Positions 1 to 64,000 of a stretch of 64,000 nucleotides of DNA are shown here, one piece after another. How positions within the stretch are numbered: the stretch's first letter is position 1; every line of letters starts with the position of its first letter. The DNA comes from Kiritimatiellota bacterium (lineage in GTDB: Bacteria; Verrucomicrobiota; Kiritimatiellia; RFP12; UBA1067). The notes below the pieces were generated by a model, which was not told where the DNA came from, did not search any database, and saw only the letters and a list, made by a program, of their open reading frames with translations. The position numbers and the translations under genes are program-made. Location: NCBI GenBank assembly GCA_009778475.1, contig WRJS01000002.1:3836-67835 (forward strand). The letters run 5' to 3'.

Positions 1-426
1 CAGCTGCTGTTCGGCTTTGTGCTGGCGGAGGAGAAGGCGATGTTCGAGCGTCTCATCACCATCAGTGGCGTGGGCCCCAAGACCGCGCTGGGCATCCTGA
101 GCGGTCTGACCGTGACGGAGTTGACGGCGGCGATCGCGGACGGCGACGTGAAGCGCGTTAGCACCATCCGGGGTATCGGGAAGAAGACGGCAGAGCGTCT
201 GATTGTCGAGCTGCGCGACAAGGTGAATCCCTTGGAGGCGATGGCGGCGCGGACGGCTGGCGGCGGCGACCCTGCCGTGGCGATGTTGCGCGACACCGTC
301 CTTGCGCTGACCCAGCTCGGCTTCCCGCAAGATCAGGCGCGTAAGATGGCGCAAGCGGCGCTGGATGCCGATGCGTCCATCCGTGACGCGGAGACGCTCC
401 TGCGCAAATCCCTCAGTAGCAAGTGA
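1..426 (+). CDS. ruvA: Holliday junction DNA helicase RuvA (C-terminal part; 5' end outside window)
   Basis: Translation in frame 1 reads ...ITISGVGPKTALGILSG...IRGIGKKTAERLIVEL, the two helix-hairpin-helix motifs of RuvA domain II, followed by a C-terminal domain III-like tail. No start codon is present in the window. Confidence 0.85.
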   Translation, partial: QLLFGFVLAEEKAMFERLITISGVGPKTALGILSGLTVTELTAAIADGDVKRVSTIRGIGKKTAERLIVELRDKVNPLEAMAARTAGGGDPAVAMLRDTVLALTQLGFPQDQARKMAQAALDADASIRDAETLLRKSLSSK

Positions 427-822
427 AGCTTAGCCACTGATGCAATACGATACAGGCCCTTTTTAACCGCAGACGGCGCACATTACTGTCTTTTTGAATG
501 GATTGAGCCTAGGCAATATCTCCGTATCCCGTTCGCGTGATTTAACCTTGCGTTGTCATACAATGCCTCAAAAGATCGGGAGCCGTGCCGTTGTATTATG
601 GAGTGCGCGGCTTGCCGCCGCTTTTCCAATGGGGGCTTTCCCCGAAGGCGCCCGGGTGCCCCCCCGCCGGGCGCCGGCACATCTATTCCCTTGACGGGAG
701 CAGCGTTGGCCACCGCCTCTTCAGGCCCTCCCCCCGTGCCCCCCCGAAGACTGCGGGACACAGGCGGGGGCGCCGTCTTGTGCCTTGTTCAAGGCAAAAA
801 ATAGGCGATAATCGCACAGACA

Positions 823-1134
823 TTATTTCGGTGTAGCAAGTTCTGCGCCGATCTCGACACATCGGGCGCAGGGGGTCTTGCCCATCGAGCGGATTTCCTT
901 GCAGAACTCCGACCCCGCCTGTTCTCTAAATGTCGCCTTAATCGCCGCATGGCGTTCCGCGGGCGACAGCAACAATGCCACATGGAGCGCACCGCAACGT
1001 CCTTCGGGCGACCTCCCGCCGCCGTTTGCTTTGAGTGGCTCGAGCAAGTCCTCCCGTCCACACCCTGCCGCAACGGCTTGCGCACAATTATGTGTCTTGG
1101 GGATTCGTGAATAGATCTCGACAGCTCTGTTCAT
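823..1134 (-). CDS. small C_GCAxxG_C_C-family (putative redox-active) protein
   Basis: 103 aa containing NCAQAVAAGCG and GRCGALHVALLL plus C-terminal Cys pairs, as recalled for the C_GCAxxG_C_C family. Its start overlaps the ogt stop by 4 nt (ATGA coupling). Confidence 0.5.
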   Translation of the reverse strand: MNRAVEIYSRIPKTHNCAQAVAAGCGREDLLEPLKANGGGRSPEGRCGALHVALLLSPAERHAAIKATFREQAGSEFCKEIRSMGKTPCARCVEIGAELATPK

Positions 1135-1676
1135 GTTCGCGTTCCTTTCAAATGAAAAAACTGTGGCATATCGGCGCCTTCGAGTTCGAGCAGTTTAATT
1201 TTTTTGTCAATGCCGCCAGCGTAGCCGGTCAGGCTGCCGTTAGAGCCGACGACGCGGTGGCAGGGGATGATGATGGAGATGGGGTTGTGGCCGACAGCGC
1301 CGCCCACGGCTCGGGCGGAGATGGCCGCTTTCTTCATCTTCTGTGCCATCTTCTTGGCGATGTCGCTGTAGGTGGTGGTTTTGCCGTAGGGGATTTCACG
1401 CAAGATGTTCCATACGCCCTGACGGAACGCGCCTCCGATCGGGGCTAACGGCAATTCCGGAATGGCGGGTTTCTTGCCCGCGAAATACCTGTCCAGCCAT
1501 TTTCTGGCAACGGCGAATATCGGCATATCATCCCTCTCTTCCATTGCCCCCGGGATAGTGTCGCCATGATATTTTTGCGGGTTCAGCCACAGGCCGACAA
1601 GGTTGTCGTCACTGTCACACGCCAGTGTCATGCCCCCTATGGGCGAGGTGTAGAGCGTTGAGTAGTACATTTTCAA
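1131..1676 (-). CDS. ogt: methylated-DNA--protein-cysteine methyltransferase (O6-alkylguanine-DNA alkyltransferase)
   Basis: IPCHRVV active-site motif and a typical MGMT C-terminal DNA-binding domain. The track start is TTG; the first ATG is 2 codons downstream (MYYSTLY...). Confidence 0.85.
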   Translation of the reverse strand: MKMYYSTLYTSPIGGMTLACDSDDNLVGLWLNPQKYHGDTIPGAMEERDDMPIFAVARKWLDRYFAGKKPAIPELPLAPIGGAFRQGVWNILREIPYGKTTTYSDIAKKMAQKMKKAAISARAVGGAVGHNPISIIIPCHRVVGSNGSLTGYAGGIDKKIKLLELEGADMPQFFHLKGTRT

Positions 1677-1845
1677 AACGGTTTTCCTTGCACATAAAAC
1701 ACGATATTATTTTTACACATTGCCGTCGGATATGTCAATGAGGCAAGTGATTTTTTTAACGGCAACCGCTAAACATCATTTTGCTTGCCCTTGATTCTTT
1801 TGAGGTGTTAAGATATTCTTTTTCAAGCTCTATTAGGAGAAAAAT

Positions 1846-2955
1846 ATGTTGGTCATATTTTACACCCCAAGTTTTCGTTCGGCGGCCGGTTTGGCTGTTC
1901 TGGCGATTTGCTATGCAACGGTTGCCTTTGGGGGTTGGGCCGCAAATGTCTTCGACCACTCGGAAGGTCGTTCTTTTTCCCGCTTCCCTGTGTCTATTTA
2001 TTATGAGCCGGGAAAAGGGGATTTTACGACATTCGGGGAGGCGGTTGAGGCATTGAAAGGCAATAACAACATACAGCGGCTGGGGGAAGTCACGTTGCAG
2101 CACTTCTTCGTGTATGATTCCGTGTTTCAGCAGGAGTTTTGCGCCGCGCTCGAAAAACTTGCGCCCCGTGAGTTTGCCGAAGCCAAACGTTCGGCGGGCA
2201 ATATGCACAACCCGAAAATGATCGCACTCCGTGGGTTCTTCGGGCAAGCCGTGTTGGCAACGCCGACAGTCCAGAACATCAATGCGAAACTTGCGCCGTT
2301 CGATCTGCGGGTGACGGAAGCGGATGCTGGCGAGAAAATCTATTTTGACCGCATCGAGGAGCAGTTGCATTTCCACTGTTATTTTCGCCTCACCATTGCA
2401 CGCATCAATGAAACGCCATCCGCACAGAATAAGGTTCCGGACGCTGAAAACCCCATCGTTGTTGCCGCGCGGCGCCAAGTCGGCAAGACGCTTGCGTATG
2501 ACTCCGGGTATGTCCGCCTGACGTATCCGATGGGGGACATCCCCATTGAGCGAGGGGTCTGCACGGATGTGGTCATCCGCGCCTTGCGCGATGCATTGAA
2601 GATGGATTTGCAGCAGTTGGTCCACGAGGACATGACCTCCTCCTTCTCAGCCTATCCCAACAATTGGGGGCTTAAGCAACCGGACAGGAATATCGACCAT
2701 CGCCGAGTGCCGAACCTCAAAAAATATTTCGAGCGCAAGGGCTTTTCGGTTGCGGTTTCAAAAAAGCCGGGGGACTACCTGCCCGGCGATCTTGTGACCT
2801 GCACTGTGGCGGGGAACCGACCGCACATCATGATTGTGAGCGACAAGAAAACGCCCAAAGGCGTTCCCCTTGTTATCCACAACATCGGCCGTGGCACGCA
2901 AGAAGAAGACCGTCTTTTCTCTTTTCCGCTTACAGGGCATTATCGCATTAAATGA
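1846..2955 (+). CDS. DUF1287-domain protein with an N-terminal extra domain
   Basis: The C-terminal half shows ERGVCTDVVIRALRD...VHEDM...YPNNWGL...PDRNIDHRRVPNL...PGDLV...VIHNIG, the remembered signature of the DUF1287 family. The N-terminus has a hydrophobic segment. An AT-rich promoter-like region lies upstream. Confidence 0.55.
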   Translation: MLVIFYTPSFRSAAGLAVLAICYATVAFGGWAANVFDHSEGRSFSRFPVSIYYEPGKGDFTTFGEAVEALKGNNNIQRLGEVTLQHFFVYDSVFQQEFCAALEKLAPREFAEAKRSAGNMHNPKMIALRGFFGQAVLATPTVQNINAKLAPFDLRVTEADAGEKIYFDRIEEQLHFHCYFRLTIARINETPSAQNKVPDAENPIVVAARRQVGKTLAYDSGYVRLTYPMGDIPIERGVCTDVVIRALRDALKMDLQQLVHEDMTSSFSAYPNNWGLKQPDRNIDHRRVPNLKKYFERKGFSVAVSKKPGDYLPGDLVTCTVAGNRPHIMIVSDKKTPKGVPLVIHNIGRGTQEEDRLFSFPLTGHYRIK

Positions 2956-2986
2956 AGCATTTCGACGCTCGCGAGTCCTCTGTTAC

Positions 2987-4102
2987 TCATTCCTCATTTG
3001 CAAACAGCAGCGTCCCGAAGCCCGGCTGGTCGCGGTCGTGACCTTCGGGTCGGGTTTTGCCGAGGACCTGCGCGGTGTAGGGCATCGGGAGGCCTTTGCG
3101 CCCGGCGAAATGGTTGTGGGCGATTTCAAAGACGGGCATGAAGCGGCCGCGCCCGGACTCCGAGATTTCCGCCCAGCGGCAATACTTCCCCGTGACGTCC
3201 GTCCAGCGGGCGAACGGGACGTCGTGGCCGAGGTTGTAACGCGCCACATACTCGTAGCCTTTCATCAGGCGGTTGTCGAGCGCGAAGTAGAGGTCGTCAC
3301 CCTGCTGCCACGCCAACTCGCACACCGTCGCCATGGCGCCGAGGCCCAACATGCAGTGCGGCTGGTCGCGCCCGCTCTCCTGCACCTGCCCGGTCTCGCC
3401 GCTGATGTAATGCGCGATGGTCCCGTTGTCGCGGGCATGGAGGTAGAAGTCGCGGGCCTTGGCGTACATCGCCCGGTCGTCCAGGTGGATGGCCGCGGCC
3501 ATGTAGGCCTTGGTGACGACGGGGCCCCAGTTGCCGTTGGTGTACGGCTCACGCGCGTAGAAGCGCTCCATCACGGGGATGAAAATTGTCTTGAACATGC
3601 GGGCGGCGGCGGCGAGTTGCGCTGCGTCGGCACCGGGCCAAGTGTGCTTCAGCGCCTCCAGCGCATAGACTATCTTGAACCCCTCCAGTCCAGCCAGCAG
3701 GGGGGCATCGTTGGTGTCGGGAATCTCGCGCAGGGTGTCGGCATACGCGGCCAGGATGGCGAGCGACCTCTGCGCATGCGCCTCGTCGCCGGAGAGGATC
3801 CACATCAGGGCGTTCTGATAGGCCGCGCTGAAATCGGCCTCCATCTTGCCCTTGGTGTGACGGAACTCCCCGTCGCGCGAGATGGCCGCGAACGGGCCCT
3901 CCATCACATAATCAGACTGCGAGCACTTGTGCCCCGCGAGCAGGCGGTAAGAGCCGTAGGCCGGCTCCGCCTTGCCCGCCACCGACCGGCGCATCCTGTC
4001 CATGCCCTCGCGCGTGTGCAGCACACCGGGATGGGCGAACCCCTGCGCGAGCGCGGGAACGGCCGCAAGGCAGGACAGGAGGGCGATGGCAGAACGTTTC
4101 AT
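2987..4102 (-). CDS. secreted polysaccharide lyase-like protein (alginate-lyase-family-like; assignment tentative)
   Basis: Sec signal peptide MKRSAIALLSCLAAVPALA at the internal ATG (track ORF extends to 4168). An NGNWG motif resembles the NNHSYW motif of AlgL-type lyases. The overlapping + strand ORF is an Ala/Arg/Gly-rich shadow. Confidence 0.4.
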   Translation of the reverse strand: MKRSAIALLSCLAAVPALAQGFAHPGVLHTREGMDRMRRSVAGKAEPAYGSYRLLAGHKCSQSDYVMEGPFAAISRDGEFRHTKGKMEADFSAAYQNALMWILSGDEAHAQRSLAILAAYADTLREIPDTNDAPLLAGLEGFKIVYALEALKHTWPGADAAQLAAAARMFKTIFIPVMERFYAREPYTNGNWGPVVTKAYMAAAIHLDDRAMYAKARDFYLHARDNGTIAHYISGETGQVQESGRDQPHCMLGLGAMATVCELAWQQGDDLYFALDNRLMKGYEYVARYNLGHDVPFARWTDVTGKYCRWAEISESGRGRFMPVFEIAHNHFAGRKGLPMPYTAQVLGKTRPEGHDRDQPGFGTLLFANEE

Positions 4103-4124
4103 GGCAAACGATGTCCGATGGCAT

Positions 4125-4454
4125 TCATTTTGGGTAGATGAGTTTGTCCAGATACTGGATGAGCGCATCGTCCTTAATCAGATAGATGAGTGTCCTGTCT
4201 CTCGCCGTCCAGTCAGGACAGTATGAAATGGCTAATTTCGCGCCACCGATGCCGGCAACGCGAAAAGGGGTGTAATCATCCATGTTCTGCATGATGTGCC
4301 GTTTGGACACTTTCTGTGTCTCTTCATACTCGAAGCCTGTCAGGATTGTCACCTTGACGTTCCCAAAATCCCCACCCGCATAAAAATCCTCGTGGGCAGA
4401 GACAGTCCTAGACGCCAAGACAAAAACCAGCGCCAACAGATGCCTGTGTTTCAT
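4125..4454 (-). CDS. hypothetical small secreted protein (low-GC islet)
   Basis: 109 aa with an N-terminal signal peptide (MKHRHLLALVFVLASRTVSA). AT-rich codon usage unlike the flanking sequence. A 4-nt start/stop overlap with the next gene. Confidence 0.45.
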   Translation of the reverse strand: MKHRHLLALVFVLASRTVSAHEDFYAGGDFGNVKVTILTGFEYEETQKVSKRHIMQNMDDYTPFRVAGIGGAKLAISYCPDWTARDRTLIYLIKDDALIQYLDKLIYPK

Positions 4455-4753
4455 AACGTTCTTTCAACCTCTTTGGCGATTTCCAGCAGTTTTTTTCTAA
4501 TTACCTCTTCCCTCATGCAGGAATCGTCGGGTTCATATAAATCAAAATTATCGACATAATTCAAAAATGCCTCGCAAACACTAGGGGTGTCGTTTATGTT
4601 CAGAAATATCCATGTGTCCAATCCATCGAATCCGACCAAATCCTCTAGATCATATCCCGAAGGCTGTTCCTTGCCTTGGTCGATTTCGGAAACCTTGAAA
4701 TATTTTTTCAGGAGTTTAAGGGTTTCCCTGTCCCGTTTGGTCTTCTGAATCAT
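4451..4753 (-). CDS. hypothetical acidic protein (low-GC islet)
   Basis: 100-aa Asp/Glu-rich ORF, translationally coupled to 4125..4454 and immediately downstream of the HNH gene. Confidence 0.4.
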   Translation of the reverse strand: MIQKTKRDRETLKLLKKYFKVSEIDQGKEQPSGYDLEDLVGFDGLDTWIFLNINDTPSVCEAFLNYVDNFDLYEPDDSCMREEVIRKKLLEIAKEVERTL

Positions 4754-4781
4754 GTAACATACTCGCTTTCCATGATGTTTT

Positions 4782-5585
4782 TCATTTTACAAAGATGTTC
4801 TCGCGATGCCACGACAAGAACATCTGTGATGGTGGCTGTCCGTGATCAGGCATGAAAAGACATTCACCTTCGAATGCCCCGAAGTTCTGTTCAAGTAATT
4901 TTTGCTCAGAAAGCAAACTACTTAACTTGCCAGAGAGGCGAAGCCGTAAACCCTCGTCAAAAGTAACCAACCCAAGGTCGAAAGCCGCATCATGTAACCG
5001 AGAGAGGCAAATCCCGTTGCAGACATCAAGCCGATGTTCGGGATGTGTCGCCCAAGGTAATATGTGCGAAGCGATTAAAAATTCACGTACAGGAATCCGA
5101 GAAATCGCACATTGCTCCCCGTAATTATTCAGGACAACCGAACGAAAATAATCCTGCCCGCGCCGTTGCTTGATGTTCGTAACCGTCTCAGTAATGGAGG
5201 GCGGCGCAAACGTTCTTGGTGTCTTGCGAATACCCTCACGTGCCGAAACCTCGACCGTCTCATTCGCTGTCGCTTCAAAAACAGAATGTAGCAATTCCTC
5301 ACTTGTAGCAACGTTTTCTGTCGGGGAGGAGGTAAACTCATTCCACATTTCTGCGTCAAGTTTGCTTGCGCCAGGCAGTCCTGCGATACCGCGCAGTTTT
5401 AATACCGGGTCGAATGACGCAAGGTTTGAAAGCTTCATTGCTACACTAGATGGTGTTCGCCTCAATACCTGTGCAACCGCTTTCACAACCTTGTTTCGGT
5501 GGTCAAATTGCCCAAATTCAAGCTTGTGATAGATGTTTAACAAGATGAGCAGCTCGTCCCTTGTCCATTTCTTTCCAGCAGACAT
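4782..5585 (-). CDS. HNH endonuclease (HNH_2-type, restriction-endonuclease-like)
   Basis: GEQCAISRIPVREFLIASHILPWATHPEHRLDVCNGICLSRLHDAAFDLGLVTFDE is the typical PF13391-like HNH nuclease core. AT-rich. Confidence 0.7.
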   Translation of the reverse strand: MSAGKKWTRDELLILLNIYHKLEFGQFDHRNKVVKAVAQVLRRTPSSVAMKLSNLASFDPVLKLRGIAGLPGASKLDAEMWNEFTSSPTENVATSEELLHSVFEATANETVEVSAREGIRKTPRTFAPPSITETVTNIKQRRGQDYFRSVVLNNYGEQCAISRIPVREFLIASHILPWATHPEHRLDVCNGICLSRLHDAAFDLGLVTFDEGLRLRLSGKLSSLLSEQKLLEQNFGAFEGECLFMPDHGQPPSQMFLSWHRENIFVK

Positions 5586-6169
5586 CAGACCTCCGCTTCC
5601 TTCGTTTCAGTGAAGCGAGCTAATGGGCTGTTCCCTATATCCCATGTCTCTCCCACCTCAAACATATGCAATGCACGTGTTTCAATTTGCGCCAGCCATT
5701 GTTTGGCTTTCTCTGTCAAGTTGTGCGAAACCGTGAACACACACGCTTCATCAAGCGGAATCTTCATGTCTTCGCAAAATTCTTTCTGACTGTAGCAATG
5801 AAACGTGGCAGTTCCCCTTGTAGCATCCCCTGAAATATGTCCCCAGAAAAAGGATGTGTCTCCATTGTCCAAGTCACCGCCAATCTCCTCTGAGACTTTC
5901 ATCCACCGAAAGTATTGCCGATGGTCTGCATCCAAACAACCACGTTTCAGAAATGCGACCAGTTTACGGTCTGCATTTCCTTTCGGATGCTTCTCACACA
6001 AGCGCATAGCAGTTGGATGGTAGGTACGTTCCCATTTTTCACGACTGGTTTTCCACCATGCAATCGTTATGTGCGGACAGGCGCACCATTCAGCCCACAA
6101 CGAAAATTGAATCACCCGAGCAATGTCATGGGTAATCTCTTGATTGATGATTTTTTCGGTTACATTCAT
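5585..6169 (-). CDS. hypothetical protein (low-GC islet), translationally coupled to the HNH gene
   Basis: 194-aa ORF whose stop overlaps the HNH start by 1 nt. Trp/Cys-containing, no recognised motif. Confidence 0.45.
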   Translation of the reverse strand: MNVTEKIINQEITHDIARVIQFSLWAEWCACPHITIAWWKTSREKWERTYHPTAMRLCEKHPKGNADRKLVAFLKRGCLDADHRQYFRWMKVSEEIGGDLDNGDTSFFWGHISGDATRGTATFHCYSQKEFCEDMKIPLDEACVFTVSHNLTEKAKQWLAQIETRALHMFEVGETWDIGNSPLARFTETKEAEV

Positions 6170-6250
6170 ACTATTTAGAAATGGTGATGCCCCTGAAAGG
6201 GTAAGAAAATAAGTTCGTTTCCATTCTGCTTACACCTTGCAATGGCATTA

Positions 6251-6417
6251 CTAAACCTCGATGTCCCAGACGGTAGGGGTTTCGCCGCGTGCGCGGAGGA
6301 TGGGGGCGGCGATTTTCTGCAACGCCACCACAATCCGCACTTTCTCGGGCATAGGGAGTTTGCGCAACGCCTCGCGGTGAAGCGGTTTGCCGAACGGGAA
6401 CGGCGTCACGGCTCGGT

Positions 6418-6442
<25 letters not shown>
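6251..6442 (-). CDS. hypothetical small protein (or frameshifted C-terminus of the upstream gene)
   Basis: 63-aa ORF overlapping the 3' end of 6418..6921 by 25 nt in another frame. Confidence 0.25.
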
Positions 6443-8360
<1,918 letters not shown>

Positions 8361-8585
8361 TCAGAAAGTGATTATCATACCTGTTTTGCCCTGCTACCGC
8401 AAACAAAACCACAGAGGTCTCTCTATTTTTTTATCCACAGATGACAGCGTGTGTTGCCGCGAGATAAGGGTAACACCTCGAGCCTCTATGGAATGCGGCG
8501 GGTTCCCCTTTGACCTTTGTGCCTTTGTGTGAGATTATTCATCCACGTTTGGTCTCCGCGCGAAAACACCTTGGGCATGAAGGGC

Positions 8586-11500
8586 TTACTCGAAAAGAAT
8601 CTGCCCCCAGTTCTTGGGCTCGAGCTTGAGCTCGAACACGTCGTCGGCGACGATGCCGGTGGCTTGGTTGCTCCAGTGGCTGCGGAGGATGGTCTTGGCG
8701 CCTTCGGGGTCGCCGAAGGTCGCGCCGATGTCGCCGGTGTAGGTGGTGCCGGGCGCGGGGGTGAAGCCGATGTCTTTGAGGGGTATCGCGGCCTGGACGA
8801 TGTAGTCGCGGCCGGGGGTGGCCTTCACCTCGATCTTGGCGTTGTCGAGGGTCTTGACGCATTGCATCTCGTAGCCGTCGCGGATGACGCCGGAGTAGAA
8901 TTTGCGGGGGCGTTTCTCGTCGGACACGGGTTTGAACAGCACGGCGGCGGGGGTGCCTTTGAGGTTGCCGATGGAGATGCGGAGGTCGCCGAGGACGGGG
9001 GCGGTGCGCTTCCTGTCCGCGCTGGCGTCGGTGCCGAGCTGGAAGTCGACGGTGTCGCCGCGGGAGTACATCTCGGCGGCCTCGGAGGCGCCGTTGGTGG
9101 CCCAGGGGGTGGCGTCGGTGACTTTCCAGCCGAGGTAGAGCATGGCGTCGTCGTAGCCGATGGCGAACTCGACCCTGTCGGTGGGCTTCTTCTCGAATTT
9201 CATGAGCTCGCGCACGTTGAAGTCGCGGCGGATGTCGCCGGTGAAGTTGGTGACGGAGTGTTTCTTGGCGGTGGCGAGGCGCGCGCCGACGCCGGCCTGC
9301 GCGAGCTTGTCGCGGATCTCCATCACGCGGGGGAGGTCTTGGGCGGTGAGGGTGAGGGTGCCGCCTTGGAGCGCCCTCACGGTGTCGAGGCCGGTGACGC
9401 GGTGGTTGACGTAGGCGGTCTTGCCGGCCTGGAGGTAGAGGTGGCCGTCGTCGGCGATCGTGACGGAGCCGCCGAAGTCCTCCGCGCCCATGCCGGGGGG
9501 GATGTTGTCGGTGACGGCGCCGGGGACGGCGGCCTCGGGGAAACTAATCTTGGCGGCGTCGGACTCGAAAAGCTGGGTGAGGTAGAAGCCGCCCTCGGTG
9601 AGGATGTGCCACATCCCCTTGTCGGTGGCGATGACGAAGAAGTTGCCGATGGGCGCGGGGAGTTTGCCGACGCCGACGATGTCGTAGGCGGCGTTGATCA
9701 TGCCGGGCTGGGCGGGGGGGGCGTTGTGGCCGCCGTGCACGCCGACGTAGTTGTTGGGGTACGTCCATTTCAGTTTGCCGCTGGCGATGTCGTAGCAGGG
9801 GAAGTCGCTGTGGTTGACGCCGTAGTGGCCGTTGTAGAGGACGAGCGAGCCGTCGGCCGACCCGATGCCCCGTTGCGCCCCCATGCCGCCGCGCCGCTCG
9901 ATGTCCTCGGGCGCGGGCAGGCGGGTGGCCTTGGTGAGGTCGTAGCGCGGTGCGCCGCATTTCGTCCAGCCCGTGGGCGCGATGCGGTAGAGGCCGCCGT
10001 AGAACGTGAGGCCGGGGGTCATGGGCATATACCAGCCCGACACCCACCCGCCGAGTTCCACCATTTGCTCCGTGACCTCGCCGGGCTGCTCGATGCCGTC
10101 GCCGTTGGCGTCGCTCCAGATGCGGATGCCGCTGATTTTCCCGTTGGGATGGCCGTTGCCCCCGATCTTGTCCGCGAGCGCGTCGAGGCGCGCGCGGAGG
10201 CGGTAGTCGCCGGGGGCGAGGCGCTCGTAGATGTACACGGGCTGGTAGCCGTGGTAGTCGCCGCTGACCGCGACGTAGAGGCGGCCGTTGTCGCCGCGGG
10301 AGAAGCGGCAGGTGCCGCATTCGCCGCGGTGGAACACGCCGACGCATACGGCGCGACCCGTCGCCTTGTCGAGCTTCCATTCGCAGCCGCTGCCGGCCAT
10401 GACGAGCGGGTCGGCGGGCGAGATCGCGCCGCCGGGCGCGCCGTAGTGCGTGGGGCCGAAGAACTCGCGGATGAACTTGCCCGTCGCGGCGTCCCAGCAC
10501 GAGAAGCGCTTGGGGTGGTCGTCCTGCTCGGCGACCCAGAGCGTGCCGTGCTTGTCGAGGCGCACGGCCGCGATGAACCGCATCCCGTCTTTCTTCCATG
10601 GCCCGAACAGCGGGCGGCCGCCCTTCTTGCCGATGGCGCGTTTGGCCTTGCCGTCCTTGTTGAACACCTTGACCTGATTGTCGGGGTCGCGCACGCCGAC
10701 ATAGAAGTTGCCTTCCGCGTCCACGGTGAGGCACGTCGCGTTGATGATCCCCTCGATGCGCACGGCGGTCGTGCCGTCGGGCTTGACCTCGAGGACGCTC
10801 GCCTTGAACTCTTGGAACGTCGTCACGCCCTTCTTCGTCTCGAGGCGCATCTCGTCGTTCGCGAGCGCGTACAGCGTGCCGTCCGGCGCGACGGTCAGGT
10901 TGATGATGTCGCGCACGGGAATGCTCTTGGCCTGCTTGCCGGTCTTTGCGCTGAGCACGCGCACGGTGTTGCTCTGCGCGAGGTAGAGGTTGCCGTCGTA
11001 GGCGTCCAGCCCGACAAGCCCCTTGCCGACCGCCACCGTCGCGAGGCTCGAGCCCTCGAAGTTGATGTAGTCGCTCTTCGCCGTCGAGATGCGGTAGATG
11101 ACCCCGTCGTCCTGCCAGTCATAGACGTAGGCCATGCCGTTGTCGAGCGCGACGTGGGCCGCCCCGCCGAAGCCGCCGCGCTTGTGGCGCCACTTCACGT
11201 TACCCTCGAAGTCCGCGCACACGAGCGCCTTGCCCGCCTCCGAACAGTTCCAGCCCAAGTACATGCTCTCCCCGTCCGTCGCGAGTGCGCTGGGGTTGCC
11301 CATGTCGCCGCCCCAGTTGCCGCCCGGCGAGTCGTAGGGTGTCCTGCCCGCGTTGTCCGCCCACCCCACGAGGCGCAGGCCGATGCCCGTGTGGAAGATG
11401 GCCTCCCATGTGTACGCCCCCTCCGGCACGGGTTCGCCCGGCTTCAGGTGGCTCATGTTCGTCAGCCCGTCCCACGGCACGGTGTGCTTGCCCTTCGCAT

Positions 11501-12452
11501 AGAACTCGCCGTTGACCAGCTGCCGCACGACGTACCCCTCCGCGTCCCTGATGTTCAGCGAGACATACCCGTCCTCTGGTGCCTCAAACGTGATGTCGGT
11601 GAAACCCTCGCGCGCACCTTTCGCATCGAGCAGCCCCGTCCAGTCGATCACCGGCGCACCGCCCTCCATCGACACCTTGAACTCGCGGTTGTCCGCCAAG
11701 CGCAGCGGCTGCGGCTCCACGCCCCCCTTGTCCGCGAGCGTCGCGAACCCCCAGACCCCGCGCGCGTGGAACGTGAACACGCGATCCACCGTCACCCCCG
11801 GCCGGAAGATGTCCTTCAGCGAGATGCGGTAGCCCGCCGCCGTGTTGAAATTCGGCTCCACCGAGAAGAGTATCTTCATCCCCGCCTGCGCCGCCAGCCC
11901 GCCCTCGCGCAGGACTTTCCACGGCAGCGCGATCTCCTGCACATAGCCCTTGCCGTCCGCGTCCACGGTGAACGCCTGTTTCGCGCCCTTGGCCTTCGCG
12001 TCCTTCAGGGCTTCCCCGTTCTTGTTCGGGAAGTCGATGTCGATGACGTCCTTGCCGTCGCGGTCGCGCCACGCCGTGACCCAGCAGACCGGGGCCTCCT
12101 GCCGCTCGGGGTCCGCGACGATGCGCATCTGGAGCGCGTCGCCGCCCCAGCCGGGATCCCCCGCGACCGTCCCCGGGTTGCTCAGCGGCGTCTCATCCTT
12201 GAACCGCGCCAGCACATACAGGTTATCCTTGTCCCACATCGCGTGTATCCACACGGCGATCTTGTCGCGCTGCGTCTCCACGTCGCCGCAGACGAACACC
12301 CCCCCGCTCAAATCCCAGCCCTCGGCCGTGCCGTCGATTTTCAGCCCCCCCGGCGCCGGAAGCACGCGTATGTTCAGGTTCTCCGTCTCCGTCGCCCAAA
12401 GCCCCCCCGCAAGGCACACCCCCGCGATAAAACGCATCATAACGCTCTTCAT
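8586..12452 (-). CDS. large secreted protein with CBM9-like/DOMON-like terminal domains and a central beta-propeller region
   Basis: Signal peptide (MRFIAGVCLAGGLWA). The N-terminus (GWDLSGGVFVCGD...) and C-terminus (EFAIGYDDAMLYLGWKVTDATPW) resemble carbohydrate-binding family 9-like modules. Repeated Gly/Trp/Tyr-rich blades lie between. The + strand 1416-aa ORF is low-complexity shadow. Confidence 0.7.
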   Translation of the reverse strand: MKSVMMRFIAGVCLAGGLWATETENLNIRVLPAPGGLKIDGTAEGWDLSGGVFVCGDVETQRDKIAVWIHAMWDKDNLYVLARFKDETPLSNPGTVAGDPGWGGDALQMRIVADPERQEAPVCWVTAWRDRDGKDVIDIDFPNKNGEALKDAKAKGAKQAFTVDADGKGYVQEIALPWKVLREGGLAAQAGMKILFSVEPNFNTAAGYRISLKDIFRPGVTVDRVFTFHARGVWGFATLADKGGVEPQPLRLADNREFKVSMEGGAPVIDWTGLLDAKGAREGFTDITFEAPEDGYVSLNIRDAEGYVVRQLVNGEFYAKGKHTVPWDGLTNMSHLKPGEPVPEGAYTWEAIFHTGIGLRLVGWADNAGRTPYDSPGGNWGGDMGNPSALATDGESMYLGWNCSEAGKALVCADFEGNVKWRHKRGGFGGAAHVALDNGMAYVYDWQDDGVIYRISTAKSDYINFEGSSLATVAVGKGLVGLDAYDGNLYLAQSNTVRVLSAKTGKQAKSIPVRDIINLTVAPDGTLYALANDEMRLETKKGVTTFQEFKASVLEVKPDGTTAVRIEGIINATCLTVDAEGNFYVGVRDPDNQVKVFNKDGKAKRAIGKKGGRPLFGPWKKDGMRFIAAVRLDKHGTLWVAEQDDHPKRFSCWDAATGKFIREFFGPTHYGAPGGAISPADPLVMAGSGCEWKLDKATGRAVCVGVFHRGECGTCRFSRGDNGRLYVAVSGDYHGYQPVYIYERLAPGDYRLRARLDALADKIGGNGHPNGKISGIRIWSDANGDGIEQPGEVTEQMVELGGWVSGWYMPMTPGLTFYGGLYRIAPTGWTKCGAPRYDLTKATRLPAPEDIERRGGMGAQRGIGSADGSLVLYNGHYGVNHSDFPCYDIASGKLKWTYPNNYVGVHGGHNAPPAQPGMINAAYDIVGVGKLPAPIGNFFVIATDKGMWHILTEGGFYLTQLFESDAAKISFPEAAVPGAVTDNIPPGMGAEDFGGSVTIADDGHLYLQAGKTAYVNHRVTGLDTVRALQGGTLTLTAQDLPRVMEIRDKLAQAGVGARLATAKKHSVTNFTGDIRRDFNVRELMKFEKKPTDRVEFAIGYDDAMLYLGWKVTDATPWATNGASEAAEMYSRGDTVDFQLGTDASADRKRTAPVLGDLRISIGNLKGTPAAVLFKPVSDEKRPRKFYSGVIRDGYEMQCVKTLDNAKIEVKATPGRDYIVQAAIPLKDIGFTPAPGTTYTGDIGATFGDPEGAKTILRSHWSNQATGIVADDVFELKLEPKNWGQILFE

Positions 12453-12769
12453 AATCGATACTCCTTAATGAATACCGGCAAGTATATCAATACAACGCGC
12501 CGACAATCAAGGAGTAAGTGGCGGAGGAGGAAGGAAGCGAGTAAGGCCCCCGCCCACAGTCAGGAATACGGTAACGGGAAAAACAGCGGAAAGTGTTGTT
12601 TTCTGTTGGCGATGTGCGTCGGGCCGGGGCGATGCCGGACTTCCCGCACCCTTTCCGAGGGGGCATTTAATATTTGGGATTTCCGCCTCAAAACGGTGTT
12701 GACAACACACTCAGAAAAGCGCATACTTTCATCATGCTTTAAATTCGCATTTCGAGAAAGGGTGTAAGT

Positions 12770-15700
12770 ATGAACATGAAGTGTATGGTGGTGTGCGGTG
12801 TGTTGGCGTGTGCGTTGCTTGCGGATGCGCAGGTCTTGACGTGGGACGGGGCGGGCGGCGCGAAGTGGGATGCGTCGTCGGTGAATTGGCTGGATGAGAG
12901 CAGCCAGCCGTCGGCGTGGGTGCCGGGGGCGGTGGCGAAGTTCGACGGCGGCGGAGGGTTCGTGGAGGTGGCCGCGGATGTGTCGGCGGGCGGCATCACG
13001 TTCGCGTCGGGCGGCTACACGCTGGCGGGGTATGGGCGCATCCGGCTGGAGGGCGATCTCTTCGTCGCGGGGGGCGCGACGAACAGCGTGGGCGCGGAAA
13101 TTTTCTCGGCAAGCGGCATCGCGAAAACGGGCCTGGGCGCGGTGGCGCTGGGGCAGTGCGTGGGCAAGGTGACGGTGAGCGCGGGCGACTTGCTGGCGAT
13201 GGCGTCGCAGTTCGCGGACGCGCAGGTGGCGGTGTCGGCGGGGGCGCGGATCGTGACGGCGGGCGCGCCGCGCGCGGGGAACCTCGTGCTGGACGGCGGC
13301 TTCGAGATGTTCGGCCTTGATGACGGCACGTTCCGTTATGCCGACAATGCGGCGGGGCTGAATTTGGGCGCGTGGGTCACCGCGATGCCGGATCTGGTGG
13401 CGGGGCAGAACGTCGCCACGAAGGCGGCGCTGAACTCGCCCGGGACCGCGACGGAGGGGGTCCATGCGCTGGCCCTGCAGTATAACGGCGTGGTGGCGCA
13501 GACGGTGGCGGTGGCGCAGGGGGGATGGCATCAGATCGCGTTCGATCATTTCCTGCGCAGGGGTTACGCGGAGACGCTTGTTTTTGTGACGCTGGATGAT
13601 GCGCCGGTGGCGTTGCTGCTCAACGACGCGGTGGAGTCGAACGCGTGCCGCTTCGTGAGCGTGCCGTTCTGGCTGGCGCCGGGGGCGCACACGCTGGGGC
13701 TCGCGGGGGAGGGGTTCTGGGGCGACCGCATGTCGATAATTGACGACGTGGTGCTGGCGCCCGCGTTCGCGTCGGCGGCGGCGTGCCTGTCGCTGGGCGG
13801 TGATTCGGAGGTGGCGCTCGCGGCGGGCGCGGCGGCGGTGCTGGGGCATAGCGGCACGCTGGGCGTCGCGAGACTGGATGTCAATGGCGGCGCGTCGGTC
13901 ACGGGCGCGGGCGCATGGGCGGAGACGGTGACGGGGCTGTGGTTCGAGTACGCGAACAGCGCGTGGGCACCGCCGCTGGCGATGGGCGAGGACGCGCTCC
14001 TGCGTTTCCGCGAGGACGCTTCGGAGGAGGTCGAGGGCGTGGCGCGGCGCGTGTGGGTGTCGGGCGCGCCGGGGGGCGTGGCGCTCACGGGCGAGGGCCT
14101 GACGCTGATGAACACGGCGGCGGCGGGGTCGGTGCATTGCACGGTCAGCGATTTGAGCGCGGTGACGGTGGGGGCGCCGATGACGCTGAGCATGCCGACC
14201 CTATTCGACATTTTCGGCTCGCTGACGTTTGCGGATAACGTCTCGTCGAATATGCCGTTCTTCAAGCGCGGCTTCGGGGAGATGACCCTCACGCAGCCGA
14301 TCATGCAGCAGGTGGGGCGCTTCACCGTGCTGGAGGGGCGCGTGAGCCTCAACCACATCAACGCGCAGGCCGGCACCTCTACGCCGACGGACCGTTTCTT
14401 CGGCGGCTACATCTGGGCGCAGTCCCAGCCGGGGCGCGTGGCGGAGGTGCGCCTGACGCAACCGGACGTGACGCACGCGCTGGGCGTGGTGTTCGCCGGT
14501 TCGGGCCGGGCCGTGGTCACGACCGCGCTCGGCGGCAGGACGGTCAGCATCGGCCACCCGCGCTCGCTGATGCCCACGCCCGCGGAGTTCCTCGTGCCGG
14601 GCGGCGACACGCTGAGCATCCGCCAGTTGCTCTACCCTTACAGTTTCGGGCGGGACAGGTCGGGCGGCCTGCTCAAATCGGGCCCCGGCGTGCTGGAGAT
14701 CCGCGAGGGCGGTTACGACACGGGGAACAGCCGCGCGCACACCGGCCGCGTCATCCTGCGCAACGGGACGCTGCGCGTGCTGGCGGACGATGTCGGCAAC
14801 CTGAACGGCGGCACGCTGGCGTACAACGGCATGGCGCCGAGCGGGCGCGGCGGCTCGCTGGGCCTGACCCCGTTCTCCACGGCGATGTGGATCGGCGACG
14901 ACGAGACCCAGCCGCTGGACGACCTGACCTTCACCGCCGCCGGCAACAAGCGCTACATCGGCCGCGACATCGAGGTGTTCGACGTCGGCAACGACGTGCG
15001 CTTCGAGGTGGAGAACAGCACGGACACGCTGTTCGACGGGACGCTCACCCTGCATCGCGGCGTGACGTTCGCGGGGGCCAACGACGCGCACCTGCGCCTG
15101 AACCGCGTCACGGGCGCGGGATCGGCGGTCGCGCTCGCGCTCGAGGGCTTCTCGCACGTCACCGTCTCCGACACGCTGGACGGCGGCATCGACCTGGACA
15201 TCGGCGGCAGGACGCTGGTCATCGGCCCGGAGCAAGTGGCCGTCGCGGCCCTCGGCGCGTTCGCGGCGAACGGCGCGACGCTGGACATCAATCTCGCGGG
15301 CGGGACGTGCAGCCGCATCGAGGCGGGCGACGCCACGCTCGGCGCGGTCGCGTTCAACCTGTACTATCTAGGCTCGAAGGTGCCGTTCGCCGAGCCCGGC
15401 GTCTATACGCTGGTGACCTGCTCCGGCACGTTGACGGTGAACATCAACGCCCTGTCCGTGGCGAACGAGATGCCGGGATTCGCGTATGCGTTCAGCGCGG
15501 CGGGCGGCGCGCTCACCCTCACGATACAGAGCGACACCCCGGCCACCTTCACGGCATGGGCGCACGCCGAGGGCGGCCCGTGGGACACGGGCGCGAACTG
15601 GAACCCCGCGACCGCGCCGGACGACGCGGCGCTGTCCGTGCTGATGGGCGGGGCCATCACCAATGCTGCGGAGGTCGTGCTCAACGCGCCCTACACCGTC

Positions 15701-18700
15701 GGCTCGCTGATGTTCAACAACCCGCTGCTGGGCTACACGCTGGACGGCGACGCGCTCACGCTCGGGCGGATCGACGTGCTGACCGGCCCGCACACCATCA
15801 AGAACGCGCTGGTCAATTCCGGCCCGCTGGCCGTCGCGGTGGCGGGCGGCAAGTTGACGCTCGGCGGCTCGGCGACGGTGCTGCCGCAGGTGCTGCTGGA
15901 GCAGGGCACGCTGACCGTCGGCGGCGCGGACGTCACGCTCGCCGCCAGCATCGAGGGCGCGGCCGGCACGGCGCTCGCGTTCGAGGACGGCGCGAAAGCG
16001 ACCGTGAGCCTGCCCGCGGGCGGGACGTTCAGCGGCGCACTCAAAGGCCCGGCGGGCGCGGCGCTCGTCAAGGACGGCCCCGGCCTCTGGACGCTGGACG
16101 GTTACGACTCGCTCTATTTCGGCGCGTTCAGCCAGGCCCTCGGCAACACAAGGCTGGAGGGCGTGTCGCTGTTCGGGCCGGTCACGACTGAGGCCGGCAC
16201 GGCGCTCACCGTCGCGCCCGCCGCCACGGACGGCCTGATGGGCTACTACTACCACATCGGCGACCGGACCACCCTCAATTCATACTCCAACGCGTTCCTC
16301 TCGGTCGCGACGCTGGAGGCGGTCATCGCCACGCGCACGCCCGACCTGATCTCCCCGAGCGGGCTGGACGGCGAGAACTTCGACTACCCCATCGCGGAGA
16401 ACCTGACCCTGAGGTTACCCTACCCGTTCGGCACCGACGGCGTCTCGCCCGGCCCGTGCCAGTACGACTTCATCGCGGTCTGGCGCGGCAGCATCACGCT
16501 CCCCGAATCGGGCCGCTACAGTTTCACGCTGCAAGCGGACGACTTCCCCCTCGTGGTGATCGACGGCAACGTCCTCTTCTCCAACAACCGCTGTGAGAAC
16601 GCCACCACCACCTACGCCAGCGCCGTCGAACTCGGGGCCGGCCGCCACGACATCTTCATCGGGCTGGGGCAGGGCGGCGGCGTTGCGGGCATCCGCCTCC
16701 TCGTGCATTGCCCGTCGGACGAGATCGGCCAGGCGCACATCCCCATCCCGAACAGTTGGCTCTCACCTGTGTCCGCGCTCGGCTCCATCAACGGCGCGGG
16801 CGCCGTGGCCGTGCAGGCCAACGCCAGCGCGATTGTCGGCGCGAAGGGCGCCAGCGTCGTGAACGGGACGCTGACCACGGGCGCGGGCAGCCTCCTCACG
16901 AAGGCGGGCGGCGACCTGCTCGACCTCCCCAACGGCGCGGCGAACCAGATCGCGGGCGCAATGACCGTCCTCGGCGGCAAGGTCACCCTCACCGCGCAGG
17001 GCCAGTTGGCCGCGGCCAGCCGCGTGGTCGTGGGCAGCGGCGCCACCCTCGCCGTGCAGGCCCCGCAGGCCATCAGCGGCCTCGAAGGCCGCGGGAACGC
17101 CTCGCTCGGCGGCGCAGACGAGGTGTGCGTGGATATGTTCGCGTTCACCGACGAGAGCGACAGCGGCATCTCGGACCAGAAGACCTACACCCACGCCGTG
17201 AGCATGCCCACGAGCGAGGCGGGCGTGACCGTCAACGGCGTACCCTTCACCACCGGCGACGCGGGCTGGGTGCGGGGGCCGAACTTCCCCACCTCCACGG
17301 CAGGGCCCAACGGCGGCAACACATCCATGGAGCAACTGCTCAACCGCCTCTACTACAACCAGACAGACTACACCTTCACCCTCACGGGCCTGCAGCCCTT
17401 CACGGCGCACGAGTTCCGCATCTACAACCGCGCCTACACCCTCAACGACATGCGCATGGCCACCTACACGTTCAGCGTCAACGAGGCCGTGCTCGGCTCG
17501 GTCTCCTACAACGAGGACAGCATCGTGCGCAGCATCGTGCGCTGCCGCTACATCACCGACGCGGCCGGGACGCTCACCGTGCGCGTGCAGTCCTTCAGCA
17601 CGGCGACCGCCCACCTCTACGCATTCTCGAACGAGGTCATCGGCCGCAACATCCAGGCCCCCGGCGAGGTGACGCTCACGCTGTCGCCCCCGGCGGGCGC
17701 TGAACTCTCCACCGCCGCCCCATTCTTCGGCAGTGGCACGGTCGTGAAGGACGGCGCCGGCCTCCAGCGCTTCGGCGGCGCGAACACCGCGCACGGCGGC
17801 CTGACCGTGCTGGACGGCGAGGCCGTGCTGAGCGCGGGCGCGTCCGTCGCCAGCGGCCTGTCCATCGCGCCGGGCGCGGGCGTCACCGTGCCGAACGGCC
17901 ATGTCGCGCTCGGCGGCCTGAGCGGCGGCGGCGGCACGTTCGACCTGCCGAGCGACACCATCGTCCGCGCGCAGGGCATCTACATCCATTACTTCACGAA
18001 CGACGTGCAGACCCAAATCTCGCCCGCCAAAACCTACACCCACGCGCTGGACTTCGGCAACAGGGATGGTCTGCCGGCCGATGTCCCCGGCGCGGAGGTG
18101 AACGGCGTGACCTTCCTGAAGGCCAGAAACAGCGGCTCATCCAGCGGCTATGGCTGGAGCGGCATCGGCAGGCAATTCAATCACGTCGGGAACACCGCGC
18201 ACGGGAACGTGATCGCGGACGACCAGGCGGTGTACCAGTTGCTGAGGGACATGGTGTGGGAGAACGTGGCGGGCGACGTCGGCACCCTCACGGGCCTGAC
18301 CCCCGGCAAAACATACGAGGTGCGCTTCTACAATCGCTGGTGGGGGGTCGGCGGCAACCGCTCGCAGACCGTCCACTTTGTCACCGACGCTACGGAGAAC
18401 ACCGTCTCCTTCAACGTGGACGGCTTGTACCCGCACTTCCTCGCCTATCGCTACACCGCGCCCGCCTCCGGCACGCTGAACATCATCTTCTACCCGGAAG
18501 TTTCCGGCAGCACCTGGCACATCTACGCGCTCACCAACGAGGAGGTCGATGAGCACACCGAGCCGTTGCCCGCCGAGACCGCCACCGTACCCCAGTGGGA
18601 GTACCCCGAGGAGACGCTCTACCAGCGCTTCTTCACGTGCGACGCGGACACCCAGATATCCACCCTGAAACGCTACACGCACAAACTCGACTTCGGGGTC

Positions 18701-19831
18701 CGGGGCGGAACCACGCAAGGGAAACCCGGCGCGACTGTCAACGGCGTGACCTTCGTCAAGGGCGGGCCCTACGGCACGACCTTCACCGAAGGCCGCCTCT
18801 ACGGCTGGCGCGGCTTCGGGGGGGGCAACGGCAACCACGGCGGCGGGAATGCAGGCTACAGCGGGATTGCGCAATCGCAAGGCCTCTACGCCCTCCTCAC
18901 GGACATGACGCACAATACGCAGAACGCCACCGCCTACCTCACCGGACTGACCCCCGGCAAACAGTACGAGGTGCGCATCTACAACCGCACATGGGATATG
19001 GGTAACGTCCGCACGCAGACCGCCACCTTCACCGCCGGGCCCGGGACATCTGAAACCATCACCTTCGACTTGGACCGTCTGGCGGCGCACTTCCTCGCCT
19101 ACCGCTACACCGCGCCCGCCGACGGCCGCCTGACCATCCAGTACACCTCCGCCACCGTCGCCACGTGGCACATCTACGCGCTCACCAACGAGGAGGTCTA
19201 TGACCCCGCCAAGGACATCGTCATCATCGACGTGGCGAACCGCACCGACACCTTCGGCGGCGACGTGACCGGCGGCCAGCGCTGGGAGAAGCGCGGCAAC
19301 GGCACCCTCCTGCTCACCGGCAACAGCACCGCCACCGGCCCGCTCACCGTGCGCGGCGGCGCCCTCGGCGTGGACCTCAACGGCATCGCCACCCTCGGCC
19401 CCGTCCTCGTGCAGGACGCCCTGCTCTTCGGCCACGGCACCTTCGGCGGCGACGTGTTCATCGCCTCCAACGCATGGCTGCACGCCGGGACGCCCGCCGC
19501 GTGCGGGCTGCTCACCGTCGGCGGCCGCCTGACCCTCGAGGACGATGCGCGGCTCGACTGGCGCTACGGCGCAAAGCCCGCCGCCGACACCTTCGCCGTC
19601 GGCGCCCTGACCCTGCCCGCTGAAGGGACGTTCCACACCGCCCCCCTCGCCCCCGGCGCGACCCCGCCCGCCAAGCACGTCGTCTTCGACTCCGCCACCC
19701 CCATCAACGGCCCCGCCGACCTCTCCGGCTGGGACATCACCGACATCAAAGGCGCGAAACTCGAATACAACACCGCCCGCACCCAAATCCTCTTCCGCAG
19801 TTCACGCGGGACGATCATCATGCTGCGGTGA
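12770..19831 (+). CDS. giant secreted protein (2353 aa): PATR-type N-terminus, PA14-like domain, three ~190-aa tandem repeats, shared C-terminal domain
   Basis: Signal peptide, then VLTWDGAGGAKWD...NW...PGAVAKFDGGG (autotransporter-associated beta-strand-repeat pattern). PA14-like GRYSFTLQADDFPLVVIDGNVLF. Three diverged repeats each ending HIYALTNEEV. Ends ...SRGTIIMLR. Confidence 0.8.
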   Translation: MNMKCMVVCGVLACALLADAQVLTWDGAGGAKWDASSVNWLDESSQPSAWVPGAVAKFDGGGGFVEVAADVSAGGITFASGGYTLAGYGRIRLEGDLFVAGGATNSVGAEIFSASGIAKTGLGAVALGQCVGKVTVSAGDLLAMASQFADAQVAVSAGARIVTAGAPRAGNLVLDGGFEMFGLDDGTFRYADNAAGLNLGAWVTAMPDLVAGQNVATKAALNSPGTATEGVHALALQYNGVVAQTVAVAQGGWHQIAFDHFLRRGYAETLVFVTLDDAPVALLLNDAVESNACRFVSVPFWLAPGAHTLGLAGEGFWGDRMSIIDDVVLAPAFASAAACLSLGGDSEVALAAGAAAVLGHSGTLGVARLDVNGGASVTGAGAWAETVTGLWFEYANSAWAPPLAMGEDALLRFREDASEEVEGVARRVWVSGAPGGVALTGEGLTLMNTAAAGSVHCTVSDLSAVTVGAPMTLSMPTLFDIFGSLTFADNVSSNMPFFKRGFGEMTLTQPIMQQVGRFTVLEGRVSLNHINAQAGTSTPTDRFFGGYIWAQSQPGRVAEVRLTQPDVTHALGVVFAGSGRAVVTTALGGRTVSIGHPRSLMPTPAEFLVPGGDTLSIRQLLYPYSFGRDRSGGLLKSGPGVLEIREGGYDTGNSRAHTGRVILRNGTLRVLADDVGNLNGGTLAYNGMAPSGRGGSLGLTPFSTAMWIGDDETQPLDDLTFTAAGNKRYIGRDIEVFDVGNDVRFEVENSTDTLFDGTLTLHRGVTFAGANDAHLRLNRVTGAGSAVALALEGFSHVTVSDTLDGGIDLDIGGRTLVIGPEQVAVAALGAFAANGATLDINLAGGTCSRIEAGDATLGAVAFNLYYLGSKVPFAEPGVYTLVTCSGTLTVNINALSVANEMPGFAYAFSAAGGALTLTIQSDTPATFTAWAHAEGGPWDTGANWNPATAPDDAALSVLMGGAITNAAEVVLNAPYTVGSLMFNNPLLGYTLDGDALTLGRIDVLTGPHTIKNALVNSGPLAVAVAGGKLTLGGSATVLPQVLLEQGTLTVGGADVTLAASIEGAAGTALAFEDGAKATVSLPAGGTFSGALKGPAGAALVKDGPGLWTLDGYDSLYFGAFSQALGNTRLEGVSLFGPVTTEAGTALTVAPAATDGLMGYYYHIGDRTTLNSYSNAFLSVATLEAVIATRTPDLISPSGLDGENFDYPIAENLTLRLPYPFGTDGVSPGPCQYDFIAVWRGSITLPESGRYSFTLQADDFPLVVIDGNVLFSNNRCENATTTYASAVELGAGRHDIFIGLGQGGGVAGIRLLVHCPSDEIGQAHIPIPNSWLSPVSALGSINGAGAVAVQANASAIVGAKGASVVNGTLTTGAGSLLTKAGGDLLDLPNGAANQIAGAMTVLGGKVTLTAQGQLAAASRVVVGSGATLAVQAPQAISGLEGRGNASLGGADEVCVDMFAFTDESDSGISDQKTYTHAVSMPTSEAGVTVNGVPFTTGDAGWVRGPNFPTSTAGPNGGNTSMEQLLNRLYYNQTDYTFTLTGLQPFTAHEFRIYNRAYTLNDMRMATYTFSVNEAVLGSVSYNEDSIVRSIVRCRYITDAAGTLTVRVQSFSTATAHLYAFSNEVIGRNIQAPGEVTLTLSPPAGAELSTAAPFFGSGTVVKDGAGLQRFGGANTAHGGLTVLDGEAVLSAGASVASGLSIAPGAGVTVPNGHVALGGLSGGGGTFDLPSDTIVRAQGIYIHYFTNDVQTQISPAKTYTHALDFGNRDGLPADVPGAEVNGVTFLKARNSGSSSGYGWSGIGRQFNHVGNTAHGNVIADDQAVYQLLRDMVWENVAGDVGTLTGLTPGKTYEVRFYNRWWGVGGNRSQTVHFVTDATENTVSFNVDGLYPHFLAYRYTAPASGTLNIIFYPEVSGSTWHIYALTNEEVDEHTEPLPAETATVPQWEYPEETLYQRFFTCDADTQISTLKRYTHKLDFGVRGGTTQGKPGATVNGVTFVKGGPYGTTFTEGRLYGWRGFGGGNGNHGGGNAGYSGIAQSQGLYALLTDMTHNTQNATAYLTGLTPGKQYEVRIYNRTWDMGNVRTQTATFTAGPGTSETITFDLDRLAAHFLAYRYTAPADGRLTIQYTSATVATWHIYALTNEEVYDPAKDIVIIDVANRTDTFGGDVTGGQRWEKRGNGTLLLTGNSTATGPLTVRGGALGVDLNGIATLGPVLVQDALLFGHGTFGGDVFIASNAWLHAGTPAACGLLTVGGRLTLEDDARLDWRYGAKPAADTFAVGALTLPAEGTFHTAPLAPGATPPAKHVVFDSATPINGPADLSGWDITDIKGAKLEYNTARTQILFRSSRGTIIMLR
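17144..19198 (+). repeat. three tandem ~500-570-nt coding repeats (A 17144-17642, B 17991-18547, C 18628-19198)
   Basis: Protein repeats are about 190 aa. Each starts [FY]FT.D..TQIS..K.YTH.LDFG and ends LTGLTPGK.YEVR.YNR.W...QT..F...HFLAYRYTAPA.G.L.I....WHIYALTNEEV. Confidence 0.7.
19380..19831 (+). other. shared C-terminal ~120-150-aa domain ending ...SRGTIIMLR (paralogous copy at about 23620..24022 ending ...SRGTILMLK)
   Basis: Alignable blocks: ARLDWRYG..DTFAVGALTL vs ARLAVDYSGGLRPLVFASGELTL; GWDITDIKGAKLEYNTARTQILFRSSRGTIIMLR vs GWTLTGGINGATFRLDPAAYRVNLKLSRGTILMLK. Confidence 0.6.
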
Positions 19832-20038
19832 CGGCTGGGCAGCAGGCCGACGGGGTGGTTCCAGATGGGTGGTTCCCGTGGGCGAGGCGTTCTCGCGTGA
19901 CACCATCAGGTTAAACCACAATAAAACCCACTGCATTTAAAAAGTGCGGGGCGAGCGTTTTTTGCTTTTCAGTTCGCGGGAATGTAGTACACTACTCCCG
20001 TGTAACTTGGCAAAGATTGAACTGAAGTGAGGTGAGCG

Positions 20039-23000
20039 ATGAAATCGATTCCGTTTGTGAATGTGTGCGTTGGGTTGGCGGTGCTGGCGTGTGGCGGGAG
20101 GACGGCTGTTGCGGCGGATGTGTTCTGGTGCGGCGCGGAGGGGCCGGACTGGCACGCCGCGGCCAACTGGGAGGACGGCGCCGTGCCGGGGGTGTCGGAT
20201 GTGGCGGTCTTCGATCCGGGGCAGTGCGCGATCGGCTGCTGGGCGTTTAACGTGAGCAACCGCGTGGAGGTGGCGGGGCTGAGGTTCGCGGGGCTGCCGC
20301 GCGCGGTGCTGGGCAGGGGCGTGGGGGACGGCGCGTTGGCGATCGGCGCGGGTGGCGTCGTCGTCGCGGACGGGATGGTCACGCTGGAGATGCCGCTGGA
20401 GCTGGGCGCGTCGCAGGCGTGGACGGTGGCGGAGGGCGCGGAACTTTTGGCGACGGGGGCGATGTCGCTGTACGGCGAGCCGGTGCTGACGAAGGACGGC
20501 GGGGGGCGCGTGTGGCTGACGGGGCCGGGGGCGCTCGCGGGGCGTTTCCGCGTCGCGGCCGGGACGCTGAAAACGTCGCGGGACGCGGAGGCGCCGGTGA
20601 CGGAGGGGCTGGCGGTGTGGCTGGACGCGGCGGCGACGGATACGGTGGTCACGAACGGCGCGGGGGAGATGACGGCGTGGCTGAGCCGCGTGGGCGGGTC
20701 GGCGATGGCGGCGGTGCCGGGCGGCGGGCCGCGGTGGGTGGCGGACGCGCTGGCGGGGCGGCCGGCGGCGCGGTTCAGCAACGCCTCCAATCAGGGGATG
20801 GTGATGGAGGCGGGGTACGCGAACACCACGAATTGCGCGACGGCGTTCATCGTGGTCCAGCGCCGCCCGGAGCAGAAGGACAACGCGGGCCTGCTGTCAA
20901 TCTACAGGGGCGGGGAGCAGGATTACGACCAGTACCACGCGGGGGTCTTTTTCCACCTTCCGGGCGCGGCCCCGCACCGCTCGGTGAAGGGGTACAGGAA
21001 GAGCGAGGACGGGGGGCACGCGTATTTCCCGTTCGAGACGCCGGTCTGCTTCATGTCGCGGTATGACGGCGTGTCGCACGTCATCGCGCAGGACAACCCG
21101 TTTCAGCGCGGGACGACTGGCACGCACACGAACATGTTCCTCCCGTTCGATGCCGACCGCGTGGTGCTGGCGAACCGCGCGGCGCCGGCCAACGGCTTCA
21201 ACTACCCGTTCAACGGCGACATCTCGGAGGTGCTGCTGTACAACCGCGTGCTGACCGAGGCGGAGGAGCGCCACGTGTTCGCGTACCTCAACGGGAAGTG
21301 GGGCGTGGCGCCGTCGCTGGAGGCGACGCTGAAGAAGGCGGCGGCGCATTTCGACGCGTCGCAGCCGGAGACGGTCGCGACGAACACGCTGGGCGAGGTG
21401 CTGGCGTGGACGAACCTCGTCTCGCTGGAGAACAGTGAACTGGTGCCGGTGACGGAGGGGCAGAACCCGCTGTATGTGGAGGGGACCATTCCGGCGGTGC
21501 GGTTCGACAAGAACCTGACGAACGCGCTGCACATGCGGCCGAACTGGGGCTACCTGAACGGCTCGCGGACGGCGACGCTGTTCGCCGTGGTGACGCCGCG
21601 CGGGGAGCAGATCTCGTATGCGGGGGTCGCCTCCATCGGGCGGCTGGCGGGGGGCACTTCGGATCACGGGACGGCGGGGTGCGCGGCCTTCCTGCGGCTC
21701 GATAACCAGAATAACGAGATCTGGATGGGCGAGCAGGGCGGGCGGAGCCTGGGCGGCGCGCATGTGCCGCCAGGGCGGGTGTCGGTCGTGATGTCCAGTT
21801 TCGACAATGGGATGCACGCGGTGTGCGTCAACGGTGCGCTCGGGAGGGCGCCGAGCATGAAGGACGTGACGTTCGAGGCGAATTACCTGCGGCTGGGCAA
21901 CCGCATTGCGGGCAACGCGGGCGACGGCGTCTTCACGTTCAACGGCGATGTCCACGAGGTGCTGGTTTTCAACTGCCCGCTGTCGGAGGGCGAGATCGCG
22001 GAGATCACGGCGCTCCTGAATGAGAAGTGGCGCGGGCTGGACGAGATTGAGGATCTGCTCGCGGATGCGGAGGTGCGTTTCGATGCGTCGGACGAGGGGT
22101 CGGTGACGACGAACGCGCTGGGGGTCGTGACGGCGCTGCGCAACCTGAACGCGGATTCCGTCGCGGAGATTCCCGCGTTCGGCGCGTGCGACGGGCCGCT
22201 GTATGTGGACGACGCGATGAACGGGCTGCCCGTGCTGAGGTTCAGGGGCGCGCTGAGCAACGCGCTGCTGATGACCTCCGGCTACGCGAACACGAATGCG
22301 GCCCTGACGGCGTTTGCGGTCGTGCGCTGCACCGAGAACAGCAGCACGGACGCGGGCCTGCTGACGATCGTGCGGCACGATATGCTGGACTATCGCTACG
22401 CGAACAGCGCGGTGGTCATGTTCAACCGCACGGGCAGGTACGACGGCTGGGCGGGGTACCGCGACAACGAGGAGCGGGCGAAAATCAACGACGTGCCGTT
22501 CGGCGCCCCGTTCCTGCTCATGTCGCGCTTCGACGGCATGAAACACACGCTCATGCTGAACAACGGCCACAGCGCGAGCGTGGCGATGGTCGGGCGCTTC
22601 GACGCGGACCGCCTCCTGCTGGGCGCGCGGCAACTTTACGGCCCGGACGACGTTGTGGAGTTCCGCTCTTTCCTGTCCTGCGATCTGGCCGAGATGCTGG
22701 TGTACAACCGCGTCGTCACGCCGACGGAGGCCGACGCCATCCATGCGTACCTGCGCGAGAAGTGGTACCCCGAGATGCTCCCGGACGCGCTGCCGGAATT
22801 GCTGGACACCGCGCTCGTGTGGCTCGACGCTTCCGACGCGGCCACCGTGACGGCCGCGCCTGACGGCCGCGTGACCGCATGGGCCAACCGCAACGACGGC
22901 GCCGCCGTGTTCGTCCCGCCGCCGGGATGTGGCGGCCCCGCCCTCGTCACCGACAACATGAACGGCCGCCCGGTGCTGCGCTTCGACAAAGACCTCGCGC

Positions 23001-24022
23001 CGCAACAGATGCTGTGGTGCGACTCGGGGTATGCGCTCACCACGACCGCCGTCACCGCCGTCGTCCTGATGCGGCCGCGCGAGGACCTGCTCAACAACGG
23101 GCGCCTCATGGCCACATGGCGCGACACCGGCCCCGACTTCAACTCCCTCGACGGCGCGACGCTCCTCTACTACACCGCCGGAAACGGGGGGCGCTGGCAG
23201 ACCCACCACATGAACCAATCGAAATCATACTGCACAAACGTGCTCCCCGAAACCCCCACCTGCCTCATCTCGCGCTTCGACGGCTACAACCACCGCATCA
23301 TCAAGGACGGCACGGAACTGTGCTCCGTCGAGACGGCCGTGAGCGCGTTCAACGCGAACCGCCTCGCCATCGGCGGCCGCCGCTCCGCACAACAGAACGA
23401 GAACGAGTGGTACAACGGCGACGTGGCCGAGGTGCTGGTCTTCGACTACGCGCTCACGCCCGGCCAGTACCAGACCCTGATGAAATACCTGACGCAAAAA
23501 TGGCTCGCGCCGACGCCGCCCGAGCCATGGGATGCCGGGAAGGACATCGAGGTCTGCGCGGACGCGCTGCTCGACACGCGCGGCGCGGCGGCCCTCGCCC
23601 TCTCCGGCGGCGACGCGCTGTACGGCGCCGGAACAATCCTCGGCGACGTGACCGTGGGCGACGGCGGCCGACTGTCCGCCACCGGCCCGCAGCTGACCAT
23701 TGACGGCGACTTGGCGATGCAGGGCGGCGCGCGTCTGGCGGTCGATTACAGCGGCGGTCTGCGCCCGCTGGTCTTCGCCTCCGGGGAACTGACACTGGCG
23801 GATCTGAACGTCCTCGCCAGCGCGATGGAGCAGGTCGCCGGCGCCTCGACGCTCACCCTCCTGCAAGGCGGCACCGGCTGGAGCGACGGCGACGGCAACG
23901 CCCCCGACCCCGCTGGCTGGACGCTCACCGGCGGCATCAACGGCGCCACCTTCCGCCTCGACCCCGCCGCCTACCGCGTCAACCTCAAACTCTCACGCGG
24001 CACGATCCTGATGCTGAAATAG
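20039..24022 (+). CDS. secreted protein (1327 aa): PATR-type N-terminus, four LamG-like (concanavalin A-like) domains, shared C-terminal domain
   Basis: Signal peptide. DVFWCGAEGPDWHAAANWEDGAVPGVSDVAVFDPG. Four domains ending FNGDISEVLLYNRVLTEAEERHVFAYLNGKW, ...LLNEKW, ...YLREKW, ...YLTQKW (the Laminin_G_3 signature). Ends ...SRGTILMLK. Confidence 0.8.
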   Translation: MKSIPFVNVCVGLAVLACGGRTAVAADVFWCGAEGPDWHAAANWEDGAVPGVSDVAVFDPGQCAIGCWAFNVSNRVEVAGLRFAGLPRAVLGRGVGDGALAIGAGGVVVADGMVTLEMPLELGASQAWTVAEGAELLATGAMSLYGEPVLTKDGGGRVWLTGPGALAGRFRVAAGTLKTSRDAEAPVTEGLAVWLDAAATDTVVTNGAGEMTAWLSRVGGSAMAAVPGGGPRWVADALAGRPAARFSNASNQGMVMEAGYANTTNCATAFIVVQRRPEQKDNAGLLSIYRGGEQDYDQYHAGVFFHLPGAAPHRSVKGYRKSEDGGHAYFPFETPVCFMSRYDGVSHVIAQDNPFQRGTTGTHTNMFLPFDADRVVLANRAAPANGFNYPFNGDISEVLLYNRVLTEAEERHVFAYLNGKWGVAPSLEATLKKAAAHFDASQPETVATNTLGEVLAWTNLVSLENSELVPVTEGQNPLYVEGTIPAVRFDKNLTNALHMRPNWGYLNGSRTATLFAVVTPRGEQISYAGVASIGRLAGGTSDHGTAGCAAFLRLDNQNNEIWMGEQGGRSLGGAHVPPGRVSVVMSSFDNGMHAVCVNGALGRAPSMKDVTFEANYLRLGNRIAGNAGDGVFTFNGDVHEVLVFNCPLSEGEIAEITALLNEKWRGLDEIEDLLADAEVRFDASDEGSVTTNALGVVTALRNLNADSVAEIPAFGACDGPLYVDDAMNGLPVLRFRGALSNALLMTSGYANTNAALTAFAVVRCTENSSTDAGLLTIVRHDMLDYRYANSAVVMFNRTGRYDGWAGYRDNEERAKINDVPFGAPFLLMSRFDGMKHTLMLNNGHSASVAMVGRFDADRLLLGARQLYGPDDVVEFRSFLSCDLAEMLVYNRVVTPTEADAIHAYLREKWYPEMLPDALPELLDTALVWLDASDAATVTAAPDGRVTAWANRNDGAAVFVPPPGCGGPALVTDNMNGRPVLRFDKDLAPQQMLWCDSGYALTTTAVTAVVLMRPREDLLNNGRLMATWRDTGPDFNSLDGATLLYYTAGNGGRWQTHHMNQSKSYCTNVLPETPTCLISRFDGYNHRIIKDGTELCSVETAVSAFNANRLAIGGRRSAQQNENEWYNGDVAEVLVFDYALTPGQYQTLMKYLTQKWLAPTPPEPWDAGKDIEVCADALLDTRGAAALALSGGDALYGAGTILGDVTVGDGGRLSATGPQLTIDGDLAMQGGARLAVDYSGGLRPLVFASGELTLADLNVLASAMEQVAGASTLTLLQGGTGWSDGDGNAPDPAGWTLTGGINGATFRLDPAAYRVNLKLSRGTILMLK
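20600..23503 (+). other. four consecutive LamG-like domains within the 20039..24022 gene
   Basis: Domain ends at about 21305, 22030, 22765 and 23503, marked by NG[DK]..E[VM]L[LV][YF]N..L[ST]..E...[LY]...W. Confidence 0.65.
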
Positions 24023-24176
24023 TTTTACGGGAAACAACTGTCCTGATAATGGAGGGCGAGCGTCCCCGCGAGCCGCCACGCGATTCAAATTACGATAGTG
24101 ACGTTACTCAACATTAGTACACAAGGGGCGAAGCCCCGCAAGCAGTAGCGTAGGGCAGAGCCCTAGCCCTGTAGAG

Positions 24177-25217
24177 TCAGAATGCGTGGCCTGCTTCCGT
24201 GCTGACCGTCCGCCCGAGCGCGGTGAGGCGTTCGCAGGTGCGGCGGAAGCTGGCGTCACCGCCCTCGTCCACGCTGGGCTTGCCGGGGTAGAGCTGGTAG
24301 AGGCGGCGGTATTTCGCGGGCGTGATGTTCGGCATGAAGATGTTTGCGCCGCACTGCATCACGCGGTCGCGGCCGTCGGGGTCGAGCGCGTCGAACGCGG
24401 TGGTCGAAGGGATATGCGCGTGCGGGTTCAGGATGCGGAGCAGGGCCATGGCCGCGTAATAGACGCTGCGGTGCTCGAGCGTGGGCTTGCCCGCCAGCGG
24501 CGTGCCGGGGTGTGCGAGGAACGGACCGCAGCCGATCATCTGGAGGTTCAGTTGTGTCGTGAACGCGATGTCGCGCGCGATCTGCTCCAATGGCGCATCG
24601 GGCAGTCCGATCATAAAGCCGCTCCCGACCTGATACCCCAGTTCGCGTAAGTCTTGGAGACAGGCGATGCGCTCCGCAAATGCGCAGTCAGGATGGATGG
24701 CGTTAAACAGCGTTTCGGAGGAGGTCTCGAAACGCAGGAGGTAGCGGTCGCACCCGGCCGCTTTCAGTTCCGCAAGCTCCCCGCGTGTCCGCACGCCGAC
24801 GGACAACGTGACCGCAAGCCCCGTCTCGTTTTTGATACGGCAGATGATTGCGCTCAGCACAGGCGCGGTGAAGAAGGGGTCTTCGCCCGACTGCAACACG
24901 ACCGTGCCGCACCCGAGGCGTTTGGCGGTGAGTGCGGTCTCGAGAATTTCGTCCGCGCTCATGCGGTAGCGCGTGATGGCGCTGTTGCTGCAGCGGATGC
25001 CGCAATAGAGGCAGTCGTTACGGCAATGGTTGGAGAACTCGATGATGCCGCGAATGTGCACCGTGTCCCCGAAGACGCGCGCGCGGATCTGGTCCGCCTC
25101 CGCGCACAACGCGCCGAACGCGGCGGGGTCGGTGGCGGCCTGCGAGAGAACCTCCGTTAACGCGCATGGGGTTAGCTTGGCGGGGTCGATGGGGTCTGTG
25201 GAGTGGTTTAGCATCAT
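24177..25217 (-). CDS. radical SAM protein, HydE/PylB/BioB-like
   Basis: CRNDCLYCG (CX3CX2C) motif and C-terminal MPNITPAKYRRLYQLYPGK, which is characteristic of HydE/PylB. Start chosen at the internal MM (25217), because the upstream track extension translates repeat element B1. Confidence 0.65.
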   Translation of the reverse strand: MMLNHSTDPIDPAKLTPCALTEVLSQAATDPAAFGALCAEADQIRARVFGDTVHIRGIIEFSNHCRNDCLYCGIRCSNSAITRYRMSADEILETALTAKRLGCGTVVLQSGEDPFFTAPVLSAIICRIKNETGLAVTLSVGVRTRGELAELKAAGCDRYLLRFETSSETLFNAIHPDCAFAERIACLQDLRELGYQVGSGFMIGLPDAPLEQIARDIAFTTQLNLQMIGCGPFLAHPGTPLAGKPTLEHRSVYYAAMALLRILNPHAHIPSTTAFDALDPDGRDRVMQCGANIFMPNITPAKYRRLYQLYPGKPSVDEGGDASFRRTCERLTALGRTVSTEAGHAF

Positions 25218-25369
25218 GGTTGGTTTTGGGTTGGTTTGGTTGGTTTGGTCGGTTTGGTTTTTCGACTGATGGCGACTGATACCGACTGACTTCGACTTAA
25301 GTCGAACATTCGATTTCAATCGACATCAGTCGGCATCAATCGACATCAGTCGAAAAAACGATCCCTCCA
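25218..25369. repeat. family-B composite repeat element B1: (GGTT(T)G)n microsatellite + imperfect palindrome of TCGAYTGA 10-bp units centred on CTTAAG
   Basis: ggttggttttgggttggtttggttggtttggtcggtttggttttt, then cgactgatggcgactgataccgactgacttcgaCTTAAGtcgaacattcgatttcaatcgacatcagtcggcatcaatcgacatcagtcgaaaaaa. Confidence 0.75.
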
Positions 25370-26092
25370 TCAATCAATCCCCTTTGTCCCTTTGCAGTCC
25401 GGGTAGCCTGTGCACCCCCAGAACAGGCCTTTTGCGGATTTGCGTTTCTTCATGGGTTTTCCGCAGGAGGGGCAGGCGGGGGCGTCTTCTTGGCTTGCCC
25501 TTGCTTCGACACGGATTGCTGTCAGCTTTTCACGGAAGCCGCCTTCTTCTTTGAAACGTCTGCCCTGCGCTTCCAGTTGATGGCTCAGCATGTTCAATGT
25601 CCGCGCGCTCAAGATCAGCAGGGTGTTAGCAACCGTCGTGGCATCTTCCGCGTTGAGCCATTGGGCAAACCTGCGCTTCTGCTCGAGGATGTGTGAGCAA
25701 GCGTCATGCACGATGTCCGGACCATAAGCTGGCGCATCTAAGCGGAGTGCAAAAATGGTCTGCGCCTCGCCCGAGTCTTTGCGCCACGGGACATGGCCAT
25801 GACGCATCAGCCAGTTCAAGAAGTCGCCGTGAAGTTCCGTCAGGCTCGCGCGCGCCACGTCTGTGAGTTTCATTTCGGTTTCCTTGGATGTCGCGCCACG
25901 GGCAGAGCCCTCTGCGATATTTGCGCATCCTGAGCGCGCCGCCTGGGTCATCTGGTCAGACAGGCGACCGCAAGGGTCATTCGTGCGGTTCAGGAAACGG
26001 AGGCAGAAGTCCTGCGTCGCCAGATAGACGACATTCGCCAGCACCCACGAATCCAGCCGGAAGTGCCCGACGGTTCCGCCAAACATACTCAT
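25370..26092 (-). CDS. four-helix-bundle protein (23S rRNA-intervening-sequence/Avd-like fold) fused to a C-terminal topoisomerase-type C4 zinc ribbon
   Basis: ANIAEGSAR and surrounding helices match the 'four helix bundle protein' family. C-terminal CPSCGKPMKKRKSAKGLFWGCTGYPDC matches zf-C4_Topoisom. Start at internal MSMFGG (AGGAAC RBS). The upstream track extension translates element B2. Confidence 0.6.
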   Translation of the reverse strand: MSMFGGTVGHFRLDSWVLANVVYLATQDFCLRFLNRTNDPCGRLSDQMTQAARSGCANIAEGSARGATSKETEMKLTDVARASLTELHGDFLNWLMRHGHVPWRKDSGEAQTIFALRLDAPAYGPDIVHDACSHILEQKRRFAQWLNAEDATTVANTLLILSARTLNMLSHQLEAQGRRFKEEGGFREKLTAIRVEARASQEDAPACPSCGKPMKKRKSAKGLFWGCTGYPDCKGTKGID

Positions 26093-26099
26093 GGTCTTG

Positions 26100-26262
26100 T
26101 TCCTTTCTTTTTCGTTTTGGGTTGGGGTTGATTGTTTTTTTCGATTGAAATCGACTGATGGCGACGGATGTCGATTGAAATCGAATACTCGGCTTAAGCC
26201 GAAGTCAGTCGCCATCAGTCGATTTCAGTCGAAAAAAACAATCCCCAGCGTCTCCGCCGTCC
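26100..26262. repeat. family-B composite repeat element B2 (near-perfect palindrome including flanking T7/A7 runs), overlapping the rnhB stop
   Basis: gggttggggttgattgtttttttcgattgaaatcgactgatggcgacggatgtcgattgaaatcgaatactcggCTTAAGccgaagtcagtcgccatcagtcgatttcagtcgaaaaaaacaatc. The rnhB stop (26205-26207) lies about 10 nt from the palindrome centre. Confidence 0.75.
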
Positions 26263-26909
26263 CATCCGCCAAACCCCGGCAGCCGCTGCTCAACATCCTG
26301 CACGGGGCGGAAGGTGCGGCGGTGTTCGGGGCAGGGGCCGTGCTTGTGGAGGGCGGCGATATGCTCGCTCACGCCGTAGCCTTTGTTCGCGTCGAAGCCG
26401 TAGTGCGGGTATTGCGCGTGGAGGCCGCGCATGAGGCGGTCGCGGGAGACTTTGGCGATGACGCTGGCGGCGGCGATGAGGAAACTCTTGGAGTCGCCGC
26501 GCACAATCGGCGTGGAGGGACAAGGCAGGCCCTTCACGGCAAGGCCGTCAACCAGCGCATGGTCGGCCTTCACCGGCAACGCCGCGATCGCGCGGCGCAT
26601 GGCGGTGTGGGTGGCGACGAGGATGTTGAGGCGGTCGATCTCCTGCGCGGTGGCGGCGCCGACGCCCCATGCCACGCCGTCGGCCTGCGTCAGTTGCGCG
26701 AAGAACTGCTCGCGCTGGGCGGGCGTGAGTTGCTTGGAGTCCGTGAGCCCCGCGAGCGGGCCGGCGTACAATTCTTCGGCCCGTTCGGGGGGCATGGAGA
26801 CCGCGCCCGCGACAACGGGACCTGCGAGGCAACCACGCCCAGCTTCGTCCACCCCGGCGAGGATGATGGCGGGCGACGATGCCCAGAGTCTTCGTTCGTA
26901 GCTCAGCAT
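26205..26909 (-). CDS. rnhB: ribonuclease HII
   Basis: ILAGVDEAGRGCLAGPVVAGAV N-terminal catalytic motif and DSK...RNase HII core. The last ~15 codons run into repeat element B2. Confidence 0.85.
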   Translation of the reverse strand: MLSYERRLWASSPAIILAGVDEAGRGCLAGPVVAGAVSMPPERAEELYAGPLAGLTDSKQLTPAQREQFFAQLTQADGVAWGVGAATAQEIDRLNILVATHTAMRRAIAALPVKADHALVDGLAVKGLPCPSTPIVRGDSKSFLIAAASVIAKVSRDRLMRGLHAQYPHYGFDANKGYGVSEHIAALHKHGPCPEHRRTFRPVQDVEQRLPGFGGWDGGDAGDCFFRLKSTDGD

Positions 26910-27017
26910 GAGAGAATGATTGATTTTAGATTTGAGAATGAAAATTCACCCTGTTAATCCTGTCGGAAATAAATGCCCGTTTTAATTGAACCGTTGGGTA
27001 GAAGGCAGACCTTGCCT

Positions 27018-28397
27018 CTATTCTGCCAGCGCGCTCAGCATCAGGCTCGCCCACGTCATCACCTGCGTGAACTGGTCGAGGCCGAAGGACTCGTTGGGGC
27101 AGTGTATCTTGTCCTCCTCGCGGCCGAAGCCCACCAGCAGGGGCGCGGCGCCGGAGATGTGGCGGAGGGTCGCGATGACGGGGATGGAGGCCCCCTCCCA
27201 GCGGAACACCGCGCCGCGCCCGTCCATCTGCCCCAGCACGTCCGCCGCCAAGCGGAACACGGGCGAGGCCAGCGGCAGGCGGAACCCCGGCGCACCACGG
27301 CAGGCATCCGAAAGCGTCAGCCTCATGCCCCGCGGGCAACGCGCCTCCAAGTGCTTCTTCACCGCCGCGAACGTCTCGGACGGCACTTGGCGCGGCACCA
27401 GCCTCATGCTCAGTTTCGCCACCGCCGCCGCAGGGATGACGGTCTTCGACCCCGGCCCGCCGTAACCCGAGTGGATGCCGTTGATTTCAATCGTCGGCTG
27501 GAAACTGCCGCGCGTCACCGCGTCCTCGCCCTGCGCCCCTCCGGCGGGCGGGCAACCCACCTCCGCGCGGTACTGCTCTTCCGAGGACGCCGATGCCGAC
27601 GCACGTTCATGCTCCTCTGCCGTCGGCGGCTCCACGAGGTCGGCGAATCCCTTCACCGCGATGCTCCCGTCCGCGTTGTGCAGCGAGGCCAGCAGCCGCG
27701 CCATGCCCTGCGCCGGGTTCGGCGCGACGCCCCCGTGCACGCCCGAATGCAGGTCGTGCGACGGCCCCTCCAGCGTCACCGTGAAATGCTGCACGCCCCG
27801 GAGCCCGGCCACGATGGCCGGCCGCCCGTCGGGACCGCACGACGTGTCACATGCCATCAGCACATCCGCCTGGAGGCGCGGCGCCAGCGCATGGGCCAGT
27901 GCCGACAACACCTCGCTCCCGCTCTCCTCCTGGCCTTCGACGACAACCTTCAGCGTCGGCAGCGGCTCGCCCGCCTCGACCATCGCGCGCACCCCCATGA
28001 GGAAGCCCATCATCTGCCCCTTGTTGTCCTGCGCCCCCCGCGCATACACGCGGCCATCCGCGAGCGTCGGCTCGAACGGCGGCGTCTGCCACTCCGTCAG
28101 GGGGTCTTCGGGCTGCACGTCATAATGGCCATAGAACAGCACCGTCATTCCCGTGCGCTCCCCCTGCCGCTCCGCGAACACCACCGGCACGGGCAGCCCA
28201 GCCCCCTCCGCCGTCATGATCTCCACCTCGAACCCCAGCGGGCGCAGGAAGTGTTTCAGCCCCGCCGCCGCGCGCGCGCAATCGCCCAGCCGCCTCGGGT
28301 CCGCCCCCATCGTCGGCAGTTTCAGGAGCGTGAACCATTCCTCCAGCACCGCATCCCTGTTGGCATCAAAATACGCCCTCGCAAATGTACCATCCAT
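27018..28397 (-). CDS. M20-family metallopeptidase (dipeptidase-like)
   Basis: HYDVQP, ARGAQDNKG and EGQEESGS metal-binding/catalytic motifs with an M20 dimerisation-domain architecture. 459 aa. Confidence 0.75.
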   Translation of the reverse strand: MDGTFARAYFDANRDAVLEEWFTLLKLPTMGADPRRLGDCARAAAGLKHFLRPLGFEVEIMTAEGAGLPVPVVFAERQGERTGMTVLFYGHYDVQPEDPLTEWQTPPFEPTLADGRVYARGAQDNKGQMMGFLMGVRAMVEAGEPLPTLKVVVEGQEESGSEVLSALAHALAPRLQADVLMACDTSCGPDGRPAIVAGLRGVQHFTVTLEGPSHDLHSGVHGGVAPNPAQGMARLLASLHNADGSIAVKGFADLVEPPTAEEHERASASASSEEQYRAEVGCPPAGGAQGEDAVTRGSFQPTIEINGIHSGYGGPGSKTVIPAAAVAKLSMRLVPRQVPSETFAAVKKHLEARCPRGMRLTLSDACRGAPGFRLPLASPVFRLAADVLGQMDGRGAVFRWEGASIPVIATLRHISGAAPLLVGFGREEDKIHCPNESFGLDQFTQVMTWASLMLSALAE

Positions 28398-28436
28398 AAA
28401 ACAACCCTTTCTTGCATTCAGTATTGGAGTAACCGG

Positions 28437-30428
28437 TCACTCCTTCTCCTTCAACTTTTTTAGCCGCTCCGTTGCCGTCTTGCGGACAACATCGCTTCTG
28501 TCTTGCGCCGCAATCTGCGCAAGCAGCGCGAGGTCATCTATATTCTCCAGTGCCGCCCCGCGCACGTATTGGTCATCCCTTGTGTTCCTCACGATTCCCG
28601 CAAGGACCGCCTGATCCGTGATCTTGGACACGGCCTCGCGGCGACCGATCATTGCCCTCGCCTCATCCTTCGCAATTTCCGCAAGGAGTGTCTGGTTGGT
28701 AAGCTCCCGCACGGCCGTGGAAGCCAACCTCGGTTCTTTGTCATTTTTTGCAAGTTCCGCGAGAAGCGCCTGATCCGTGAGTTTGCGTATTGCCATTAGG
28801 CGCACATGAATATCATACGCGTCACGTTGCGCGATTTCCGCAAGGACCGCCTGATCCGTAATCTTGCCCATGACGATGTTGCACACACTCGGCTCCTTTT
28901 CACCCTTCACGACTTCCGCAAGGGCCGCCTGATCGGTGAGTTTCGTGATTATCATACCGCGCACCTGCCCGTCCTTTTCATCTTTCGCGATTCCCGCAAG
29001 GACGGCCTGATCCGTGATTTTACTTATTGCCGTGCCGCGCACCTGCTTGTTCGTTTGCTTCTTCATGACTTCCGCAAGGGCGGCTTGATCCGTGAGTTTC
29101 CGCACGGCAATGTGACGCACCAGATCGTCCTTGTCACTTTTCGCGATACGCGCGAGGGCGGTCTGATTGTTGAGCCTGCTTGTCGCCTCCGCGCGCGCGT
29201 CTCGGTCTGTGCTTTCCTTCGCGGTTTTCAAAAGTTGTTCTTGGTCGGCGGCTTTTTCAGGGGCCGCGGGAGCAACACCCGCGCCCTCCTCCTCGGTTTG
29301 CACAGGAAGTGCGACACCCTTCTTCAATTGCTCCAGCCGTGACGCCGCCCGTAGGCGCATTTCTCTGCTTTTGTCATCCTTGGCTAATTGCGCGAGAAGA
29401 GCCTGATCTTCTAATCTCACGACAGCCTCCCAACGTATCGACCATTCTTTTTCTTTTGTCATGATTTCCGCAAGGGCGGCTTGGTCGGTGAGTTTCCGCA
29501 CGGCCGCCGAGCGTACCTGCGAGTCCTTGTCTGTCTTTGCAATCTCGGCAAGAAGCACTTGGTCTTTCAACAGTTTCACAGCCTCCCGGCGAACACTTGA
29601 ATGTTCGTCGTTTTTCGCAATCCGCGCAAGGAGAGCCTGATCCGTGAGCCTTGCCGTAGCCTCCCAGCGCATCCAAGGGTTCTTGTCCTCCGTTGCCATC
29701 TGCGTGAGGAACGCTTGGTCATCGAGTTTGGATGCCGCCTCTATGCGCACAAACACGTCCCGGTCAGTCATGAAGATCTCTTCAAGAACCGCCCGGCTAT
29801 CCAGTCTTGCCACAACCGCCCGGCGCACATCCCTATCTTCCTTCGTATCCTTGGCGATCTGCGCGAGAAACGCCTGATCCGTGATTCGAGGCAAAACCTC
29901 TAGGCGTACATCATTGTTTTTCCCGTCCCTCGCGATTTCCAGAAGAAGCGCCTCGTCCGTGATTTTGGATAACGCCTCAAAAGCAACGGGCAGACTCGAA
30001 TCGCTCTTCGCAATCTGCACAAGGAGCGCGGTGTCTTTGAGCCTGCGCACCGCCGACTGGCGCACGTTTGAATCCCCGTGCCGCTTCGCGATGTCCGCGA
30101 GAATCGCCTGGTCTTTAATCTGAAAGACCGCATGCACACGCGTCTCACTGACGTCACGCGCGGGTGTCTCCGCGACCTCTATGTTCCACACGATGTCCGC
30201 AAGGAGTGCTTGGTCTTTGATTTGGCTTACCGCAAATTGGCGCACTAAATAATCCTTGTCCGTTTTCGCGATTTGCGCAAGGCGTTTTTCATCCCTGATT
30301 GTGTGCAACTCCTCGAAACGCGCCTCCCAGCCCTCGTCATGCGTCGGGTACGGGTGGCTCCTCGCCATGCACTCGGAAGCCCCTGCCAGCAGAGCGAAGA
30401 GCAGCAGCAGATGTGTGAAGCGTCTCAC
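28437..30428 (-). CDS. secreted HEAT-repeat (PBS-lyase HEAT-like) protein with about 20 tandem ~31-aa repeats
   Basis: Signal peptide MRRFTHLLLLFALLAGA. Repeats of the form ...VR.AAV.KLTDQALLAEIAKNDK.... Confidence 0.7.
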   Translation of the reverse strand: MRRFTHLLLLFALLAGASECMARSHPYPTHDEGWEARFEELHTIRDEKRLAQIAKTDKDYLVRQFAVSQIKDQALLADIVWNIEVAETPARDVSETRVHAVFQIKDQAILADIAKRHGDSNVRQSAVRRLKDTALLVQIAKSDSSLPVAFEALSKITDEALLLEIARDGKNNDVRLEVLPRITDQAFLAQIAKDTKEDRDVRRAVVARLDSRAVLEEIFMTDRDVFVRIEAASKLDDQAFLTQMATEDKNPWMRWEATARLTDQALLARIAKNDEHSSVRREAVKLLKDQVLLAEIAKTDKDSQVRSAAVRKLTDQAALAEIMTKEKEWSIRWEAVVRLEDQALLAQLAKDDKSREMRLRAASRLEQLKKGVALPVQTEEEGAGVAPAAPEKAADQEQLLKTAKESTDRDARAEATSRLNNQTALARIAKSDKDDLVRHIAVRKLTDQAALAEVMKKQTNKQVRGTAISKITDQAVLAGIAKDEKDGQVRGMIITKLTDQAALAEVVKGEKEPSVCNIVMGKITDQAVLAEIAQRDAYDIHVRLMAIRKLTDQALLAELAKNDKEPRLASTAVRELTNQTLLAEIAKDEARAMIGRREAVSKITDQAVLAGIVRNTRDDQYVRGAALENIDDLALLAQIAAQDRSDVVRKTATERLKKLKEKE

Positions 30429-30446
30429 GGCACCTCCCTTGCCCCG

Positions 30447-31436
30447 CTACTTTTTCGCGGGCGGCTGGCTGCACAACTGGACGAAGGCTTCGGTGATGCG
30501 GATGATCTGCTCGCGTGTGAGGGTCAGGAAGCGGTGCGGGCCGTTCGCGTCGGGCGTGAACGCGGTGACGCCCTCATCCGTGACCGTCACGCGGTGCGGC
30601 TCGGACACGCCGAAGTAGTTGCGGTCGGGGAACACCGCGTACAGCACGCTCGTCAAGTCCCATGTCGGGCGGTCGTGCGGCGGCGGCGAGTAGCGGATGT
30701 AACCCTCCTTCACGATGTGGTGCGGGACATAGTCGTAGTCGCGCAGGATGCTCTCCGAGGGGTAGCCCATCGCCTGCCCGATCTCGTAGCCGCTGAACAC
30801 GATCGGCACGGGGCATTTCTCCACGAGTTTCTTGGCGGAGGGGATGTCCTCCACCACGTTGTACTCGCGGTGCGGCTTCTCGTCGCCCGAGACCTTCTTG
30901 AAGTACCCCGCCATCACGGACAGCATACGGACCTTCGCCTTGACTAGGTCAACGCCCTCCTGCGTGTCGAGTAGCCGTGCGAGGTTGGTGGAGAACCCGA
31001 CCTGCACGATGACCACCGAGCCGTCGGGCGACTCCGCCAGCACCTGACGCAGGACGCTCACCGCGTCCGGCACGTCCTCGCCACTCTTGACCGTGTGCGG
31101 GTAGCGCGGCTTGCCGTCGTCCATCTCCCGCACCAGCCCGAGGTACTTCCCCTCGTCCTTGGTCACGCCGTTACGCACCGCGCCCAGCGGGACGCGCTTG
31201 CCGTAGAACGTGTTCGCCGCGTCGCAGAACGGGATGGAGAGCGGGTTGTCCTTCGTGGACGTCACCGCGATCAGGCGGCAATGCCCGCGCGCCTCCAGTG
31301 TGTGAATCAGCGCAAGCGCCATGAGGTCGTCGATGTCGTTGCCCATGTCCGTGTCGAAGATAATCAGCGGCGCGTCAGCGGCGACGGCACACAGGACGGA
31401 ACACACAACAGCACACGTAATCAGTAACTTTTTCAT
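30447..31436 (-). CDS. inosine-uridine-preferring nucleoside hydrolase family protein (secreted)
   Basis: Signal peptide, then IIFDTDMGNDIDDLMALAL (the DXDXXXDD nucleoside hydrolase fingerprint). Confidence 0.75.
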   Translation of the reverse strand: MKKLLITCAVVCSVLCAVAADAPLIIFDTDMGNDIDDLMALALIHTLEARGHCRLIAVTSTKDNPLSIPFCDAANTFYGKRVPLGAVRNGVTKDEGKYLGLVREMDDGKPRYPHTVKSGEDVPDAVSVLRQVLAESPDGSVVIVQVGFSTNLARLLDTQEGVDLVKAKVRMLSVMAGYFKKVSGDEKPHREYNVVEDIPSAKKLVEKCPVPIVFSGYEIGQAMGYPSESILRDYDYVPHHIVKEGYIRYSPPPHDRPTWDLTSVLYAVFPDRNYFGVSEPHRVTVTDEGVTAFTPDANGPHRFLTLTREQIIRITEAFVQLCSQPPAKK

Positions 31437-31463
31437 TTCTCGTTTTCTCCTTTACACACGTTA

Positions 31464-32492
31464 TCACGACTTCGACGCGACGAGGCAAGCAAGCCCCGCG
31501 ACGAACAGCACGAACATCGCCGCGAGCAGCCTGTTGACCGCCGACGGCGCACCCTTGAACTCCTTCCAGATGAACACGCCCCAGACTGCGCTGACCAGCG
31601 TCGCGCCCTGCCCCAGCGCGTATGACAACGCCGCCCCTGCCGCGCTCGCCGCAATCAGGCTGAACGCCATCCCGATGTTCCAGATCGTCCCCCCGAGGAT
31701 GCCGACCGCGTGCAACCGCGCACTCCCCTTGGTAACGTAATTCGACAACGGCACCGGCTCGCCGCGCACAGGCTTGAGCGAGACGATCGTGTTCCACAAA
31801 AAGTTGGAGATGAACAGCCCCGCCGCGAACACCACAAGTGCCGTGTAAGGCGTCATCTTCCCCGCTTCGGGTACGGCGAAGTTCTCCACCATCCCTTTGG
31901 TCACGAGACCGAAAAACCCGCCGCCCATCAGCACGCCCGCGATGACCGAAATCACGATGCCCAGCGCAGAACCGCCGCCCTTGCCCGCGCCGCCCTTCGC
32001 CGCGACGAACTTCTTGAAGGCGACCGCGTTCATCACAATCGCGCACACGATGAGCGCAACGCCCGCGTACAGCAATGTGCTATTGCCCACCTCGCCGGGA
32101 CGGAACATCGCCGTCTGCAACGTGCCAAGCACCAGCGCAAGCCCGACCCCCACGGGGAACGCCACCGCCAGCCCCGCGATGTCAATCGCGATCACCAGCA
32201 GGATGTTCGCGAGGTTGAACAGCACCCCGCCCAAGAACGCCAGCCCCAACGCCTTGCCCCCCGCCTGCGCGATGTCCGCGAGGAACCCGCGCCCGCCCTC
32301 GCCGAAACTGCCGAGCGTGAACGCAATCACCAGCGAACTCAGCAAGATGCCCAGCCCGTAATCCCAGTAGAACAACTGATACTTCCACCTGTCGCCGGAA
32401 ACCAGCTTCTGCGTGTTCCCCCACGACCCCCAGCACATCATCGTCACCACGCAGAACGCCACCGCCAACGCATAATTCTCAACAATGAACAT
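31464..32492 (-). CDS. DMT-superfamily sugar:H+ symporter-like membrane protein (RhaT/GRP-like)
   Basis: About 10 predicted TM segments and a Gly-rich central loop. Start at internal MFIVEN preceded by GGAGG; the track N-terminal extension is Arg-rich and non-membrane. Confidence 0.45.
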   Translation of the reverse strand: MFIVENYALAVAFCVVTMMCWGSWGNTQKLVSGDRWKYQLFYWDYGLGILLSSLVIAFTLGSFGEGGRGFLADIAQAGGKALGLAFLGGVLFNLANILLVIAIDIAGLAVAFPVGVGLALVLGTLQTAMFRPGEVGNSTLLYAGVALIVCAIVMNAVAFKKFVAAKGGAGKGGGSALGIVISVIAGVLMGGGFFGLVTKGMVENFAVPEAGKMTPYTALVVFAAGLFISNFLWNTIVSLKPVRGEPVPLSNYVTKGSARLHAVGILGGTIWNIGMAFSLIAASAAGAALSYALGQGATLVSAVWGVFIWKEFKGAPSAVNRLLAAMFVLFVAGLACLVASKS

Positions 32493-32602
32493 ACGACCTC
32501 CTTTTAGTGTGAGAGATATGTTATACGGATTAGCCCGGCGTGTACAGGTTTTTCTGCGCCTTTGTCCCCTTCCGAATGCGGGCAGGAATGCCCGCACCAC
32601 CT

Positions 32603-34522
32603 TTACTCCAGCCGGATATGCTCGATCTCGATCTTCACGCCCGCCGTGGAGACGGGGTCGAGGCGCAGCTCGATGATACGGCCTTGCCAGCCGGTCGCGC
32701 CCTTCAGGGGGAAAACGTATTCGACGAAATCCGCGGACGGGCGCACGGGCAGGCGGATGGAATGCTCTTCGGAAAACTGCGGCACCTGCTCGGTTTTCCA
32801 GAATATCTGGATCATGTCGTCCGCCGTGACGCTCGTTTTCATCCGCACGATCATTCGCTCGAAGCGGGAGGCGCGGGCGTAGTCCTGCCGGACGCCGAGC
32901 GCGGGGTCGAAGGTCGTCGATTCAAAGGTCAGGCACTGGCCGACGTTCCTGAAATCCTTGACGTGCATCATGGCCCGCCAGTCCTGCGAGGGGCTGAACT
33001 CGCGCTTCCAGTTGTCGTAGTCGCTCCCCCGGAACGTCCACGAGGTGCGGTTCTCGAACATCGTCTTGGGGAGGCTGTAGGGGCCCATGCCGATGTCCTC
33101 GGGGAGGAGGTCGTCATGCGCCTCGGGGGCGTCGGAGAACACGCGCCGCACGGCGTCGAGGTAGCCGAACCCGTGCTCGCGGTAGGGCGCGATGTAATGC
33201 CCCTCGCTCCATTCGTTCCAGTTGTCGAGGATGAGCATCTTGCTGCCGAGCTCGTCCTTCGGGATGTTCGCCTCGATGAAATCCTTGCCGCGCCGCAGCA
33301 GCGTCTCCCAGTCCGCGGGCGGCAGTTTCCAGATGCTGCCCTCGTCCTTCCAGCCGCTCCACGCCTGCGAGAGCGTCACGATCTGCGGGAGGATGTCGCG
33401 CTTGTCCTGCATGGCCTTGATCTGCGCCATCTGGTTCTCGATGACGGCGGGCGGCGGCGGGCTGTGGTGGACGAACCAGCAGTAGGCGAACGTGTAGTCC
33501 AGCCCCATGGCCTTGTAGCGGCGCAGGTGGTTCGCGTCCGAGCCGCGGTACTCGCCCAAGAGGTACAGCCCGTCGAACCCGGCGGCCTTGGCCATCTCGC
33601 GCATCAGGTCGAACGCGGCCTTGGCCTTGTCGTCGCCGCCGAGGTCCCGCGCCACGTCATGCGGCTGATAGACGAAGAGCAGCGGCTTGTTGTCGACCTT
33701 CATGTAATTCTCGCGCTTGAAGAACTTCTCGATCCAGTACGGCATCAGGTTCTCCTGCAAGTCCTTCATGTCGGCGATGCCCGCGATGCCCCGCCGCTGG
33801 TTCTCCCACATGATGGTGAACTTCATCTGCTTGTCGAAGCGCGACTTGAACAGCGCGTCGTCGAAGATGCTCTGCTCGAACATCGTCGTCACCGGCCCGC
33901 CCTGACTGGTGCGGTACCAGCAGTAGATGAAAAACGAGACGCCATGCTCGACCGCCCACTTCGTCTCCCAGTCCGCGAGCTCGGGGTTGTCCTGCGAATA
34001 GATGCCCAGCGCGGGCGTGCGCTCCTGATGCTTCTTCACCACCTGATTCCAGAGCTCGGCGCGGTCGGTCTCCCAGAGCGGGCAATTGTGCGCGCCGACC
34101 AGCAGGCTCGTCTTGACGGGCTTCGGCGCGGGGATGTAATCCAGTTTCTCGATCGTGCGCGGCGGCAGCACGGCCTGCGAGATGACCACCTTCTGCACCA
34201 CCTCCCCGCCTGCGACGAGCTCCAGCGTGAACGCGACCTGCCCCGGCTCGCGGCAGACCACCTGCCACGACTCCTCCGCGCTGTCTTTCGCGAGCGACCG
34301 CTTGTTGTCCGAGACGACGCAATGCTCCGGCGCCGTCAGGCGGCACTCGAAATCACCCGGTGCCTCGATGTCGATGACCGCCGCGAGCCTGAACGGACGT
34401 TCCGCGCGGATGACCGGGCAATCGCTCTGGAAACTGTTCTCGCGGATACTGACGCCCGCCGCCGCAAACACGGCCATCCCCGCGCCCAGCAGCGCGCACA
34501 CACACACAACCAACTGCCTCAT
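32603..34522 (-). CDS. secreted putative glycoside hydrolase (TIM-barrel-like; NEWSEGH motif)
   Basis: Signal peptide MRQLVVCVCALLGAGMAVFAAAG at an internal start. LILDNWNEWSEGHYIAPY resembles the NEWHEG-type motif of GH99/GH71-like families (recollection, not verified). Confidence 0.4.
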   Translation of the reverse strand: MRQLVVCVCALLGAGMAVFAAAGVSIRENSFQSDCPVIRAERPFRLAAVIDIEAPGDFECRLTAPEHCVVSDNKRSLAKDSAEESWQVVCREPGQVAFTLELVAGGEVVQKVVISQAVLPPRTIEKLDYIPAPKPVKTSLLVGAHNCPLWETDRAELWNQVVKKHQERTPALGIYSQDNPELADWETKWAVEHGVSFFIYCWYRTSQGGPVTTMFEQSIFDDALFKSRFDKQMKFTIMWENQRRGIAGIADMKDLQENLMPYWIEKFFKRENYMKVDNKPLLFVYQPHDVARDLGGDDKAKAAFDLMREMAKAAGFDGLYLLGEYRGSDANHLRRYKAMGLDYTFAYCWFVHHSPPPPAVIENQMAQIKAMQDKRDILPQIVTLSQAWSGWKDEGSIWKLPPADWETLLRRGKDFIEANIPKDELGSKMLILDNWNEWSEGHYIAPYREHGFGYLDAVRRVFSDAPEAHDDLLPEDIGMGPYSLPKTMFENRTSWTFRGSDYDNWKREFSPSQDWRAMMHVKDFRNVGQCLTFESTTFDPALGVRQDYARASRFERMIVRMKTSVTADDMIQIFWKTEQVPQFSEEHSIRLPVRPSADFVEYVFPLKGATGWQGRIIELRLDPVSTAGVKIEIEHIRLE

Positions 34523-34872
34523 AACCCTCCCCTCTTCTTCGTTTGACAAGAAAATATATTTATACCAAAAAACATACGCCCTGTCAACACGGTCTCCGTT
34601 CTTCACCCGTGGTGCAAATTGCAATATTAAATGAACCACCCCGTGAAGGGCGTAGGGGGGGAAGACGAGAGGACGGCGGGGCGGCACTCCAACCCTTGCC
34701 TGAAGGCAAGCCCAATGGGGATGTTGCGTGGCGCGGGTGTTCCTGCCCGCCGCCGTCACGCCGCCGTCACGGGCGGGAATGCCTGTGCCATCTTTTGCTG
34801 TTTTAAGAAAAACTGGGGGAGCCGAAAAAAACGCTTGTGGGGTGCGGTCGGGTTTGATATTTTAGAAGCGGA

Positions 34873-36039
34873 ATGAAACAAGTAATTGGTACGACTTGTA
34901 GTAGAAAAGCGTGGGCGCATGAATGCGTGTTCGGCTTGGACGGGGAGGAGCCTTATCCAAGGGTTTCGGTCTCCACTGGTTTGTTTTATCCGCAGTGTTC
35001 CTGTCCGTATCGGGTTAATTTTCAAGGCAACGCGTCCGCCGACCTGGAGGGGTTTGTCGCCGCGTTGTCGGGCGGGGGGGGGCTGCCGTGGCAAAACCCG
35101 GACGCCGCCGCCGCCGCCATTGCTGACCCTTCCGTGCGGCTGGTCAGCGAGGAGTGGCTCGCTTATCTGCGCGGCGACTTTGAACGGGTGAAGCGGAGTT
35201 TCCGCGCCATTGAGGGCGGGGGCGCGCGGCTTTACGCCTGTTCCCATGCTGCGCTGGCGGCGGTCAGCACGGGGGATTGGCCGCTGCTGCGGGAGATCGA
35301 GGGCTATTGCAAAAAGCAGATGGTCCAGGGCGCGGGCGCGTTGGCGGGCGTTGTCGCGGAATGGGCGCTGACTATCGTTTACACCGGGGCGCACATTCCC
35401 TCCATGATCCCGGGATGGGTGAAGAGCGGGGATTTTGGCTTCCTCCCCCCCGCATTGAGGTGGGAGGTTTTTTACCGGTATGCCAAGTGGCTGCAACACG
35501 AGAAAAAGTATGAGGCCGCCCTTGCCGCGGCGCGGGCGGGTCTGGTGTTTTACGAGCGAAACCATGGCGTCACATGTGCGGGCACGTATCTGCGGGTCAG
35601 CGCCGCCATGGCCTGCGTGCAACTGGGGCGTCTGGCAAAGGCGCGCGAGTATCTCGCGGATGTGATGGCCGATTGTATGCCCCTGGGGTTCATCACCCCC
35701 TTTGCCGAGAACAGCCCGCACTTGGGCGGTCTGGTGGAGCAGCTTGCCGAGCAGCAGTATCCGGGCGTTCATAGCGCGATCGCGCGGCAGACCCGGCTGT
35801 CCATTCCGAACTGGATGGATTTCCACAACCGCTACTCCAAGAAACACCTCACGCCGCTCCTCACCCCGCGGGAGTACCAGATCGCGAAGGCGGTGCTGTC
35901 GGGCGCCTCGCGCAAGGAGATCGCGGAGCGGTTCCACCTGTCGCAGGGCACGGTCAAGAACGAGATGAGCAGGATTTACCAGACGTTGTTCATCTCCGGC
36001 AAAAACAGGAACGCGCAGTTGGCGAGGCACATCTTGTAG
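34873..36039 (+). CDS. LuxR-family transcriptional regulator (C-terminal HTH_LuxR/GerE domain)
   Basis: C-terminus LTPREYQIAKAVLSGASRKEIAERFHLSQGTVKNEMSRIYQTL is a canonical LuxR-type HTH. Directly upstream of, and co-directional with, tpsB. Confidence 0.7.
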   Translation: MKQVIGTTCSRKAWAHECVFGLDGEEPYPRVSVSTGLFYPQCSCPYRVNFQGNASADLEGFVAALSGGGGLPWQNPDAAAAAIADPSVRLVSEEWLAYLRGDFERVKRSFRAIEGGGARLYACSHAALAAVSTGDWPLLREIEGYCKKQMVQGAGALAGVVAEWALTIVYTGAHIPSMIPGWVKSGDFGFLPPALRWEVFYRYAKWLQHEKKYEAALAAARAGLVFYERNHGVTCAGTYLRVSAAMACVQLGRLAKAREYLADVMADCMPLGFITPFAENSPHLGGLVEQLAEQQYPGVHSAIARQTRLSIPNWMDFHNRYSKKHLTPLLTPREYQIAKAVLSGASRKEIAERFHLSQGTVKNEMSRIYQTLFISGKNRNAQLARHIL

Positions 36040-36091
36040 TGGAGGGCGTTTTGAGGCACAGGATTAATTTAACAGGATTGGCTTTTTACCA

Positions 36092-36141
36092 CAATGGACA
36101 CGATGGTTTTCACATGATAGGCACAAGAATCGTGTCCATTG
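36092..36141. promoter_or_regulatory. perfect 13-bp inverted repeat CAATGGACACGAT-N24-ATCGTGTCCATTG between the LuxR gene and tpsB
   Basis: Read directly; candidate regulator operator or terminator of the LuxR gene. Confidence 0.45.
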
Positions 36142-36166
36142 CGGTTAGAAGAAAACGGGGGATTTT

Positions 36167-36184
36167 TTGACAGGGTTGACAGGG
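36167..36184 (+). promoter_or_regulatory. tandem direct repeat TTGACAGGG TTGACAGGG (two -35-like hexamers)
   Basis: Read directly, upstream of tpsB. Confidence 0.35.
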
Positions 36185-36239
36185 TTGGTTTTACACGGCG
36201 ATGGGCGCAATGGAGGCGCGCGGCGTGTCTTGAAAAAAA

Positions 36240-36263
36240 TGACTTTTTCGAGGTGAAAAGTCA
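36240..36263 (+). promoter_or_regulatory. perfect 8-bp stem hairpin TGACTTTT-N8-AAAAGTCA flanked by A-tracts
   Basis: Read directly, about 25 nt upstream of the -10 element. Confidence 0.4.
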
Positions 36264-36287
36264 CTCAAAAAAAATGCGCTCTCCATC

Positions 36288-36293
36288 TATAAT
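36288..36293 (+). promoter_or_regulatory. consensus -10 hexamer TATAAT about 47 nt upstream of the tpsB ATG
   Basis: ctccatcTATAATaaaagg. No strong -35 at 17 bp. Confidence 0.4.
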
Positions 36294-36340
36294 AAAAGGC
36301 GTTTTTATTTTTTGACCGGTAGGGAGCATCAGGAAACACT

Positions 36341-38758
36341 ATGAATGTATTTTCTCGTGGACGGTGGACGTGGGGCGTCGGCGCCCGTTTGATGGGGGCG
36401 CTGGCGTGTGTGTGTTTGGGCGCGGTGGCGCTGGCGGCGGCGAAGGCGCCGGAGCGTGAGGAGGTGGCGCAGGCGCTGGAGGGGACGCAGCATAAGCGGC
36501 TGGACGCGAAGTCGGCGCTGCGGTTCTTCCAGTTGGTGACGGCGTTCGACGAGGCGACGAACAAGGTCGCGGTCGCGGCGGCGGCGTATGCGGAGGCGGC
36601 GGTGAAGGCCCAGTCGCTGGAGGCGGAGCACGCGGAGCGGTTCGGGCTGGACCCGTCGAAGCAATACCTCTATGAGCACGCGAGCGGGAAACTGTTCCGG
36701 CTGGAGGTGCAGGACGGCAGGCCGCCGAAGGTGGTGCGCATCGCGGAGCGGCGGATGGAGCCGGAGGAGGGCAAGGCGTACCTCGCGGCGCAGGGCGCGC
36801 GGGTGGAGGCGATCGCGGGCCAGCAGGCGGCGACGGAGGTCATCGCGGCGGAGGAGGCCGCGGCGGCGGCGGCGCTGGTGGCGCTGCGCAAGGAGTTCGG
36901 CGTGGATGACCATGCGTGGGCGGACCTGTACCTCGTGCCGGGGCGCACGGATGTGATGCTGGTGCAGGGGCGGTACCCGGTGCTGCCGCCGGTGCCGGTG
37001 GTGCCGACGAAGGACGGGGAGGTTCCGGCGGGGACGTTCTGGGTGCATGGCGTGAATTTCGCGTTCCCGGAGGGGAGCGGGCGGGTGATGGCGCGGCTGG
37101 CGGATGCGGCGGCGCGGCTGGACGCGGCGGCCCCGGCGGAGCTGACGCATGAGTCTGAGGAGTGGGGCAAGGAGCAGGTGGAGGTCGCGGACTTGGCGGC
37201 GGTGCTGCGCAAGGGGCGCGTGTCGGTGGGCGAGGGCGCGGTGGCGGTGCGCTCGCAGGTGCGCAACGGGGAGTTCGTCGCGCCGGGGTCGGTGATGCCG
37301 GCGGTGTCGAACCTGCTGGAGTCGGTGCGCGCGTCGGGCTTCTACATCGCGGGGCTGAGCCGCCCGATCGAGCCGCCGGTGGACGGCGTGCTGACGGTGC
37401 ATCTGGACCCGGGCAGGGTAGGGGACGTGACGGTGGCGTTTCAGGGCAAGGACGGCGAGGAGGGCGAGCCGTCGGAGACGGGGCGCTGGTTCTCGGGCGA
37501 TCAGATCCGGCGCAACTTCGAGCGTTCGGCGCCGGGGCGGCCGTTCAATTACGGTGCGCTCTATGACGCGCTGGCCGGGGTGAACGAGAACCCGGACCTT
37601 GCGGTGGACACGGATGTGAAGGTCCGGCAGGAGCAGGGCGAGGACGGCGCGGTGTCGCGCGTGGCGGACCTGAAGTTGGACGTGCGCGAGTCGATGCCGA
37701 TCCACGGGGCGGTGCAGGTGGGCAACGACGGGAGCAAGCAGTCGGGCAACTGGTGGGCGGGCGCGTCGCTGCGGCACCACAACCTGACGCGGCACGAGGA
37801 TATCCTTTCGGTGGAGGCGCAGGTGGCGCTGAAAGACGCGTCGATGTGGGCGGTGCAGGGCAGTTACCTCTTGCCGCACAGCCTGTGGCTCGGCGGGACG
37901 ATCGGGGTCTATGGCGGGTATTCGGAACTGAACATCAATGACTTGGTGCCGGACATCGGCGTGAGCGGGATGGGCAAGTACGTGGGCCTGCGCTTGTCGC
38001 AGCGTCTGCTGGAGACGCGGATGCACCGCATTGAGTTGGCGCTCGGGCAGACGTTCCGCTGGACGACGGAGAATCTGGAGTTCGCCGGGTACGCCGTGGA
38101 CAAGCGCGACGCGATGATCGCGCCGTATTATGTGCAGTTGCTCTGGCAGCAGAAGATGCTGGACGCGCTGGCGGGGCGTACGTTCGCGATGCTGGAGGCG
38201 TCGCACAATTTCAAGGGCTGGCTCGGCACGCCGTCGGATCTGGATTCGCTGCGCATCGGGGCGGACGGGGATTATACGGTCGGGCGCGCGCAGGTGGCGC
38301 GTCTGCAGGCCCTGAGCAAGGGGTCGGGCGACGGGCTGGATTCGCGCTGGACGCTGTTCGCGCGGGCGACGGGGCAGGCCTCGGATTCGCCGCTGGTGGC
38401 GATGGAGCAGTTCGGGCTGGGCGGGATGTCCACGGTGCGCGGTTATGCGGAGCGCGAGTTGCTGGGCGACAGCGCGTTGTTCGCGTCGCTCGAGGTGCGC
38501 ACGCCGGTGCTGCGCCTGTTTGACGACCTGAAGGACCGCTTGCAGTTCGTGGCGTTCCTCGACTCGGGCTGGGCGGACCTGCGCAACACCCAGCCGGGCG
38601 AGGACGGCGACACGTACCTGCTGAGCGCGGGCCTCGGGCTGCGCTACGCGGTGTGGAAGAACGCGATGCTGCGTTTCGACTGGGGCTTCCCGCTCGAGAA
38701 GACGTTTGACTCGGACAGCAAGGGGCGCGGGCACCTGAACCTGCAACTTCAATTTTAA
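36341..38758 (+). CDS. two-partner secretion outer-membrane transporter TpsB (ShlB/FhaC family) with an unusual ~260-aa Ala-rich N-terminal extension
   Basis: POTRA-like region, GGMSTVRGY signature, beta-barrel with alternating hydrophobics, terminal ...LNLQLQF (C-terminal Phe). Signal peptide present. The minus-strand 807-aa ORF is shadow. Confidence 0.8.
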   Translation: MNVFSRGRWTWGVGARLMGALACVCLGAVALAAAKAPEREEVAQALEGTQHKRLDAKSALRFFQLVTAFDEATNKVAVAAAAYAEAAVKAQSLEAEHAERFGLDPSKQYLYEHASGKLFRLEVQDGRPPKVVRIAERRMEPEEGKAYLAAQGARVEAIAGQQAATEVIAAEEAAAAAALVALRKEFGVDDHAWADLYLVPGRTDVMLVQGRYPVLPPVPVVPTKDGEVPAGTFWVHGVNFAFPEGSGRVMARLADAAARLDAAAPAELTHESEEWGKEQVEVADLAAVLRKGRVSVGEGAVAVRSQVRNGEFVAPGSVMPAVSNLLESVRASGFYIAGLSRPIEPPVDGVLTVHLDPGRVGDVTVAFQGKDGEEGEPSETGRWFSGDQIRRNFERSAPGRPFNYGALYDALAGVNENPDLAVDTDVKVRQEQGEDGAVSRVADLKLDVRESMPIHGAVQVGNDGSKQSGNWWAGASLRHHNLTRHEDILSVEAQVALKDASMWAVQGSYLLPHSLWLGGTIGVYGGYSELNINDLVPDIGVSGMGKYVGLRLSQRLLETRMHRIELALGQTFRWTTENLEFAGYAVDKRDAMIAPYYVQLLWQQKMLDALAGRTFAMLEASHNFKGWLGTPSDLDSLRIGADGDYTVGRAQVARLQALSKGSGDGLDSRWTLFARATGQASDSPLVAMEQFGLGGMSTVRGYAERELLGDSALFASLEVRTPVLRLFDDLKDRLQFVAFLDSGWADLRNTQPGEDGDTYLLSAGLGLRYAVWKNAMLRFDWGFPLEKTFDSDSKGRGHLNLQLQF

Positions 38759-38916
38759 GGGACGCGGGGACTATGATGATGGCGATGGGACTACAGGACT
38801 ACGGGACACCGGGACTACGGGGCGGGGACTGCGGGACGCGGGGACACACGTTCCGTCGTCCCGAAATCGCAGTCCTGTCGTCCAGAGTCCGTCGTCCCCA
38901 AAATGAGGAGAACAAA
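38759..38916. repeat. family-A intergenic element A1 (GGGAC-tract / GTCCC-tract imperfect palindrome)
   Basis: gggacgcggggac...gggactacaggactacgggacaccgggactacgggg...ccgtcgtcccgaaatcgcagtcctgtcgtccagagtccgtcgtcccc, followed by GAGGAG-N7-ATG of tpsA. Confidence 0.7.
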
Positions 38917-41900
38917 ATGAAGGTTTTCAATTTCTTTCGTGGACGGATGTCGCGCGTCATTGCCGCGCTGGCGCTGTGGGGCCTGCTGGCGCCGATGGGC
39001 GCGTTCGCGTTGCCGCAGGGCGGCAGCGTCCGCTCGGGCGATGTGTCGTGGGGCAGTTCAGGCGGCACGATGACGGTCAACCAGCAGTCGGCGCGCGCGA
39101 TCATCAACTGGAACACGTTCAGCATCGGCAGCACGGAGACGGTGCAGTTCAACCAGCCCGACGCGAGCGCGGCCATCCTGAACCGCGTGACGGGGCCGTA
39201 CTCGAGCGACATTTTCGGCAGCCTGCTGGCGAACGGCAACGTCTATCTCATCAACCCCAACGGCATCCTCTTCGGGGCGGGCGCGCGCATCAACGTGGGC
39301 GGGCTCGTGGCCTCGACGTTCGACATCTCGGACGATGACTTCAACCTCGGGAAACTCGACTTCAAGAACACGGGCAATTCCGGCAAGGTGGTGAACCGCG
39401 GCAGCATCTCGGCCGCGTCGTTCGCGTACCTGATCGGCGCGGGCGTGGAGAACCACGGCACGATCACAACCCCGGCCGCCGCGCTGGCCGCGGGGCACAG
39501 CCGGATCGTGATCGACCGCACGGCCATGGGCGGCGAGATCCGCCTGAGCGTGGACGCGGACATGGCGCCGATCTCCTTCACGACGTTCGACGCGCCGCAG
39601 GGCATGGCCAACGTCATCAACACGGGCGTGATTGACGCCTCGGGCGCGACGGGCGGCGACGTGGCCTTGCAGGGCGTGAACGTCGTGCAGTCCGGCACGA
39701 TCCGCGCAGACGGCATCGAGGGCGACGGCGGGCGCGTGCGCCTCTTCGGCGAACGCCTCGTCACGCTGGGCAGTGACAGCGTGACCACCGCGAACGCGGG
39801 GCGCGCGGGCGACGGCGGGCGCATCGAACTCATCTCCAGGGATTTCCTCGGCGTGTACGAGCGCGCCTACATCGCGGCGCGGGGCGGGACCCTGCGCGGC
39901 AACGGCGGCTTCGTGGAGACGAGCGGCCACGAGCGTTTCGTCATCGAGGCCGCGCCGGACGTGGGCGCGTACAACGGGCGCGGCGGCGAGTGGCTGATCG
40001 ACCCGCGCGACATCACGATCGTCGCGGTCGGCGACGAGGGGTGGGTGTGGAACGACAACGATATGTTCGCCCTCTGGGACAACACGAAGATTAAGGTCGC
40101 GGACATCCTCTCGGGCTTGGCGAACGGCGACGTGACCATCCACACGGGGACGGACGGAACGGCGGACGGCGACATCCATGTGAACGCGGACATCGGCTAT
40201 GCCATCCATCCCGGCACCACGCTGACGCTGGACGCGGCGCGGGACGTCAACCTCAACGCCAACGTCACGGCCGGCGCGGACAACACGCTCGGCCTCACCG
40301 CCGGGCGCGACGTGAACCAGAACAACGGCAACGTGCAGGTCGGCACGGTGGATTTCGACGTGGCGGGCGATGTCACGATGACAAGGCCGGACAACCGCAT
40401 CGGGACGCTCACGGGGACGGTCGGTGGCAACCTCGACCTCGCCAACAACCGCACGCTCAACCTCGACGGCCTGCGCGTCGCGGACGGCACGACCACGCTC
40501 AACGTCAACGGCGACCTCACGGATGCGGGCGCGAACACGCTTGCGGATCTGACCGTGCGCACGACGGGCGACATCGTCCTCGACGCGGCCAACGACTTGG
40601 GCGCGGTCACCGCCAACGCCAACAACGGCAAGGGCAGCATCACGCTCCGCGACGCGGCGGGCGACCTCAACGACGACGGCATCGTCCTGCGCAACATCGA
40701 CGGCGGCACGCTCACCGTCATCGCGGACGACGGCAGCATCACCCAGCAGGGCGGCACGCGCGTCCAGATTCTGGCGGACGCGGACGCGGGGATTTCGGGC
40801 GCGACCGACCTGACCGCGGCCGACCAGATCACTCTCTTTAATAGGAGAAACGATTTCGGCGGGCCCGTGAGCGCACGCGCGGCGGGCATCCAGTTGCGCG
40901 ACCGCAACAGCATCGTCCTCGACGAGATCGTCGCGGGCGTGGACGGGCTGACGGTGCGCACGGACCGCGGCGCCATCACGCAGATGGACGGTTACCCGGC
41001 CATCAGCGTCTTGGGCGAGACGCGCCTCACCGCGCGTAACGGTCGGCGCCCGGCGGACATTCTCCTCGAGAACGGGTTCAACAATTTCGTCGGCGCGGTC
41101 CATGCCGACGGCCGCAACATCGCGCTCACGGATGTGGACAGCATCCGCCTCGGGCGCATCGACGCCACGCGCACGCTCACCGTCCATGCGGACGGCGGCG
41201 ACATCACGCAGACGCCCGACGGCGTGCGGGTGCGGGGCGAGACCACGCTCTTCGCCACGGGCGACATCACGCTCGACAACCCCGTCAACGATTTCATCAA
41301 CGGCCCCGTCCACGCCAAGGGCATCAACATCGCGCTCACCGACGCCAACGACATCCTGCTCGGGCGCGTCGAGGCCGGCAACGCCGACGTGCGCGGCACG
41401 CTCGACGTGATCGCGCTCGACGGCGACATCACGCAGACGGCCGACGGCATCCTCGCGACGGGCGAGGCCACCTTCACCGCCGAGGGCAACGCCATCGCGC
41501 TCGGCGAGGCCGCGAACGATTTCCAGGACACCGTGAACGCCTACGCCAACGACGTCACCCTCACCGACGGCGCGGGCGGCATCAGCATCGGCCGCGTCAA
41601 GGCGCTGGCCGACCCCGGCGACGAGACGGCCGCGGAGACGGTCGTCATCACCGCGCTCAACGGCGGCATCACGGACGCGCAGCAGGAGACCGTCGGGCAT
41701 GACGCGGAGGGCTTCGCCACGATGGACGGGCCGCGCATCGTCAACATCATCGCCAACAACCTGCTGCTGCTCGCGGACGGCGACATCGGCGCGGTCGGCA
41801 CACCGCTGGACATCAACGCCGGGACATTGGCGGCGCGTTCGCTCGGCGGCAGCATCTGGCTGTTCGACTCCGGCGCGCTGACCCTCGGCACGGTCAACGG

Positions 41901-44802
41901 CATCGCGGGGCTCACGGCGGCGAACCATGCGAAGGTGGAGACCCTCAACGGGCCGCTCACGGTTGACCAGCGCGTTCTGGCGGGTGGCGACGTGTTGCTC
42001 GCCGCCAACGGCCCCGGCTCGGACGTGACGCTCAACGCCTTGGCTGCGGCGGTCGGGAACCTCACGGTGCTGGCGGCGCGGGACGTCGCGCAAAATGCGC
42101 TTCTGGCGGCACGGCAGACGGTTGACGTCGAGGCCAAGGGCGGGGCCGTCACCATGGGCGGCGGCGCCGCGACGGTCGGCGGCACGGTCGCCTACTACAC
42201 GGCGGGCGACATGGCCGTGACGCGCATCGCGGGCGGCAACGTCCGCCTCGAGGCGGAAGGCAGCATCACGGACGCGAACCTGAACAACGCGCCGAACATC
42301 CTCGCGCAGAACGCCCAACTCGTGGCGGGCGGCTCGGTCGGCGGCGCGGGCGGCACGGAGAGCGACGCCAACCCGCAGGCGCTCAACACCATCGTCGGCA
42401 CGCTGGCGGTGGACGCGGGCCAGAGCGCTTACATCCGCAACACGGGCAATCTGGAAATCGGCGCGGTCGCGCCCATCAACGTCAACCGCGTCGCGCTGGA
42501 CAGCACCACCACGCCGCTTGCGGGGGACGCGCTGTCCGGCGCGACCGCCGGGAACAACCTGAAAATCCTCAACACGCGCGGCGCACTCAACGTGACCTCC
42601 GGCGTGACCGCGCGGGACGGCGACCTCCTGCTGTGGGCGCAGCGCGGCGCGTTGGACATCGGCGCGGACGTGACGGCGGGGAACCTGCTCACGCTCGCGG
42701 GCGAGGGCGTCCGCCTCGGCGCGGGCCTGCTGGCGGGCGGCGACCTGTCCGTGAACGCCGGGGGCGGCAGCCTCACGCTCGGCGCGGGCTATTCGATTGA
42801 CGCGGGGAGCGCGCGCCTGACGGCCGACGGCGACATCGCGCTCGACCGCATCACCGCGCGTGACGTGGTGAGCGTCGTGGCGGGCGGCGACATCACCGAC
42901 GCGAACGCGGACGACACCGCGAACATCACGGCGGCGCGCGTGCGCCTGCAGGCGAGCGGCAGCATCGGCTCGGGCGACGGCGAGGAGAGCGACGCGAACC
43001 CCACGGCGGTGAACGTTGCGGCGGGCAACCTCGAGGCCATCGCCGAAGGCAACATCTATCTGCAGGCGGAGGGCGGCCTGACCATCGGCGGGGTAGGGGA
43101 CGTGACCCTCTCCGAGGCGCGGTTTGACAGCGGCGCCACCATGGCCGTGCGCGACACGGACCTGACGGGCGTGACGGCGGTCAACGGCGTGGCGAAGATC
43201 AAGGCCGGCGCGTTGACGGTGGACGAGGGCGTCACCGCCGGGACCGACGCGCTGCTGCTCACGACCGAGGGCGACCTCACGCTGAACGCGGCGCTGAACG
43301 CGGTCGGCATGGCGTCGCTCTTCGCGGCGGGCAACCTCAACCAGAACGCCGACATCACCGCGGGCGGCGACATCTTCCTCAGCGGCGCGAGCATCCTGAC
43401 GGCCAGCGGCATCGCGCTCCACGGCGACAACGTGCGCTATGCGTCCACGCTCGACGCGCTCATCGGCAACATCACCGCGAACGGCCTCGTGAACATCGTC
43501 GCCGGGCGCGACATCATCGACGCCAACCACGACAACGCGGCGAACATCGTAGCCGACCGCATCCGCCTCGAGGCGGGCGGCTCTGTCGGCAGCGCGGCCG
43601 ACGCGCTGGACATCGAGGCCAACACCGTCGCCGTGCAGGCTACGGGCGAGGCGTACCTGCGCTCACAAGGCGACATCACCATCGGCCGCATCGAGCAGGT
43701 GGAGACCGACTACGCGCGCTTCGACAGCGGCACCACGACCGTGATCGACCCGCCGCTGGCGGGCCTCACGACGGGCGGCAACGCCTCGCTGGTCTCCGTC
43801 AACGGCAACATCGGCCAGACGACGGGCGGCGATGTGTTTGTCGGCGGCACGACGCGGCTGGAGGCCCGCAACGGCGACGTCACGCTGGAGAACGCGAACA
43901 ACGATTTCGTCGGCCAGGTGGACGGCGTGGCGCGGAACATCTACCTGCGCGACCGCAACGACCTCTTCGTCGGGCAACTCGCCGCCAACGGTCACGTCCG
44001 CCTCACGGCCGCGGGCAGCATCCTCGCGGCGCAGGGCTACCCCAACGTGATCGCCGGGACCGCGGAGTTTTACTCGGGCCGCGACATCGGCCACCCGCTC
44101 TACATCAGCGTGGGCACGATCATCAACGCCATCGCCGGGGGCAACATCTCCCTCACGCAGGTCTCGGGCAACATGAACATCCTCGGCCAGGTCTATGCCG
44201 GGGGCAACGTGCGCCTCGACGTGCTGCACGGCGGCATCGTTGACGCCGACGGCGACGGCTACGTGCCGCCGTGGCGCGTCACGCCCGACAACGCCGACAT
44301 CTATTCCGGCGGCACCATGACGCTGATCGCGGACTTCGTCGGGACGCTGCGCGAGCCGGTGGAGATCATCGCGGGCCGCGGGCTGTGGCTGGGGTCGCAC
44401 CGCCCGCCCGCGCCGCCAAACGGCGCGTTCCCGTGGGTGGTCGTCAACGGCCGCGTCGGCGGCGGCGCACGCAACATCCACGTCAACCAGAGCGGCGTGC
44501 CGGGGCTGGTGATTTACAACGGCCAGCCGATCTGGGGGCCGTGGTGGACGATGCGGCAGTTCCAACTGGCCCAGCGCTCGCTCGCGGACAACGACCAGCC
44601 CAACCTGCTGGACAGCGGCATCGTCAAGTTGCCGTGGTTCCTGCACCCCGACATGAGCCTCCTCTCCCCCGCCCCCGTGCGCGACGACCTGCGCGAGGCC
44701 GAGGAGAAGGGGATCACGGGGCTGGACGAGGACCTCCCCGAGGACGCGCCGCGCACAAAGGCCCTCGGCCTGCCCGTGACGATGATGGGGGGAGGACGGT
44801 AG
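38917..44802 (+). CDS. TpsA-type exoprotein (filamentous haemagglutinin-like) with N-terminal TPS secretion domain
   Basis: Extended signal peptide, then PQGGSVRSGDVSWG...ARAIINWNTFSIGSTETVQFNQP...ILNRVTG...ANGNVYLINPNGILFGAGARINVGGLVAST, a near-textbook FhaB/ShlA TPS domain. About 1700 aa of beta-helical Gly/Asp/Asn-rich repeats follow. No VENN motif. Confidence 0.88.
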   Translation: MKVFNFFRGRMSRVIAALALWGLLAPMGAFALPQGGSVRSGDVSWGSSGGTMTVNQQSARAIINWNTFSIGSTETVQFNQPDASAAILNRVTGPYSSDIFGSLLANGNVYLINPNGILFGAGARINVGGLVASTFDISDDDFNLGKLDFKNTGNSGKVVNRGSISAASFAYLIGAGVENHGTITTPAAALAAGHSRIVIDRTAMGGEIRLSVDADMAPISFTTFDAPQGMANVINTGVIDASGATGGDVALQGVNVVQSGTIRADGIEGDGGRVRLFGERLVTLGSDSVTTANAGRAGDGGRIELISRDFLGVYERAYIAARGGTLRGNGGFVETSGHERFVIEAAPDVGAYNGRGGEWLIDPRDITIVAVGDEGWVWNDNDMFALWDNTKIKVADILSGLANGDVTIHTGTDGTADGDIHVNADIGYAIHPGTTLTLDAARDVNLNANVTAGADNTLGLTAGRDVNQNNGNVQVGTVDFDVAGDVTMTRPDNRIGTLTGTVGGNLDLANNRTLNLDGLRVADGTTTLNVNGDLTDAGANTLADLTVRTTGDIVLDAANDLGAVTANANNGKGSITLRDAAGDLNDDGIVLRNIDGGTLTVIADDGSITQQGGTRVQILADADAGISGATDLTAADQITLFNRRNDFGGPVSARAAGIQLRDRNSIVLDEIVAGVDGLTVRTDRGAITQMDGYPAISVLGETRLTARNGRRPADILLENGFNNFVGAVHADGRNIALTDVDSIRLGRIDATRTLTVHADGGDITQTPDGVRVRGETTLFATGDITLDNPVNDFINGPVHAKGINIALTDANDILLGRVEAGNADVRGTLDVIALDGDITQTADGILATGEATFTAEGNAIALGEAANDFQDTVNAYANDVTLTDGAGGISIGRVKALADPGDETAAETVVITALNGGITDAQQETVGHDAEGFATMDGPRIVNIIANNLLLLADGDIGAVGTPLDINAGTLAARSLGGSIWLFDSGALTLGTVNGIAGLTAANHAKVETLNGPLTVDQRVLAGGDVLLAANGPGSDVTLNALAAAVGNLTVLAARDVAQNALLAARQTVDVEAKGGAVTMGGGAATVGGTVAYYTAGDMAVTRIAGGNVRLEAEGSITDANLNNAPNILAQNAQLVAGGSVGGAGGTESDANPQALNTIVGTLAVDAGQSAYIRNTGNLEIGAVAPINVNRVALDSTTTPLAGDALSGATAGNNLKILNTRGALNVTSGVTARDGDLLLWAQRGALDIGADVTAGNLLTLAGEGVRLGAGLLAGGDLSVNAGGGSLTLGAGYSIDAGSARLTADGDIALDRITARDVVSVVAGGDITDANADDTANITAARVRLQASGSIGSGDGEESDANPTAVNVAAGNLEAIAEGNIYLQAEGGLTIGGVGDVTLSEARFDSGATMAVRDTDLTGVTAVNGVAKIKAGALTVDEGVTAGTDALLLTTEGDLTLNAALNAVGMASLFAAGNLNQNADITAGGDIFLSGASILTASGIALHGDNVRYASTLDALIGNITANGLVNIVAGRDIIDANHDNAANIVADRIRLEAGGSVGSAADALDIEANTVAVQATGEAYLRSQGDITIGRIEQVETDYARFDSGTTTVIDPPLAGLTTGGNASLVSVNGNIGQTTGGDVFVGGTTRLEARNGDVTLENANNDFVGQVDGVARNIYLRDRNDLFVGQLAANGHVRLTAAGSILAAQGYPNVIAGTAEFYSGRDIGHPLYISVGTIINAIAGGNISLTQVSGNMNILGQVYAGGNVRLDVLHGGIVDADGDGYVPPWRVTPDNADIYSGGTMTLIADFVGTLREPVEIIAGRGLWLGSHRPPAPPNGAFPWVVVNGRVGGGARNIHVNQSGVPGLVIYNGQPIWGPWWTMRQFQLAQRSLADNDQPNLLDSGIVKLPWFLHPDMSLLSPAPVRDDLREAEEKGITGLDEDLPEDAPRTKALGLPVTMMGGGR

Positions 44803-45220
44803 GGAGAGTGTGGAGAGTGGAGGGTGGAGAGTGGAGTTGCGAAGGGACGATGGGACAAGGGGACGCAAGGACGATGATGATGGCGGATTTGGGGACTACG
44901 GACTACAGGACTACAGGACTACGGATTGGGGACGAAGGGACGCAAGGACAGTGATGATGGCGGAGGGACTACAGGACTACGGGACTACGGGACTACGGCT
45001 TTCGGGACGTGGGGACGCGGGGACATGGGGACAGCGGCTGCTTAAAAGCCGTTGTCCCGTTGTCCCGTGTCCCGTCGTCCCGAAAGCCGCCGCCGCCGTC
45101 CCCTCGTCCCCTCGTCCCCCCACAACTCCACTCTCCACACTCCACTCTCCACACTCCTCTTTCCACACTCCACTCTCCACCCTCCACTCTCAACACTCGC
45201 CCCACCGTCCCCTCGTCCCG
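44803..45220. repeat. family-A element A2: ~400-bp composite imperfect palindrome (GGAGAGTGGAG arms, GGGACTACGG repeats, G4 motif, 12-bp stem hairpin, CCCGT tracts)
   Basis: Left arm gagagtgtggagagtggagggtggagagtggag pairs with right arm ctccactctccacactccactctccacactcc. Core gggacgtggggacgcggggacatggggacagcggctgcttaaaagccgttgtcccgttgtccc. Internal duplication of a gatgatggcgga..ggactacgg module. Confidence 0.8.
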
Positions 45221-45223
45221 ATA

Positions 45224-47533
45224 CTGCTGGCGGTCGTGTTGGCGACCCACGTCGCCAGCGCGGAGCCAGACTGGTTCTTTGAGACTACGGCGCGGACGTT
45301 TGTCACGAACAGCGCGGGGTGGCGGTTTGCGGCGACGGCGAATGCCGGGGCGGGGACGCTCAACGTCGGCGTGTGCAGCCGTGCGCCGGACGTGGCGGGG
45401 GTGCTGGATTTCTCGGGCGGGGTCTCGGACGAGGTCAACGGCACGGGCAACACGTTTGACATCGTGGCCATCAACGGCTCGGTGCTGGGCTCGGCCTCTT
45501 CGGCGTACATCCCGAAGGCGTCGGGGCTCGTCCTGCCCTCCACGCTCACGAACCTCGCCGCCAACGCCTTCAACGCCTGTACCAACATGACGGGTTCGCT
45601 CGTCCTCCCCGACGGCGTGGTCTCCATCGGCAACTACGCCTTCCAGAACTGCCGCTTCACGGGTGCGCTCGTCCTCCCCGACAGCGTGACCTCCATCGGC
45701 AACTCCGCCTTCAGCGGCTGCGCCTTCGGTGGCTCGCTCGTCATCCCCGACAGCGTGACCTCCATCGGCAACTACGCCTTCAGCGGCTGCCCCTTCGGCG
45801 GCTCGCTCGTCATCGGCGACGGCGTGACCTCCATCGGCTACAGCGCCTTCAATGGCAACACCTTCTCGGGCAGCGTCACCTTCGGGGCGGGCCTCGTGGA
45901 CTTCGGCAACTATATTTTCTGCAACACCACCTTCGACGTCCGCACGCTCACCTTCCCCGACACCGCCAAGAGCATCGGCAACGCCTTCAACCTTAGCGGC
46001 AACGCGAACCTCCACGCCACGTTCGTCAACACCTCCCTCGTCCTCGGCGACGGCGTGACGAACATCGCCGCGTATGCGTTCCACACCACCGGGCTGACGG
46101 GGACGCTGACGCTCGGCACCAACCTCCACGCCATCGGCGACTACGCCTTCCGCGACTGCAAGATTACGGGCGGCCTCGCCGTCCCCGACAGCGTGAGGAC
46201 TGTCGGCTCCTACGCCTTCAGCGGTGGTGGCTACACGGGGACGCTGACGTTCGGCACGAACCTCCTTGCCATCGGCAACAACGCCTTCCAGAACTGCAAG
46301 TTCACGGGCGACCTCGTCCTCCCCGACAGCGTGACCTCCATCGGCAACAACGCCTTCGACGGTTGCGCGTTCAACGGGAAACTCCACATCGGCTCCACCG
46401 CGACCTGCGCCATCGGCACCTACGCCTTCCAGAACAGCCCCTTCGGCGGCTCGCTTCTCATCGGCGACGGCGTGACCTCCATCGGAACGCGCGCCTTCAA
46501 CGGCAACACGTTCTCCGGCTCCGTCACCTTCGGGGCAGGCCTCGTGAACTTCAACAACACCATCTTCTGCAACACCGCCTTCGACATCCCCCTGCTCGTC
46601 ATCCCCGATACCGTCAAGAGCATCGGCGACGCCTTCAGCAGTGGCAGCACCTCGTCCTACCGCGCCACGTTCAACGGCGCCACCCTCTTCCTCGGCGACG
46701 GCGTGACCAACGTCGCCGCGAGCGCGTTCCGCTATTGCACCGGGCTCGAGCGCATCTCCTCCCCCTCCACCGACATCGCCATCGGCAACTACGCCTTCCA
46801 AGCGACATCGTTGCGGGGAGTCTACTACCGGGGCGGCTACCCCAAGAGCGTCGGGGCGACCCTCTACTACGGTTCCTCCGCCTGCACCTCCTACGTCACC
46901 CGCGCCAGCGTCGCCGACTGGGAATGGTTCACGGGGCTCGACATCCTCGGCGGCGCCGCGACATGGCAAGCCAAGCCCATCCGCGTCGCCGACGCCGACG
47001 ACCTCCCCGGCATCCTCGCCCTCGACCCCATGGGCGGCTACGGCGGCGCCACCACCGCCCGCCTCGGCGGCGACGGGCAACTGCCCCCCGGCCTCGCCGC
47101 CCCACGGCGCGACAACATGATCTTTGACGGCTACTGGGATGCGCCGCAAGGTAGCACTATGTACCTCGCGCCCGACATGACGCCGTGCGCCGCGTGGCCC
47201 GACCCCAACGGCGGCAAACTCTACGCCCGCTGGACTGACCTCGAAGACGAGGACTTCCAGTCGATATGCATTGAGGCGATCGAGGTCTTGGAGGACGGCG
47301 ACGTGGCGCTTTTCTGGAACCGCGACCGCGTGAAGTTCACGTACACGAAGGAGCCTTACACGGTCGTCGTTCAGGGCGCGGAGGACCTTGCCGGGTGGAA
47401 TGTGTTGGAGGAGGGCGGCGACTACACCCTCGACACCGCGCCGAACCCGCGCCGCCTCCACAAGGCGCGGGTCACGCCCCCCGCCGGAGCGACGAGGGGG
47501 TTCTTCAAGGCTTGGGCGCAGAGGGATGAATGA
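45224..47533 (+). CDS. BspA-type leucine-rich-repeat surface protein (start codon uncertain)
   Basis: Repeated LVLPDSVTSIGNYAFSGC / LVIPDSVTSIGN.AF.GC units (LRR_5/BspA-like). A hydrophobic LVPILLAVVLATHVASA segment precedes them. No in-frame ATG after the palindrome (candidate CTG/GTG/TTG at 45224-45241). The in-frame ORF back to GTG 44810 would translate the repeat element. Confidence 0.6.
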   Translation: MLAVVLATHVASAEPDWFFETTARTFVTNSAGWRFAATANAGAGTLNVGVCSRAPDVAGVLDFSGGVSDEVNGTGNTFDIVAINGSVLGSASSAYIPKASGLVLPSTLTNLAANAFNACTNMTGSLVLPDGVVSIGNYAFQNCRFTGALVLPDSVTSIGNSAFSGCAFGGSLVIPDSVTSIGNYAFSGCPFGGSLVIGDGVTSIGYSAFNGNTFSGSVTFGAGLVDFGNYIFCNTTFDVRTLTFPDTAKSIGNAFNLSGNANLHATFVNTSLVLGDGVTNIAAYAFHTTGLTGTLTLGTNLHAIGDYAFRDCKITGGLAVPDSVRTVGSYAFSGGGYTGTLTFGTNLLAIGNNAFQNCKFTGDLVLPDSVTSIGNNAFDGCAFNGKLHIGSTATCAIGTYAFQNSPFGGSLLIGDGVTSIGTRAFNGNTFSGSVTFGAGLVNFNNTIFCNTAFDIPLLVIPDTVKSIGDAFSSGSTSSYRATFNGATLFLGDGVTNVAASAFRYCTGLERISSPSTDIAIGNYAFQATSLRGVYYRGGYPKSVGATLYYGSSACTSYVTRASVADWEWFTGLDILGGAATWQAKPIRVADADDLPGILALDPMGGYGGATTARLGGDGQLPPGLAAPRRDNMIFDGYWDAPQGSTMYLAPDMTPCAAWPDPNGGKLYARWTDLEDEDFQSICIEAIEVLEDGDVALFWNRDRVKFTYTKEPYTVVVQGAEDLAGWNVLEEGGDYTLDTAPNPRRLHKARVTPPAGATRGFFKAWAQRDE

Positions 47534-47725
47534 GGCATGAGAAGTGTGGAGAGTGGAGTTGCGCAGGGACGAAAGGATGATGACGATGACGATGACGGAT
47601 TTTGGGATTACGGACTACAGGACACCGGGACTACGGCTTTCGGGGCGTGGGGACGCGGGGACATGGGGACAGCGGCTGCTTAAAAGCCGTTGTCCCGTTG
47701 TCCCGCCGTCCCAGCGTCCCAAACC
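47534..47725. repeat. family-A element A3; ~90-bp core nearly identical to A2 (44985-45073 vs 47620-47708)
   Basis: gaagtgtggagagtggagttgcgcagggacga...gggactacggctttcggggcgtggggacgcggggacatggggacagcggctgcttaaaagccgttgtcccgttgtcccg, then AGGAG-N8-ATG of the next gene. Confidence 0.8.
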
Positions 47726-47750
47726 CTGTTAATTTTTAGGAGAAAACGTT

Positions 47751-48743
47751 ATGAAGAAAATGCTGATAATCGTGACGACCGCTCTGCTGTCCTGCGCCGC
47801 TTCGGCGCAGACGCGGGTGCAGACCGTGGCGTTGGAGAAGGGGTGGAACGCGGTGTGGCTGGAGGTCCAGCCGGAGTTCGCGTCGCCGGGGGATGTGTTC
47901 GGGGACGCGCCCGTGGACATCGTGGCGGGGTATGTGAAGCCGGTGTCGGAGGCGCAGTTCGCGAAGAGCACGGCCGTCAATGTCCAGTCGCTCTCGGGGT
48001 GGAACGTGTGGTACGCGCCGCACCGCGCGGACGCGCCGCTCTCGCGCCTGCGGCAGTTGCGCGGGGACATGGGCTACCTCGTCCATGCGCTCGCGCCCGC
48101 GACGGTGACGGTGCGCGGCACGGTCAGCGGGGCGGCGTTCTGCTGGACGCCCAACCGCTTCAACCTCGCGGGGTTCACGGTCGCGGCGCAGGGTGCGCCG
48201 ACGTTCCGGCAGTTCTTCCAGGGCTCCCCGGCGCACAACCACAACAAGGTCTATCGCCTGGCGGAGGGCGTCTGGCGGCAGGTGCTGAACCCTGACGCGG
48301 AGGCGATGCGGCCGGGCGAGGCGTTCTGGGTTTTCTGCGCGGGCGGGTCGGACTGGCAGGGACCGCTGGCGGTCGCGGCCAACGCCTCGGCCGGGCTGAT
48401 GCTGGTGGGCGCGCTGCCGGGCGAGGTCACGTTCAAGAACGCCTCGCCGCACCCGCTGGGCGTCACGCTCGCGCTGGTGACGGAGGACGGCAATGCCGCG
48501 CTGCCGCTGGCCGCGGTCATCAAGGCCGTGCTGCCGGACACGGCGGGGGTGACGGATGTGCCGATCGATTTCCCGGACGGCGCGTGGTCGCAGGACTTCC
48601 CGGCGCTCGAGGCGGGCGGGGGGCTGAAACTGCCGTTCGCGCTGCGCATCAAGGAGGCCGCGCAGGGCGGTTCGACGGGCCTGCTGAAAGTGACGACGGA
48701 CCTCGGCACGGAGACGTGGGTGCCGGTGCGGGCGGTGAATTGA
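47751..48743 (+). CDS. hypothetical secreted protein (330 aa)
   Basis: AGGAG RBS, signal peptide MKKMLIIVTTALLSCAASA, no recognised domain. Confidence 0.6.
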   Translation: MKKMLIIVTTALLSCAASAQTRVQTVALEKGWNAVWLEVQPEFASPGDVFGDAPVDIVAGYVKPVSEAQFAKSTAVNVQSLSGWNVWYAPHRADAPLSRLRQLRGDMGYLVHALAPATVTVRGTVSGAAFCWTPNRFNLAGFTVAAQGAPTFRQFFQGSPAHNHNKVYRLAEGVWRQVLNPDAEAMRPGEAFWVFCAGGSDWQGPLAVAANASAGLMLVGALPGEVTFKNASPHPLGVTLALVTEDGNAALPLAAVIKAVLPDTAGVTDVPIDFPDGAWSQDFPALEAGGGLKLPFALRIKEAAQGGSTGLLKVTTDLGTETWVPVRAVN

Positions 48744-48805
48744 TGGGTTGATTTTTCGACTGAAGTCGAGTGAAATCGACTGAGGGCGACTGAAATCGGG
48801 TTAAG
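48744..48805. repeat. family-B element B3 (truncated: GGGTTGATTTTT + TCGACTGA units + GTTAAG centre, right arm missing)
   Basis: gggttgatttttcgactgaagtcgagtgaaatcgactgagggcgactgaaatcgggttaagtcgag. Confidence 0.65.
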
Positions 48806-48826
48806 TCGAGCATTTGGAGAGAAATT

Positions 48827-50605
48827 ATGAAAAAGGCATTGGTGATGATGATGGCCGCGGCGACGGGAGCCGCCGCAATGGCGGAGGTGAGCCCTTATGC
48901 GGGGCTGTGGGTCGGGAGCGTGGGCCTGACGACGGTGAACGAGGTTTCGATCCCGCTGGACGCGGATAATGTGCCGCGCGCGCCGGACCCGCTGAAGCCG
49001 ACGGTCACGGGCAGCCGCGCGGACCTGCGCCTCATCATCCATGTGGACGCGGCGGGGCGGGCGAGCCTGCTGAAGGATGTGGCGGTCGTCAACCGCAACC
49101 CGTCGGGCGACGCGTCCGCCACCATCGCGGACATCGCGGCGGCGGGGTCGGATGAGTTCGCGCTCTCGCTGGTCACGGACCCCGCGCTGTACGCCGAGTA
49201 CCCGATGCAGAAGGCCACGCGCATCTCGAGCGTCGCGTTTGACTTCGGCGACGCGCAGGCCACGCTCGTGCTGGACGCGCTGGTGGGCCGGGTCGTCGGC
49301 GCGGCGGTGGATGTCGTGAGCGGCAAACCGGCCTCGGCGATTGACACGGCCGCGAAGCGCAACCAGATTATTGAGGACATCGTGGCCGCGGCGCAGGGGA
49401 TGGCGATGCCGCCGGACAATGTCGCGTCCACGTATCAGGCGTTCCTGGATTCGGTGAAGGATGCGGTCCCGGCGATCGCGTCGTCGCCCTCGCCCTCGGC
49501 GGGCGCGGCGGCGCTGTGGATGAACACGGCGAACATCCTGTTCAACGGCTCGTCGTTCGGCGACACCCGTGCGCAGGATCTCGTCCGCGCGGTGCAGGCC
49601 GCGGGCATGGCGAACGGCGGGGCGGACGCGTGGAACGCGGCCTCCGGTTTCGCGGACACGTCCGCCACGGTGACGCGCCTGCTCGTGGGCAAGGCGGTGG
49701 GCGACGCGCTGGCCGGCGCGGCCCAGCACGCGGCCAACACCCCCGGCGCGACGGCGGGGGGGCTGAAGGGGCTGGACACGTCGGCGGACGCGGTCGCGGC
49801 GGCGTTGGCGTCGAAGTGGCACGACAACGACACCCGCGCCACGGGTGCGCTGGACGCGATGTTCGCGGCCATTGCTGCGACGGCCGCGGATGGCCATGCG
49901 GCGGGGGATCTGATCGCGCTGGAGATTCAGGAGCAGGCTTACGCCGCCGGGGCGGCGGCGCTGACGGCGGCGTTGGCGCAGTACCCCGCGCCGCGCAACG
50001 CGCCGACCGACGGCTACACGGCGTTCGTCACGTCCGCCGACTATGCGGCCGTCCCCGAGAAGGCGGCGCGCGCGGCGGCGGCGGCCGCGCTGACCGAGCG
50101 CGTGGAGAACCCGCTGACCTACACGCTGACCCTGCCGTCCGTGGCGAAGGCGGCGGCGATGAACGCGCTCCAGGCCACCTACGCGGCGGCGGCGCGGGCG
50201 AAGTTGAACGAACTGCCGCTGGCGGGCGTGTTCGCGCTGGGCGAGGGCGACCCGCGTTTCGCGGTGGACGTGGAGACGGGCGATATGCTGGGCGCGGCGG
50301 GCCTGACGGGGCGGCTCCTGCTGCCCGCGAACTTCCCGACGAACCCGTTCCGCCACCGCCGCCACCCGGACCACACGCAGGGGTACGACGTGACGCGGAA
50401 CATCCGCATCGATTTTGACGCGCCGGAGGAGCCGGGGAAAATCCCGTCGGTCACGCGCGGCGTGAAGCAGGTGAGCGGGCTGTACCGCGAGGAGGTCTTC
50501 GGGCTGCACAAGCCGCTCGGGCCGGGGCAGGACGTCGGCCTGCGCACGGAGGGGCGGTTTGAACTGAACCGCATCAGCACGATCAGCACGTTGAACGGGA
50601 AGTAG
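48827..50605 (+). CDS. hypothetical secreted Ala-rich protein (592 aa)
   Basis: Signal peptide MKKALVMMMAAATGAAAMA. Long Ala-rich helical-looking regions. No recognised domain. Confidence 0.6.
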   Translation: MKKALVMMMAAATGAAAMAEVSPYAGLWVGSVGLTTVNEVSIPLDADNVPRAPDPLKPTVTGSRADLRLIIHVDAAGRASLLKDVAVVNRNPSGDASATIADIAAAGSDEFALSLVTDPALYAEYPMQKATRISSVAFDFGDAQATLVLDALVGRVVGAAVDVVSGKPASAIDTAAKRNQIIEDIVAAAQGMAMPPDNVASTYQAFLDSVKDAVPAIASSPSPSAGAAALWMNTANILFNGSSFGDTRAQDLVRAVQAAGMANGGADAWNAASGFADTSATVTRLLVGKAVGDALAGAAQHAANTPGATAGGLKGLDTSADAVAAALASKWHDNDTRATGALDAMFAAIAATAADGHAAGDLIALEIQEQAYAAGAAALTAALAQYPAPRNAPTDGYTAFVTSADYAAVPEKAARAAAAAALTERVENPLTYTLTLPSVAKAAAMNALQATYAAAARAKLNELPLAGVFALGEGDPRFAVDVETGDMLGAAGLTGRLLLPANFPTNPFRHRRHPDHTQGYDVTRNIRIDFDAPEEPGKIPSVTRGVKQVSGLYREEVFGLHKPLGPGQDVGLRTEGRFELNRISTISTLNGK

Positions 50606-50751
50606 GGGGAGACTTTATGGAAAGCGGGACTACGGGACGACGGACGACGGGACTACGGCTGGGGACGATGGGACGCGAGGACGCGGGGACTGTTTGTCGT
50701 CCCGTAGTCCCGGCGTCCTGTGTCCCGAGAAATCGAATTTGGAGGAAAAAC
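50606..50751. repeat. family-A element A4
   Basis: gggactacgggacgacggacgacgggactacggctggggacgatgggacgcgaggacgcggggactgtttgtcgtcccgtagtcccggcgtcctgtgtccc. The left gggactacgggacgac pairs with the right gtcgtcccgtagtccc. Confidence 0.7.
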
Positions 50752-53700
50752 ATGAGCAAGCGATGGATGATAATGCTGGCGGCGCTGCCGCTGTGTGTGT
50801 TGGCGGGTGAGTTGCCGTTCACGGCGGTGCTGAGGCCTTACATGGGCCCGCAGCACAGTTCCTATGTGAACCAGAACATGGTTAATTTCAAAATCATCAA
50901 CGACTCGCCGGAGACCATCACGGGCATCATCGTGACGCGCAACAACGGCGCCCCCGACAACACGCGGTTCAACTACGTGATCCCGGGGTCGGCGGGCGTG
51001 GGCGGCATGATCCTCACGCCGAACGTCGTGGCCAGCAGCGCGGACGCGTCGGGCATCGGCTACATCCGCGAATACTGGCAGTACCCCGCCGGGTTCGTCC
51101 TGCCGAGCATGTACCCGGTGATAGAGGCGTCGTATGTGTCGTCGGACTCGGTGACCGGGCGCAGCATCCAGCGCACGGGCAACTTCGGCGACTTCCTGAA
51201 CGTCGGCGATTATTTCATGGCGCGGATGCACGGGTACCTGACGGTTCCGCAGGCGGGGAAGTACCATTTCCAGATGCGGGTGGACGACTGCGGGTATGTG
51301 CTTTACCGCCGCTCCGACGGCTCGGCGGGCTTCCTGTTCAACGAGAGGTGGAATGACAATCAAGGGAAATGGCACACCAGCGACACGACGCTGACGTTCG
51401 CGGCGGGCGAGGTGATCTATCTGGATGCGTTCCACCTGGAGGCCGCGGGGAACGACTACCTGAACCTGGAGTGGGCGCGCGAGGAGGTGCTCGTGCCGGA
51501 ACTGGAGACGGAGTCTGAGCGGCACATTGCCCTTTTGTCGGCTGACTGGCTGTACCATTTTTCCTCTTTTCTGTTGCTTCCCCTTCCCCCGGATTACCAA
51601 AACAAGAGTTACGGGCCCGATCTGTCGTTCGGCATCAACACAATCACGTGGAAGGGTAAGACGATGACGGCCAGCAATTTTTACTGGGAGGATTATTTTG
51701 ATGTCTGTGACTACATCAACCATGCGGTCACCTGGACGTTTCAACCGATCCCCTCGATGGCGTTTTCGACCAAGAGGCCGGTGGCGGGCTCGCCGTGGTT
51801 TTGGGACTCGTTCCCGACCTTGAACGACACCACCATCACCGACAACGGCGGGGCGAACAAGAGCATCCGCATCGCGGGGCTCGCGCTCACGTCCGGCAAC
51901 GAGATGCAATTCGCCGCGTCGCTGGAGGACTGGATATTGGTGAACGCCATACACCCCGAGGGCTACAACTACGCGCCGGAGGTGCTGTGGAACCTGCCCG
52001 CCTCGCAGCCGAAGGCAACGATCACGGTGTTCGGCTCGTTCGGCAACTCCAGCACGATCACGCTCGGCGCGACCCCGGACATCGCGCCAGACAGGGACTA
52101 CACCTTCAAGTCTGATGCGCGGCCGCTGAAACTGAAGGTGCGGAGCATCGGCGAGGACGGCAACCCCAACAAGCGCGCGGCGCGTTTCCGCGTGACCATC
52201 ACGGACCCGACCAGCGACGAGGCCCCGCTGGTGCGGGACAACATCGACCTTGCCAACGAGGAGGACCTGGTGGCGTCGTTCGAGTTCAACGAACTCCGCG
52301 CCGGGATGCAGGTGCTGTTCGAGGCGGTGGAGGAGAGTTATTTCGACAAGAGCATGGGTTTCCTCTTCCACACGTTCAACCAGGTCACGGAGGCGAGCAA
52401 GATCGCCGAGGCGGTGGAGCGGTACGTCGCCTCGGGCCTGAGCGTGAACGACACGGCGCAGACGGGCGACCCGACGCAGTATTCCTTCGAGATACGCGGC
52501 GACACGCGGATCGACTTCCGCACGCGCCACGAGTACGCGCTGGACGTGTCGAGCGACTTCACGAAGACGGAGGGCAAACTGCTGAACGTCGCGGGCAAGC
52601 CGTGGACGGGCCCGCTGACCTCCGCCGCGTCCGGTGCGCCGGACCCCGCCGCCGGGGTCGGCAACGAGCGCGTCCGCCACTGGATCGAGGAGGGCACGCA
52701 GGTCACGGCGCAGATTGACGCGGAGGTTCAGGACATCGCGCTCAGCGCGCAGTTGCTGAACGTGCGCTACGTCCCGTATGAGTACCACGCCAAGGGCGCG
52801 GCGCGGGGCGACGTGCCGTTCGTGCTGGACGAGGTCTCCGTCAACGCGCTGCCGCCCCCGGACCTGCTGGGCCTGCGCCACCAGATCAATTTCAAGATGA
52901 CGAGCCCGGGCAGCATCGACTACCTCTGGAAGATCCAGTTTGGCGCCTACGCGCAGAGCCCGGAGGGCAACCTGCGCAAGGTCCAGCGCTACAACAGCGA
53001 CGGCGCGGTGTGGGAGGAGGTCCCGCCCCTCGGCGCGGTCTATTGGTTCGACCAGGGCGACGGCGTGCGCGTCCTGACCGCCGCGAACAAGGACTCCGTG
53101 GACTCCAAGGCGCTCACGGGCTGGGTGCTGGGCGACGGCTACTACTTCGCGTCCGAGTGCAACATCAACACGGACACGGGCGAGCCGGTGGGCATGGCCA
53201 TCACGCTCGACGTGAACAACAACCCCGTGGCGCAGTGGGTCACCGAGACGATCGGCGGGAAGGCCTATCGCGGGCTGGAGATCGCCAACCTGCTGCGCCC
53301 GGCCGCGGTGACGTGGAGTTACGGCCGGCAGGTCTTCTACGACCCGATGCTGACGCTGGGCGAGTATATGCTGCAAGGGCGCTCCGACCCCATCGAGAAG
53401 AAGTACCCGGCCGTGGCGGCGCGGCTCTTCGACCCGCCCACGAGCGTGGACCCGCCGGACGCGGCGATCTGGGACCCGAACGCCAAGGTGCTCTTCCCCA
53501 TCAAGCCCGGCCTCATGAAGGCCATCTACACGGGCGACACGCCGGACAGCGGCTTCGAGGTGCACGTCACCGCGAAGTGGCCCGCCAAGCCGCACTACGC
53601 GCACGTCGCGGACACGCCGCCCGTGCAGTTGTCGCCCGACCCGAACGGCAGTTTCCTCTTCGTGGAGAAGTCGTATGAGGAGGACGGCGTGCAGGTCGTC

Positions 53701-56700
53701 ATCCAGAACAACAGCGAGTTCACGGCCGCTGGCACCGGGTGGTCGCTCCTGCGCTTCAAGGAGATCAAGCGCGTGGGCCGCTCCGACCCGAAGGAATACA
53801 TCACGCTGCGCACGGTGCGGACGCAGCCCCTCCAGTCGGTGCTTTCCGCCGAGGGCGAGGCGGTCATCGGCCGCGCCGTCCGCGACCCGCTCGACCTCGC
53901 GGGCTTCGGCACGGGCTATCTCTTCTATCAGGAGGGCGTGCGCTACAACGCCTCGATCTACGACAGCGAGAAACTCGCCGCCCTGCGCAGCACCGACGTC
54001 TATGACATGGCGAAACTGAAGGCGCTCTACCCCGAGCGCGTCATCCTCGACCGCTCCCGCCTGCCCGGCCCGATCATCCCGGTCAACGAGTACCCTGCGG
54101 CGGTGGACGACATTCTCCGCATCGCCGTCGTGTGGTACGACGACCCCGTGCGCACGGACGGCCTGCTGTGGCCCTACGCGGCGCGGCGCTACCGCCTGCG
54201 CTGGCCGGTCTCCCCGGCGGAGGGCCTCGGGCGCATCGTCATCGCGAGCGAGTGGGGCAGCGAGAGCCTCGGCGCGGACGCCTTCGACCAGGTCATCGCG
54301 TTTGCCGACGGCGCCATCCCCGAGGAGCGCACCTTCAACCCGACGCGCTTTGCGGAGTTGAAGGTCTATTCGCAGGGCAACCCCGCGCTCGCGGGCTACA
54401 ACCCCAACGAGGAGCACGCGCTCATCGCGCCGTCGCTGCGCTATGCGGCGGTGTCGCCGCGGCCGAACGCGGTGTATGCGCTGCGCGCGGGCGACCTCAA
54501 CAATTACGGCGGCGTCGCGACGTCCAAGCCGTTCGTGCTGGCGCAGTTCTTCGACAACGTGCTGGGCGAGTACGCCATGCGCGTCTTCTCCATCGTGAAG
54601 GAGGACCCGAACCTGCCGGGTCATTCGTTCGCCGAGCCGTCCATGCTGGTCGTCAACTCCGGCACGGGCATGAGCCCCGCGACGCCGACGCAGTTGATCG
54701 CGCAGCCGCACAAGACCATGGAGGCGGGCGAGCCGGTGATCCCGTTCTACCCGATCGGCGTGGTGGAGGGCGCGGTGCCGTGCCCCGAGTCCACGGGCGA
54801 GAACCTGCGCGGCCAGACCACGTTCTGGAAGGATCACAAATACACGCGCTGGTCCGTCTCCGGCGGGCCGGAGGCGTGGTTCGCGGTCAAGGGCTTCTAC
54901 CCGCTCCAGCCCGACTTCTGGTGGCCCGAGGGCCTGACGGGCGCGACGCTGCTGGACGGCAAGGTCGTGCCGCCGCAGATCAGCGCGAGCGTGGCGTTCC
55001 TGCCGCCGAACCTCAACACCGACAAGATCGTGCCCACGCGCATCCTGTACAAGTCCGACTGGCCGCGCATCGCGCCGATCCTGAAGGCGGGCGAGACGCT
55101 GACCTTCTCCGGCGGCGAGTTCCGCGCCGACCACCCCACGCAGGTCGTGCCGACCAAGGACGGCGGCGGCGTGGAGACCATCCAGACGCCGGGGCTTCCC
55201 GCCGCCGCGGCCTTCGCGGTGGGCGAGGTCATCTTCGACGCGCTCAACCCGAAGAACGAGGAGGCGAAGTTGCAGACCGACTGGACGGTGCGCATGGCGC
55301 AGGTCATGGAGACCCGCCGCGTGCGCCTCTCCGCGCAGGCCTACCCCGCCATCCTCCAGCCCGCGAACGGCAAGGTGCGCCTGTATCAGGGCAAGTACAT
55401 CTTCAAGGACCTGCCCGCGTCGTTGCAGAAGCGCCTGCGCTACGACCCCATCGCGCAGGAACTCGAGATGCGCGGTGTGCTAAACGACAAGACGATTGAC
55501 GACGCGACGCTCACCGCCTCGCCCGCGGCCGTCTATACGCTGGAGCCGAACATCATCACCGAGGGCGACGCGGCGGAACTCTACGCGCTCGCCGATGATG
55601 AGGCGTGGCACACGGCGGTGGACACCCTCCGCAGCCTCACGCTCAACCCCAACGGCCTGACCAACGCGCTCTACACCGGCAACCAGTACGTCGTGGGCCT
55701 CCAGCCCAAGGTGTCGCGTGACGAGTACGGCATCGCGCAGACGAAGATGGTCGGCGGCTTCCTCGAATACGTGACCGACCCGGCGGTCGCCGAGAACGCG
55801 CGCGCCTTCGGCGTGGGCCTCGCGGTGATCCCCAATGGGAAGTTCCTCGACCCCGACTCCGACTATCCCGACGTGAGTTGGGTCACGGTCGCGGAGAACA
55901 ACGACCCCTCCATGGGCGGCTCGCCCGTCGCGCTGCACGTCATCAAGGTGGATCGCCGCGAGCGTTACCGCGGGGCCATCAAGGTCGTGCTGTCCGACAA
56001 CGTGTTCGACGAGAACGTCGTGCTGCGCCACACGGGCGACTTCGGCGCGAACGGCGACGACCTCGTGTATGAGTGGTGGTACCGCCCGGACGACGGCGCG
56101 CTCAACGTGCTGCCGCCGTATGTGCGCGACCCCGCCTCCGCCGGCGACTGGAAACTCTTCCCCGACCTCTCGGGCAAGGGTGGCCTCGGCCTCAACGAGA
56201 TCCTCTTGAAGGGCGACCCCAACGCGCCGGAGACCCTGCTGGCGGATTCGTGGTGGTTCGTGCGCTACCGCCACAAGAACGACCTGGTGAGCGGCGCGGA
56301 CTGGAACGTCAAGCAGCCCGACAACTCGCCGAAGGTCAATTACGAGTGGGCCGGCGCGGGCAACAGCGACCCGTTCCACGATTACAACCTCGACGGCTAC
56401 CCCGACTACAAGGCGCAACTCTCCATGGGCTGGATCAAGCGCGTGCTAGACGCGGTGAACCCCTACGAGGCGCGTATCCGCGACTTCACGGGCGACGCGC
56501 CCGCGACGGGCTCCTCCATGCTCCAGCAACTGGGGCCGCGCTACGAGGGCGCCGTCGCGCTCAACCCGGACAAGAACGTGATCGAGAACGTCGGCCTGAT
56601 CGAACTCTACCAGACCGTCCTCAACCGCGCCTCCGACCTGAGCATCAACCTCTCCACGCCCGTCTCCACCCCGGCCATCGCCAACGCGCTGCAACTCGCC

Positions 56701-64000: not shown

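Follow-up and report, generated by a model that had tools for sequence, protein, structure and literature searches.

A low-GC islet downstream of purB in a Kiritimatiellota genome: a probable accessory cassette with a restriction-type HNH_2 nuclease and a coupled orphan gene

Overview

The window analysed here is a whole stretch of 64 kb of DNA from a Kiritimatiellota MAG. Positions 4103 to 6250 of it are best read, with moderate confidence, as a horizontally acquired AT-rich accessory cassette, the core of which is a coupled pair of genes encoding a 194-aa orphan protein and an HNH_2 protein, most likely a solitary restriction nuclease of type IV-like character. Horizontal acquisition and a defence-type nuclease had both been proposed in the initial annotation of this DNA; the former is supported by the foreign composition, by the lack of the islet in the close relative L089 and by the presence of the 194/HNH core in three unrelated contexts, and the latter by the restriction-type family of the nuclease. 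We regard it as a rather unremarkable defence islet, in which one partner gene is left without explanation.

In the scenario that we propose, the cassette would occupy a hotspot prone to recombination, with purB on one side and an alginate-lyase-family gene on the other, and the 194-aa and 267-aa HNH_2 genes, translationally coupled, would constitute its functional core. The nuclease is predicted to bind DNA by its N-terminal domain, which is helical and HTH-like, and to cut incoming DNA at its C-terminal beta-beta-alpha-metal site (H174/N190/H198), structurally similar to that of VcaM4I and TagI. Because neither the islet nor the remainder of the 64-kb window contains a methyltransferase, and because most members of the family likewise have none next to them, the protein is most likely a solitary type IV-like enzyme; the recurrent linkage to Vsr would suggest a possible tie to cytosine-methylation biology. 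The 194-aa protein would be co-expressed with the nuclease, which it probably modulates or directs; the acidic 100-aa gene is a lineage-specific add-on, and the 109-aa ORF is what decay has left of unrelated cargo. No mobility genes belong to the cassette, which appears to be moved or replaced through homologous recombination in the core genes on either side.

The cassette adds an example from an uncultured Kiritimatiellota to a large HNH_2 restriction-type family, already represented in PADLOC and common in the PVC superphylum. It also brings to light a very rare orphan partner gene beside an HNH nuclease and shows that, in related strains, alternative AT-rich cargo occupies a small hotspot of the chromosome after purB. 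Current understanding is not overturned, and the practical value lies in a candidate for enzyme characterisation.

Composition and Gene Layout of the Islet

Measured in 200-nt windows, GC falls from 0.66-0.69 at 3601-4100 to 0.41-0.52 across 4101-6300, then climbs to 0.56-0.61 on the right of the islet and to 0.62-0.71 past 7000. Compared with the flanks, the islet ranges from 0.41 to 0.52 in GC against 0.64-0.70, with a GC3 of ~0.48 against 0.83-0.87. This profile bears out the low-GC islet described earlier over 4103-6250; the drop itself stands, and only the figure of 40-45% given for it was slightly low, since the islet mean is ~0.47.

The four genes, delimited as open reading frames, are all on the minus strand, as had been annotated. 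They are, from upstream to downstream, the 194-aa orphan gene (5585-6169; GC 0.47, GC3 0.48), the gene of the 267-aa HNH_2 restriction-type endonuclease, also recognised by Pfam (4782-5585; 0.48 and 0.48), the gene of an acidic 100-aa protein (4451-4753; 0.41 and 0.48) and a 109-aa ORF with a signal-peptide-like N-terminus (4125-4454; 0.49 and 0.62). The overlaps of 1 nt between the 194-aa and HNH genes and of 4 nt between the 100-aa and 109-aa genes were found as described, but the HNH and 100-aa genes are separated by a gap of 28 nt. Against the islet-bearing related locus L003, dN/dS lies between 0.09 and 0.23 across all four genes (0.09 for HNH, 0.16 for the 194-aa and 0.12 for the 100-aa gene), which points to purifying selection and would argue for all four being functional.

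On the downstream side, a 22-nt spacer (4103-4124) that holds the left-hand copies of the 8-mers CGATGTCC and ATGGCATT runs from the 109-aa stop to the start of an alginate-lyase-family gene with a signal peptide, the conserved flank on this side (2987-4102, minus strand; Pfam Alginate_lyase, 6.6e-16; GC 0.66, GC3 0.87). Upstream of the 194-aa gene lies an 81-nt AT-rich spacer (6170-6250, GC 0.38) holding the right-hand ATGGCATT, followed by a second accessory module with genes for a 167-aa (or 157-aa) protein and a basic 63-aa protein (6251-6921, minus strand) and by purB, which encodes adenylosuccinate lyase and forms the conserved flank of the hotspot on the upstream side (6918-8336, minus strand; Lyase_1/ASL_C; GC 0.64, GC3 0.83). 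The 81-nt spacer contains no sigma-70-like promoter and no Rfam match, and scans of the islet for promoters, terminators and Rfam families did not rise over background; the lack of a promoter counts against the explanation that we prefer.

The HNH Nuclease and Its Family

The identification of an HNH_2-type endonuclease was confirmed by two profile collections. Pfam HNH_2 (PF13391) matches residues 159-210 of the 267-aa protein with 36.1 bits, against a gathering cut-off of 21. The PADLOC comparison that had been recommended returned the model 'HNH' (PDLC04132) over the full length (2.1e-76, residues 1-266 on profile positions 23-273 of 286), the second-best model being PDLC03546, 'HNH, Type II restriction enzyme', at 1e-33. 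H174, N190 and H198 (with D199) are invariant in an alignment of 30 sequences including the window protein, and the motif ASHI(L/K)PW aligns with VcaM4I. Residues 1-105 are helical and homeodomain/Myb-like (HTH-like); a beta-hairpin, a disordered linker (126-140) and the C-terminal nuclease domain follow, the last resembling the type IV enzymes VcaM4I and TagI. The N-terminal domain does not look like a known modification reader (EVE or SRA, and probably not wH), which counts against the explanation that we prefer. More than 1283 homologues were found at ~55% identity, named 'putative restriction endonuclease' by their sources, and by its sequence the protein falls in a restriction-type HNH_2 nuclease family that is widespread and centred on the PVC superphylum. 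A phosphorothioate-DNA-dependent endonuclease with its sulfur-binding domain was considered and rejected: the score for NCBIfam NF045808 (phosphorothioate-dependent, SprMcrA-like) is 57.6 bits, below the curated cut-off of 180, and only the C-terminal nuclease part aligns.

Relatives of the nuclease are often linked to Vsr and sometimes lie near m5C methyltransferases and defence genes. Among 88 HNH loci, with neighbours read in 80 genomes, 34 have Vsr and about 78 have no methyltransferase within 6 kb. Other neighbours are MvaI/BcnI-like genes, a 1028-aa PLD-like/helicase-type gene (by motif reading) and, by eye, a NERD-like gene and PIN/AbrB-like pairs; the verrucomicrobial loci have defence-island-like surroundings with Vsr and restriction genes. 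At locus L178, an m5C methyltransferase gene overlaps an HNH gene at its start, the encoded HNH protein sharing 61% identity with that of the window, and at L007 Vsr begins 6 nt past the HNH gene. The Neisseria gonorrhoeae homologue is located between pheS and pheT and adjoins Vsr and a truncated m5C methyltransferase; its identity with R.NmeDI was ruled out, as it has 249 aa against the 351 aa of that enzyme (PMC2095814). No m5C-methyltransferase-like sequence was detected in the 64-kb window by tblastn or among the islet ORFs by Pfam and PADLOC. The recurrent Vsr linkage hints at cytosine-methylation biology, and the family could be type II (a methyltransferase being adjacent in L178), type IV or other.

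The Orphan Partner and the Downstream ORFs

The initial annotation took the acidic 100-aa protein for a partner or inhibitor of the nuclease. Judged by gene co-occurrence, the conserved partner is instead the upstream orphan 194-aa gene. It is found directly upstream of an HNH homologue in every contig carrying it (L003-L008 and, at 33% identity, L047), the two genes overlapping by 1 or 4 nt or lying a short gap apart. In L047 the identity is 52-54% for HNH and 33% for the partner, and the two genes have co-diverged; a neighbour-joining tree of the HNH proteins is star-like and does not resolve the monophyly of the 194-linked ones. The 194-aa protein is rich in W and C, with a pI of 6.0, carries the invariant motif D-x-G-D-T-x-x-F-W-G-H and has no match in Pfam, NCBIfam, PADLOC or PDB sequences. 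Its relatives are rare: only 5 proteins were found among 5.8 billion, and phmmer against 1.84 billion representatives gave only 2 genuine ones (P0004 and P0126), two further matches being artefacts of repetitive proteins. IMG/VR holds no relative, and a profile HMM of the family run against all ORFs of the HNH loci uncovered no hidden homologues. Most HNH family members, in Verrucomicrobiota, occur without this protein. Its equivalence with the conserved divergent neighbour of verrucomicrobial HNH genes was rejected, the hhalign probability of 0.1% indicating that the two families are unrelated. The AlphaFold model is unusable (pLDDT 48) and, because neither homology nor a reliable fold is available, the role of the protein is conjecture.

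The 100-aa protein (pI 4.6) has no family match in Pfam, NCBIfam, PHROGs or PADLOC, and its homologues, 68% identical, are in L003 and L004 only. The gene is not present at L007 and L047, the 194-HNH loci of the other contexts that have downstream sequence, nor at ~80 other HNH loci. It is a lineage-specific accessory of the cassette, limited to the purB-site lineage (the window, L003 and L004), and its proposed role as nuclease partner is not sustained, as it is not co-inherited with HNH outside these three. The 109-aa secreted protein, for its part, does not stand as a separate gene. Its residues 1-49 and 44-109 align with residues 1-49 and 256-321 of a 322-aa protein of L003, and the ORF is an in-frame internal deletion (~210 codons lost) of the 322-aa family, a remnant of unrelated cargo; searches with the 109-aa protein in Pfam, NCBIfam, PHROGs, PADLOC and PDB sequences gave nothing above noise. 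The 322-aa family has ~97 members, some in Flavobacterium, where an island with one of them also has an integrase, an AHH toxin and a transposase. It occurs alone as well, standing after purB in L171.

The purB-Alginate-Lyase Hotspot

In the window and other Kiritimatiellia, the 194-HNH pair is found in three contexts: it follows purB in the window and L003, a pyruvate-dehydrogenase E1-beta/transketolase-like gene in L006-L008 and gyrA in L047. Its GC is low in all three and never normal, in agreement with the earlier view of the islet. L089 has no islet, and a low-GC Sel1-repeat extension of purB stands in its place; DNA identity between L089 and the islet-bearing L003 is 95.4% for the lyase gene and only 85% for purB, which indicates recombinational replacement. 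The homology of the lyase gene to L089 begins at position 4075 of the window, inside the signal-peptide codons, and that of purB to L003, L089 and L171 stops near 6982-6987, inside its 3' end. In L003 the islet abuts purB directly, the purB stop overlapping the 194-aa start, with neither the 81-nt spacer nor the 167/63-aa pair. This pair is not found in L089 or L171 either and is no part of the HNH cassette; it has an intermediate GC (0.56-0.61), its 167-aa gene overlaps the purB stop, and a weak DUF2204 match (0.059) was all that the family searches gave, nothing in them rising above noise. Compared across related strains, the interval between purB and the lyase gene thus reads as a hotspot holding alternative AT-rich cargo.

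A clean empty site was sought among 80 metagenome loci related to the lyase gene, and the only candidate was L089 with its alternative cargo, the others not being syntenic. Between the window and L003 the islet is 76.6% identical at the nucleotide level, no different from its flanks (76-82%). This counts against the preferred explanation, as the islet may be old and vertically inherited here and not a recent arrival, which would leave its low GC unexplained. Integrase and transposase genes are missing in and beside the islet, and the only tRNA of the window is at 26316. The suggested comparison with phages and plasmids revealed no origin (no blastn match in 50,697 phage and 72,556 plasmid records), and in IMG/VR the HNH protein has two weak partial matches only.

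Alternative Explanations

The solitary nuclease has to be weighed against other ways of reading the same genes. It is possible, with a low probability, that the 194-aa and HNH proteins form an undescribed two-gene defence system, in which the W/C-rich partner would be a new sensor or a self-protection factor replacing the methyltransferase or Vsr that adjoins other family members, and in which the low GC of the pair would come from selection (for example avoidance of the nuclease's own GC-rich target, or xenogeneic silencing) and not from recent arrival. We hold to be unlikely a nuclease-immunity or addiction module, a selfish toxin-antitoxin-like unit with HNH as a toxic non-specific DNase and the 194-aa or the 100-aa protein as inhibitor. 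The small acidic protein encoded just downstream, as in colicin DNase immunity genes, the tight coupling of the 194-aa and HNH genes, the window devoid of methyltransferase and the purifying selection on all genes of an islet kept in two diverged lineages speak for it. However, full-length HNH homologues lacking both candidate inhibitors number more than 1000, so that the nuclease does not by its nature require one; moreover, L007 and L047 have no 100-aa gene, the HNH protein carries no translocation or secretion domains, and PADLOC and Pfam give no toxin-antitoxin signature. The methyltransferase and Vsr genes adjoining HNH in L178, L007 and N. gonorrhoeae, the Vsr at 34 loci and the type II label of the second PADLOC model would fit a decayed type II m5C restriction-modification/Vsr cassette, with HNH as R subunit, methyltransferase and Vsr lost or elsewhere in the genome, and the 194-aa protein as unrelated cargo. 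This is quite improbable: an active type II endonuclease without its methyltransferase would kill, yet the HNH gene is under strong constraint (dN/dS 0.09) with all invariant residues kept, most loci have no methyltransferase nearby, and the 194-aa gene is consistently HNH-linked in three contexts.

Two further explanations concern how the islet came to its site. A free-standing homing-type HNH enzyme, which would cut alleles devoid of the cassette close to the 3' ends of conserved genes so that the cassette spreads by recombinational repair with co-conversion of the flanks, would suit a cassette that is always directly after a conserved housekeeping gene (purB, E1-beta, gyrA), has no mobility genes and shows mosaic flank identities (95% vs 85%). 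It is very improbable, since the family members of Verrucomicrobiota lie in defence-island-like settings and not at recurrent housekeeping junctions, the HNH_2 members characterised to date are restriction enzymes (PMC5714182, PMC7897488), and no target-site evidence was found. The initial annotation had suggested an insertion-site duplication or rearrangement, and a discrete mobile element with a target-site duplication marked by ATGGCATT (at 4118 and 6242-6249, its only two copies in the window) and CGATGTCC (at 4109 and 6259) is scarcely credible. Both 8-mers do lie within ~30 nt of each GC boundary, and two non-overlapping 8-mers are common to only 28 of 6181 pairs (0.45%) of 50-nt windows 2140 nt apart, a coincidence out of the ordinary, though not an extreme one for something noticed after the fact. 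Their order, however, is swapped between the islet ends. CGATGTCC is a common genomic word, with 24 copies in the window against 4.0 expected (six-fold over-represented), and the two copies of ATGGCATT, against 1.0 expected, were reached in 25 of 100 shuffles. The left 22-nt spacer has its homologue in the sequence around the stop codon of the 322-family genes, as seen in L003 and L171, neither of which has the exact 8-mer; the left ATGGCATT descends from this region and so is not a repeat of the right copy, the two lying in non-homologous sequence. The L003 islet has a different right junction and no CGATGTCC at all, an empty site of the form GGACATCG-N-AATGCCAT-N was found at none of the 80 related loci, and integrase, transposase and tRNA are all missing. 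The breakpoints in L089 and L003 are at ~4075 and ~6982, and the 8-mers bound none of the presence/absence polymorphisms.

Comparison with Known Systems

No biochemically characterised member of the PADLOC 'HNH' family PDLC04132 was found. The gonococcal 249-aa member gives 6.6e-91 with this model, and its alignment spans 98% of the window protein at 36% identity, the helical N-terminus and HNH_2 layout being the same; unlike the gonococcal gene, that of the window adjoins neither Vsr nor methyltransferase and is preceded by the orphan 194-aa gene, known from a few Kiritimatiellia only. The modification-dependent type IV enzymes VcaM4I (EVE-HNH, PDB 6YEX) and TagI (SRA-HNH, PDB 6GHS) have an HNH domain of the same fold, but their EVE or SRA (PUA-superfamily) reader is not in the window protein. 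The wH-HNH fusion endonucleases are 6mA-dependent type IV enzymes of 224-283 aa with a winged-helix methyl-adenine sensor N-terminal to HNH (PMC11037411); they share with the window protein a similar size, a small HTH-type domain followed by HNH and the usual lack of a nearby methyltransferase. AlwI, BbrI and HphI are type IIS HNH_2 restriction enzymes of His-Me finger group 6 (PMC5714182); they share PF13391 with the window protein, the relative of which in L178 is operonic with an m5C methyltransferase, whereas the window has no methyltransferase and its protein is much smaller, with another recognition domain. The colicin E-type DNases resemble the islet in the order of an HNH nuclease and a small acidic protein, but the acidic gene of the window is not conserved with the nuclease, receptor and translocation domains are missing, and the conserved partner, of 194 aa, is encoded upstream.

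Composition and gene layout

The fall in GC content described in the initial annotation is genuine and abrupt. Measured over 200 nt at a time, GC amounts to 0.66-0.69 at 3601-4100, 0.41-0.52 at 4101-6300, 0.56-0.61 from there to about 6900 and 0.62-0.71 past 7000, the mean of the entire window being 0.65. ORF calling within this trough gives four minus-strand genes, for proteins of 109 aa (4125-4454), 100 aa (4451-4753), 267 aa (the HNH protein, 4782-5585) and 194 aa (5585-6169), flanked by an alginate-lyase-family gene (2987-4102), which begins at its signal peptide, and by purB (6918-8336). Of the coupled arrangement first proposed, the four genes and the overlaps of 1 nt (194/HNH) and 4 nt (100/109) stand, but the HNH and 100-aa genes do not overlap, a gap of 28 nt lying between them. 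The islet is foreign, with a GC3 of 0.48-0.62 for its four genes versus 0.83-0.87 in the flanking purB and lyase genes. Composition is also uneven elsewhere in the initial 9 kb of the window, with more low-GC patches at 401-600, 1001-3000 and 8301-8600: GC is 0.39-0.55 around 1000-3000, including a DUF1287 gene at 1846-2955 (GC 0.54), and 0.48 just upstream of purB.

The purB-lyase site

Three related loci (L003, L004 and L005) present at the same site the order purB-194-HNH-100-322 aa-lyase, with protein identities of 70-81%; in L003, the islet lies directly against purB, whose stop overlaps the 194-aa start. The islet is polymorphic: it is wholly missing from L089, a locus of the JGI sample that also yielded L004, and in L089 the purB frame extends into a low-GC (0.41) Sel1-repeat stretch followed by the lyase gene. 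In L171, all that comes after purB as cargo is a 325-aa homologue of the 322-aa gene; beyond it lie an acetyltransferase and a mutY-like gene (HhH-GPD/NUDIX). These comparisons show the site to be a hotspot holding alternative cargo. Homology between the window and L089 stops at about 6982, inside purB, and restarts at 4075, in the signal-peptide codons of the lyase gene. Because L003 and L089 share 95.4% DNA identity in the lyase gene (from 37 nt inside) and only 85% in purB, the cargo between these two genes appears to have been swapped by recombination, with breakpoints within the core genes. No integrase, transposase or nearby tRNA was found at the islet, and a search suggested at the outset retrieved no phage or plasmid record matching its DNA. 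The stopless purB continuation of L089 (691-2568), with about 165 aa of Sel1/TPR-like repeats exactly at the window's islet position, may represent a seeming gene fusion, or else an artefact of assembly or annotation.

Next to purB, the minus-strand stretch 6251-6921 encodes an acidic 167-aa protein (157 aa by the gene caller), which starts 4 nt inside the purB stop, and a basic 63-aa protein (pI 10.1), whose gene overlaps the former by 25 nt. This pair has an intermediate GC (0.56-0.61) and is missing from L089, L171 and L003, the last also being without the 81-nt spacer. Its sole match is a weak one to a DUF2204 nucleotidyltransferase (E 0.059), and the pair gives the impression of an independent small accessory module in this hotspot, possibly toxin-antitoxin-like.

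Two 8-mers shared by the islet ends, CGATGTCC and ATGGCATT, had been proposed as an insertion-site duplication. Both are present where they had been placed, in an order reversed between the two ends. In the window, CGATGTCC has 24 copies versus 4.0 expected from dinucleotide-preserving shuffles, an excess that probably stems from a preference for one codon pair (GAC-ATC-G) in a GC-rich genome, and ATGGCATT has two versus 1.0 expected, two copies being reached in 25 of 100 shuffles. Sharing two 8-mers, as 0.45% of comparable window pairs do, is uncommon, yet weak evidence when found post hoc. The left ATGGCATT sits in sequence that goes back to the region around the stop of the 322-family gene (its counterparts being AAAAATGAATAATG in L171 and AAAAGGAATAATGC in L003) and the right copy comes after the stop of the 63-aa gene; in L003, AATGCCAT is confined to codons 2-4 (N-A-I) of the 194-aa gene, and CGATGTCC is lacking. 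Since the 8-mers coincide with none of the junctions seen in L003, L089 and L171, and the copies of ATGGCATT differ in descent, the duplication is unsupported; a reading of the islet as a discrete element that duplicated its target site is hardly credible. The reverse complement of CGATGTCC is GGACATCG.

The HNH nuclease and its family

The 267-aa protein clears the Pfam HNH_2 threshold, matches the PADLOC models PDLC04132 'HNH' along its entire length (2.1e-76) and PDLC03546 'HNH, Type II restriction enzyme' (1e-33), and scores well under the cut-off of the phosphorothioate-dependent family. The PADLOC comparison suggested initially thus agrees with a defence-type nuclease of a restriction-type family. 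This family, which PADLOC and the His-Me finger classification (PMC5714182) already include, counts over 1283 proteins, each about 265 aa long and about 55% identical, mostly from Verrucomicrobiota, Lentisphaerota and Kiritimatiellota, with invariant residues over the full length, including H174, N190 and H198.

In a neighbourhood survey of 88 HNH loci (80 genome loci, L009-L088, and L001-L008), a Vsr gene was found within 4 kb in 34 and an m5C methyltransferase in only about 10, while MvaI/BcnI-like genes (Pfam) and, judged by sequence reading, a 1028-aa PLD-like plus helicase gene, a NERD-like gene and PIN/AbrB-like pairs recur. The 64-kb window holds no methyltransferase-like sequence. Matches and neighbourhoods together lead us to assign the family to restriction-type defence nucleases, apparently tied in some way to cytosine-methylation biology and usually without a methyltransferase of their own. 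A conserved divergent gene is present in 54 of the 88 loci, about 80 nt upstream of HNH and without Pfam or PADLOC match (e.g., L010 5564-5935 and L085 4421-5281); in the genome loci Vsr often lies just past it, and some (e.g., L085 5405-5938) carry, immediately upstream, an additional HNH_2 paralogue of shorter length.

A full-length homologue from N. gonorrhoeae (36% identity, PADLOC 6.6e-91) is encoded between pheS and pheT, a Neisseria site known to hold restriction systems (PMC7973814), and adjoins Vsr and a truncated m5C methyltransferase. The order (NZ_CP119142.1 369359-380096) is pheS, Vsr, m5C methyltransferase cut off after motif I, 113-aa ORF, intact 249-aa HNH homologue and pheT. 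The homologue is not R.NmeDI, which has 351 aa (PMC2095814). PLSDB labels this 2.17-Mb record a plasmid; it is evidently a chromosome.

The 194-aa partner and the nature of the cassette

The sole unusual element of the cassette is its very rare 194-aa partner. NCBI attributes the proteins of the islet to a Kiritimatiellaeota MAG, and exact copies are confined to two metagenome contigs, both from this organism. For the 194-aa protein, 5.8 billion proteins yield five clusters of relatives, and among 1.84 billion representatives two are genuine (P0004 and P0126). Every relative directly precedes an HNH-gene homologue, and homologues are missing from all other HNH loci. The pair lies downstream of a pyruvate-dehydrogenase E1-beta/transketolase-like gene in L006, L007 (where a Vsr gene comes after HNH) and L008, and L047 has the order gyrA-205 aa-HNH, with identities of 33% for the partner and 52-54% for the HNH protein. 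In all contexts, the GC of the pair is 0.36-0.53 versus 0.55-0.69 in the flanks. The protein evolves under purifying selection (dN/dS 0.16), its family keeps 45 invariant positions, among them D-x-G-D-T-x-x-F-W-G-H, and it has no family, PDB relative or reliable fold. The conserved divergent neighbour of the verrucomicrobial HNH genes was compared with it and is unrelated.

We favour, with moderate confidence, an accessory cassette gained by horizontal transfer, at the core of which a solitary type IV-like restriction nuclease is co-translated with an orphan partner. The HTH-like domain of the HNH protein would bind DNA, which the HNH site of the same protein would then cut. The data show the family to which the nuclease belongs, the foreign character of the islet and its polymorphism; we infer both the substrate specificity of the nuclease and the role of the partner. 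That the two genes constitute a new defence system, with the 194-aa protein as a new sensor or self-protection protein, is unlikely but deserves consideration. A nuclease/immunity addiction pair is unlikely too, weakened by the more than 1000 HNH homologues that occur without the partner. Decay of an m5C restriction-modification/Vsr cassette is slightly less likely than such a pair, and speaking against it is the strongly purifying selection on a nuclease without methyltransferase; a homing-type HNH is highly improbable.

Age and cargo of the islet

Between the window and L003, DNA identity is 76.6% in the islet, 76.0% in the lyase gene and 81.8% in purB, and dS in the islet is at least 1. Islet GC3 is 0.43-0.48 in both lineages (window 4103-6250, L003 539-3222) versus 0.76-0.87 in host genes, with no sign of amelioration of the islet genes in either. 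The islet is possibly old in the lineage and unexpectedly unameliorated, or one AT-rich pool possibly supplied it to the hotspot twice.

The acidic 100-aa protein (pI 4.6, dN/dS 0.12) is found only in the purB-site lineage. The 109-aa ORF is a remnant of the 322-aa signal-peptide family: relative to the L003 protein, about 210 codons have been lost in frame from its interior (junction ...EETQKV|SKRHIMQ...). As the 322-aa family stands alone after purB in L171, it is a separate cargo. Its approximately 97 members include Flavobacterium, whose island fits a Bacteroidota-like AT-rich donor pool: in one Flavobacterium sp. locus (L172), a full-length member (6001-6981) neighbours a tyrosine integrase, an N6_Mtase/SLFN_AlbA_2 gene, an AHH toxin with Imm11 and a DDE transposase.

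What the first reader, a model, noticed from the sequence alone, without database searches (positions are those of the whole stretch)
19380..24022. Shared C-terminal domain ending ...SRGTI[IL]ML[RK]-COOH on two adjacent giant PATR proteins: possible novel sorting or secretion tag
The 2353-aa and 1327-aa proteins have unrelated middles (PA14 plus novel repeats versus 4x LamG). They share PATR-type N-termini and an alignable last 120-150 aa finishing with the strictly similar ...LFRSSRGTIIMLR and ...LKLSRGTILMLK. This is too short for a classical autotransporter barrel (about 250-300 aa). It is not PEP-CTERM (no PEP or TM-Arg cluster) or LPXTG. It superficially resembles the logic of T9SS or type I C-terminal signals but in a non-Bacteroidetes-like, high-GC genome. 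It may mark cargo of an undescribed export or anchoring pathway.
Basis: seen in the sequence. Interest (0 to 1): 0.7.

Follow-up and report, generated by a model that had tools for sequence, protein, structure and literature searches.

The report
Barrel-less autotransporter-like proteins with C-terminal tag
Two neighbouring giant surface proteins end in the base module of an autotransporter passenger but have no membrane barrel; instead they finish with a nine-residue motif (..P/S-R-G-T-hydrophobic x4-R/K/Q) that recurs on many proteins of Kiritimatiellia, Lentisphaeria and Verrucomicrobiota and may be an undescribed sorting or anchoring tag.

Summary
ORF A (12770-19831, 2353 aa) and ORF B (20039-24022, 1327 aa) share their last ~140 aa (BLASTP E 4e-9) and end in SRGTIIMLR and SRGTILMLK.

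The new part is the last nine residues, which have these properties:
- An exhaustive profile search found 159 relatives. In 106 of the best 150, Gly sits exactly 7 residues from the C-terminus.
- Confirmed members come from Kiritimatiellia, Lentisphaeraceae and Verrucomicrobiota MAGs.
- Internal copies of the module lack the tail.
- Two homologues carry PEP-CTERM at the same position.
- An unrelated protein family keeps the same tail in four relatives.
- Both models leave the tail unpaired.

The tail is therefore a portable, strictly C-terminal element. I think it is most likely a sorting or anchoring signal, but this is unproven, and I found no candidate machinery. A purely structural terminal strand remains a serious rival. 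No Pfam or NCBIfam model and no paper I found describes the tail.

The parts
12699..12727 (+). Sigma-70-like promoter match upstream of gene A (weak evidence). No terminator-like site lies between A and B, so the two genes may be co-transcribed.
   Evidence: TTGACA-17-CATACT, 10 of 12 matches. Two promoter-like sites were found against 0.8 expected in shuffles.
12770..19831 (+). Gene A: a 2353-aa secreted PATR/beta-helix protein with a PA14 domain and three unassigned repeats. It has no beta-barrel.
12770..12829 (+). Signal-peptide-like N-terminus of A (MNMKCMVVCGVLACALLADA|QV). The Trp-rich unit-start motif follows it.
   Evidence: Read from the sequence. The orthologue P0001 starts MKRKCGLLCALALAGGFADAQVLTW. 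No signal-peptide predictor was available.
15509..15583 (+). Internal unit boundary in A: ...GGALTLTIQ-SDTPAT-FTAWAHAEGGPW. A module-like end runs straight into the next Trp-rich start motif, with no RGT tail.
   Evidence: Read by eye, with partial profile hits nearby.
16430..16645 (+). PA14 domain of A (aa 1221-1292).
   Evidence: PF07691, E 2.8e-7.
19289..19366 (+). PATR (autotransporter-associated beta-strand) repeat just upstream of the terminal module of A.
   Evidence: PF12951 and TIGR02601 (E 1.9e-8).
19403..19801 (+). Terminal module of A (aa 2212-2344): beta-helix rungs plus a cap. It is homologous to the autochaperone/base region of autotransporter passengers.
19802..19828 (+). C-terminal tail of A: SRGTIIMLR-COOH (stop codon 19829-19831).
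   Evidence: In the AF2 model the last 10 residues have no DSSP strand, and block-mean pLDDT falls from 85 (residues 131-140) to 77 (141-142).
20039..24022 (+). Gene B: a 1327-aa secreted protein with an N-terminal Trp-motif/PATR-like region, four LamG-like repeats, the terminal module and the tail.
20615..23524 (+). Four LamG-like (Laminin_G_3) repeats of B. They start near aa 193, 436, 679 and 927.
   Evidence: PF13385, E 1.1e-16. Repeat starts were read from the sequence.
23594..23992 (+). Terminal module of B (aa 1186-1318), with the same fold as in A.
23993..24019 (+). C-terminal tail of B: SRGTILMLK-COOH (stop codon 24020-24022).
   Evidence: In the AF2 model the last 9 residues have no DSSP strand, and the mean pLDDT of the final 10-residue block is 77.

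Best explanation
A and B are Sec-exported, beta-helical, lectin-bearing surface proteins of a Kiritimatiellia-type anaerobe. They are built like autotransporter passengers but have no translocator barrel.

Their shared last ~140 aa has two parts:
1. The passenger base module: a PATR rung, autochaperone-like rungs and a hairpin cap. By analogy with autotransporters it probably nucleates and caps the beta-helix (inferred).
2. A nine-residue, strictly C-terminal tail, consensus [P/S]-R-G-T-hydrophobic-hydrophobic-x-hydrophobic-[R/Q/K]-COOH.

The tail sits where classical autotransporters continue into linker and barrel, and where some homologues carry PEP-CTERM.

I propose that the tail is a portable C-terminal recognition element specific to Kiritimatiellia, Lentisphaeria and Verrucomicrobiota. 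It would add as a beta-strand, or as a short hairpin with the preceding strand, to an envelope partner that is still unidentified. That step would retain the protein at the outer membrane or hand it over for translocation.

Shown here: the identity of the module, the absence of a barrel, and the tail's distribution, fixed register, portability and swap with PEP-CTERM.
Inferred: that the tail is recognised by anything, and how.
For: Module identity:
- AF2 models of both proteins are confident.
- Sequence profiles hit Ssp residues 477-537 and the NCBIfam EprS model in 41 of 57 members, best E 1.4e-13.
- The Ssp paper places PATR at residues 464-496, followed by autochaperone-like rungs and a beta-hairpin cap (PMC9977779).

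No barrel:
- The proteins stop 9-10 aa after the cap.
- No autotransporter barrel hit was found.

The tail as a discrete element:
1. In 106 of the 150 best relatives, Gly lies exactly at -7, followed by Thr (85 of 106), hydrophobic residues at -5, -4 and -2, a variable -3, and R/Q/K at -1. The Gly column is among the three most conserved of the whole domain.
2. Internal copies of the module in PVC proteins, and in barrel-bearing autotransporters, end at profile position ~130-137 without the tail.
3. P0114 and P0138 have the same module followed by PEP-CTERM at that exact point.
4. A 710-aa Verrucomicrobiota protein has no module and no Pfam hit but ends ...LWPRGSIFKIR. Three relatives at 57-88% identity end ...LWPRGSIYKMR...VYPRGTVFTFR and ...VYPRGTVYLIR.
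5. In both AF2 models the tail is not paired as a strand with the domain.
6. HMM-confirmed members are found in Kiritimatiellia, Lentisphaeraceae and Verrucomicrobiota MAGs. Several genomes gave two or three hits, often as adjacent genes.
Against: - No candidate receptor, sortase or transporter was found. No neighbour gene recurs among ~22 loci.
- The tail is almost always attached to the module. Other large exported proteins in the same window lack it.
- pLDDT of 77-85 for the tail suggests it may dock on the domain rather than hang free. I could not inspect the model coordinates.
- In classical multi-unit autotransporters a Gly-plus-strand (..NTAG-LTLNFWDG) also follows the module. The tail could therefore be the remnant of a junction strand with only a structural role.
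- Average conservation of the tail is no higher than that of the body: 1.84 versus 1.89 bits per column.
- Four to five hydrophobic residues are too few for a membrane anchor.
- Portability rests on one additional protein family.
Confidence: 0.5

Rival explanations
1. The tail is purely structural. It is the last strand of a small C-terminal hairpin that caps the open end of the terminal beta-helix module and prevents edge aggregation. It is conserved for folding only, with no sorting role. The proteins would reach the surface by a general route such as the type II secretion system.
For: - The tail follows a Gly turn after the last strand. The second family shows the same strand-PRG-strand layout (..TITLW-PRG-SIYKMR).
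- Classical autotransporter super-repeats also continue with Gly plus a strand after the module.
- Tail pLDDT of 77-85 is higher than expected for a free peptide.
- Other exported giants in the window lack the tail.
- Kiritimatiella has Sec, Tat and a T2SS (PMC5148204).
Against: - DSSP assigns no strand pairing to the tail in either model.
- Internal copies and PEP-CTERM variants of the module do without the tail.
- The absolute C-terminal register is kept in 106 sequences, with never a residue added.
- The same nonapeptide occurs after an unrelated, non-beta-helix context.
Confidence: 0.3
2. Split autotransporter. The tail, or the module plus tail, docks into a separately encoded Omp85/autotransporter-type barrel that translocates the passenger in trans, in the manner of two-partner secretion.
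For: - The passenger base and autochaperone are retained at the C-terminus, as in vectorial C-to-N secretion.
- The tail core G-x-x-hydrophobic-x-hydrophobic resembles the OMP beta-signal core (my own knowledge; not tested here).
- An Omp85-family TpsB gene lies 12 kb downstream.
Against: - That TpsB has its own TpsA with a TPS domain next to it.
- A and B have no TPS domain.
- No barrel gene recurs next to family members.
- The tail ends in R/Q/K, not an aromatic residue. The window's own TpsB ends ..LQLQF.
Confidence: 0.12
3. A local tandem duplication: the motif is a private feature of two paralogues.
For: The two genes are adjacent, and their C-termini are 31% identical.
Against: - 159 relatives exist among 50%-identity cluster representatives.
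- Members occur in three PVC lineages.
- The closest relatives of A (P0001) and B (P0002) are separate orthologues with the respective architectures.
Confidence: 0.01
4. Truncated or mis-called classical autotransporters whose barrel lies in another frame or downstream.
For: The passenger-type module is present.
Against: - The stop falls at the same residue in 106 independent sequences.
- Downstream of A there is a 207-bp gap and then gene B. Downstream of B lies hydE on the opposite strand.
- No barrel model hit was found.
Confidence: 0.02

Closest known systems
Type Va (classical) autotransporter passengers with PATR and an autochaperone region (Ssp, EprS, IcsA, Ag43, pertactin)
   Same: - Sec-type N-terminus and beta-helical passenger with PATR repeats.
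- It is detectable by sequence profile.
   Different: - There is no alpha-helical linker and no 12-stranded barrel. The protein ends 9-10 residues after the cap.
- The module body also occurs internally as the end of a repeat unit.
PEP-CTERM/exosortase-sorted PATR proteins of Verrucomicrobia and Planctomycetes
   Same: - Same kind of barrel-less PATR protein.
- Two homologues (P0114, P0138) carry PEP-CTERM exactly where A and B carry the tail.
   Different: - A and B have no PEP motif, no transmembrane helix and no Arg cluster.
- The tail has only 4-5 hydrophobic residues and one terminal basic or polar residue.
T9SS C-terminal domains (type A TIGR04183, type B TIGR04131) of Bacteroidota
   Same: - Same logic: a C-terminal signal on Sec-exported surface proteins.
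- The last strand can look alike. Chance pattern hits in Bacteroidota ended ..SGTVVLIR* and ..RGTLVKIK*.
- A T9SS-CTD-like domain was recently suggested for Akkermansia Amuc0953 (PMC13524802).
   Different: - No hit to T9SS CTD models.
- The fold here is a beta-helix end, not an Ig-like sandwich.
- The lineages concerned are not known to have a T9SS (my own knowledge).
Outer-membrane-protein beta-signal (terminal strand recognised by BAM/SAM)
   Same: Both have a short C-terminal strand with a Gly-x-x-hydrophobic-x-hydrophobic core in a fixed register (the motif is recalled from the literature and was not tested here).
   Different: - There is no barrel to assemble.
- One extra terminal R/Q/K replaces the terminal aromatic residue.
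- Position -5 is also hydrophobic.

Membership tests
Classical (type Va) autotransporter | N-terminal Sec signal peptide | tested here: met
   Positively charged n-region, hydrophobic h-region and A-x-A-like cleavage sites were read in A, B and full-length relatives. This was by inspection only; no predictor was available.
Classical (type Va) autotransporter | Beta-helical passenger with PATR repeats and an autochaperone-like C-terminal base | tested here: met
Classical (type Va) autotransporter | C-terminal linker plus 12-stranded beta-barrel translocator (PF03797 / TIGR01414 barrel, about 250-300 aa) | tested here: not met
   Both proteins stop 9-10 aa after the cap. Pfam and NCBIfam gave no barrel hit on the full proteins. 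The relatives stop at the same residue.
PEP-CTERM / exosortase substrate | PEP motif, transmembrane helix and Arg-rich end at the C-terminus | tested here: not met
   Absent from A and B. Present instead of the tail in homologues P0114 and P0138.
T9SS cargo (CTD type A or B) | About 80-aa Ig-like C-terminal domain matching TIGR04183 or TIGR04131 | tested here: not met
   No such NCBIfam hit at E <= 1 for A, B or the 57 members. The predicted fold is a beta-helix.
Two-partner secretion exoprotein (TpsA) | N-terminal TPS domain (PF05860) and a cognate TpsB | tested here: not met
   A and B have no TPS domain. The TpsB/TpsA pair at 36341-44802 is a separate system.
Type I secretion (RTX-type) substrate | No Sec signal, Ca-binding nonapeptide repeats and an uncleaved C-terminal signal | tested here: not met
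   N-terminal signal peptides are present and there are no RTX or HemolysinCabind hits.
New 'RGT-tail' C-terminal motif family (proposed here) | [P/S]-R-G-T-hydrophobic-hydrophobic-x-hydrophobic-[R/Q/K] ending exactly at the C-terminus of a Sec-exported protein from Kiritimatiellia, Lentisphaeria or Verrucomicrobiota | tested here: met
   A ends SRGTIIMLR and B ends SRGTILMLK. 106 of 150 relatives share the register. A second protein family carries the same tail.
New 'RGT-tail' C-terminal motif family (proposed here) | The tail is required for sorting or anchoring and is recognised by dedicated machinery | not testable with these tools
   This needs genetics or proteomics, or whole-genome phylogenetic profiling. 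No conserved neighbour gene was seen.

The most novel reading that the evidence does not exclude
The nonapeptide, with or without the preceding strand, is a new class of C-terminal sorting signal in Kiritimatiellia, Lentisphaeria and Verrucomicrobiota. An undiscovered envelope machine would read it and display barrel-less autotransporter-like adhesins and lectins, and some unrelated proteins, on the cell surface. It would be a functional alternative to the autotransporter barrel, PEP-CTERM/exosortase and T9SS.
Probability: 0.3. Interest if true: 0.85.

Novelty: new variant of a known kind. Interest (0 to 1): 0.6.

Why it matters
How Sec-exported proteins without a lipobox, barrel or known sorting signal reach or stay on the cell surface is unresolved in Verrucomicrobiota, Lentisphaeria and Kiritimatiellia. 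These lineages include gut and marine polysaccharide degraders and relatives of Akkermansia. A 2026 paper could only speculate about a T9SS-like system for a surface sulfatase of Akkermansia (PMC13524802).

A short C-terminal motif that is easy to search for would make the question testable. It marks many large lectin- and adhesin-like proteins, swaps with PEP-CTERM and moves between protein families. It would allow three things:
- defining the cargo set by regular expression or HMM;
- looking for the co-varying machinery;
- testing the motif with reporter fusions.

It also shows that the autotransporter passenger base, including the autochaperone, is widely used without a barrel. That bears on whether this module serves folding or secretion.

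If the tail turns out to be only a capping strand, the result is still a useful annotation. These proteins should then not be called autotransporters or 'fibronectin-binding autotransporter adhesins', as some sources name them.

Tried and rejected
Searches that failed or were limited:
- The word-indexed protein search found nothing with the two-sequence profile or with B's C-terminus. With the 57-sequence profile it found only 6 hits, because low-complexity words filled the candidate cap. The exhaustive search was needed.
- An exact look-up of protein B found no record, so the source genome is not in that collection.
I used a hand-made degenerate DNA pattern instead. It samples only part of the family, and about ten of its 32 hits were chance matches.
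- The afdb50 fold library was not available.

Analyses that gave negative results:
- Clustering of neighbour genes over ~22 loci, and over the four loci of the second family, showed no recurrent partner gene.
- A 24-column profile of the hairpin plus tail found no C-terminal match in the PDB, so there is no link to Amuc0953 or any solved protein. The Akkermansia-MAG member also had no PDB relative.
- Pfam gave nothing significant for the module: AC_1 E 0.17, Pertactin E 0.13, DUF5649 E 0.0012.
- Literature searches for Kiritimatiellota, PATR, autochaperone or PEP-CTERM combinations found nothing on this motif.
- Rfam found nothing in the window.

Readings I rejected: lipoprotein anchoring (the orthologue P0001 has no lipobox Cys), LPXTG, T1SS, TPS, and a truncated classical autotransporter.
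Full report
**1. Observation**

The window holds two adjacent same-strand ORFs. A is 12770..19831 (2353 aa) and B is 20039..24022 (1327 aa).
- Their last ~150 aa align at 31% identity (BLASTP E 4e-9) and end in ..SRGTIIMLR* and ..SRGTILMLK*.
- A regex over all six frames finds no other such ending in the 64 kb.
- The middles differ. A has PA14 plus three unassigned repeats. B has four LamG-like repeats.
- Both N-termini look like Sec signal peptides followed by a Trp-rich motif, which is only weakly similar between the two (E 0.008).
- A promoter-like site precedes A, and no terminator-like site separates A from B.
- The finding's coordinates and description are correct.

**2. Source organism and setting**

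- The closest relatives of A are proteins of Kiritimatiellota MAGs: MCL1920485.1, and MCL2104951.1 'PA14 domain-containing'.
- The window has ~65% GC.
- It encodes HydE, which points to an anaerobe with [FeFe] hydrogenase. It also encodes an alginate-lyase-like protein, a CBM9 giant and a TpsB/TpsA pair.
- The protein itself is not in the large collection.
- Kiritimatiella has an ordinary diderm envelope with Sec, Tat and a T2SS (PMC5148204).

**3. How widespread the ending is**

Word-indexed searches failed. The exhaustive profile search over 1.84 billion cluster representatives gave 159 hits at E <= 1e-3, 30 at <= 1e-10 and 4 at <= 1e-30. Most cover the whole 143-column profile and end at the protein's last residue.

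Among the 150 best hits, 106 have Gly exactly at -7. In those 106:

| Position | Residues (count) |
|---|---|
| -9 | P 39, S 19 |
| -8 | R 43 |
| -6 | T 85 |
| -5 | L, V, I or M: 96 |
| -4 | I 54, L 22, V 11, F 10, M 6 |
| -3 | variable |
| -2 | I 33, L 26, V 21, F 13, M 7 |
| -1 | R 50, Q 18, K 9 |

Most of the remaining hits are fragments, barrel-bearing autotransporters that match only the first half of the profile, near-variants of the tail (for example ..TGLIVSFQ), or two PEP-CTERM proteins.

A degenerate DNA pattern (W-T-h-x-G, 16-24 codons, R-G-T-h-h-x-h-[RKQ]-stop) scanned over one genome per GTDB species gave 32 loci. A profile check confirmed members in:
- Kiritimatiellia MAGs: L009, L016, L021, L022 (two adjacent genes), L024;
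- Lentisphaeraceae MAGs: L006, L012, L018 (two adjacent genes), L023, L025, L026, L028, L033;
- Verrucomicrobiota MAGs: L005, L011, L032, and L017, which is labelled Akkermansia sp.

About ten hits outside these lineages were chance matches, several of them out of frame. Several MAGs gave two or three hits with a pattern that samples only part of the family. This is therefore a multi-copy family, not a private duplication.

**4. What the shared 140 aa is**

AlphaFold2 with a 57-sequence alignment gave a confident all-beta model for A (pLDDT 95.4, pTM 0.87). A second run for B gave pLDDT 83.4 and pTM 0.78.

Sequence evidence agrees.
- The family profile hits Ssp residues 477-537 (E 1.7e-4).
- 41 of 57 members hit the NCBIfam model of the autotransporter serine peptidase EprS (best E 1.4e-13). 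Three members hit TIGR01414.
- In Ssp this region holds the PATR motif (residues 464-496), followed by the last three rungs 'resembling an autochaperone domain' and a C-terminal beta-hairpin cap (PMC9977779).
- Pfam has no significant model for the module.

The barrel and linker that define an autotransporter are absent.

**5. The module is a repeat-unit end; the tail is an add-on**

I searched the profile against the full-length relatives.
- The module body also occurs internally in PVC proteins (P0075, P0085, P0095, P0007, P0047, P0083, P0089). There it ends at profile position ~117-134 (around 130 in most) and runs into a linker and the Trp-rich motif that starts the next unit, with no RGT tail.
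- It occurs many times inside classical barrel-bearing autotransporters (..vQTSvanQVNLvNTaG | LtLnFWDG..).
- Protein A itself has such a boundary at aa ~914-938.
- In P0114 and P0138 the terminal module is followed at that same point by PEP-CTERM (..GLNVVLAIPEPASLALLAAVALFCTGRRASRR).

The tail is therefore not needed for the module to exist. It appears only at a true C-terminus, in the slot used elsewhere by linker plus barrel or by PEP-CTERM.

In both AF2 models the last 9-10 residues have no DSSP strand, and block-mean pLDDT there is 77-85. I could not inspect the coordinates.

Per-column information shows the tail Gly (4.08 bits) among the three best-conserved columns, with G11 and W108. 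Thr scores 2.78 bits. The tail as a whole is no more conserved than the body (1.84 versus 1.89 bits).

**6. Portability**

Next to the family member in the Verrucomicrobiota locus L005 lies a 710-aa exported protein.
- It has two unassigned jelly-roll-like halves and DxDxDG motifs.
- It has no profile hit and no Pfam hit.
- It ends ..DLDHDGIADAVEILQYGSAMLWPRGSIFKIR*.

A metagenome scan found three relatives at 57-88% identity. They end ..TITLWPRGSIYKMR*..SIRVYPRGTVFTFR* and ..TIRVYPRGTVYLIR*. In L035 this gene again follows a module-bearing family member.

The same nonapeptide, in the same register, is thus conserved after an unrelated C-terminal context. Here it forms a strand-PRG-strand layout, so the portable unit may be a ~15-20 aa hairpin. 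Adjacent tail-bearing genes recur: the window, L018, L022, L005 and L035.

**7. Mechanism**

Shown:
- The proteins have N-terminal signal-like peptides.
- They have a passenger-like beta-helix with lectin domains (PA14, LamG).
- They have a passenger base module and no barrel.
- They have a strictly terminal, lineage-restricted, portable tail that alternates with PEP-CTERM.

Inferred:
- The module acts as folding nucleus and cap, as autochaperone regions do.
- The tail is a recognition or anchoring element, most simply by beta-strand addition to an envelope partner.

My estimates:
- about 0.5 for a sorting or anchoring signal of some kind;
- 0.12 for the specific 'split autotransporter / trans barrel' version;
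- 0.3 for a purely structural capping strand.

Points against the signal reading:
- no partner gene was found;
- the tail is nearly always coupled to the module;
- other exported giants in the window lack it;
- tail pLDDT is moderate to high;
- classical autotransporter units also have a Gly-plus-strand after the module.

The tail core G-x-x-hydrophobic-x-hydrophobic recalls the OMP beta-signal. This is from my own knowledge and was not tested. The tail carries one extra terminal R/Q/K, and the window's own Omp85-family protein ends ..LQLQF.

**8. Comparison with known systems**

- Not a classical autotransporter: barrel feature tested, not met.
- Not PEP-CTERM: not met in A and B, although homologues have it.
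- Not T9SS cargo: no CTD model hit, different fold.
- Not TPS, T1SS or LPXTG.
- The resemblance to T9SS is in logic only. Two chance pattern hits were real Bacteroidota CTDs ending ..SGTVVLIR* and ..RGTLVKIK*.
- A 2026 study proposes a T9SS-CTD-like domain and 'a comparable system' for the surface sulfatase Amuc0953 of Akkermansia (PMC13524802). A tail/hairpin profile found no such ending in any PDB sequence, so I see no direct link.
- No paper in the library mentions this motif.

**9. Verdict**

The 140-aa domain is a known autotransporter passenger module used without a barrel. The terminal nonapeptide is a real, widespread and apparently undescribed C-terminal motif with several hallmarks of a sorting or anchoring tag, but no demonstrated function or machinery.
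- Novelty: new variant of a known kind.
- Interest: 0.6.

Noticed in passing
window 36341-47533: A two-partner secretion pair lies here: TpsB (ShlB/Omp85, 805 aa, ends ..LQLQF) and a 2009-aa TpsA with a TPS domain and DUF5649 repeats. A 907-aa BspA-type leucine-rich-repeat protein follows. This system is separate from genes A and B.
   Followed up: partly
window 4125-6170 (- strand): A low-GC island (about 48% against about 65% elsewhere) holds several small ORFs. One is a 267-aa protein with an HNH-like endonuclease signature (..CAISR..HILPW..NGICLSRLHDAAFD). It looks like horizontally acquired DNA between the alginate-lyase-like gene and purB.
   Followed up: no
window 17183-19200 (protein A, repeat starts near aa 1472, 1755 and 1968): Protein A has three ~200-280 aa internal repeats (..K(T/R)YTH.(L/V)..VNGV.F...Y(E/.)(F/V)RIYNR...H(L/I)YA(F/L)(S/T)NE). 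No Pfam family matches above cutoff; there are only sub-threshold fn3 and Pur_ac_phosph_N hits. This may be an undescribed beta-sandwich domain.
   Followed up: no
window 48827-60057: A 592-aa exported protein has no family hit. A 3146-aa protein has only a sub-threshold PA14 hit. Both are large and uncharacterised, and neither carries the RGT tail.
   Followed up: partly
L005 4514-6646 (-); L034 3-1649; L035 889-4365; L036 1-3375: A second protein family has duplicated jelly-roll-like halves and DxDxDG motifs, with no Pfam hit. It carries the same PRG(T/S)-hydrophobic-R C-terminal tail without the beta-helix module. In L005 and L035 it lies directly after a module-bearing family member.
   Followed up: yes
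L013 71-1078 (-); L020 2713-4911 (-): Chance pattern hits in Bacteroidota appear, by sequence inspection only, to be T9SS C-terminal domains whose last strand ends ..RGTLVKIK* or ..SGTVVLIR*. The last strand looks much like the PVC tail, although the domains are unrelated.
   Followed up: partly
window 26316-26406: ARAGORN calls a tRNA-His of 91 nt, which is unusually long. It lies next to a four-helix-bundle protein gene with a C-terminal zinc-finger-like end (25370-26215). Rfam gave no hit at gathering score.
   Followed up: no
window 8517-12767 (+) and other long antisense ORFs (for example 20897-23218 -, 39058-43530 -): Very long ORFs lie opposite the real genes. Their translations are low-complexity and rich in Arg, Ala, Gly and Val. 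They are shadows of the high GC content, not genes. The real gene at 8586-12452 (-) encodes a CBM9-containing 1288-aa protein.
   Followed up: partly
P0158; P0164, P0053, P0166: Public sources name family members 'fibronectin-binding autotransporter adhesin' or 'autotransporter-associated beta strand protein', although these proteins have no barrel. This is likely systematic over-annotation.
   Followed up: no

Follow-up and report, generated by a model that had tools for sequence, protein, structure and literature searches.

To our knowledge, dispersed palindromic repeats are known from a few well-studied phyla, and the sole clear partnership so far between a gene and such a repeat family is that of REPIN with RAYT, in which RAYT genes are flanked by their own REPINs and the repeats decay once the gene is lost. 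Avd-type four-helix bundles, as seen for the Avd of a Bordetella phage, oligomerise and bind nucleic acids, and ORFs of the Pfam family PF05635 that reside in 23S rRNA intervening sequences (IVS) are enclosed by RNase III stems. Stems of 45–55 bp are classical RNase III substrates. Here we describe a genomic signature of the REPIN/RAYT type for another protein family, one that is uncharacterised and highly conserved, in a superphylum that has been little studied; the repeats are unusual in being built from short units. The main point, absent from the original prediction, is that a gene for a four-helix-bundle protein (the 4HB gene) is bracketed by two of the elements, B1 and B2, and that this bracketing is conserved across its homologs.

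The window, that is the whole stretch of DNA analysed, comprises 64,000 nt of contig WRJS01000002.1 from a Kiritimatiellota bacterium, and results for the source genome are limited to these 64 kb. The B family has three copies in it (Table 1). The window contains 13 sites of the octamer TCGAYTGA (expected 3.6 +/- 2.1), a count reached in 0 of 100 shuffles, and 11 of the 13 sites fall inside B1, B2 and B3. At least four CGA trinucleotides at an exact spacing of 10 bp are found solely at 25263-25305, 26142-26184 and 48757-48789, and the window holds no such CGA runs at periods of 7, 8, 9, 11 or 13. TCGA as a restriction or methylation target was rejected, there being no depletion outside the elements (O/E 1.1). 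We propose the class name ‘tandem-unit palindromes’ for elements whose arms consist of head-to-tail units of 7–10 bp, here the 10-mer CGAYTGAnnn with its TCGA core. Rfam gave no window match at gathering score; matches with E up to 1 were just eukaryotic miRNA-precursor hairpins, far below gathering. The window also carries a further repeat family, GGGACTAC, and no second 4HB gene possibly paired with repeat family A was found in it.

Table 1 Coordinates of the repeat elements and associated genes within the 64,000-nt window
Feature	Position	Strand	Description
B1 imperfect palindrome	25246..25369	.	T5 on 5' side, A6 on 3' side; centre 25307.5
G/T-rich 9-bp microsatellite, TGGTTGGTT x4.6	25217..25259	+	TRF, period 9, 85% matches
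B2 imperfect palindrome	26130..26243	.	T7 and A7 flanks; centre 26186.5; two small tip hairpins
B2 G/T-rich terminus GGGGTTGATTG	26120-26133
B3 solo half element	48744..48810	+	GGGTTGATT-T5 terminus, five CGAnTGA units, GTTAAGTCGAGCAT
4HB gene, 240-aa protein	25370..26092	-	Four-helix bundle (TIGR02436 / PF05635-like), TIGR04258 ‘suffix’ domain, C-terminal Top1-type C4 Zn ribbon
rnhB (RNase HII)	26205..26909	-	Last 12 codons and stop inside B2
hydE ([FeFe] hydrogenase maturase)	24177..25217	-	TIGR03956, 305.6 bits; gene downstream of B1

B1 and B2 are imperfect palindromes of ~115–125 nt made of 10-bp CGAYTGA units, with stems of 45–55 bp, and their ends read GGGRTYG-T5-7 ... A5-7-CRAYCCC. The arms of B1 (25246-25306 and 25309-25369) are 61 nt each and 79% complementary, its stem pairing with 41 matches and 8 mismatches, while those of B2 (26130-26184 and 26189-26243) are 55 nt each and 84% complementary. 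Predicted RNA folding energies are -69.1 (- strand) and -63.6 kcal/mol (+ strand) for B1 (z -10.1 and -9.0) and -72.4 (- strand) and -81.5 kcal/mol (+ strand) for B2 (z -11.3 and -12.9), values equalled by 0 of 200 shuffles. The hexamer CTTAAG (25296-25301 in B1, 26194-26199 in B2) forms the loop of one of two tip hairpins and lies ~9 nt away from the symmetry centres. Compared as inverted sequences the cores of B1 and B2 are 85% identical over 101 nt, against 73% as direct sequences, so the two stand in mutually inverted orientation. B3 has tandem units of period 10 (5.4 copies), is 78–86% identical to the B1 and B2 arms, and shows no hairpin fold above chance (z -1.4). It ends where the symmetry centre would be, having one arm only, and is a decayed solo copy, placed between the stop codon of the gene at 47751-48743 and the SD/ATG of that at 48827-50605. 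The true G/T microsatellite is confined to B1, with B2 and B3 carrying just a short GGGTTGATT(G)T5-7 terminus. On the coding (-) strand the B1 microsatellite reads as a C/A-only leader, (CCAAACC)n, that ends at the hydE ATG (25217). Leaders composed of C and A only also follow arrays in the homolog loci L104, L139, L153 and L155; among the leaders of relatives, 4 of 68 are C/A-rich and none of 68 is G/T-rich.

These results bear on the architecture that the original prediction, made from the letters of the window, had ascribed to three sites. The 10-bp-unit elements are real and non-random, and B3 was rightly called a half element; being half only, it does not share the full architecture, nor is a microsatellite common to the three. 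B2 had been described as an almost perfect palindrome of ~130 bp and does form a palindrome between homopolymer flanks, but an imperfect and shorter one. CTTAAG, formerly regarded as the centre, is not at the centre of either palindrome, and the rnhB stop codon (26205-26207, - strand), placed about 10 nt from the apex, lies 6 nt away from CTTAAG and ~19 nt away from where B2 is in fact centred.

The elements had further been taken for bidirectional intrinsic terminators or attenuators that partition an rnhB / 4HB / hydE operon. They do resemble intrinsic (Rho-independent) terminators in having strong hairpins beside homopolymer A/T runs, and a terminator scan detected the small tip hairpins at CTTAAG, which have a T-rich stretch behind them. 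That scan, however, found 3 matches in place of 3.8 expected, hence no excess. In B1 and B2, moreover, T5-7 precedes and A5-7 follows the stem on both strands, a reversed polarity that excludes them as intrinsic terminators whichever way they are read. A T-rich 3' flank was present in just 9 of 64 elements of relatives, and convergent junctions were not enriched in elements. The stems are also ~5 times longer than those of intrinsic terminators (about 5–14 bp and G+C-rich). The upstream element stops ~15–45 nt before the next ATG, leaving no room for a promoter, and no promoter-like sites were found upstream of the 4HB gene or the downstream genes; downstream genes that lie so close and have no promoter of their own speak against termination, and attenuation is likewise not supported. 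We regard this reading as very improbable.

Of the domains in the 4HB protein, the Zn ribbon matches PF01396 at 6e-11, TIGR04258 scores 54 bits (cut-off 40) and TIGR02436 30.3 bits (cut-off 24), and PF05635 reaches 30.0 bits, under its cut-off of 33.8. Pfam and NCBIfam give 4HB, suffix and Zn-ribbon domains only, with no transposase domain. The AF2 model has a pLDDT of 87.6 with 2gsc and 2rld as best fold matches; no solved structures were found by sequence, and our literature search found no paper on the 4HB-suffix/Zn-ribbon subfamily. The protein has 2658 homologs at 64–82% identity, and its mean column identity is 75%. Homologs begin at the 26092 ATG, and the longer ORFs 25370..26215 and 24177..25319 translate through the repeats, as had been predicted. 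The repeats thereby mislead gene callers, extending these ORFs and adding an element-encoded C-terminus to rnhB, whose profile match stops near residue 205 of 234 and whose C-terminus is ~18 aa longer than that of the relative L161. They also break metagenome assemblies, most contigs with the 4HB gene being 1–5 kb long.

The 4HB gene is bracketed upstream by B2 and downstream by B1, the latter lying upstream of hydE, in line with its predicted place between a four-helix-bundle and a radical-SAM gene. The 4HB gene is chromosomal, and hydE also follows it in a relative whose protein is 82% identical (L156). The rnhB-hydE interval varies among relatives; L161 has both rnhB and hydE, but a different gene on the opposite strand between them. 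No clean empty site for a 4HB cassette was found in relatives, and there is no transposase among the six neighbouring genes. A phage or defence origin was rejected, as viral contigs contained no 4HB relatives and PADLOC gave no match.

Bracketing was assessed in 80 metagenomic 4HB homolog loci, an array being a TRF tandem repeat of period 7–11 with at least 3 copies within 250 nt of the gene. Short-unit tandem arrays, many of them palindromic, lie upstream in 55 of 73 loci and downstream in 53 of 72, and flank the 4HB gene on both sides in 37 of 65. Other complete genes in the same loci have arrays at both ends in 16 of 225 cases (odds ratio 17, p 5e-17, p-values here being inflated by the phylogenetic non-independence of the 80 loci), and elements are present at ~36 of the 276 other junctions between genes. 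Folding follows the same pattern, with a median z of -2.7 for upstream flanks (29 of 68 below -3) and -1.7 for downstream flanks (21 of 67 below -3), against 0.07 for a control window inside the 4HB gene (0 of 72 below -3). Unit type and period follow the protein clade (9-mer GAATCGA, 10-mer TCGA types, 7–8-mer GGACTAC), and the upstream and downstream flanks of a locus always have their type in common. A Kiritimatiellia MAG with a protein 54% identical (L060) has the same arrangement. About a quarter of homolog loci are without an array on a given side (L157 has none upstream), and some flanks in L123, L139 and L156 are one-orientation arrays with no palindrome. The bracketing of the 4HB gene is conserved in most homolog loci despite change in both unit sequence and period. 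The original prediction had asked whether copies exist beyond the three; elements conserved in kind are present in relatives, with many intergenic copies.

The strict periodicity of the arrays, and a TCGA core invariant in most clades, would suit phased operators or iteron-like sites, each unit taking up one subunit of an oligomeric DNA-binding protein; that protein might be the Zn-ribbon protein encoded between the arrays, acting in autoregulation. One-orientation arrays show that a hairpin is not always required, and Avd-type bundles have the oligomerisation and nucleic-acid binding such a protein would need. The period, however, is 9 bp in most relatives, 10 in the window and 7–8 in others, giving no common helical phasing, so the idea of one unit per DNA turn was rejected; that a TGA every 10 nt supplies stops in three frames likewise holds for the window family and not generally, since 9-mers dominate. 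The unit sequence also turns over fully, from TCGA types to GGACTAC, at 56–69% protein identity, and arrays flank the gene at either end and recur at many further loci. We consider binding-site arrays quite improbable.

Copies within one genome at unrelated intergenic sites are 88–94% identical, which agrees with the REP-like family that had been proposed. In L076, for example, the upstream flank is 93.6% identical over 78 nt to a site 3 kb away and 89.5% to the downstream flank of the same locus. No target-site duplications beside B1, B2 or the L076 copies were recognisable by eye, and no parent IS with matching ends was found, the gene between matching ends being a non-transposase. A genome-wide pattern scan returned 74 loci, mostly unrelated tandem duplications of the ...TCGACTGA stop-codon region in Actinobacteria and Proteobacteria.

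Such arrays might be neutral by-products of replication slippage, spread by gene conversion or recombination and without function, the 4HB gene having entered or been repeatedly exchanged at repeats so that a copy was left on each side. The unit number varies freely among copies, L076 and L079 differ by a 3-kb indel bounded by two direct copies, and the two flanks resemble each other more closely in direct than in inverted orientation at 39 loci, the reverse holding at 18. Similar TCGAYTGA-unit arrays appear in unrelated phyla, and the rnhB-hydE region differs among relatives, both of which would also fit. A single historical insertion, however, would not lead one to expect bracketing that outlasts the wholesale replacement of both unit sequence and period from one protein clade to another. 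The persistence of the 4HB gene beside hydE at 82% identity, and the tight, regular spacing of the elements to the stop codon and to the SD, likewise argue against a neutral origin, which we judge unlikely.

All window copies lie between co-directional genes, from a stop codon to the next ribosome-binding site, and this placement, with the lack of promoter space or signal upstream of the 4HB gene, raises a reading in terms of RNA alone. The 4HB ORF would be a selfish or hitch-hiking promoterless cistron in a read-through transcript, its flanking stems being processing or stability sites of the RNase III type that free its mRNA and protect the mRNA ends of its neighbours, as in an IVS, with solo copies doing likewise between other cistrons. 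The length of the stems fits RNase III, some arrays are followed by unstructured C/A-only leaders, and whole-segment folding upstream is slightly better on the sense strand (44 vs 19, p 0.01). Pairing across the ORF is conceivable too, B1 and B2 being 85% complementary to each other. Stem mismatches, however, show no sense-strand excess of G.U (23 against 30 A.C), so that a role in RNA is not demonstrated; eight aligned copies with 25 pairs contained zero compensatory changes, these copies being too similar to one another. Elements occur at divergent (10) and convergent (5) junctions as well, B1 and B2 are opposite in orientation on one transcript, and half elements and one-orientation arrays are unable to form stems; for the orientation of solo copies relative to transcription there are few independent cases. 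An RNA-only account also leaves the bracketing of this particular gene in nearly all lineages unexplained, and we find it rather unlikely.

The reading we prefer, with a probability of roughly one half, is that Kiritimatiellia and their relatives harbour a REP/ERIC-like family of dispersed palindromic repeats, associated in REPIN/RAYT fashion with a gene that does not encode a transposase. The repeats would behave like REP/REPIN or ERIC sequences, spreading or being homogenised at the DNA level as hairpin-forming units, and would be tolerated because their positions fall after a stop codon and ahead of the following ribosome-binding site. Co-transcribed as long stem-loops, they may segment or stabilise read-through transcripts, or be excised from them, without terminating them. 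They would act as RNA punctuation or as a DNA hairpin substrate. If a cognate factor binds the hairpins or maintains them, the 4HB protein is the foremost candidate, by analogy with RAYT genes and on account of its nucleic-acid-binding Avd/‘S23’ four-helix-bundle fold and its topoisomerase I-type Zn ribbon. The contact between protein and repeat is putative, and the conservation of the protein at 75% while the units differ completely between clades argues against sequence-specific recognition. Tentatively, and with the odds against it, the 4HB-suffix/Zn-ribbon protein, as the product of a host gene passed on vertically, could play the part of RAYT without being a transposase. It would recognise the tandem-unit palindromes of its own genome as hairpins or cruciforms, and would maintain, mobilise or exploit them. 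In that case the gene and its repeats would be a co-evolving pair across Kiritimatiellia, Lentisphaeria and Verrucomicrobiota, and the enigmatic ‘S23p/IVS protein’ family would gain a first function. A functional link would provide a testable role for a family related to DGR Avd and rRNA intervening-sequence ORFs, and a new model for the persistence of repeat families.

Among known systems, MITEs have terminal inverted repeats and a target-site duplication; here the whole element is an inverted repeat, with no duplication recognisable by eye. Integron attC sites and the Vibrio VCR are also imperfect palindromes of 60–130 bp that separate promoterless co-directional ORFs, with similar copies on both sides of a gene and an indel bounded by two copies. 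However, no integrase was found among the immediate neighbour genes, no R''/R' core sites (RYYYAAC / GTTRRRY) were seen at the element ends given above, and some of the genes separated here are housekeeping genes, while gene length extends to 9 kb. DGR Avd belongs to the same four-helix-bundle superfamily, and some 4HB homologs (L160 and the L076 group) adjoin a DGR reverse transcriptase and template repeat. Avd nevertheless lacks the extra Zn ribbon, and a tblastn query with the L160 DGR reverse transcriptase found none in the 64-kb window or in most homolog loci (6 of 80 metagenome loci, plus L160, have one).

The 23S rRNA IVS of Leptospira and Coxiella with a PF05635 (‘S23p’) ORF share the superfamily, its position between complementary sequences forming long stems, and a promoterless ORF that is part of the host transcript. 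The 4HB gene differs in being situated between rnhB and hydE and not in an rRNA gene (Rfam found no rRNA in the window), in having a palindrome of its own on each flank in place of the halves of one stem, and in encoding the additional suffix and Zn-ribbon domains. ERIC/IRU and BIME elements of Enterobacteria are imperfect palindromes of a like size (~100–130 bp), transcribed, intergenic, found in either orientation between co-directional genes and variable in copy number, yet they bear no sequence relation to the elements and have neither the short-unit periodicity nor a known dedicated flanked gene. Compared with REP/REPIN-RAYT of Enterobacteria and Pseudomonas, the 4HB gene has no HUH/Y1 (IS200/IS605-like) transposase domain, the elements consist of tandem 7–10-bp units without a GTAG-type REP head, the hosts are Kiritimatiellia, Lentisphaeria and Verrucomicrobiota, and mobilisation by the 4HB protein is entirely hypothetical. 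The resemblance lies in imperfect palindromes that seem to be dispersed over extragenic sites, in one conserved and vertically kept gene with copies of the repeat family of its genome at either end, and in a repeat family that changes with the clade of the gene it flanks.

The elements B1, B2 and B3, built of 10-bp CGAYTGA units, exceed chance by a wide margin at the three sites noted. The window has 13 copies of TCGAYTGA versus 3.6 ± 2.1 expected, 11 of the 13 falling inside an element, and chains of four or more CGA with exact 10-bp spacing are found at these sites only. At periods of 7, 8, 9, 11 and 13 the window contains no such chain. Single-strand folding of B1 and B2 gives -64 to -82 kcal/mol (z -9 to -13), and the half element B3 does not fold above chance. 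The palindromes had been described as centred on CTTAAG, which is incorrect: their symmetry centres lie at 25307.5 (B1) and 26186.5 (B2), about 9 nt from CTTAAG, itself the loop of one of two small tip hairpins. Aligned in inverted orientation, B1 and B2 match at 85% over 101 nt, against 73% in direct orientation, so the element has two distinguishable arms and the copies are oppositely directed. The shared architecture with a microsatellite holds for B1, which contains a true G/T microsatellite of 9-bp unit (25217-25259), but not for B2 and B3, which have in common only the short terminus GGGTTGATT(G)T5-7.

Repeat elements and neighbouring genes in the window
Feature	Position	Strand	Remarks
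B1 arms	25246-25306 / 25309-25369		61 nt, 79% complementary
B2 arms	26130-26184 / 26189-26243		55 nt, 84% complementary
B3	48744-48810		single arm; folding z -1.4
Second repeat family	38760-38900, 44806-45230, 47540-47725, 50620-50730, 62610-62700
hydE	24177-25217	-
240-aa protein (4HB gene)	25370-26092	-
rnhB	26205-26909	-
M20 peptidase	27018-28397	-	identified via comparison locus L001

The elements occupy the interval from a stop codon to the next ribosome-binding site, in the window about 40 nt ahead of the next start codon, and B2 had been likened to a bidirectional intrinsic terminator. On the + strand each element reads T-run, stem, A-run, and because the element is palindromic the - strand reads in the same order. 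Intrinsic termination requires a U-run after the stem; therefore neither direction qualifies. A consensus terminator scan gave 3 sites versus 3.8 expected, those hits being the small tip hairpins, and only 9 of 64 elements in relatives have a T-rich 3' flank, all of which makes terminators extremely improbable. No promoter-like sites were found in 24000-27200. The elements have long hairpin potential, with neither terminator polarity nor a promoter.

B2 lies directly upstream and B1 directly downstream of the gene for a 240-aa protein (the 4HB gene), which shares its strand with the M20 peptidase gene, rnhB and hydE. Three parts make up this protein: a four-helix bundle of the type named '23S rRNA intervening sequence protein' (TIGR02436 / PF05635), a 'four helix bundle suffix' domain (TIGR04258) and, at the C-terminus, a C4 Zn ribbon of Top1 type. 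AlphaFold models it with confidence (pLDDT 87.6), and the nearest solved structures, matching weakly, are uncharacterised four-helix bundles (2gsc, 2rld). The rnhB frame enters B2, its last 12 codons and stop being element sequence (26205-26290, - strand). The RNase HII profile match stops near residue 205 of 234 and the C-terminus is some 18 residues longer than in a relative (L161); B2 seems to have taken the place of the original rnhB end. A 78-bp tandem repeat (28894-29101; 2.7 copies, 75% matches) is located within a nearby HEAT-repeat gene (28437-30428, - strand).

Database relatives of the 240-aa protein number 2658 (64-82% identity), mostly on contigs of 1-5 kb, with Lentisphaerae, Kiritimatiellia, Verrucomicrobiota and Marinimicrobia as named sources. 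Clustered at 50%, the family has only 77 representatives with E 1e-30 or better, and alignment columns average 75% identity; it is therefore unusually conserved. Neither viral contigs nor the defence library contained it. Across 80 metagenomic loci selected by protein similarity alone, nearly all have arrays of short head-to-tail units on both sides of the gene, usually forming a palindrome. Some 15-45 nt separate the upstream array from the ATG, and some 10-25 nt separate the stop from the array downstream. Under a Tandem Repeats Finder criterion (period 7-11, at least 3 copies, within 250 nt of the gene), arrays were present upstream of 55/73 homologs, downstream of 53/72 and on both sides in 37/65 loci; for comparison, 16 of the 225 remaining complete gene predictions at these loci have them at both ends (odds ratio 17, p 5e-17; the loci are mutually related, making p-values optimistic, yet the effect is large). 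About 36 of 276 other gene junctions carry an element. When fixed 120-nt flank windows were folded against shuffles, median z was -2.7 upstream and -1.7 downstream, compared to 0.07 for a control window inside the gene, with z below -3 in 29/68, 21/67 and 0/72 windows, respectively.

In the closest relative (82% protein identity) the 4HB gene is again directly upstream of hydE, then follows a one-orientation TCAGTCG-unit array. The hydE frame of this locus (L156, 729-900) begins about 45 codons later than that of the window; the array directly adjoins the radical-SAM core, and gene prediction carried the ORF on across the array. This hydE could be a truncated gene or a misassembly at the repeat. 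L161, a relative whose hydE is 80% identical, has no 4HB cassette between its rnhB and hydE; another gene lies in this interval, as does a palindromic tandem repeat of a different kind (CCCCTTCATCAATGAAGGGGAAGTAAGGGGCA..., 3380-3510).

In most relatives the units measure 9 bp (GAATCGAnn plus its complement); one clade has 9-mers of TCGATAATn, several have 10-mers with a TCGA core, and a termite-gut clade has 7-8-mers (GGACTAC, GGACTTA) without any TCGA. Both flanks of a given homolog are always of one unit type, and this type, like the unit period, tracks the clades of a neighbour-joining protein tree. Units turn over while the bracket architecture persists, the repeats showing a strong, clade-tracking association with one gene. 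The GGACTAC type is also the window's other repeat family, located at junctions of the two-partner-secretion cluster and composed of nested palindromes of 7-8-bp units (GGGACTAC/GGGACGNN) with outer GGAGAGTG / CACTCTCC runs and the centre CGGCTGCTTAAAAGCCG. Together with B3 it fills almost every junction of this + strand cluster, whose first gene encodes a TpsB of ShlB/FhaC type (36341-38758). In another protein clade (L140, L141, L150, L151, L153), units of this type bracket the 4HB homologs. The window thus holds two repeat families but one 4HB gene in 64 kb.

A dispersed REP-like family, as originally suggested, is borne out by closely similar copies at separate sites within one metagenomic locus, L076. 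Over 78 nt its upstream bracket shares 93.6% identity with a copy located 3 kb off behind an unrelated gene, a match extending to the 'variable' spacer triplets; identity is 89.5% with the downstream bracket of the same gene and 88% with a third site. A 3.05-kb segment of L076 (1788-4985), comprising an ORF, an array, a DGR-type reverse transcriptase and a further ORF, is absent from L079 (4915-4985). The two direct 93.6% copies bound this segment, and L079 has one copy at the same junction of a murA-like gene and the 4HB gene; the repeats mark the boundary of an insertion or deletion. The elements are thus dispersed at high identity and associated with structural variation. Among solo copies, 21 lie in co-directional, 10 in divergent and 5 in convergent junctions, about as expected from how common each class is, and so they are not specific to 3' ends.

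The proposed genome-wide pattern search returned 74 loci (L002-L075) versus approximately 0.5 expected for random sequence, most of them unrelated, and did recover a Kiritimatiellia MAG with a 54% identical homolog, likewise bracketed, in this case by TCAGTCGA-type 10-mers. In Actinobacteria and Proteobacteria many genes terminate in 3-8 tandem copies of a 10-bp stretch around the stop codon (...TCGACTGAnn), which put TGA into all three frames and are unrelated to the 4HB repeats. Distant phyla have similar TCGAYTGA-unit arrays and palindromes, as seen in Bacteroidales MAGs (L011, L035, L042, L046, L056, L072, L073) and Myxococcota (L016, L022), and no 4HB-suffix gene was found in those 8-kb stretches. 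The two arms in L042 pair only via G.U on one strand, and the end of L035 (...TCGAACCAAAAACAATCCC) resembles that of B2 (...TCGAAAAAAACAATCCCC).

By analogy with RAYT, we give roughly even odds (about 0.5) to the elements behaving like REP/REPIN or ERIC repeats with the bracketed gene as their cognate factor. Against such a factor, the protein is not a transposase, a quarter of flanks are without arrays and some arrays are not palindromic. With so high a conservation it could not also read units this diverse in sequence, so recognition, if any, would have to be of structure. A neutral by-product of recombination we regard as quite unlikely, and protein-binding arrays as very unlikely. An RNA role, whereby the elements would process, stabilise or insulate segments of read-through transcript, possibly via RNase III, agrees with their positions and with the C/A-only leader that B1 gives hydE, yet stem mismatches have no sense-strand G.U excess (23 vs 30) and aligned copies no compensatory changes. 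A purely RNA-level, IVS-like reading we consider unlikely. For a protein family that is widespread but uncharacterised, the association suggests a role open to testing; full-text search found no published work on this suffix subfamily, nor on repeats of this sort in the bacteria concerned.

Some 4HB homologs adjoin a DGR reverse transcriptase and template repeat. The enzyme (IGNLTSQ motif, Pfam RVT_1) is encoded just upstream of a bracketed homolog in L160 (8377-10000), where an AAC-rich template-repeat-like stretch (~9430-9640) accompanies it, and in L076 (3186-4880). It is also present at L078, L081, L084, L086 and L098, giving 6/80 metagenome loci plus L160; none was found in the window. 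rRNA intervening sequences and DGR Avd are linked to the present system through the ORF family. ERIC and BIME repeats are alike in form, but the sequence here is unrelated and built of short units. Each RAYT gene lies between its own REPINs, and gene and repeats diverge together. The defining transposase of RAYT is absent here, so the system is not a REPIN/RAYT member, although REPIN/RAYT is its nearest analogue in logic.

Follow-up and report, generated by a model that had tools for sequence, protein, structure and literature searches.

The locus

The gene considered here lies, in a 64-kb stretch of Kiritimatiellota DNA (the window), between rnhB, for RNase HII, and a radical-SAM gene, and is co-oriented with both, as the earlier note had it; the radical-SAM gene can now be named as hydE (Table 1). 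What extends from 25246 to 26243, between rnhB and hydE, is a discrete cassette of ~1 kb, made up of a palindromic array, a leader with a Shine-Dalgarno sequence, an ORF and a second palindromic array.

Table 1. Features of the cassette, its neighbours and a related repeat elsewhere in the window (window coordinates; a dot marks features without strand)
Feature	Position	Strand	Residues	Remarks
M20 dipeptidase gene				beyond rnhB, co-oriented
rnhB	26205–26909	−		upstream of the CDS, co-oriented with it; NF000595, 231.8 bits
Gene-upstream palindromic array	26130–26243	.		arms 26130–26184 / 26189–26243, 84% complementary
Leader, CA/A-rich	26093–26129	−		Shine-Dalgarno-like AAAGGAA ~8 nt 5′ of ATG; direct sequence reading
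CDS, four-helix-bundle suffix / zinc-ribbon protein	25370–26092 (stop codon included)	−	240 aa	MSMFGG...KGTKGID, then stop
S23p/IVP-type four-helix bundle	25643–26092	−	1–150	RSGxANIAEGSAR core
Four-helix-bundle suffix domain	25496–25639	−	152–199	TIGR04258, AF2 secondary structure
C4 zinc ribbon, topoisomerase-I type	25382–25474	−	207–237	CPSCG...GCTGYPDC; PF01396
Gene-downstream palindromic array	25246–25369	.		same family, begins directly after the stop codon; arms 25246–25306 / 25309–25369, 79% complementary
hydE (radical SAM)				downstream of the CDS, co-oriented; TIGR03956, 305.7 bits (cutoff 254.6)
Solitary partial TCGA-phased array	48752–48810	.		another intergenic spacer; only further copy in 64 kb

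The protein and its family

The fusion of a helix bundle with a topoisomerase-type zinc ribbon, which the earlier note had read at 25370–26092, stands, with domain-model matches to both parts. For the ribbon, Zn_ribbon_Top1 (PF01396) scores 42.3 bits against a gathering score of 32 over residues 207–237, and its cysteines, C207, C210, C227 and C233, are invariant in the family alignment. For the bundle, NCBIfam TIGR02436 (four helix bundle) gives 30.3 bits against a cutoff of 24 over residues 43–88, and Pfam 23S_rRNA_IVP (PF05635) gives 30.0 bits, its gathering score being 33.8, over the same residues, i.e. the central motif only; a precomputed PF05635 match is present in many homologues. C-terminal to the TIGR02436 bundle is a match of 54 bits (cutoff 40, residues 152–199) to TIGR04258, 4helix_suffix. 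This suffix domain was overlooked in the earlier note, as were the flanking palindromic arrays. An AlphaFold2 model with a pLDDT of 86, for which the input was a 22-sequence alignment, displays the bundle and a ribbon of three strands, and in the suffix domain a long helix (residues 151–183) followed by another (residues 186–202). Its best structural match is 2GSC; the fold is that of the S23p-type four-helix bundle and is also Avd-like. The pI of the bundle domain is 6.3, and the charge of the 240-aa protein is concentrated in the zinc ribbon, which is basic (pI 9.5). No catalytic motif is recognisable in the protein, for which Pfam and NCBIfam give bundle, suffix and zinc ribbon only.

The architecture is real, and it is far from unique. 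At least 2658 clusters were matched at E <= 1e-3 in a search of 5.8 billion proteins, and the best 120 of these are full-length matches of 240–280 aa, with 64–82% identity and 95–100% query coverage. Several among those 120 bear the name ‘four helix bundle suffix domain-containing protein’. With the annotated family, defined by TIGR04258 together with TIGR02436, the match of the window gene extends, full-length and collinear, to hundreds of proteins at 64–82% identity, which share the C-terminal zinc ribbon; there is no difference, and the gene is an ordinary member of a family that is annotated but uncharacterised. At least 567 family loci are present in GTDB species representatives, where the hosts are Kiritimatiellia, Lentisphaeria, Verrucomicrobiota, Planctomycetota and gut or rumen Bacteroidales, and at least 283 in JGI metagenomes. 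Some MAGs have multiple copies, and divergent paralogues can co-occur in one genome; in the 64-kb window neither a further family member nor a short S23p paralogue was found. With a mean column identity of 74% in the family alignment, and dN/dS of 0.03–0.18 across family comparisons (0.097 for the window gene versus its counterpart at locus L088), the protein must be functional and tightly constrained, and the ORF, which is intact, is under strong purifying selection.

A phage origin for the family was rejected, there being no homologues in 2.9 million viral contigs, and PHROG matches covering the zinc ribbon only; none of the phage Avd PHROGs matched the 240-aa protein. As an anti-phage defence system it was also rejected, no PADLOC family being matched at E <= 0.1.

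Palindromic arrays at the window locus

Each arm of the two arrays at the window locus is composed of ~5 phased 10-nt units, TCGAyTGAwr, around a CTTAAG centre, and TRF assigns a period of 10 to the upstream array. The array ends read TTTTCGA...TCGAAAA, the upstream one being flanked by a T-run and an A-run. As RNA, the upstream array folds with -72.4 kcal/mol (z -10.4 versus shuffles) and the downstream one with -69.1 kcal/mol (z -10.1 versus shuffles). The two, each of ~110 nt, are also 85% complementary to each other over 101 nt, and in the MFE structure of the 1011-nt whole-cassette RNA the entire 5′ array pairs with the entire 3′ array, giving a stem of ~110 bp around the ORF. The rnhB reading frame enters the upstream array, and its stop codon, 26205–26207, is inside it.

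No sigma-70-like promoter was detected in 24900–26500, and terminator-like matches there are at chance level. A canonical intrinsic terminator is ruled out by the order of the elements, the U-run being 5′ of the stem and the A-run 3′ of it. No known RNA family matched at gathering score, and the sub-threshold matches to plant miRNA precursors are those expected of generic long hairpins. Mismatches in the arms are without strand bias (G:T 27 versus A:C 23), such that a sense-strand RNA hairpin is not favoured over a DNA palindrome. A second and commoner family of phased palindromes, GGGACnnn with a period of 8, is also present in the window; its arrays immediately precede the ribosome-binding sites of several genes for giant surface proteins, with no gene of the suffix family nearby.

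Arrays across the family

Since GC-rich flanks all fold strongly, flank MFE was uninformative as a hairpin detector, and explicit detectors of palindromes and phased units were used instead. With a strict one, requiring at least 4 exact TCGA cores phased at 9–10 nt, applied to 150 non-redundant loci, arrays are directly upstream of the gene in 66 of 137 unique loci and directly downstream in 62 of 140, and their period is usually 9 nt. Elsewhere in these loci their density is 0.04 per kb, and in shuffled loci there are none. Spacing is stereotyped, with modal distances of 16–18 nt from the last unit to the ATG, which is just enough room for an AAGGAG Shine-Dalgarno sequence, and 14–17 nt from the stop to the first unit. 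A detector that is agnostic to the core (TRF, period 8–11, at least 3 copies) places an array on one side or both in 95 of 128 loci (74%), and on both in 50 of 128, with an odds ratio versus background of ~11 (p ~1e-62).

These arrays are the only conserved neighbours of the family gene. The protein-coding neighbours vary from locus to locus, none being conserved among the loci examined, and the ‘++’ orientation of neighbours, which 49 of 87 loci have, does not clearly depart from the usual clustering of bacterial genes. Full-text searches of the literature found no description either of a function for the suffix family or of TCGA-phased palindromes, and the constant association of the family with clade-specific phased palindromes appears undescribed.

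Cassette boundaries and clade-specific repeats

Where loci of different context are compared, homology extends from outer array edge to outer array edge, ~945–960 bp. Thus 9908–10860 of L090 aligns with 1786–2742 of L097, and 4679–5622 of L092 with 9907–10831 of L093. Beyond the cassette, the compared loci, of 10–20 kb, have only solitary arrays in common. The flanking 95 nt are 66–82% identical while fourfold-degenerate sites are at 46–60%, and outside the arrays identity is at random level, the caution with the flank figure being that repeats of a common unit align easily. Synteny with the window was seen at just one other locus, L088, whose protein is 82% identical and where hydE is also downstream. 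Relatives with a 76–80% identical HydE have neither cassette nor arrays; no clean empty site, with matching context and a single array, was found among the HydE orthologues, in which the gene order is also altered.

When the flanks are compared with an average-linkage clustering of the proteins, array motif and protein clade are seen to vary together, also for paralogues of a single genome, though co-variation of gene and flank is partly expected from co-inheritance. Among the array cores, by clade, are GAATCGA, TCGATAAT, CGGGACT and, in Bacteroidales, ATAACG, all with period 9, and several TCGA types, with period 10. Arrays of the large PVC clade are (nnGAATCGA)n|(TCGATTCnn)n, with period 9, another protein clade has TCGATAATn arrays, also with period 9, and several have GC-rich 10-nt TCGA units; the window locus and L088 share the TCGAyTGAwr unit. 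The arrays of two termite-gut clades read (CGGGACTnn)|(nnAGTCCCG), and those of rumen Bacteroidales (CGTTATnnn)|(nnnATAACG); further loci have CCCGAAATn or CCGGAATAn arrays. In one Bacteroidales clade (cluster 2) arrays are lacking, and the promoter is a typical Bacteroidetes one. Paralogues in one MAG differ in array type, and in a second MAG the orthologue of each has the same type as its counterpart. Where solitary arrays accompany a cassette, their type is that of the locus, and in L003 and L008 there are tandem palindrome-gene-palindrome modules.

Relationship to known elements

Intervening sequences (IVSs) of 23S rRNA, with S23p known from e.g. Leptospira, Coxiella and Xanthomonas, are selfish elements that have complementary borders, are excised by RNase III and encode S23p, the structure of which from Xanthomonas is a homopentamer, a toroid (PMC4990558). 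Several features of the cassette are reminiscent of them: an ORF of the same four-helix-bundle superfamily, with 2GSC as its best structural counterpart; complementary termini that enclose the ORF and are able to form one long stem; stems that are candidate RNase III substrates; and a sporadic, context-independent distribution that suggests horizontal spread. Unlike an IVS, the cassette is located between protein-coding genes and not in rRNA helix 9, 25 or 45, each of its ends is a complete palindrome of phased 9–10-nt units, and its protein, with two additional domains, is clearly subject to selection; in Coxiella, by contrast, S23p is apparently not produced.

A different parallel is with repeats of the REP type. 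The RAYT genes (TnpA_REP) are flanked by their own REP or REPIN elements. In common with REPIN-RAYT systems, the cassette has a single- or few-copy gene that is flanked on both sides by palindromic repeats which are also dispersed as solitary intergenic copies, and in the suffix family sub-types of the gene pair with sub-types of the repeat. However, its protein is not an HUH/Y1 (IS200/IS605-like) transposase, there being no such Pfam or NCBIfam match, its repeats have 4–5 phased short units per arm as against REPs of 20–40 nt, and their dispersed copies are apparently few (0.04 per kb near the genes, and one in the 64 kb of the window). In its layout the cassette is a counterpart, in mRNA or intergenic DNA, of the 23S rRNA intervening sequence, and equally of a RAYT gene between its cognate REP/REPIN repeats.

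With integron cassettes and their attC sites the likeness is that of a promoterless ORF between imperfect palindromes of ~60–120 nt, and tandem modules such as those of L003 and L008 are again pertinent. But the arrays are without the R″/R′ core sites (RYYYAAC/GTTRRRY) of attC, the palindromes are tied to one gene family and not to diverse cargo, and no integrase was seen.

What the protein may do with its repeats

The reading that we prefer, and give somewhat less than an even chance, is of a cassette, resembling an IVS or a REPIN/RAYT system, in which the protein acts on the repeats of the cassette itself. A horizontally spreading, IVS-like cassette would have been inserted between rnhB and hydE and would be transcribed by read-through. 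Its protein, probably oligomeric like its pentameric relatives, would use its basic zinc ribbons to bind the phased 9–10-nt units, both in the arrays that flank its gene and in the solitary copies elsewhere, either as DNA or as RNA hairpins. Such binding may control expression or processing of the cassette, maintenance and spread of the repeat family, or both. Whether folded as two local hairpins or as one long-range stem of ~110 bp, the arrays would be ideal substrates for RNase III, cleavage by which could free a hairpin-capped monocistronic mRNA from the rnhB-hydE transcript, with the processed hairpins stabilising that mRNA. Of all this, the anatomy and limits of the cassette, the enrichment of arrays, their co-variation with the protein clade and the selection on the ORF are observed, whereas binding, oligomeric state, RNase III processing and the mechanism of mobility are inferred.

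A broader proposal, which is rather doubtful, extends this to the whole family. The suffix/zinc-ribbon proteins and the clade-specific arrays would constitute an unrecognised repeat-protein partnership with a logic like that of REPIN-RAYT, in which the protein is a non-transposase of the S23p/Avd superfamily and each paralogue, in PVC bacteria and Bacteroidales, recognises its own repeats and maintains, processes or mobilises them.

Several observations weigh against the cassette model. Phased palindromes, e.g. those of GGGACnnn, are a general intergenic feature of these genomes, and as this commoner family has no suffix-family gene nearby, arrays could exist without depending on the protein. 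Arrays are missing from some clades, Bacteroidales cluster 2 among them, where the promoter is an ordinary one, and we know of no Top1-type zinc ribbon that is sequence-specific.

It may be that the arrays are generic intercistronic hairpins of PVC bacteria, functioning in mRNA processing, stability or insulation, or selfish REP-like repeats, and that a gene gained by horizontal transfer carries them along or gathers them around itself; the role of the protein with nucleic acid would then be unrelated and the arrays not recognised by it. That the more numerous GGGACnnn family is upstream of several unrelated genes in the window is what this would lead one to expect, and so is the way solitary TCGA arrays separate unrelated genes, e.g. 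those for pseudopilins, or aroA from a DGR; the even-handed mismatch spectrum of the arms and the array-less clades fit as well. Much is harder to accommodate: an 11- to 90-fold enrichment at this one gene family with stereotyped spacing, homology that, between unrelated contexts, breaks off precisely at the outer edges of the arrays, distinct array types retained by the different paralogues of a genome, and an array core that tracks the protein clade across phyla. That the arrays are generic is rather unlikely.

Diversity-generating retroelements and RNase HII

A different possibility, with which the earlier note was concerned, arises from the relationship of the bundle to the accessory variability determinant (Avd) of diversity-generating retroelements (DGRs), with which the protein shares ancestry (see also PMC10053308). 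The superfamily fold is the same (compare 4DWL and 8UB7), and a minority of the loci have a DGR RT-TR right beside the family gene. The protein could be an Avd-type factor that acts in trans with a DGR elsewhere in the genome, its zinc ribbon tethering the complex of RT and template RNA to nucleic acid.

At the window locus itself there is nothing of the kind. When two DGR RTs were compared by phmmer with all window ORFs, no RT homologue was found in the 64 kb, and self-comparison of the window, with a procedure that recovered true TR/VR pairs in L008, L092 and L100, yielded no adenine-biased pair, the sole match (44852–45025) being a tandem array. The window is also without rRNA. The earlier note had itself remarked that no RT or template/variable repeats were visible, and both the phmmer search and the repeat scan bear it out in this. 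Essentially, what is seen is a common and mostly stand-alone family with no conserved neighbours and, in the window, no DGR parts nearby, and the Avd/DGR reading that had been offered for this locus is unsupported. The gene is not a DGR component here.

The hint of Avd nevertheless had some substance for the family, in that among the 83 of the 150 non-redundant family loci for which at least 3 kb of upstream sequence is available, 7 have a DGR RT, or RT and TR, immediately upstream on the same strand, with three RT lineages being represented. The group of L008 and L090 has a complete DGR, with an FGE-sulfatase target that contains the VR, an RT, a TR and an HRDC accessory gene; the TR is of 138 nt, and of 26 mismatches 96% are at TR adenines. 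Yet three look-ups of RTs that are 60–70% identical, and belong to the same HRDC-type DGR clade, found target-RT-HRDC cassettes with neither the suffix-family gene nor arrays, and an obligatory accessory role was rejected on this ground.

For action in trans there are comparable difficulties. About 92% of the family loci have no RT within reach; the DGRs that do adjoin the gene already own an HRDC accessory gene, and their 60–70% identical relatives manage with no four-helix-bundle gene; the family is absent from viral contigs, with phage Avd PHROGs unmatched; several divergent paralogues are possible per genome; and the extreme conservation of the family, which is usually found far from any RT, contrasts with that of the ‘very poorly conserved’ Avd proteins. 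Avd proteins are small (~110–130 aa) and basic, with an average pI of ~9.5 (PMC5758913), while the protein here is of twice that length and its four-helix-bundle domain is not basic. An Avd-type role in trans is thus quite improbable, and the most that can be said for the family is that it occasionally neighbours DGRs or partners them facultatively.

The weakest proposal, and a very improbable one, is of a functional coupling to RNase HII, e.g. in recognition of RNA:DNA hybrids or R-loops: the window gene is co-oriented and probably co-transcribed with rnhB, but the link hinted at in the earlier note from this adjacency is not supported, as the adjacency is absent from every other family context examined, relatives with similar HydE genes do without the four-helix-bundle gene, and a palindrome of 114 nt between the gene and rnhB, overlapping the rnhB stop, resembles the scar of an insertion and not the design of an operon.

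Implications

For the narrower question posed in the earlier note the outcome is a useful negative, the locus not being a hidden DGR and the protein not a partner of RNase HII. For the suffix family, which is large and exceptionally conserved, the finding of the cassette supplies a testable hypothesis, that of cognate repeat recognition, for what has been a ‘hypothetical protein’. It also reveals a class of phased-unit palindromes in the intergenic spacers of Kiritimatiellota, Lentisphaerota, Verrucomicrobiota and Planctomycetota. The proteins of 23S IVSs have puzzled workers since the 1990s; Avd is, to our knowledge, the only characterised member of the superfamily. If the partnership of protein and repeats is true, it would also give a first clue to the function of the enigmatic proteins that 23S rRNA intervening sequences encode.

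Array sequence at gene ends

In the window the rnhB frame runs on into the upstream TCGA-phased array, within which its stop codon lies; the last residues of RNase HII, FFRLKSTDGD, are encoded by the array, and the NCBIfam RNase HII alignment stops near residue 205 of the 234 in the rnhB product. This 3′ end has the appearance of an insertion scar. Between array and start codon, hydE and the helix-bundle gene each have a CA-rich leader (AACCAAACC..., seen as TGGTT repeats when the + strand is read). In L176, a relative without the cassette, the spacer after rnhB contains a tandem element of another kind, ~60 nt in size, with the palindrome CCCCTTCATTGATGAAGGGG at its core.

Reading of array sequence as protein extends to the family itself. 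In many loci the downstream array begins 7-27 nt ahead of the helix-bundle stop codon, and in homologues such as P0112 and P0116 the variable tail that follows the ribbon (alignment A1 columns 250-276; DSNDSIRSN or the like) is the downstream array translated. A different type of example is that of two other loci, where cognate TCGATAAT-type arrays occupy consecutive short spacers between type-II-secretion pseudopilin-like genes, whose N-termini ORF callers have stretched through the arrays to give residues such as SIMSILSILS.

Neighboring elements

Complete diversity-generating retroelements (DGRs) of HRDC type adjoin family genes in L008 (= L090), L092, L100 and L003. The L008 genes, which include those for the reverse transcriptase and HRDC protein, are set apart by GAATCGA-type arrays, the same type as the bracket adjoining the helix-bundle gene, so that the layout of DGR and helix-bundle gene is a tandem palindrome-module-palindrome.

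Within the window, ARAGORN places a tRNA-His in rnhB, antisense to the coding sequence; Rfam gives no tRNA at that position, so the call is probably spurious. Directly downstream of hydE is a weak Acido-Lenti-1 sRNA match (19 bits versus a gathering score of 37, E 0.39). The window also carries a HEAT/PBS-like repeat protein gene; in the unrelated locus L004/L018 the family gene's downstream neighbor is likewise HEAT_PBS-like.

Features in the window and in compared loci
Sequence	Coordinates	Feature
Window	24124-24166 (-)	Acido-Lenti-1 match, sub-threshold
Window	25217-25260; 26093-26129	CA-rich leaders
Window	26205-26243	rnhB frame within array
Window	26316-26406 (+)	tRNA-His call, 91 nt
Window	28437-30428 (-)	HEAT/PBS-like gene
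Window	28894-29101	its 78-nt tandem repeats
Window	38787-38845; 44893-45119; 47641-47720; 50625-50727; 62622-62697	GGGACnnn palindromes
Window	44806-45198	composite palindrome, ~400 nt
L008	6791-10840	DGR
L008	7856-7993	variable repeat, in FGE-sulfatase target
L008	9184-9321	template repeat
L029	2174-3440	arrays, pseudopilin-like genes
L036	6390-7662	arrays, pseudopilin-like genes
L176	2380-2510	spacer after rnhB

A second palindrome family

More abundant in the window than the TCGA family is a second set of palindromes, phased with period 8 and of the form (GGGACnnn)n...(nnnGTCCC)n. Each of the five closely precedes the SD/ATG of a gene for a large surface protein, and the third in the table folds at -74.5 kcal/mol. 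The composite palindrome, between two giant genes, has inner GGGAC/GTCCC arrays inside outer arms of 7-nt GAGAGTG/CTCCACT repeats. Similarity of the GGGACnnn core to the CGGGACT arrays bracketing termite-gut clades of the helix-bundle family suggests that a cognate helix-bundle paralogue for these palindromes is encoded elsewhere in the source genome.

What the first reader, a model, noticed from the sequence alone, without database searches (positions are those of the whole stretch)
36040..36340. Highly structured control region upstream of tpsB
In 300 bp there is a perfect 13-bp inverted repeat with a 24-nt spacer (36092-36141), a tandem TTGACAGGG repeat (36167-36184), an A-tract-flanked perfect 8-bp hairpin (36240-36263) and a consensus TATAAT (36288-36293). 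The adjacent LuxR-family regulator is an obvious candidate to bind the inverted repeat, suggesting dedicated (possibly quorum or signal-dependent) control of the secretion cluster.
Basis: seen in the sequence. Interest (0 to 1): 0.5.

Follow-up and report, generated by a model that had tools for sequence, protein, structure and literature searches.

The report
Regulator operator and promoter before tpsB
The stretch in front of a secretion operon holds a conserved binding-site-plus-promoter unit that travels with the neighbouring LuxR-type regulator gene, but it is the small 8-bp palindrome and the TATAAT box, not the eye-catching 13-bp inverted repeat, that are conserved.

Summary
All four features are in the sequence at the stated coordinates. 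In shuffles of the 301-bp spacer, the 13-bp inverted repeat and the TTGACAGGG tandem each appear in 2 of 1000, the 8-bp hairpin in 43 and TATAAT in 13.

Comparison with related loci reverses their apparent importance. In 11 independent loci carrying a homologue of the adjacent regulator, plus two cassettes on one further contig, the same unit recurs. It is a roughly 24-bp palindrome (consensus AG-TGACTTTT-N8-AAAAGTCA-CT), then exactly 24 nt with no -35, then TATAAT, TATGAT or TATGGT. The loci come from Kiritimatiellia and Bacillota-labelled metagenome genomes, with regulators 35-73% identical.

In the window this unit is 36240-36263 plus 36288-36293. A lysine in the regulator's recognition helix co-varies with the outer operator bases. 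One cassette lies with no regulator gene in its 12.5-kb locus.

The 13-bp repeat and the tandem repeat sit in a 200-bp filler found only in this strain.

Best reading: a -35-less promoter that depends on the regulator, which has a TPR-like domain and a LuxR-type DNA-binding domain. It drives tpsB-tpsA-LRR. No part of the regulator indicates acyl-homoserine-lactone quorum sensing. This is an ordinary mechanism in an uncharacterised family.

The parts
34873..36039 (+). Regulator gene with a TPR-like helical domain and a C-terminal LuxR/GerE helix-turn-helix (388 aa from this ATG). The identical gene on the same-strain contig L005 was called 18 codons shorter. The N-terminal HTH_17 core carried by most homologues is deleted here.
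   Evidence: Pfam GerE PF00196, E = 5.7e-9, residues 330-375. Alignment with homologues. AlphaFold2 mean pLDDT 81, all-helical, residues 1-52 disordered. P0014 is 100% identical.
36040..36232 (.). Strain-specific filler between the regulator stop codon and the operator. In nine of the 11 related loci the operator starts within about 30 nt of the stop, or overlaps it; L016 and L024 also carry long spacers.
   Evidence: Absent in L007, whose whole intergenic region is 116 bp. Replaced in L006 by a different insertion of about 420 bp with terminal inverted repeats. No other copy in the window or in any fetched locus except the identical strain L005. No match in plasmids or phages.
36082..36151 (+). 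Long stem-loop with a 13-bp perfect core (36092-36104 / 36129-36141), 23-nt arms at 87% and a 24-nt loop. It is real and non-random but not conserved. Its role is unknown; it may be a 3' stem-loop or insulator for the regulator mRNA, or a remnant of a small insertion.
   Evidence: -29.6 kcal/mol, z = -5.1; 2/1000 shuffles; unique in 64 kb. No U-run follows and no terminator was called. The arm sequence occurs nowhere else in the window.
36167..36184 (+). Tandem TTGACAGGG twice. It gives two -35-like TTGACA hexamers, but no -10 partner lies 16-18 nt downstream. It is not conserved and is probably a slippage duplication.
   Evidence: The promoter scan found 0 sites. 2/1000 shuffles, and three other 9-mer tandems in the window. 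Absent from orthologous loci.
36233..36265 (.). Predicted operator of the regulator: A-tract, then TGACTTTT-N8-AAAAGTCA (36240-36263), then CT. Family consensus AAAnAG-TGACTTTT-TgnGgnnn-AAAAGTCA-CT. Its centre lies about -48.5 from the predicted start, and the promoter-proximal half-site covers -44 to -37.
   Evidence: With up to 3 mismatches there is one site in each of the eight TGAC-type loci, always just 3' of the regulator gene; the other three loci carry a variant palindrome at the same place. This is the only such site in the 64-kb window. Both half-sites change together between loci. The recognition-helix lysine co-varies with the operator type. An orphan copy lies away from any regulator gene.
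36264..36287 (+). 24-nt spacer of fixed length and free sequence. No -35-like hexamer lies 16-19 nt from the -10.
   Evidence: Same length in 11/11 loci, with L013 arguably 25. The best match to TTGACA is 3/6 or less in 12 of 13 cassettes.
36288..36293 (+). -10 hexamer TATAAT of the tpsB promoter. The predicted transcription start is about 36299-36301, giving a 5' UTR of about 41 nt.
   Evidence: TATAAT, TATGAT, TATGGT or CATTAT at the identical distance from the palindrome in 11/11 independent loci. The background rate of such hexamers is 0.025 per position, binomial 2.5e-18. The start site is inferred, not measured.
36291..36313 (+). Weak A/U hairpin AATAAAA-ggcgt-TTTTATT followed by a T-run, overlapping the -10. 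It is a degenerate counterpart of the GC-rich hairpin plus T-run that embeds the -10 in the Bacillota-type loci.
   Evidence: The local fold is not significant (z = -0.12).
36331..36343 (+). Shine-Dalgarno AGGAA and the ATG of tpsB. The string AGGAA(A/G)CA..ATG is conserved in L006 and L007.
36341..47533 (+). Target operon: tpsB (36341-38758, ShlB/Omp85), tpsA (38773-44802, TPS domain plus DUF5649 repeats) and a BspA-type LRR protein (44810-47533). The gaps between genes are 14 and 7 nt.
   Evidence: Pfam, ORF map, and a long hairpin after the last gene.

Best explanation
The functional core of this region is a compact regulator-operator-promoter cassette.

The gene at 34873-36039 encodes a transcription factor with a TPR-like sensor or oligomerisation domain and a C-terminal LuxR/GerE helix-turn-helix. 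I infer that it binds as a dimer, or a higher oligomer, to the palindrome TGACTTTT-N8-AAAAGTCA (36240-36263).

The promoter-proximal half-site ends exactly 24 bp before the -10 hexamer TATAAT (36288-36293). It therefore abuts the position where a -35 element would lie, and no -35 exists. The bound regulator is inferred to recruit RNA polymerase in the way a class-II-like activator does, by contact with sigma region 4 or the alpha subunit. Transcription would start near 36300 and run through tpsB, tpsA and the LRR gene.

The 13-bp inverted repeat and the TTGACAGGG tandem lie in a 200-bp strain-specific filler inserted between the regulator's stop codon and the operator. They are not part of the conserved control logic. 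The stem-loop may at most stop or stabilise the regulator's own transcript.

Shown here: the conservation, the fixed geometry, the absence of a -35, the protein-operator covariation, and the occurrence of the cassette away from any regulator gene.

Inferred: actual binding, the sign of regulation (activation), the transcription start, and any ligand.
For: 1. Linkage. Regulator homologues at 69% and 73% identity in two other Kiritimatiellia genomes are again followed by TpsB and TpsA, although the upstream neighbours differ. Four TpsB homologues (62-77% identity) without the regulator have unrelated upstream genes. None has the palindrome upstream of tpsB.

2. Cassette. Eleven independent loci carry a roughly 24-bp palindrome, then 24 nt, then a -10-like hexamer. 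The regulators are 35-73% identical to the window's, in Kiritimatiellia and Bacillota-labelled genomes. The score is 11/11 against a background of 0.025 per position, binomial about 2.5e-18.

3. Specificity. With up to 3 mismatches the TGAC-type site occurs once in each TGAC-type regulator locus, and only two 3-mismatch hits occur elsewhere across all fetched loci plus the window.

4. Symmetric change. The half-sites differ between loci (GTCA, CTACA, ACAT) while the two-fold symmetry is kept.

5. Protein-DNA covariation. All 8 TGAC-type loci have (T/R)(V/L)KN in the recognition helix. The 3 loci with variant operators have that K replaced by N or G.

6. Action at a distance from the gene. One 47-kb contig has a cassette next to a regulator homologue (L026). 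It also has an orphan cassette between two giant ORFs, with no regulator in that 12.5-kb locus.

7. No -35-like hexamer in any cassette (for the window).

8. Precedent. For BvgA, a LuxR-family activator of the fhaB two-partner-secretion promoter, dimers centre on inverted heptads and the promoter-proximal site abuts the -35 region (PMC7250471).
Against: - There are no experimental data. Binding, the transcription start and the direction of regulation are all inferred.
- The loci share ancestry, so the binomial and the 8-versus-3 covariation overstate independence.
- The palindrome half-sites are 16 bp apart centre to centre, or 20 bp for the outer GTCA motifs. That is wider than the 9-12 bp I recall as typical for LuxR-type dimers, so the stoichiometry is unclear.
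- A centre near -48.5 is not the classical -41.5 of class II activators.
- The window's regulator has lost the N-terminal HTH_17. If that domain were the one reading the palindrome, this copy would be blind. Against that, natural short forms of about 345 aa without it exist in the family, and L013 carries one together with a palindrome.
- The palindrome can also fold as a modest RNA hairpin, -3.5 to -15.8 kcal/mol.
Confidence: 0.72

Rival explanations
1. The LuxR-family protein binds the 13-bp inverted repeat (36092-36141), and the whole 300 bp is an integrated, possibly quorum-dependent, control region.
For: The repeat is the most improbable feature statistically. It arises in 2/1000 shuffles and is the only perfect inverted repeat of 11 bp or more in 64 kb. 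It lies between the regulator gene and tpsB.
Against: It is absent from every orthologous or homologous locus. L007 has only 12 nt between the stop codon and the operator. A 24-nt gap between the arms suits a stem-loop better than a dimer site. No second copy of the arm occurs in the window. The regulator has no autoinducer-binding domain.
Confidence: 0.06
2. The small palindrome acts as RNA, not as a DNA operator. It would be a 3'-end hairpin or terminator of the regulator mRNA, or an attenuator in a read-through transcript into tpsB.
For: In nine of the 11 loci it lies within about 30 nt of the regulator stop codon or overlaps it. Most copies fold as hairpins of -7 to -16 kcal/mol. In the Bacillota-type loci a true terminator-like hairpin plus T-run follows about 25 nt later.
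Against: No U-run follows the palindrome. Pairing is broken in L009 (-3.5 kcal/mol, z = -0.5) and disturbed in L006, while position and the proximal half-site are kept. The distance to the -10 is fixed to the nucleotide, which an RNA hairpin does not require. An orphan copy occurs with no regulator gene upstream. The operator type co-varies with the protein's DNA-recognition helix.
Confidence: 0.1
3. The A/T-tract palindrome is a UP-element-like or curved-DNA module contacted by the RNA polymerase alpha subunit. The promoter is constitutive and the regulator acts elsewhere.
For: A T-tract and an A-tract at about -56 to -41, plus an upstream A-run, fall in the zone where UP elements lie (sequence; the UP-element position is from my own knowledge of E. 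coli rrnB P1 studies). The -10 is a perfect consensus.
Against: The most conserved bases are the non-A/T outer GTCAC/GTGAC, and the site is strictly two-fold symmetric. With one exception, the orphan copy in L025, every cassette found lies next to a gene of this regulator family. The site co-varies with the regulator's recognition helix.
Confidence: 0.06
4. The regulator binds the palindrome but represses rather than activates.
For: The -10 is consensus TATAAT, which can support some -35-independent initiation. LuxR-type proteins can repress; I recall GerE and some LuxR solos doing so.
Against: The site lies wholly upstream of the -35 position and does not overlap the -10 or the start. There is no -35. 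TpsB homologues that lack the regulator appear instead to have -35/-10 pairs, read by eye as CTTGCG or TTGCTT, then 18-19 nt, then TAnnAT.
Confidence: 0.12

Closest known systems
BvgA and the fhaB promoter of Bordetella (a LuxR/NarL-family activator of a two-partner secretion system)
   Same: A LuxR-type helix-turn-helix protein activates a TpsA/TpsB locus. Dimers centre on inverted repeats and the promoter-proximal site abuts the -35 region, consistent with contacts to sigma and alpha (PMC7250471).
   Different: BvgA is a phosphorylated response regulator with a receiver domain, and several dimers bind from a distant primary site. Here there is no receiver domain and a single 24-bp palindrome. 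The operator lies next to the regulator's own stop codon in most family loci, though 200 bp away in this window.
LuxR/TraR-type quorum-sensing activators with lux-box or tra-box promoters
   Same: A palindromic box just upstream of a -10 in a promoter that lacks a good -35, with a GerE-type helix-turn-helix (my own knowledge of these systems; GerE domain).
   Different: There is no autoinducer-binding domain PF03472. The box is 24-28 bp with internal A/T tracts and is centred near -48.5, rather than the 18-20 bp box near -42.5 that I recall for lux and tra boxes.
MalT / LAL-type regulators (STAND ATPase, then helical-repeat sensor, then LuxR helix-turn-helix)
   Same: A helical-repeat domain followed by a C-terminal LuxR helix-turn-helix. 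The NCBIfam MalT model aligns to residues 330-388.
   Different: The protein has only 388 aa and no NTPase module. The similarity is limited to the helix-turn-helix. MalT boxes are asymmetric repeats (own knowledge).
RRNPP peptide-sensing regulators (PlcR, NprR, Rap, AimR)
   Same: A TPR sensor fused to a helix-turn-helix. Foldseek lists Rap, NprR and AimR among the TPR hits. PlcR also uses a palindromic box (own knowledge).
   Different: The hits are generic TPR matches (E of 0.06 or worse, TM 0.41 or lower). In RRNPP proteins the helix-turn-helix is N-terminal and XRE-type, whereas here it is C-terminal and LuxR-type. No signalling-peptide gene was identified.

Membership tests
LuxR/FixJ/GerE helix-turn-helix regulators (Pfam PF00196) | C-terminal GerE-type helix-turn-helix domain scoring above the Pfam gathering score | tested here: met
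   PF00196 at 35.9 bits against a cut-off of 23.5, residues 330-375. The best PDB sequence hit is GerE, 1fse.
AHL quorum-sensing LuxR/TraR family | N-terminal autoinducer-binding domain (PF03472) | tested here: not met
   No such hit in the window protein or four homologues. The model is all-helical and TPR-like.
AHL quorum-sensing LuxR/TraR family | 18-20 bp lux-box-type palindrome overlapping the -35 (centre about -42.5) | tested here: inconclusive
   A palindrome is present, but it is 24-28 bp and its centre is predicted near -48.5. The transcription start is not measured.
AHL quorum-sensing LuxR/TraR family | Cognate LuxI-type synthase, or a demonstrated AHL response | not tested
   No search for a synthase was made. 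A ligand response cannot be tested with these tools.
NarL/BvgA-type response regulators | N-terminal receiver domain with a phospho-acceptor Asp | tested here: not met
   No receiver-domain hit. NCBIfam response-regulator models align only to the helix-turn-helix (residues about 322-385) and fall far below their cut-offs.
MalT/LAL (STAND) regulators | N-terminal STAND NTPase domain | tested here: not met
   The protein has 388 aa, and the MalT model matches only positions 839-897 of 903.
RRNPP regulators | TPR peptide-binding domain with an N-terminal XRE-type helix-turn-helix and a cognate secreted peptide | tested here: not met
   A TPR-like fold is present but only generically similar. The helix-turn-helix is C-terminal and LuxR-type. 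A peptide gene was not examined.
Two-partner secretion system | Omp85-family TpsB (ShlB/FhaC domain) next to a TpsA with an N-terminal TPS domain | tested here: met
   PF03865, E = 9.4e-26, in 36341-38758. PF05860, E = 3.7e-31, in 38773-44802.
Canonical sigma-70 -35/-10 promoter | -10 hexamer close to TATAAT | tested here: met
   TATAAT at 36288-36293, conserved in position in 11/11 loci.
Canonical sigma-70 -35/-10 promoter | -35 hexamer close to TTGACA, 16-18 nt upstream of the -10 | tested here: not met
   The promoter scan found 0 sites. The best match is 3/6 in the window and 3/6 or less in 12 of 13 cassettes. The TTGACA pair at 36167-36181 has no -10 partner.
Intrinsic (Rho-independent) terminator, for the 13/23-bp inverted repeat | GC-rich stem, short loop, U-run immediately 3' | tested here: not met
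   The stem is stable (-29.6 kcal/mol), but the loop is 24 nt and no T-run follows. The scan found 0 terminators.
Any curated RNA family (Rfam 15) | Covariance-model match at or above the gathering score | tested here: not met
   Only sub-threshold chance hits, such as mir-802 at 21.6 bits against 86.

The most novel reading that the evidence does not exclude
The regulator gene, its operator and a -35-less promoter form a portable expression cassette. In the Bacillota-type versions the -10 is buried in the 5' arm of the regulator's own terminator hairpin. The cassette would have moved between phyla (Bacillota-labelled genomes and Kiritimatiellia) with an almost unchanged operator. It has been placed in front of unrelated giant surface or secreted proteins: S-layer-homology (SLH)-anchored proteins of about 2000 aa in one phylum and a TpsB/TpsA secretion pair in the other. 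On this reading it defines a large uncharacterised family (324 clusters at 50% identity) of dedicated switches for giant adhesin-like proteins, possibly ligand-gated through the TPR domain.
Probability: 0.35. Interest if true: 0.5.

Novelty: new member of a known kind. Interest (0 to 1): 0.38.

Why it matters
The analysis turns a vague 'structured region' into a precise, testable model. It gives a 24-bp operator, a -10, a predicted start site and a named regulator for a secretion operon in Kiritimatiellia, a phylum with no promoter data that I know of.

It also gives a family of several hundred unnamed regulators a predicted DNA motif and a predicted class of targets: giant surface or secreted proteins. 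A candidate specificity-determining residue, the lysine in the recognition helix, could be swapped experimentally.

More generally, the statistically most striking repeat was the lineage-specific one, and the marginal hairpin was the conserved one.

Tried and rejected
- Rfam scan of 35800-36600 at a permissive E-value gave only chance hits.
- The consensus promoter and terminator scan gave nothing. The TTGACA tandem is therefore not part of a canonical promoter, and the inverted repeat is not a canonical terminator.
- A search for close TpsB relatives in species-representative genomes gave none.
- The exact-sequence look-up of the 388-aa regulator failed. The identical protein is on record as the 370-aa P0014, so I attribute the failure to a different start call. 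It was recovered through the homologue search.
- I searched for other copies of the 200-bp filler or of the repeat arm, to test the idea of a small mobile element (MITE) or a regulon site. There were none in the window, in 24 loci, in plasmids or in phages.
- An alternative pairing of the repeat's 3' arm with CGCAATGGA at 36206-36214 (I5) was considered as an attenuator. I dropped it because nothing there is conserved and the 5' UTR fold is not significant.
- A literature search for the operator half-sites returned only primers and unrelated sequences.
- Structure comparison of the regulator gave only generic TPR matches, so no specific sensor family could be assigned.
- The most distant loci do not show the same cassette and were not counted. 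These are L015 (37% identity, a different 6-bp palindrome) and L010 (21%).

Full report
**1. What is in the sequence**

The 301-bp spacer 36040-36340 lies between the stop codon of a 388-aa ORF (34873-36039, +) and the ATG of an 805-aa ORF (36341-38758, +).

Pfam assigns the genes as follows:
- 34873-36039: a C-terminal GerE/LuxR helix-turn-helix.
- 36341-38758: a ShlB/FhaC/Omp85 transporter (TpsB).
- 38773-44802: a 2009-aa TpsA, with a TPS domain and DUF5649 repeats.
- 44810-47533: a BspA-type leucine-rich-repeat protein.

The gaps between the last three genes are 14 and 7 nt, so they form one operon. A very long GC-rich hairpin follows the last gene.

The spacer has 47.5% G+C, against 63-72% in the flanking 400-nt bins.

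The 13-bp repeat extends to 23-nt arms (36082-36104 / 36129-36151, 87% complementary).

**2. Are the features more than chance?**

| Feature | Shuffles that reach it (of 1000) | Other observations |
|---|---|---|
| Perfect inverted repeat of 13 bp or more | 2 | Only perfect repeat of 11 bp or more (loop 3-40) in the 64-kb window; RNA fold -29.6 kcal/mol, z = -5.1 |
| 9-mer tandem duplication | 2 | Three others in the window, all within the coding ORFs mapped |
| 8-bp hairpin | 43 | - |
| TATAAT on the + strand | 13 | - |

- The consensus scan finds neither a -35/-10 promoter nor an intrinsic terminator.
- Rfam gives nothing.
- Neither TTGACA of the tandem has a usable -10 at 16-18 nt (sequence).

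**3. Lineage and linkage**

The closest proteins come from Kiritimatiellia and Verrucomicrobiota metagenome genomes. A contig from the same strain (L005) is identical across the spacer.

Regulator homologues of 69% and 73% identity (L006, L007) are again followed by TpsB and TpsA, although their upstream neighbours differ.

Four TpsB homologues (62-77% identity) whose contexts were fetched have no regulator upstream. Instead they have unrelated neighbours. By eye, their promoters are ordinary -35/-10 pairs: CTTGCG or TTGCTT, then 18-19 nt, then TAnnAT.

The regulator and the secretion genes are therefore linked as a module in one sub-lineage.

**4. The conserved unit**

Aligning the spacers shows that only two of the four features are conserved. 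L007 has 12 nt between the stop codon and TGACTTTT-tgggggtg-AAAAGTCA, then 24 nt, then TATAAT. L006 has TGCTTTTT-ttcaaatg-AAAAGTCA, then 24 nt, then TATAAT.

More distant homologues were found with a profile. Their contexts come from contigs labelled Bacillota or Oscillospiraceae, or carrying SLH and Flg_new giant proteins. The regulators are 35-47% identical to the window's. All show the same plan:

| Locus or loci | Palindrome | -10 hexamer, 24 nt downstream |
|---|---|---|
| L008, L016, L024 | GTGACTTTT-N8-AAAAGTCAC | TATGAT |
| L019 | same | TATGGT |
| L023 (left arm overlaps the regulator's TGA stop) | same, one mismatch in the right arm (AAAGGTCA) | TATAAT |
| L014 | TGTAGTTT-N8-AAACTACA | CATTAT |
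| L013 (spacing arguably 25 nt) | ATGTTTTT-N8-AAACATAC | TATAAT |
| L009 | TGTGTTTT-N8-AAAATGGA | TATGAT |

The supporting counts are these.
- 11 of 11 independent loci have a -10-like hexamer at that exact distance. The background is 0.025 per position, giving a binomial of 2.5e-18 that ignores shared ancestry.
- A scan of all fetched loci and the window, allowing up to 3 mismatches, finds the TGAC-type site once in each TGAC-type regulator locus. Only two 3-mismatch hits occur elsewhere.
- The window has only the one site, at 36240-36263.
- No cassette has a -35-like hexamer.

**5. Evidence that the regulator reads the palindrome**

- The half-sites change symmetrically between loci.
- The recognition helix of the GerE domain reads (T/R)(V/L)KN in all eight loci with TGAC/GTCA half-sites. 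The three loci with altered half-sites have that lysine replaced by N or G.
- A pattern scan of viral contigs found two more cassettes on one 47-kb contig. One lies beside a regulator homologue. The other is an orphan between two giant ORFs, with no regulator in its 12.5-kb locus.
- The orphan shows the element is a promoter module usable away from the regulator gene, not a feature of the regulator's 3' end.

As RNA the palindromes are only modest hairpins and none is followed by a U-run. The L009 copy hardly pairs.

**6. Geometry and mechanism**

If the -10 occupies -12 to -7, the elements sit as follows:
- transcription start near 36300;
- 24-nt spacer at -36 to -13;
- promoter-proximal half-site at -44 to -37;
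- palindrome centre near -48.5.

A site that abuts an absent -35 points to activation by polymerase recruitment. This is the arrangement described for the promoter-proximal BvgA dimer at Bordetella promoters, including the fhaB two-partner-secretion promoter (PMC7250471).

Activation rather than repression is an inference, and so are the stoichiometry and any ligand.

In the Bacillota-type loci the -10 lies in the 5' arm of a GC-rich hairpin followed by a T-run. Read-through from the regulator gene would meet a terminator there. Transcripts that start at the promoter lack the 5' arm and would escape it. The window keeps only a weak A/U version, 36291-36309 plus T-run.

**7. The regulator**

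- It has no autoinducer-binding domain, no receiver domain and no NTPase domain.
- The AlphaFold2 model (mean pLDDT 81) is all-helical.
- Foldseek returns only generic TPR proteins, with Rap, NprR and AimR among them, at E of 0.02 or worse.
- Most homologues carry an N-terminal HTH_17. In the window's protein the core of that domain is deleted and residues 1-52 are disordered. Natural short forms of the family exist.
- The family has 324 clusters at 50% identity with E of 1e-30 or better. No curated family covers it, and the literature library returned nothing for its operator half-sites.

**8. The non-conserved part**

The segment 36040-36232 has no counterpart in any other lineage. At the same junction L006 carries a different insertion of about 420 bp, with 32-nt perfect terminal inverted repeats.

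The 13/23-bp stem-loop is real, but its function is open. It could be a 3' stem-loop for the regulator mRNA; this genome does place a long hairpin without a U-run at the end of the operon. It could also be a remnant of an insertion.

One weak hint favours insertion. The 5'-UTR string GGCGTTTTTATTTTTTGACCGG reappears split on either side of the hairpin-bearing 109 nt (D1 and D11).

**9. Verdict**

The spacer is a dedicated control region and the neighbouring LuxR-type protein is very probably its regulator. The operator is the small palindrome at 36240-36263, acting with TATAAT at 36288-36293. It is not the 13-bp repeat, and nothing supports AHL-type quorum sensing.

The mechanism is of a known kind. 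What is new is the predicted operator and target class for an uncharacterised regulator family, and the cassette's apparent portability across phyla.

Noticed in passing
window 47641-47720: A very long GC-rich hairpin built from GGGGAC / GTCCC repeats lies about 100 nt after the stop of the BspA-LRR gene, with no U-run. The region 47534-47750 folds at -90.6 kcal/mol, z = -4.5. It is probably the end of the tpsB-tpsA-LRR operon, and it suggests that terminators in this genome need not carry U-tracts.
   Followed up: partly
window 25246-25369 and 26130-26243: Two self-complementary elements of about 115 nt flank a segment of about 780 bp that has lower G+C and a minus-strand ORF. Each element is itself a hairpin, and the two are 85% complementary to each other over 101 nt. 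They are built of short units such as TCGACATCAGTCG. The arrangement looks like a small mobile cassette or a pair of recombination sites.
   Followed up: partly
window 34873-35060 (N-terminus of the regulator): The window's regulator lacks the core of the N-terminal HTH_17 domain that most homologues carry, through a deletion of about 23 aa relative to P0015. Residues 1-52 are predicted disordered. The same-strain contig had the gene called 18 codons shorter.
   Followed up: partly
L006 4410-4830: An insertion of about 420 bp with 32-nt perfect terminal inverted repeats and nested 55-nt inverted repeats (motif CAACCCCAACGGGGTTG) sits between the regulator stop codon and the operator. This is the same junction where the window carries its own unrelated 200-bp filler.
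   Followed up: partly
L008 5200-5600, L009, L014, L016, L019, L024, L025, L026 (downstream of the cassette): In the Bacillota-type loci the first gene after the promoter is a conserved small ORF of about 110-150 aa. L025 and L026 begin MNQEEKHLHKIY(R/Q)VGDRSFPIY, and L008 and L014 share a Cys-rich stretch. A giant surface protein of 1200-2200 aa with SLH, Flg_new, fn3 or cadherin-like domains follows. The small ORF is absent from the Kiritimatiellia TpsB/TpsA loci.
   Followed up: no
L016/L019/L023/L024/L008, 0-45 nt after the -10: The -10 hexamer is embedded in the 5' arm of a GC-rich hairpin followed by a T-run, for example CCCCTATGATAGTAATGAAAAGCTACCATAGGGGTTTTTT. The hairpin could terminate read-through from the regulator gene while being bypassed by transcripts that start at the promoter.
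   Followed up: partly
window 36045-36052 / 36162-36174 versus 36298-36319: The 5'-UTR string GGCGTTTTTATTTTTTGACCGG reappears upstream as GGCGTTTT ... ATTTTTTGACAGG, split by the 109 nt that carry the 23-bp stem-loop. This is a weak hint that the stem-loop was inserted into a duplicated copy of the UTR.
   Followed up: no
window 34544-34587: In the divergent spacer between the WbsX-type glycosyltransferase gene and the regulator gene, TTGACA (34544-34549) and its inverse TGTCAA (34582-34587, part of a third TTGACAGGG on the minus strand) flank an A/T-rich stretch. This may be the promoter region of the regulator or of the glycosyltransferase gene.
   Followed up: no
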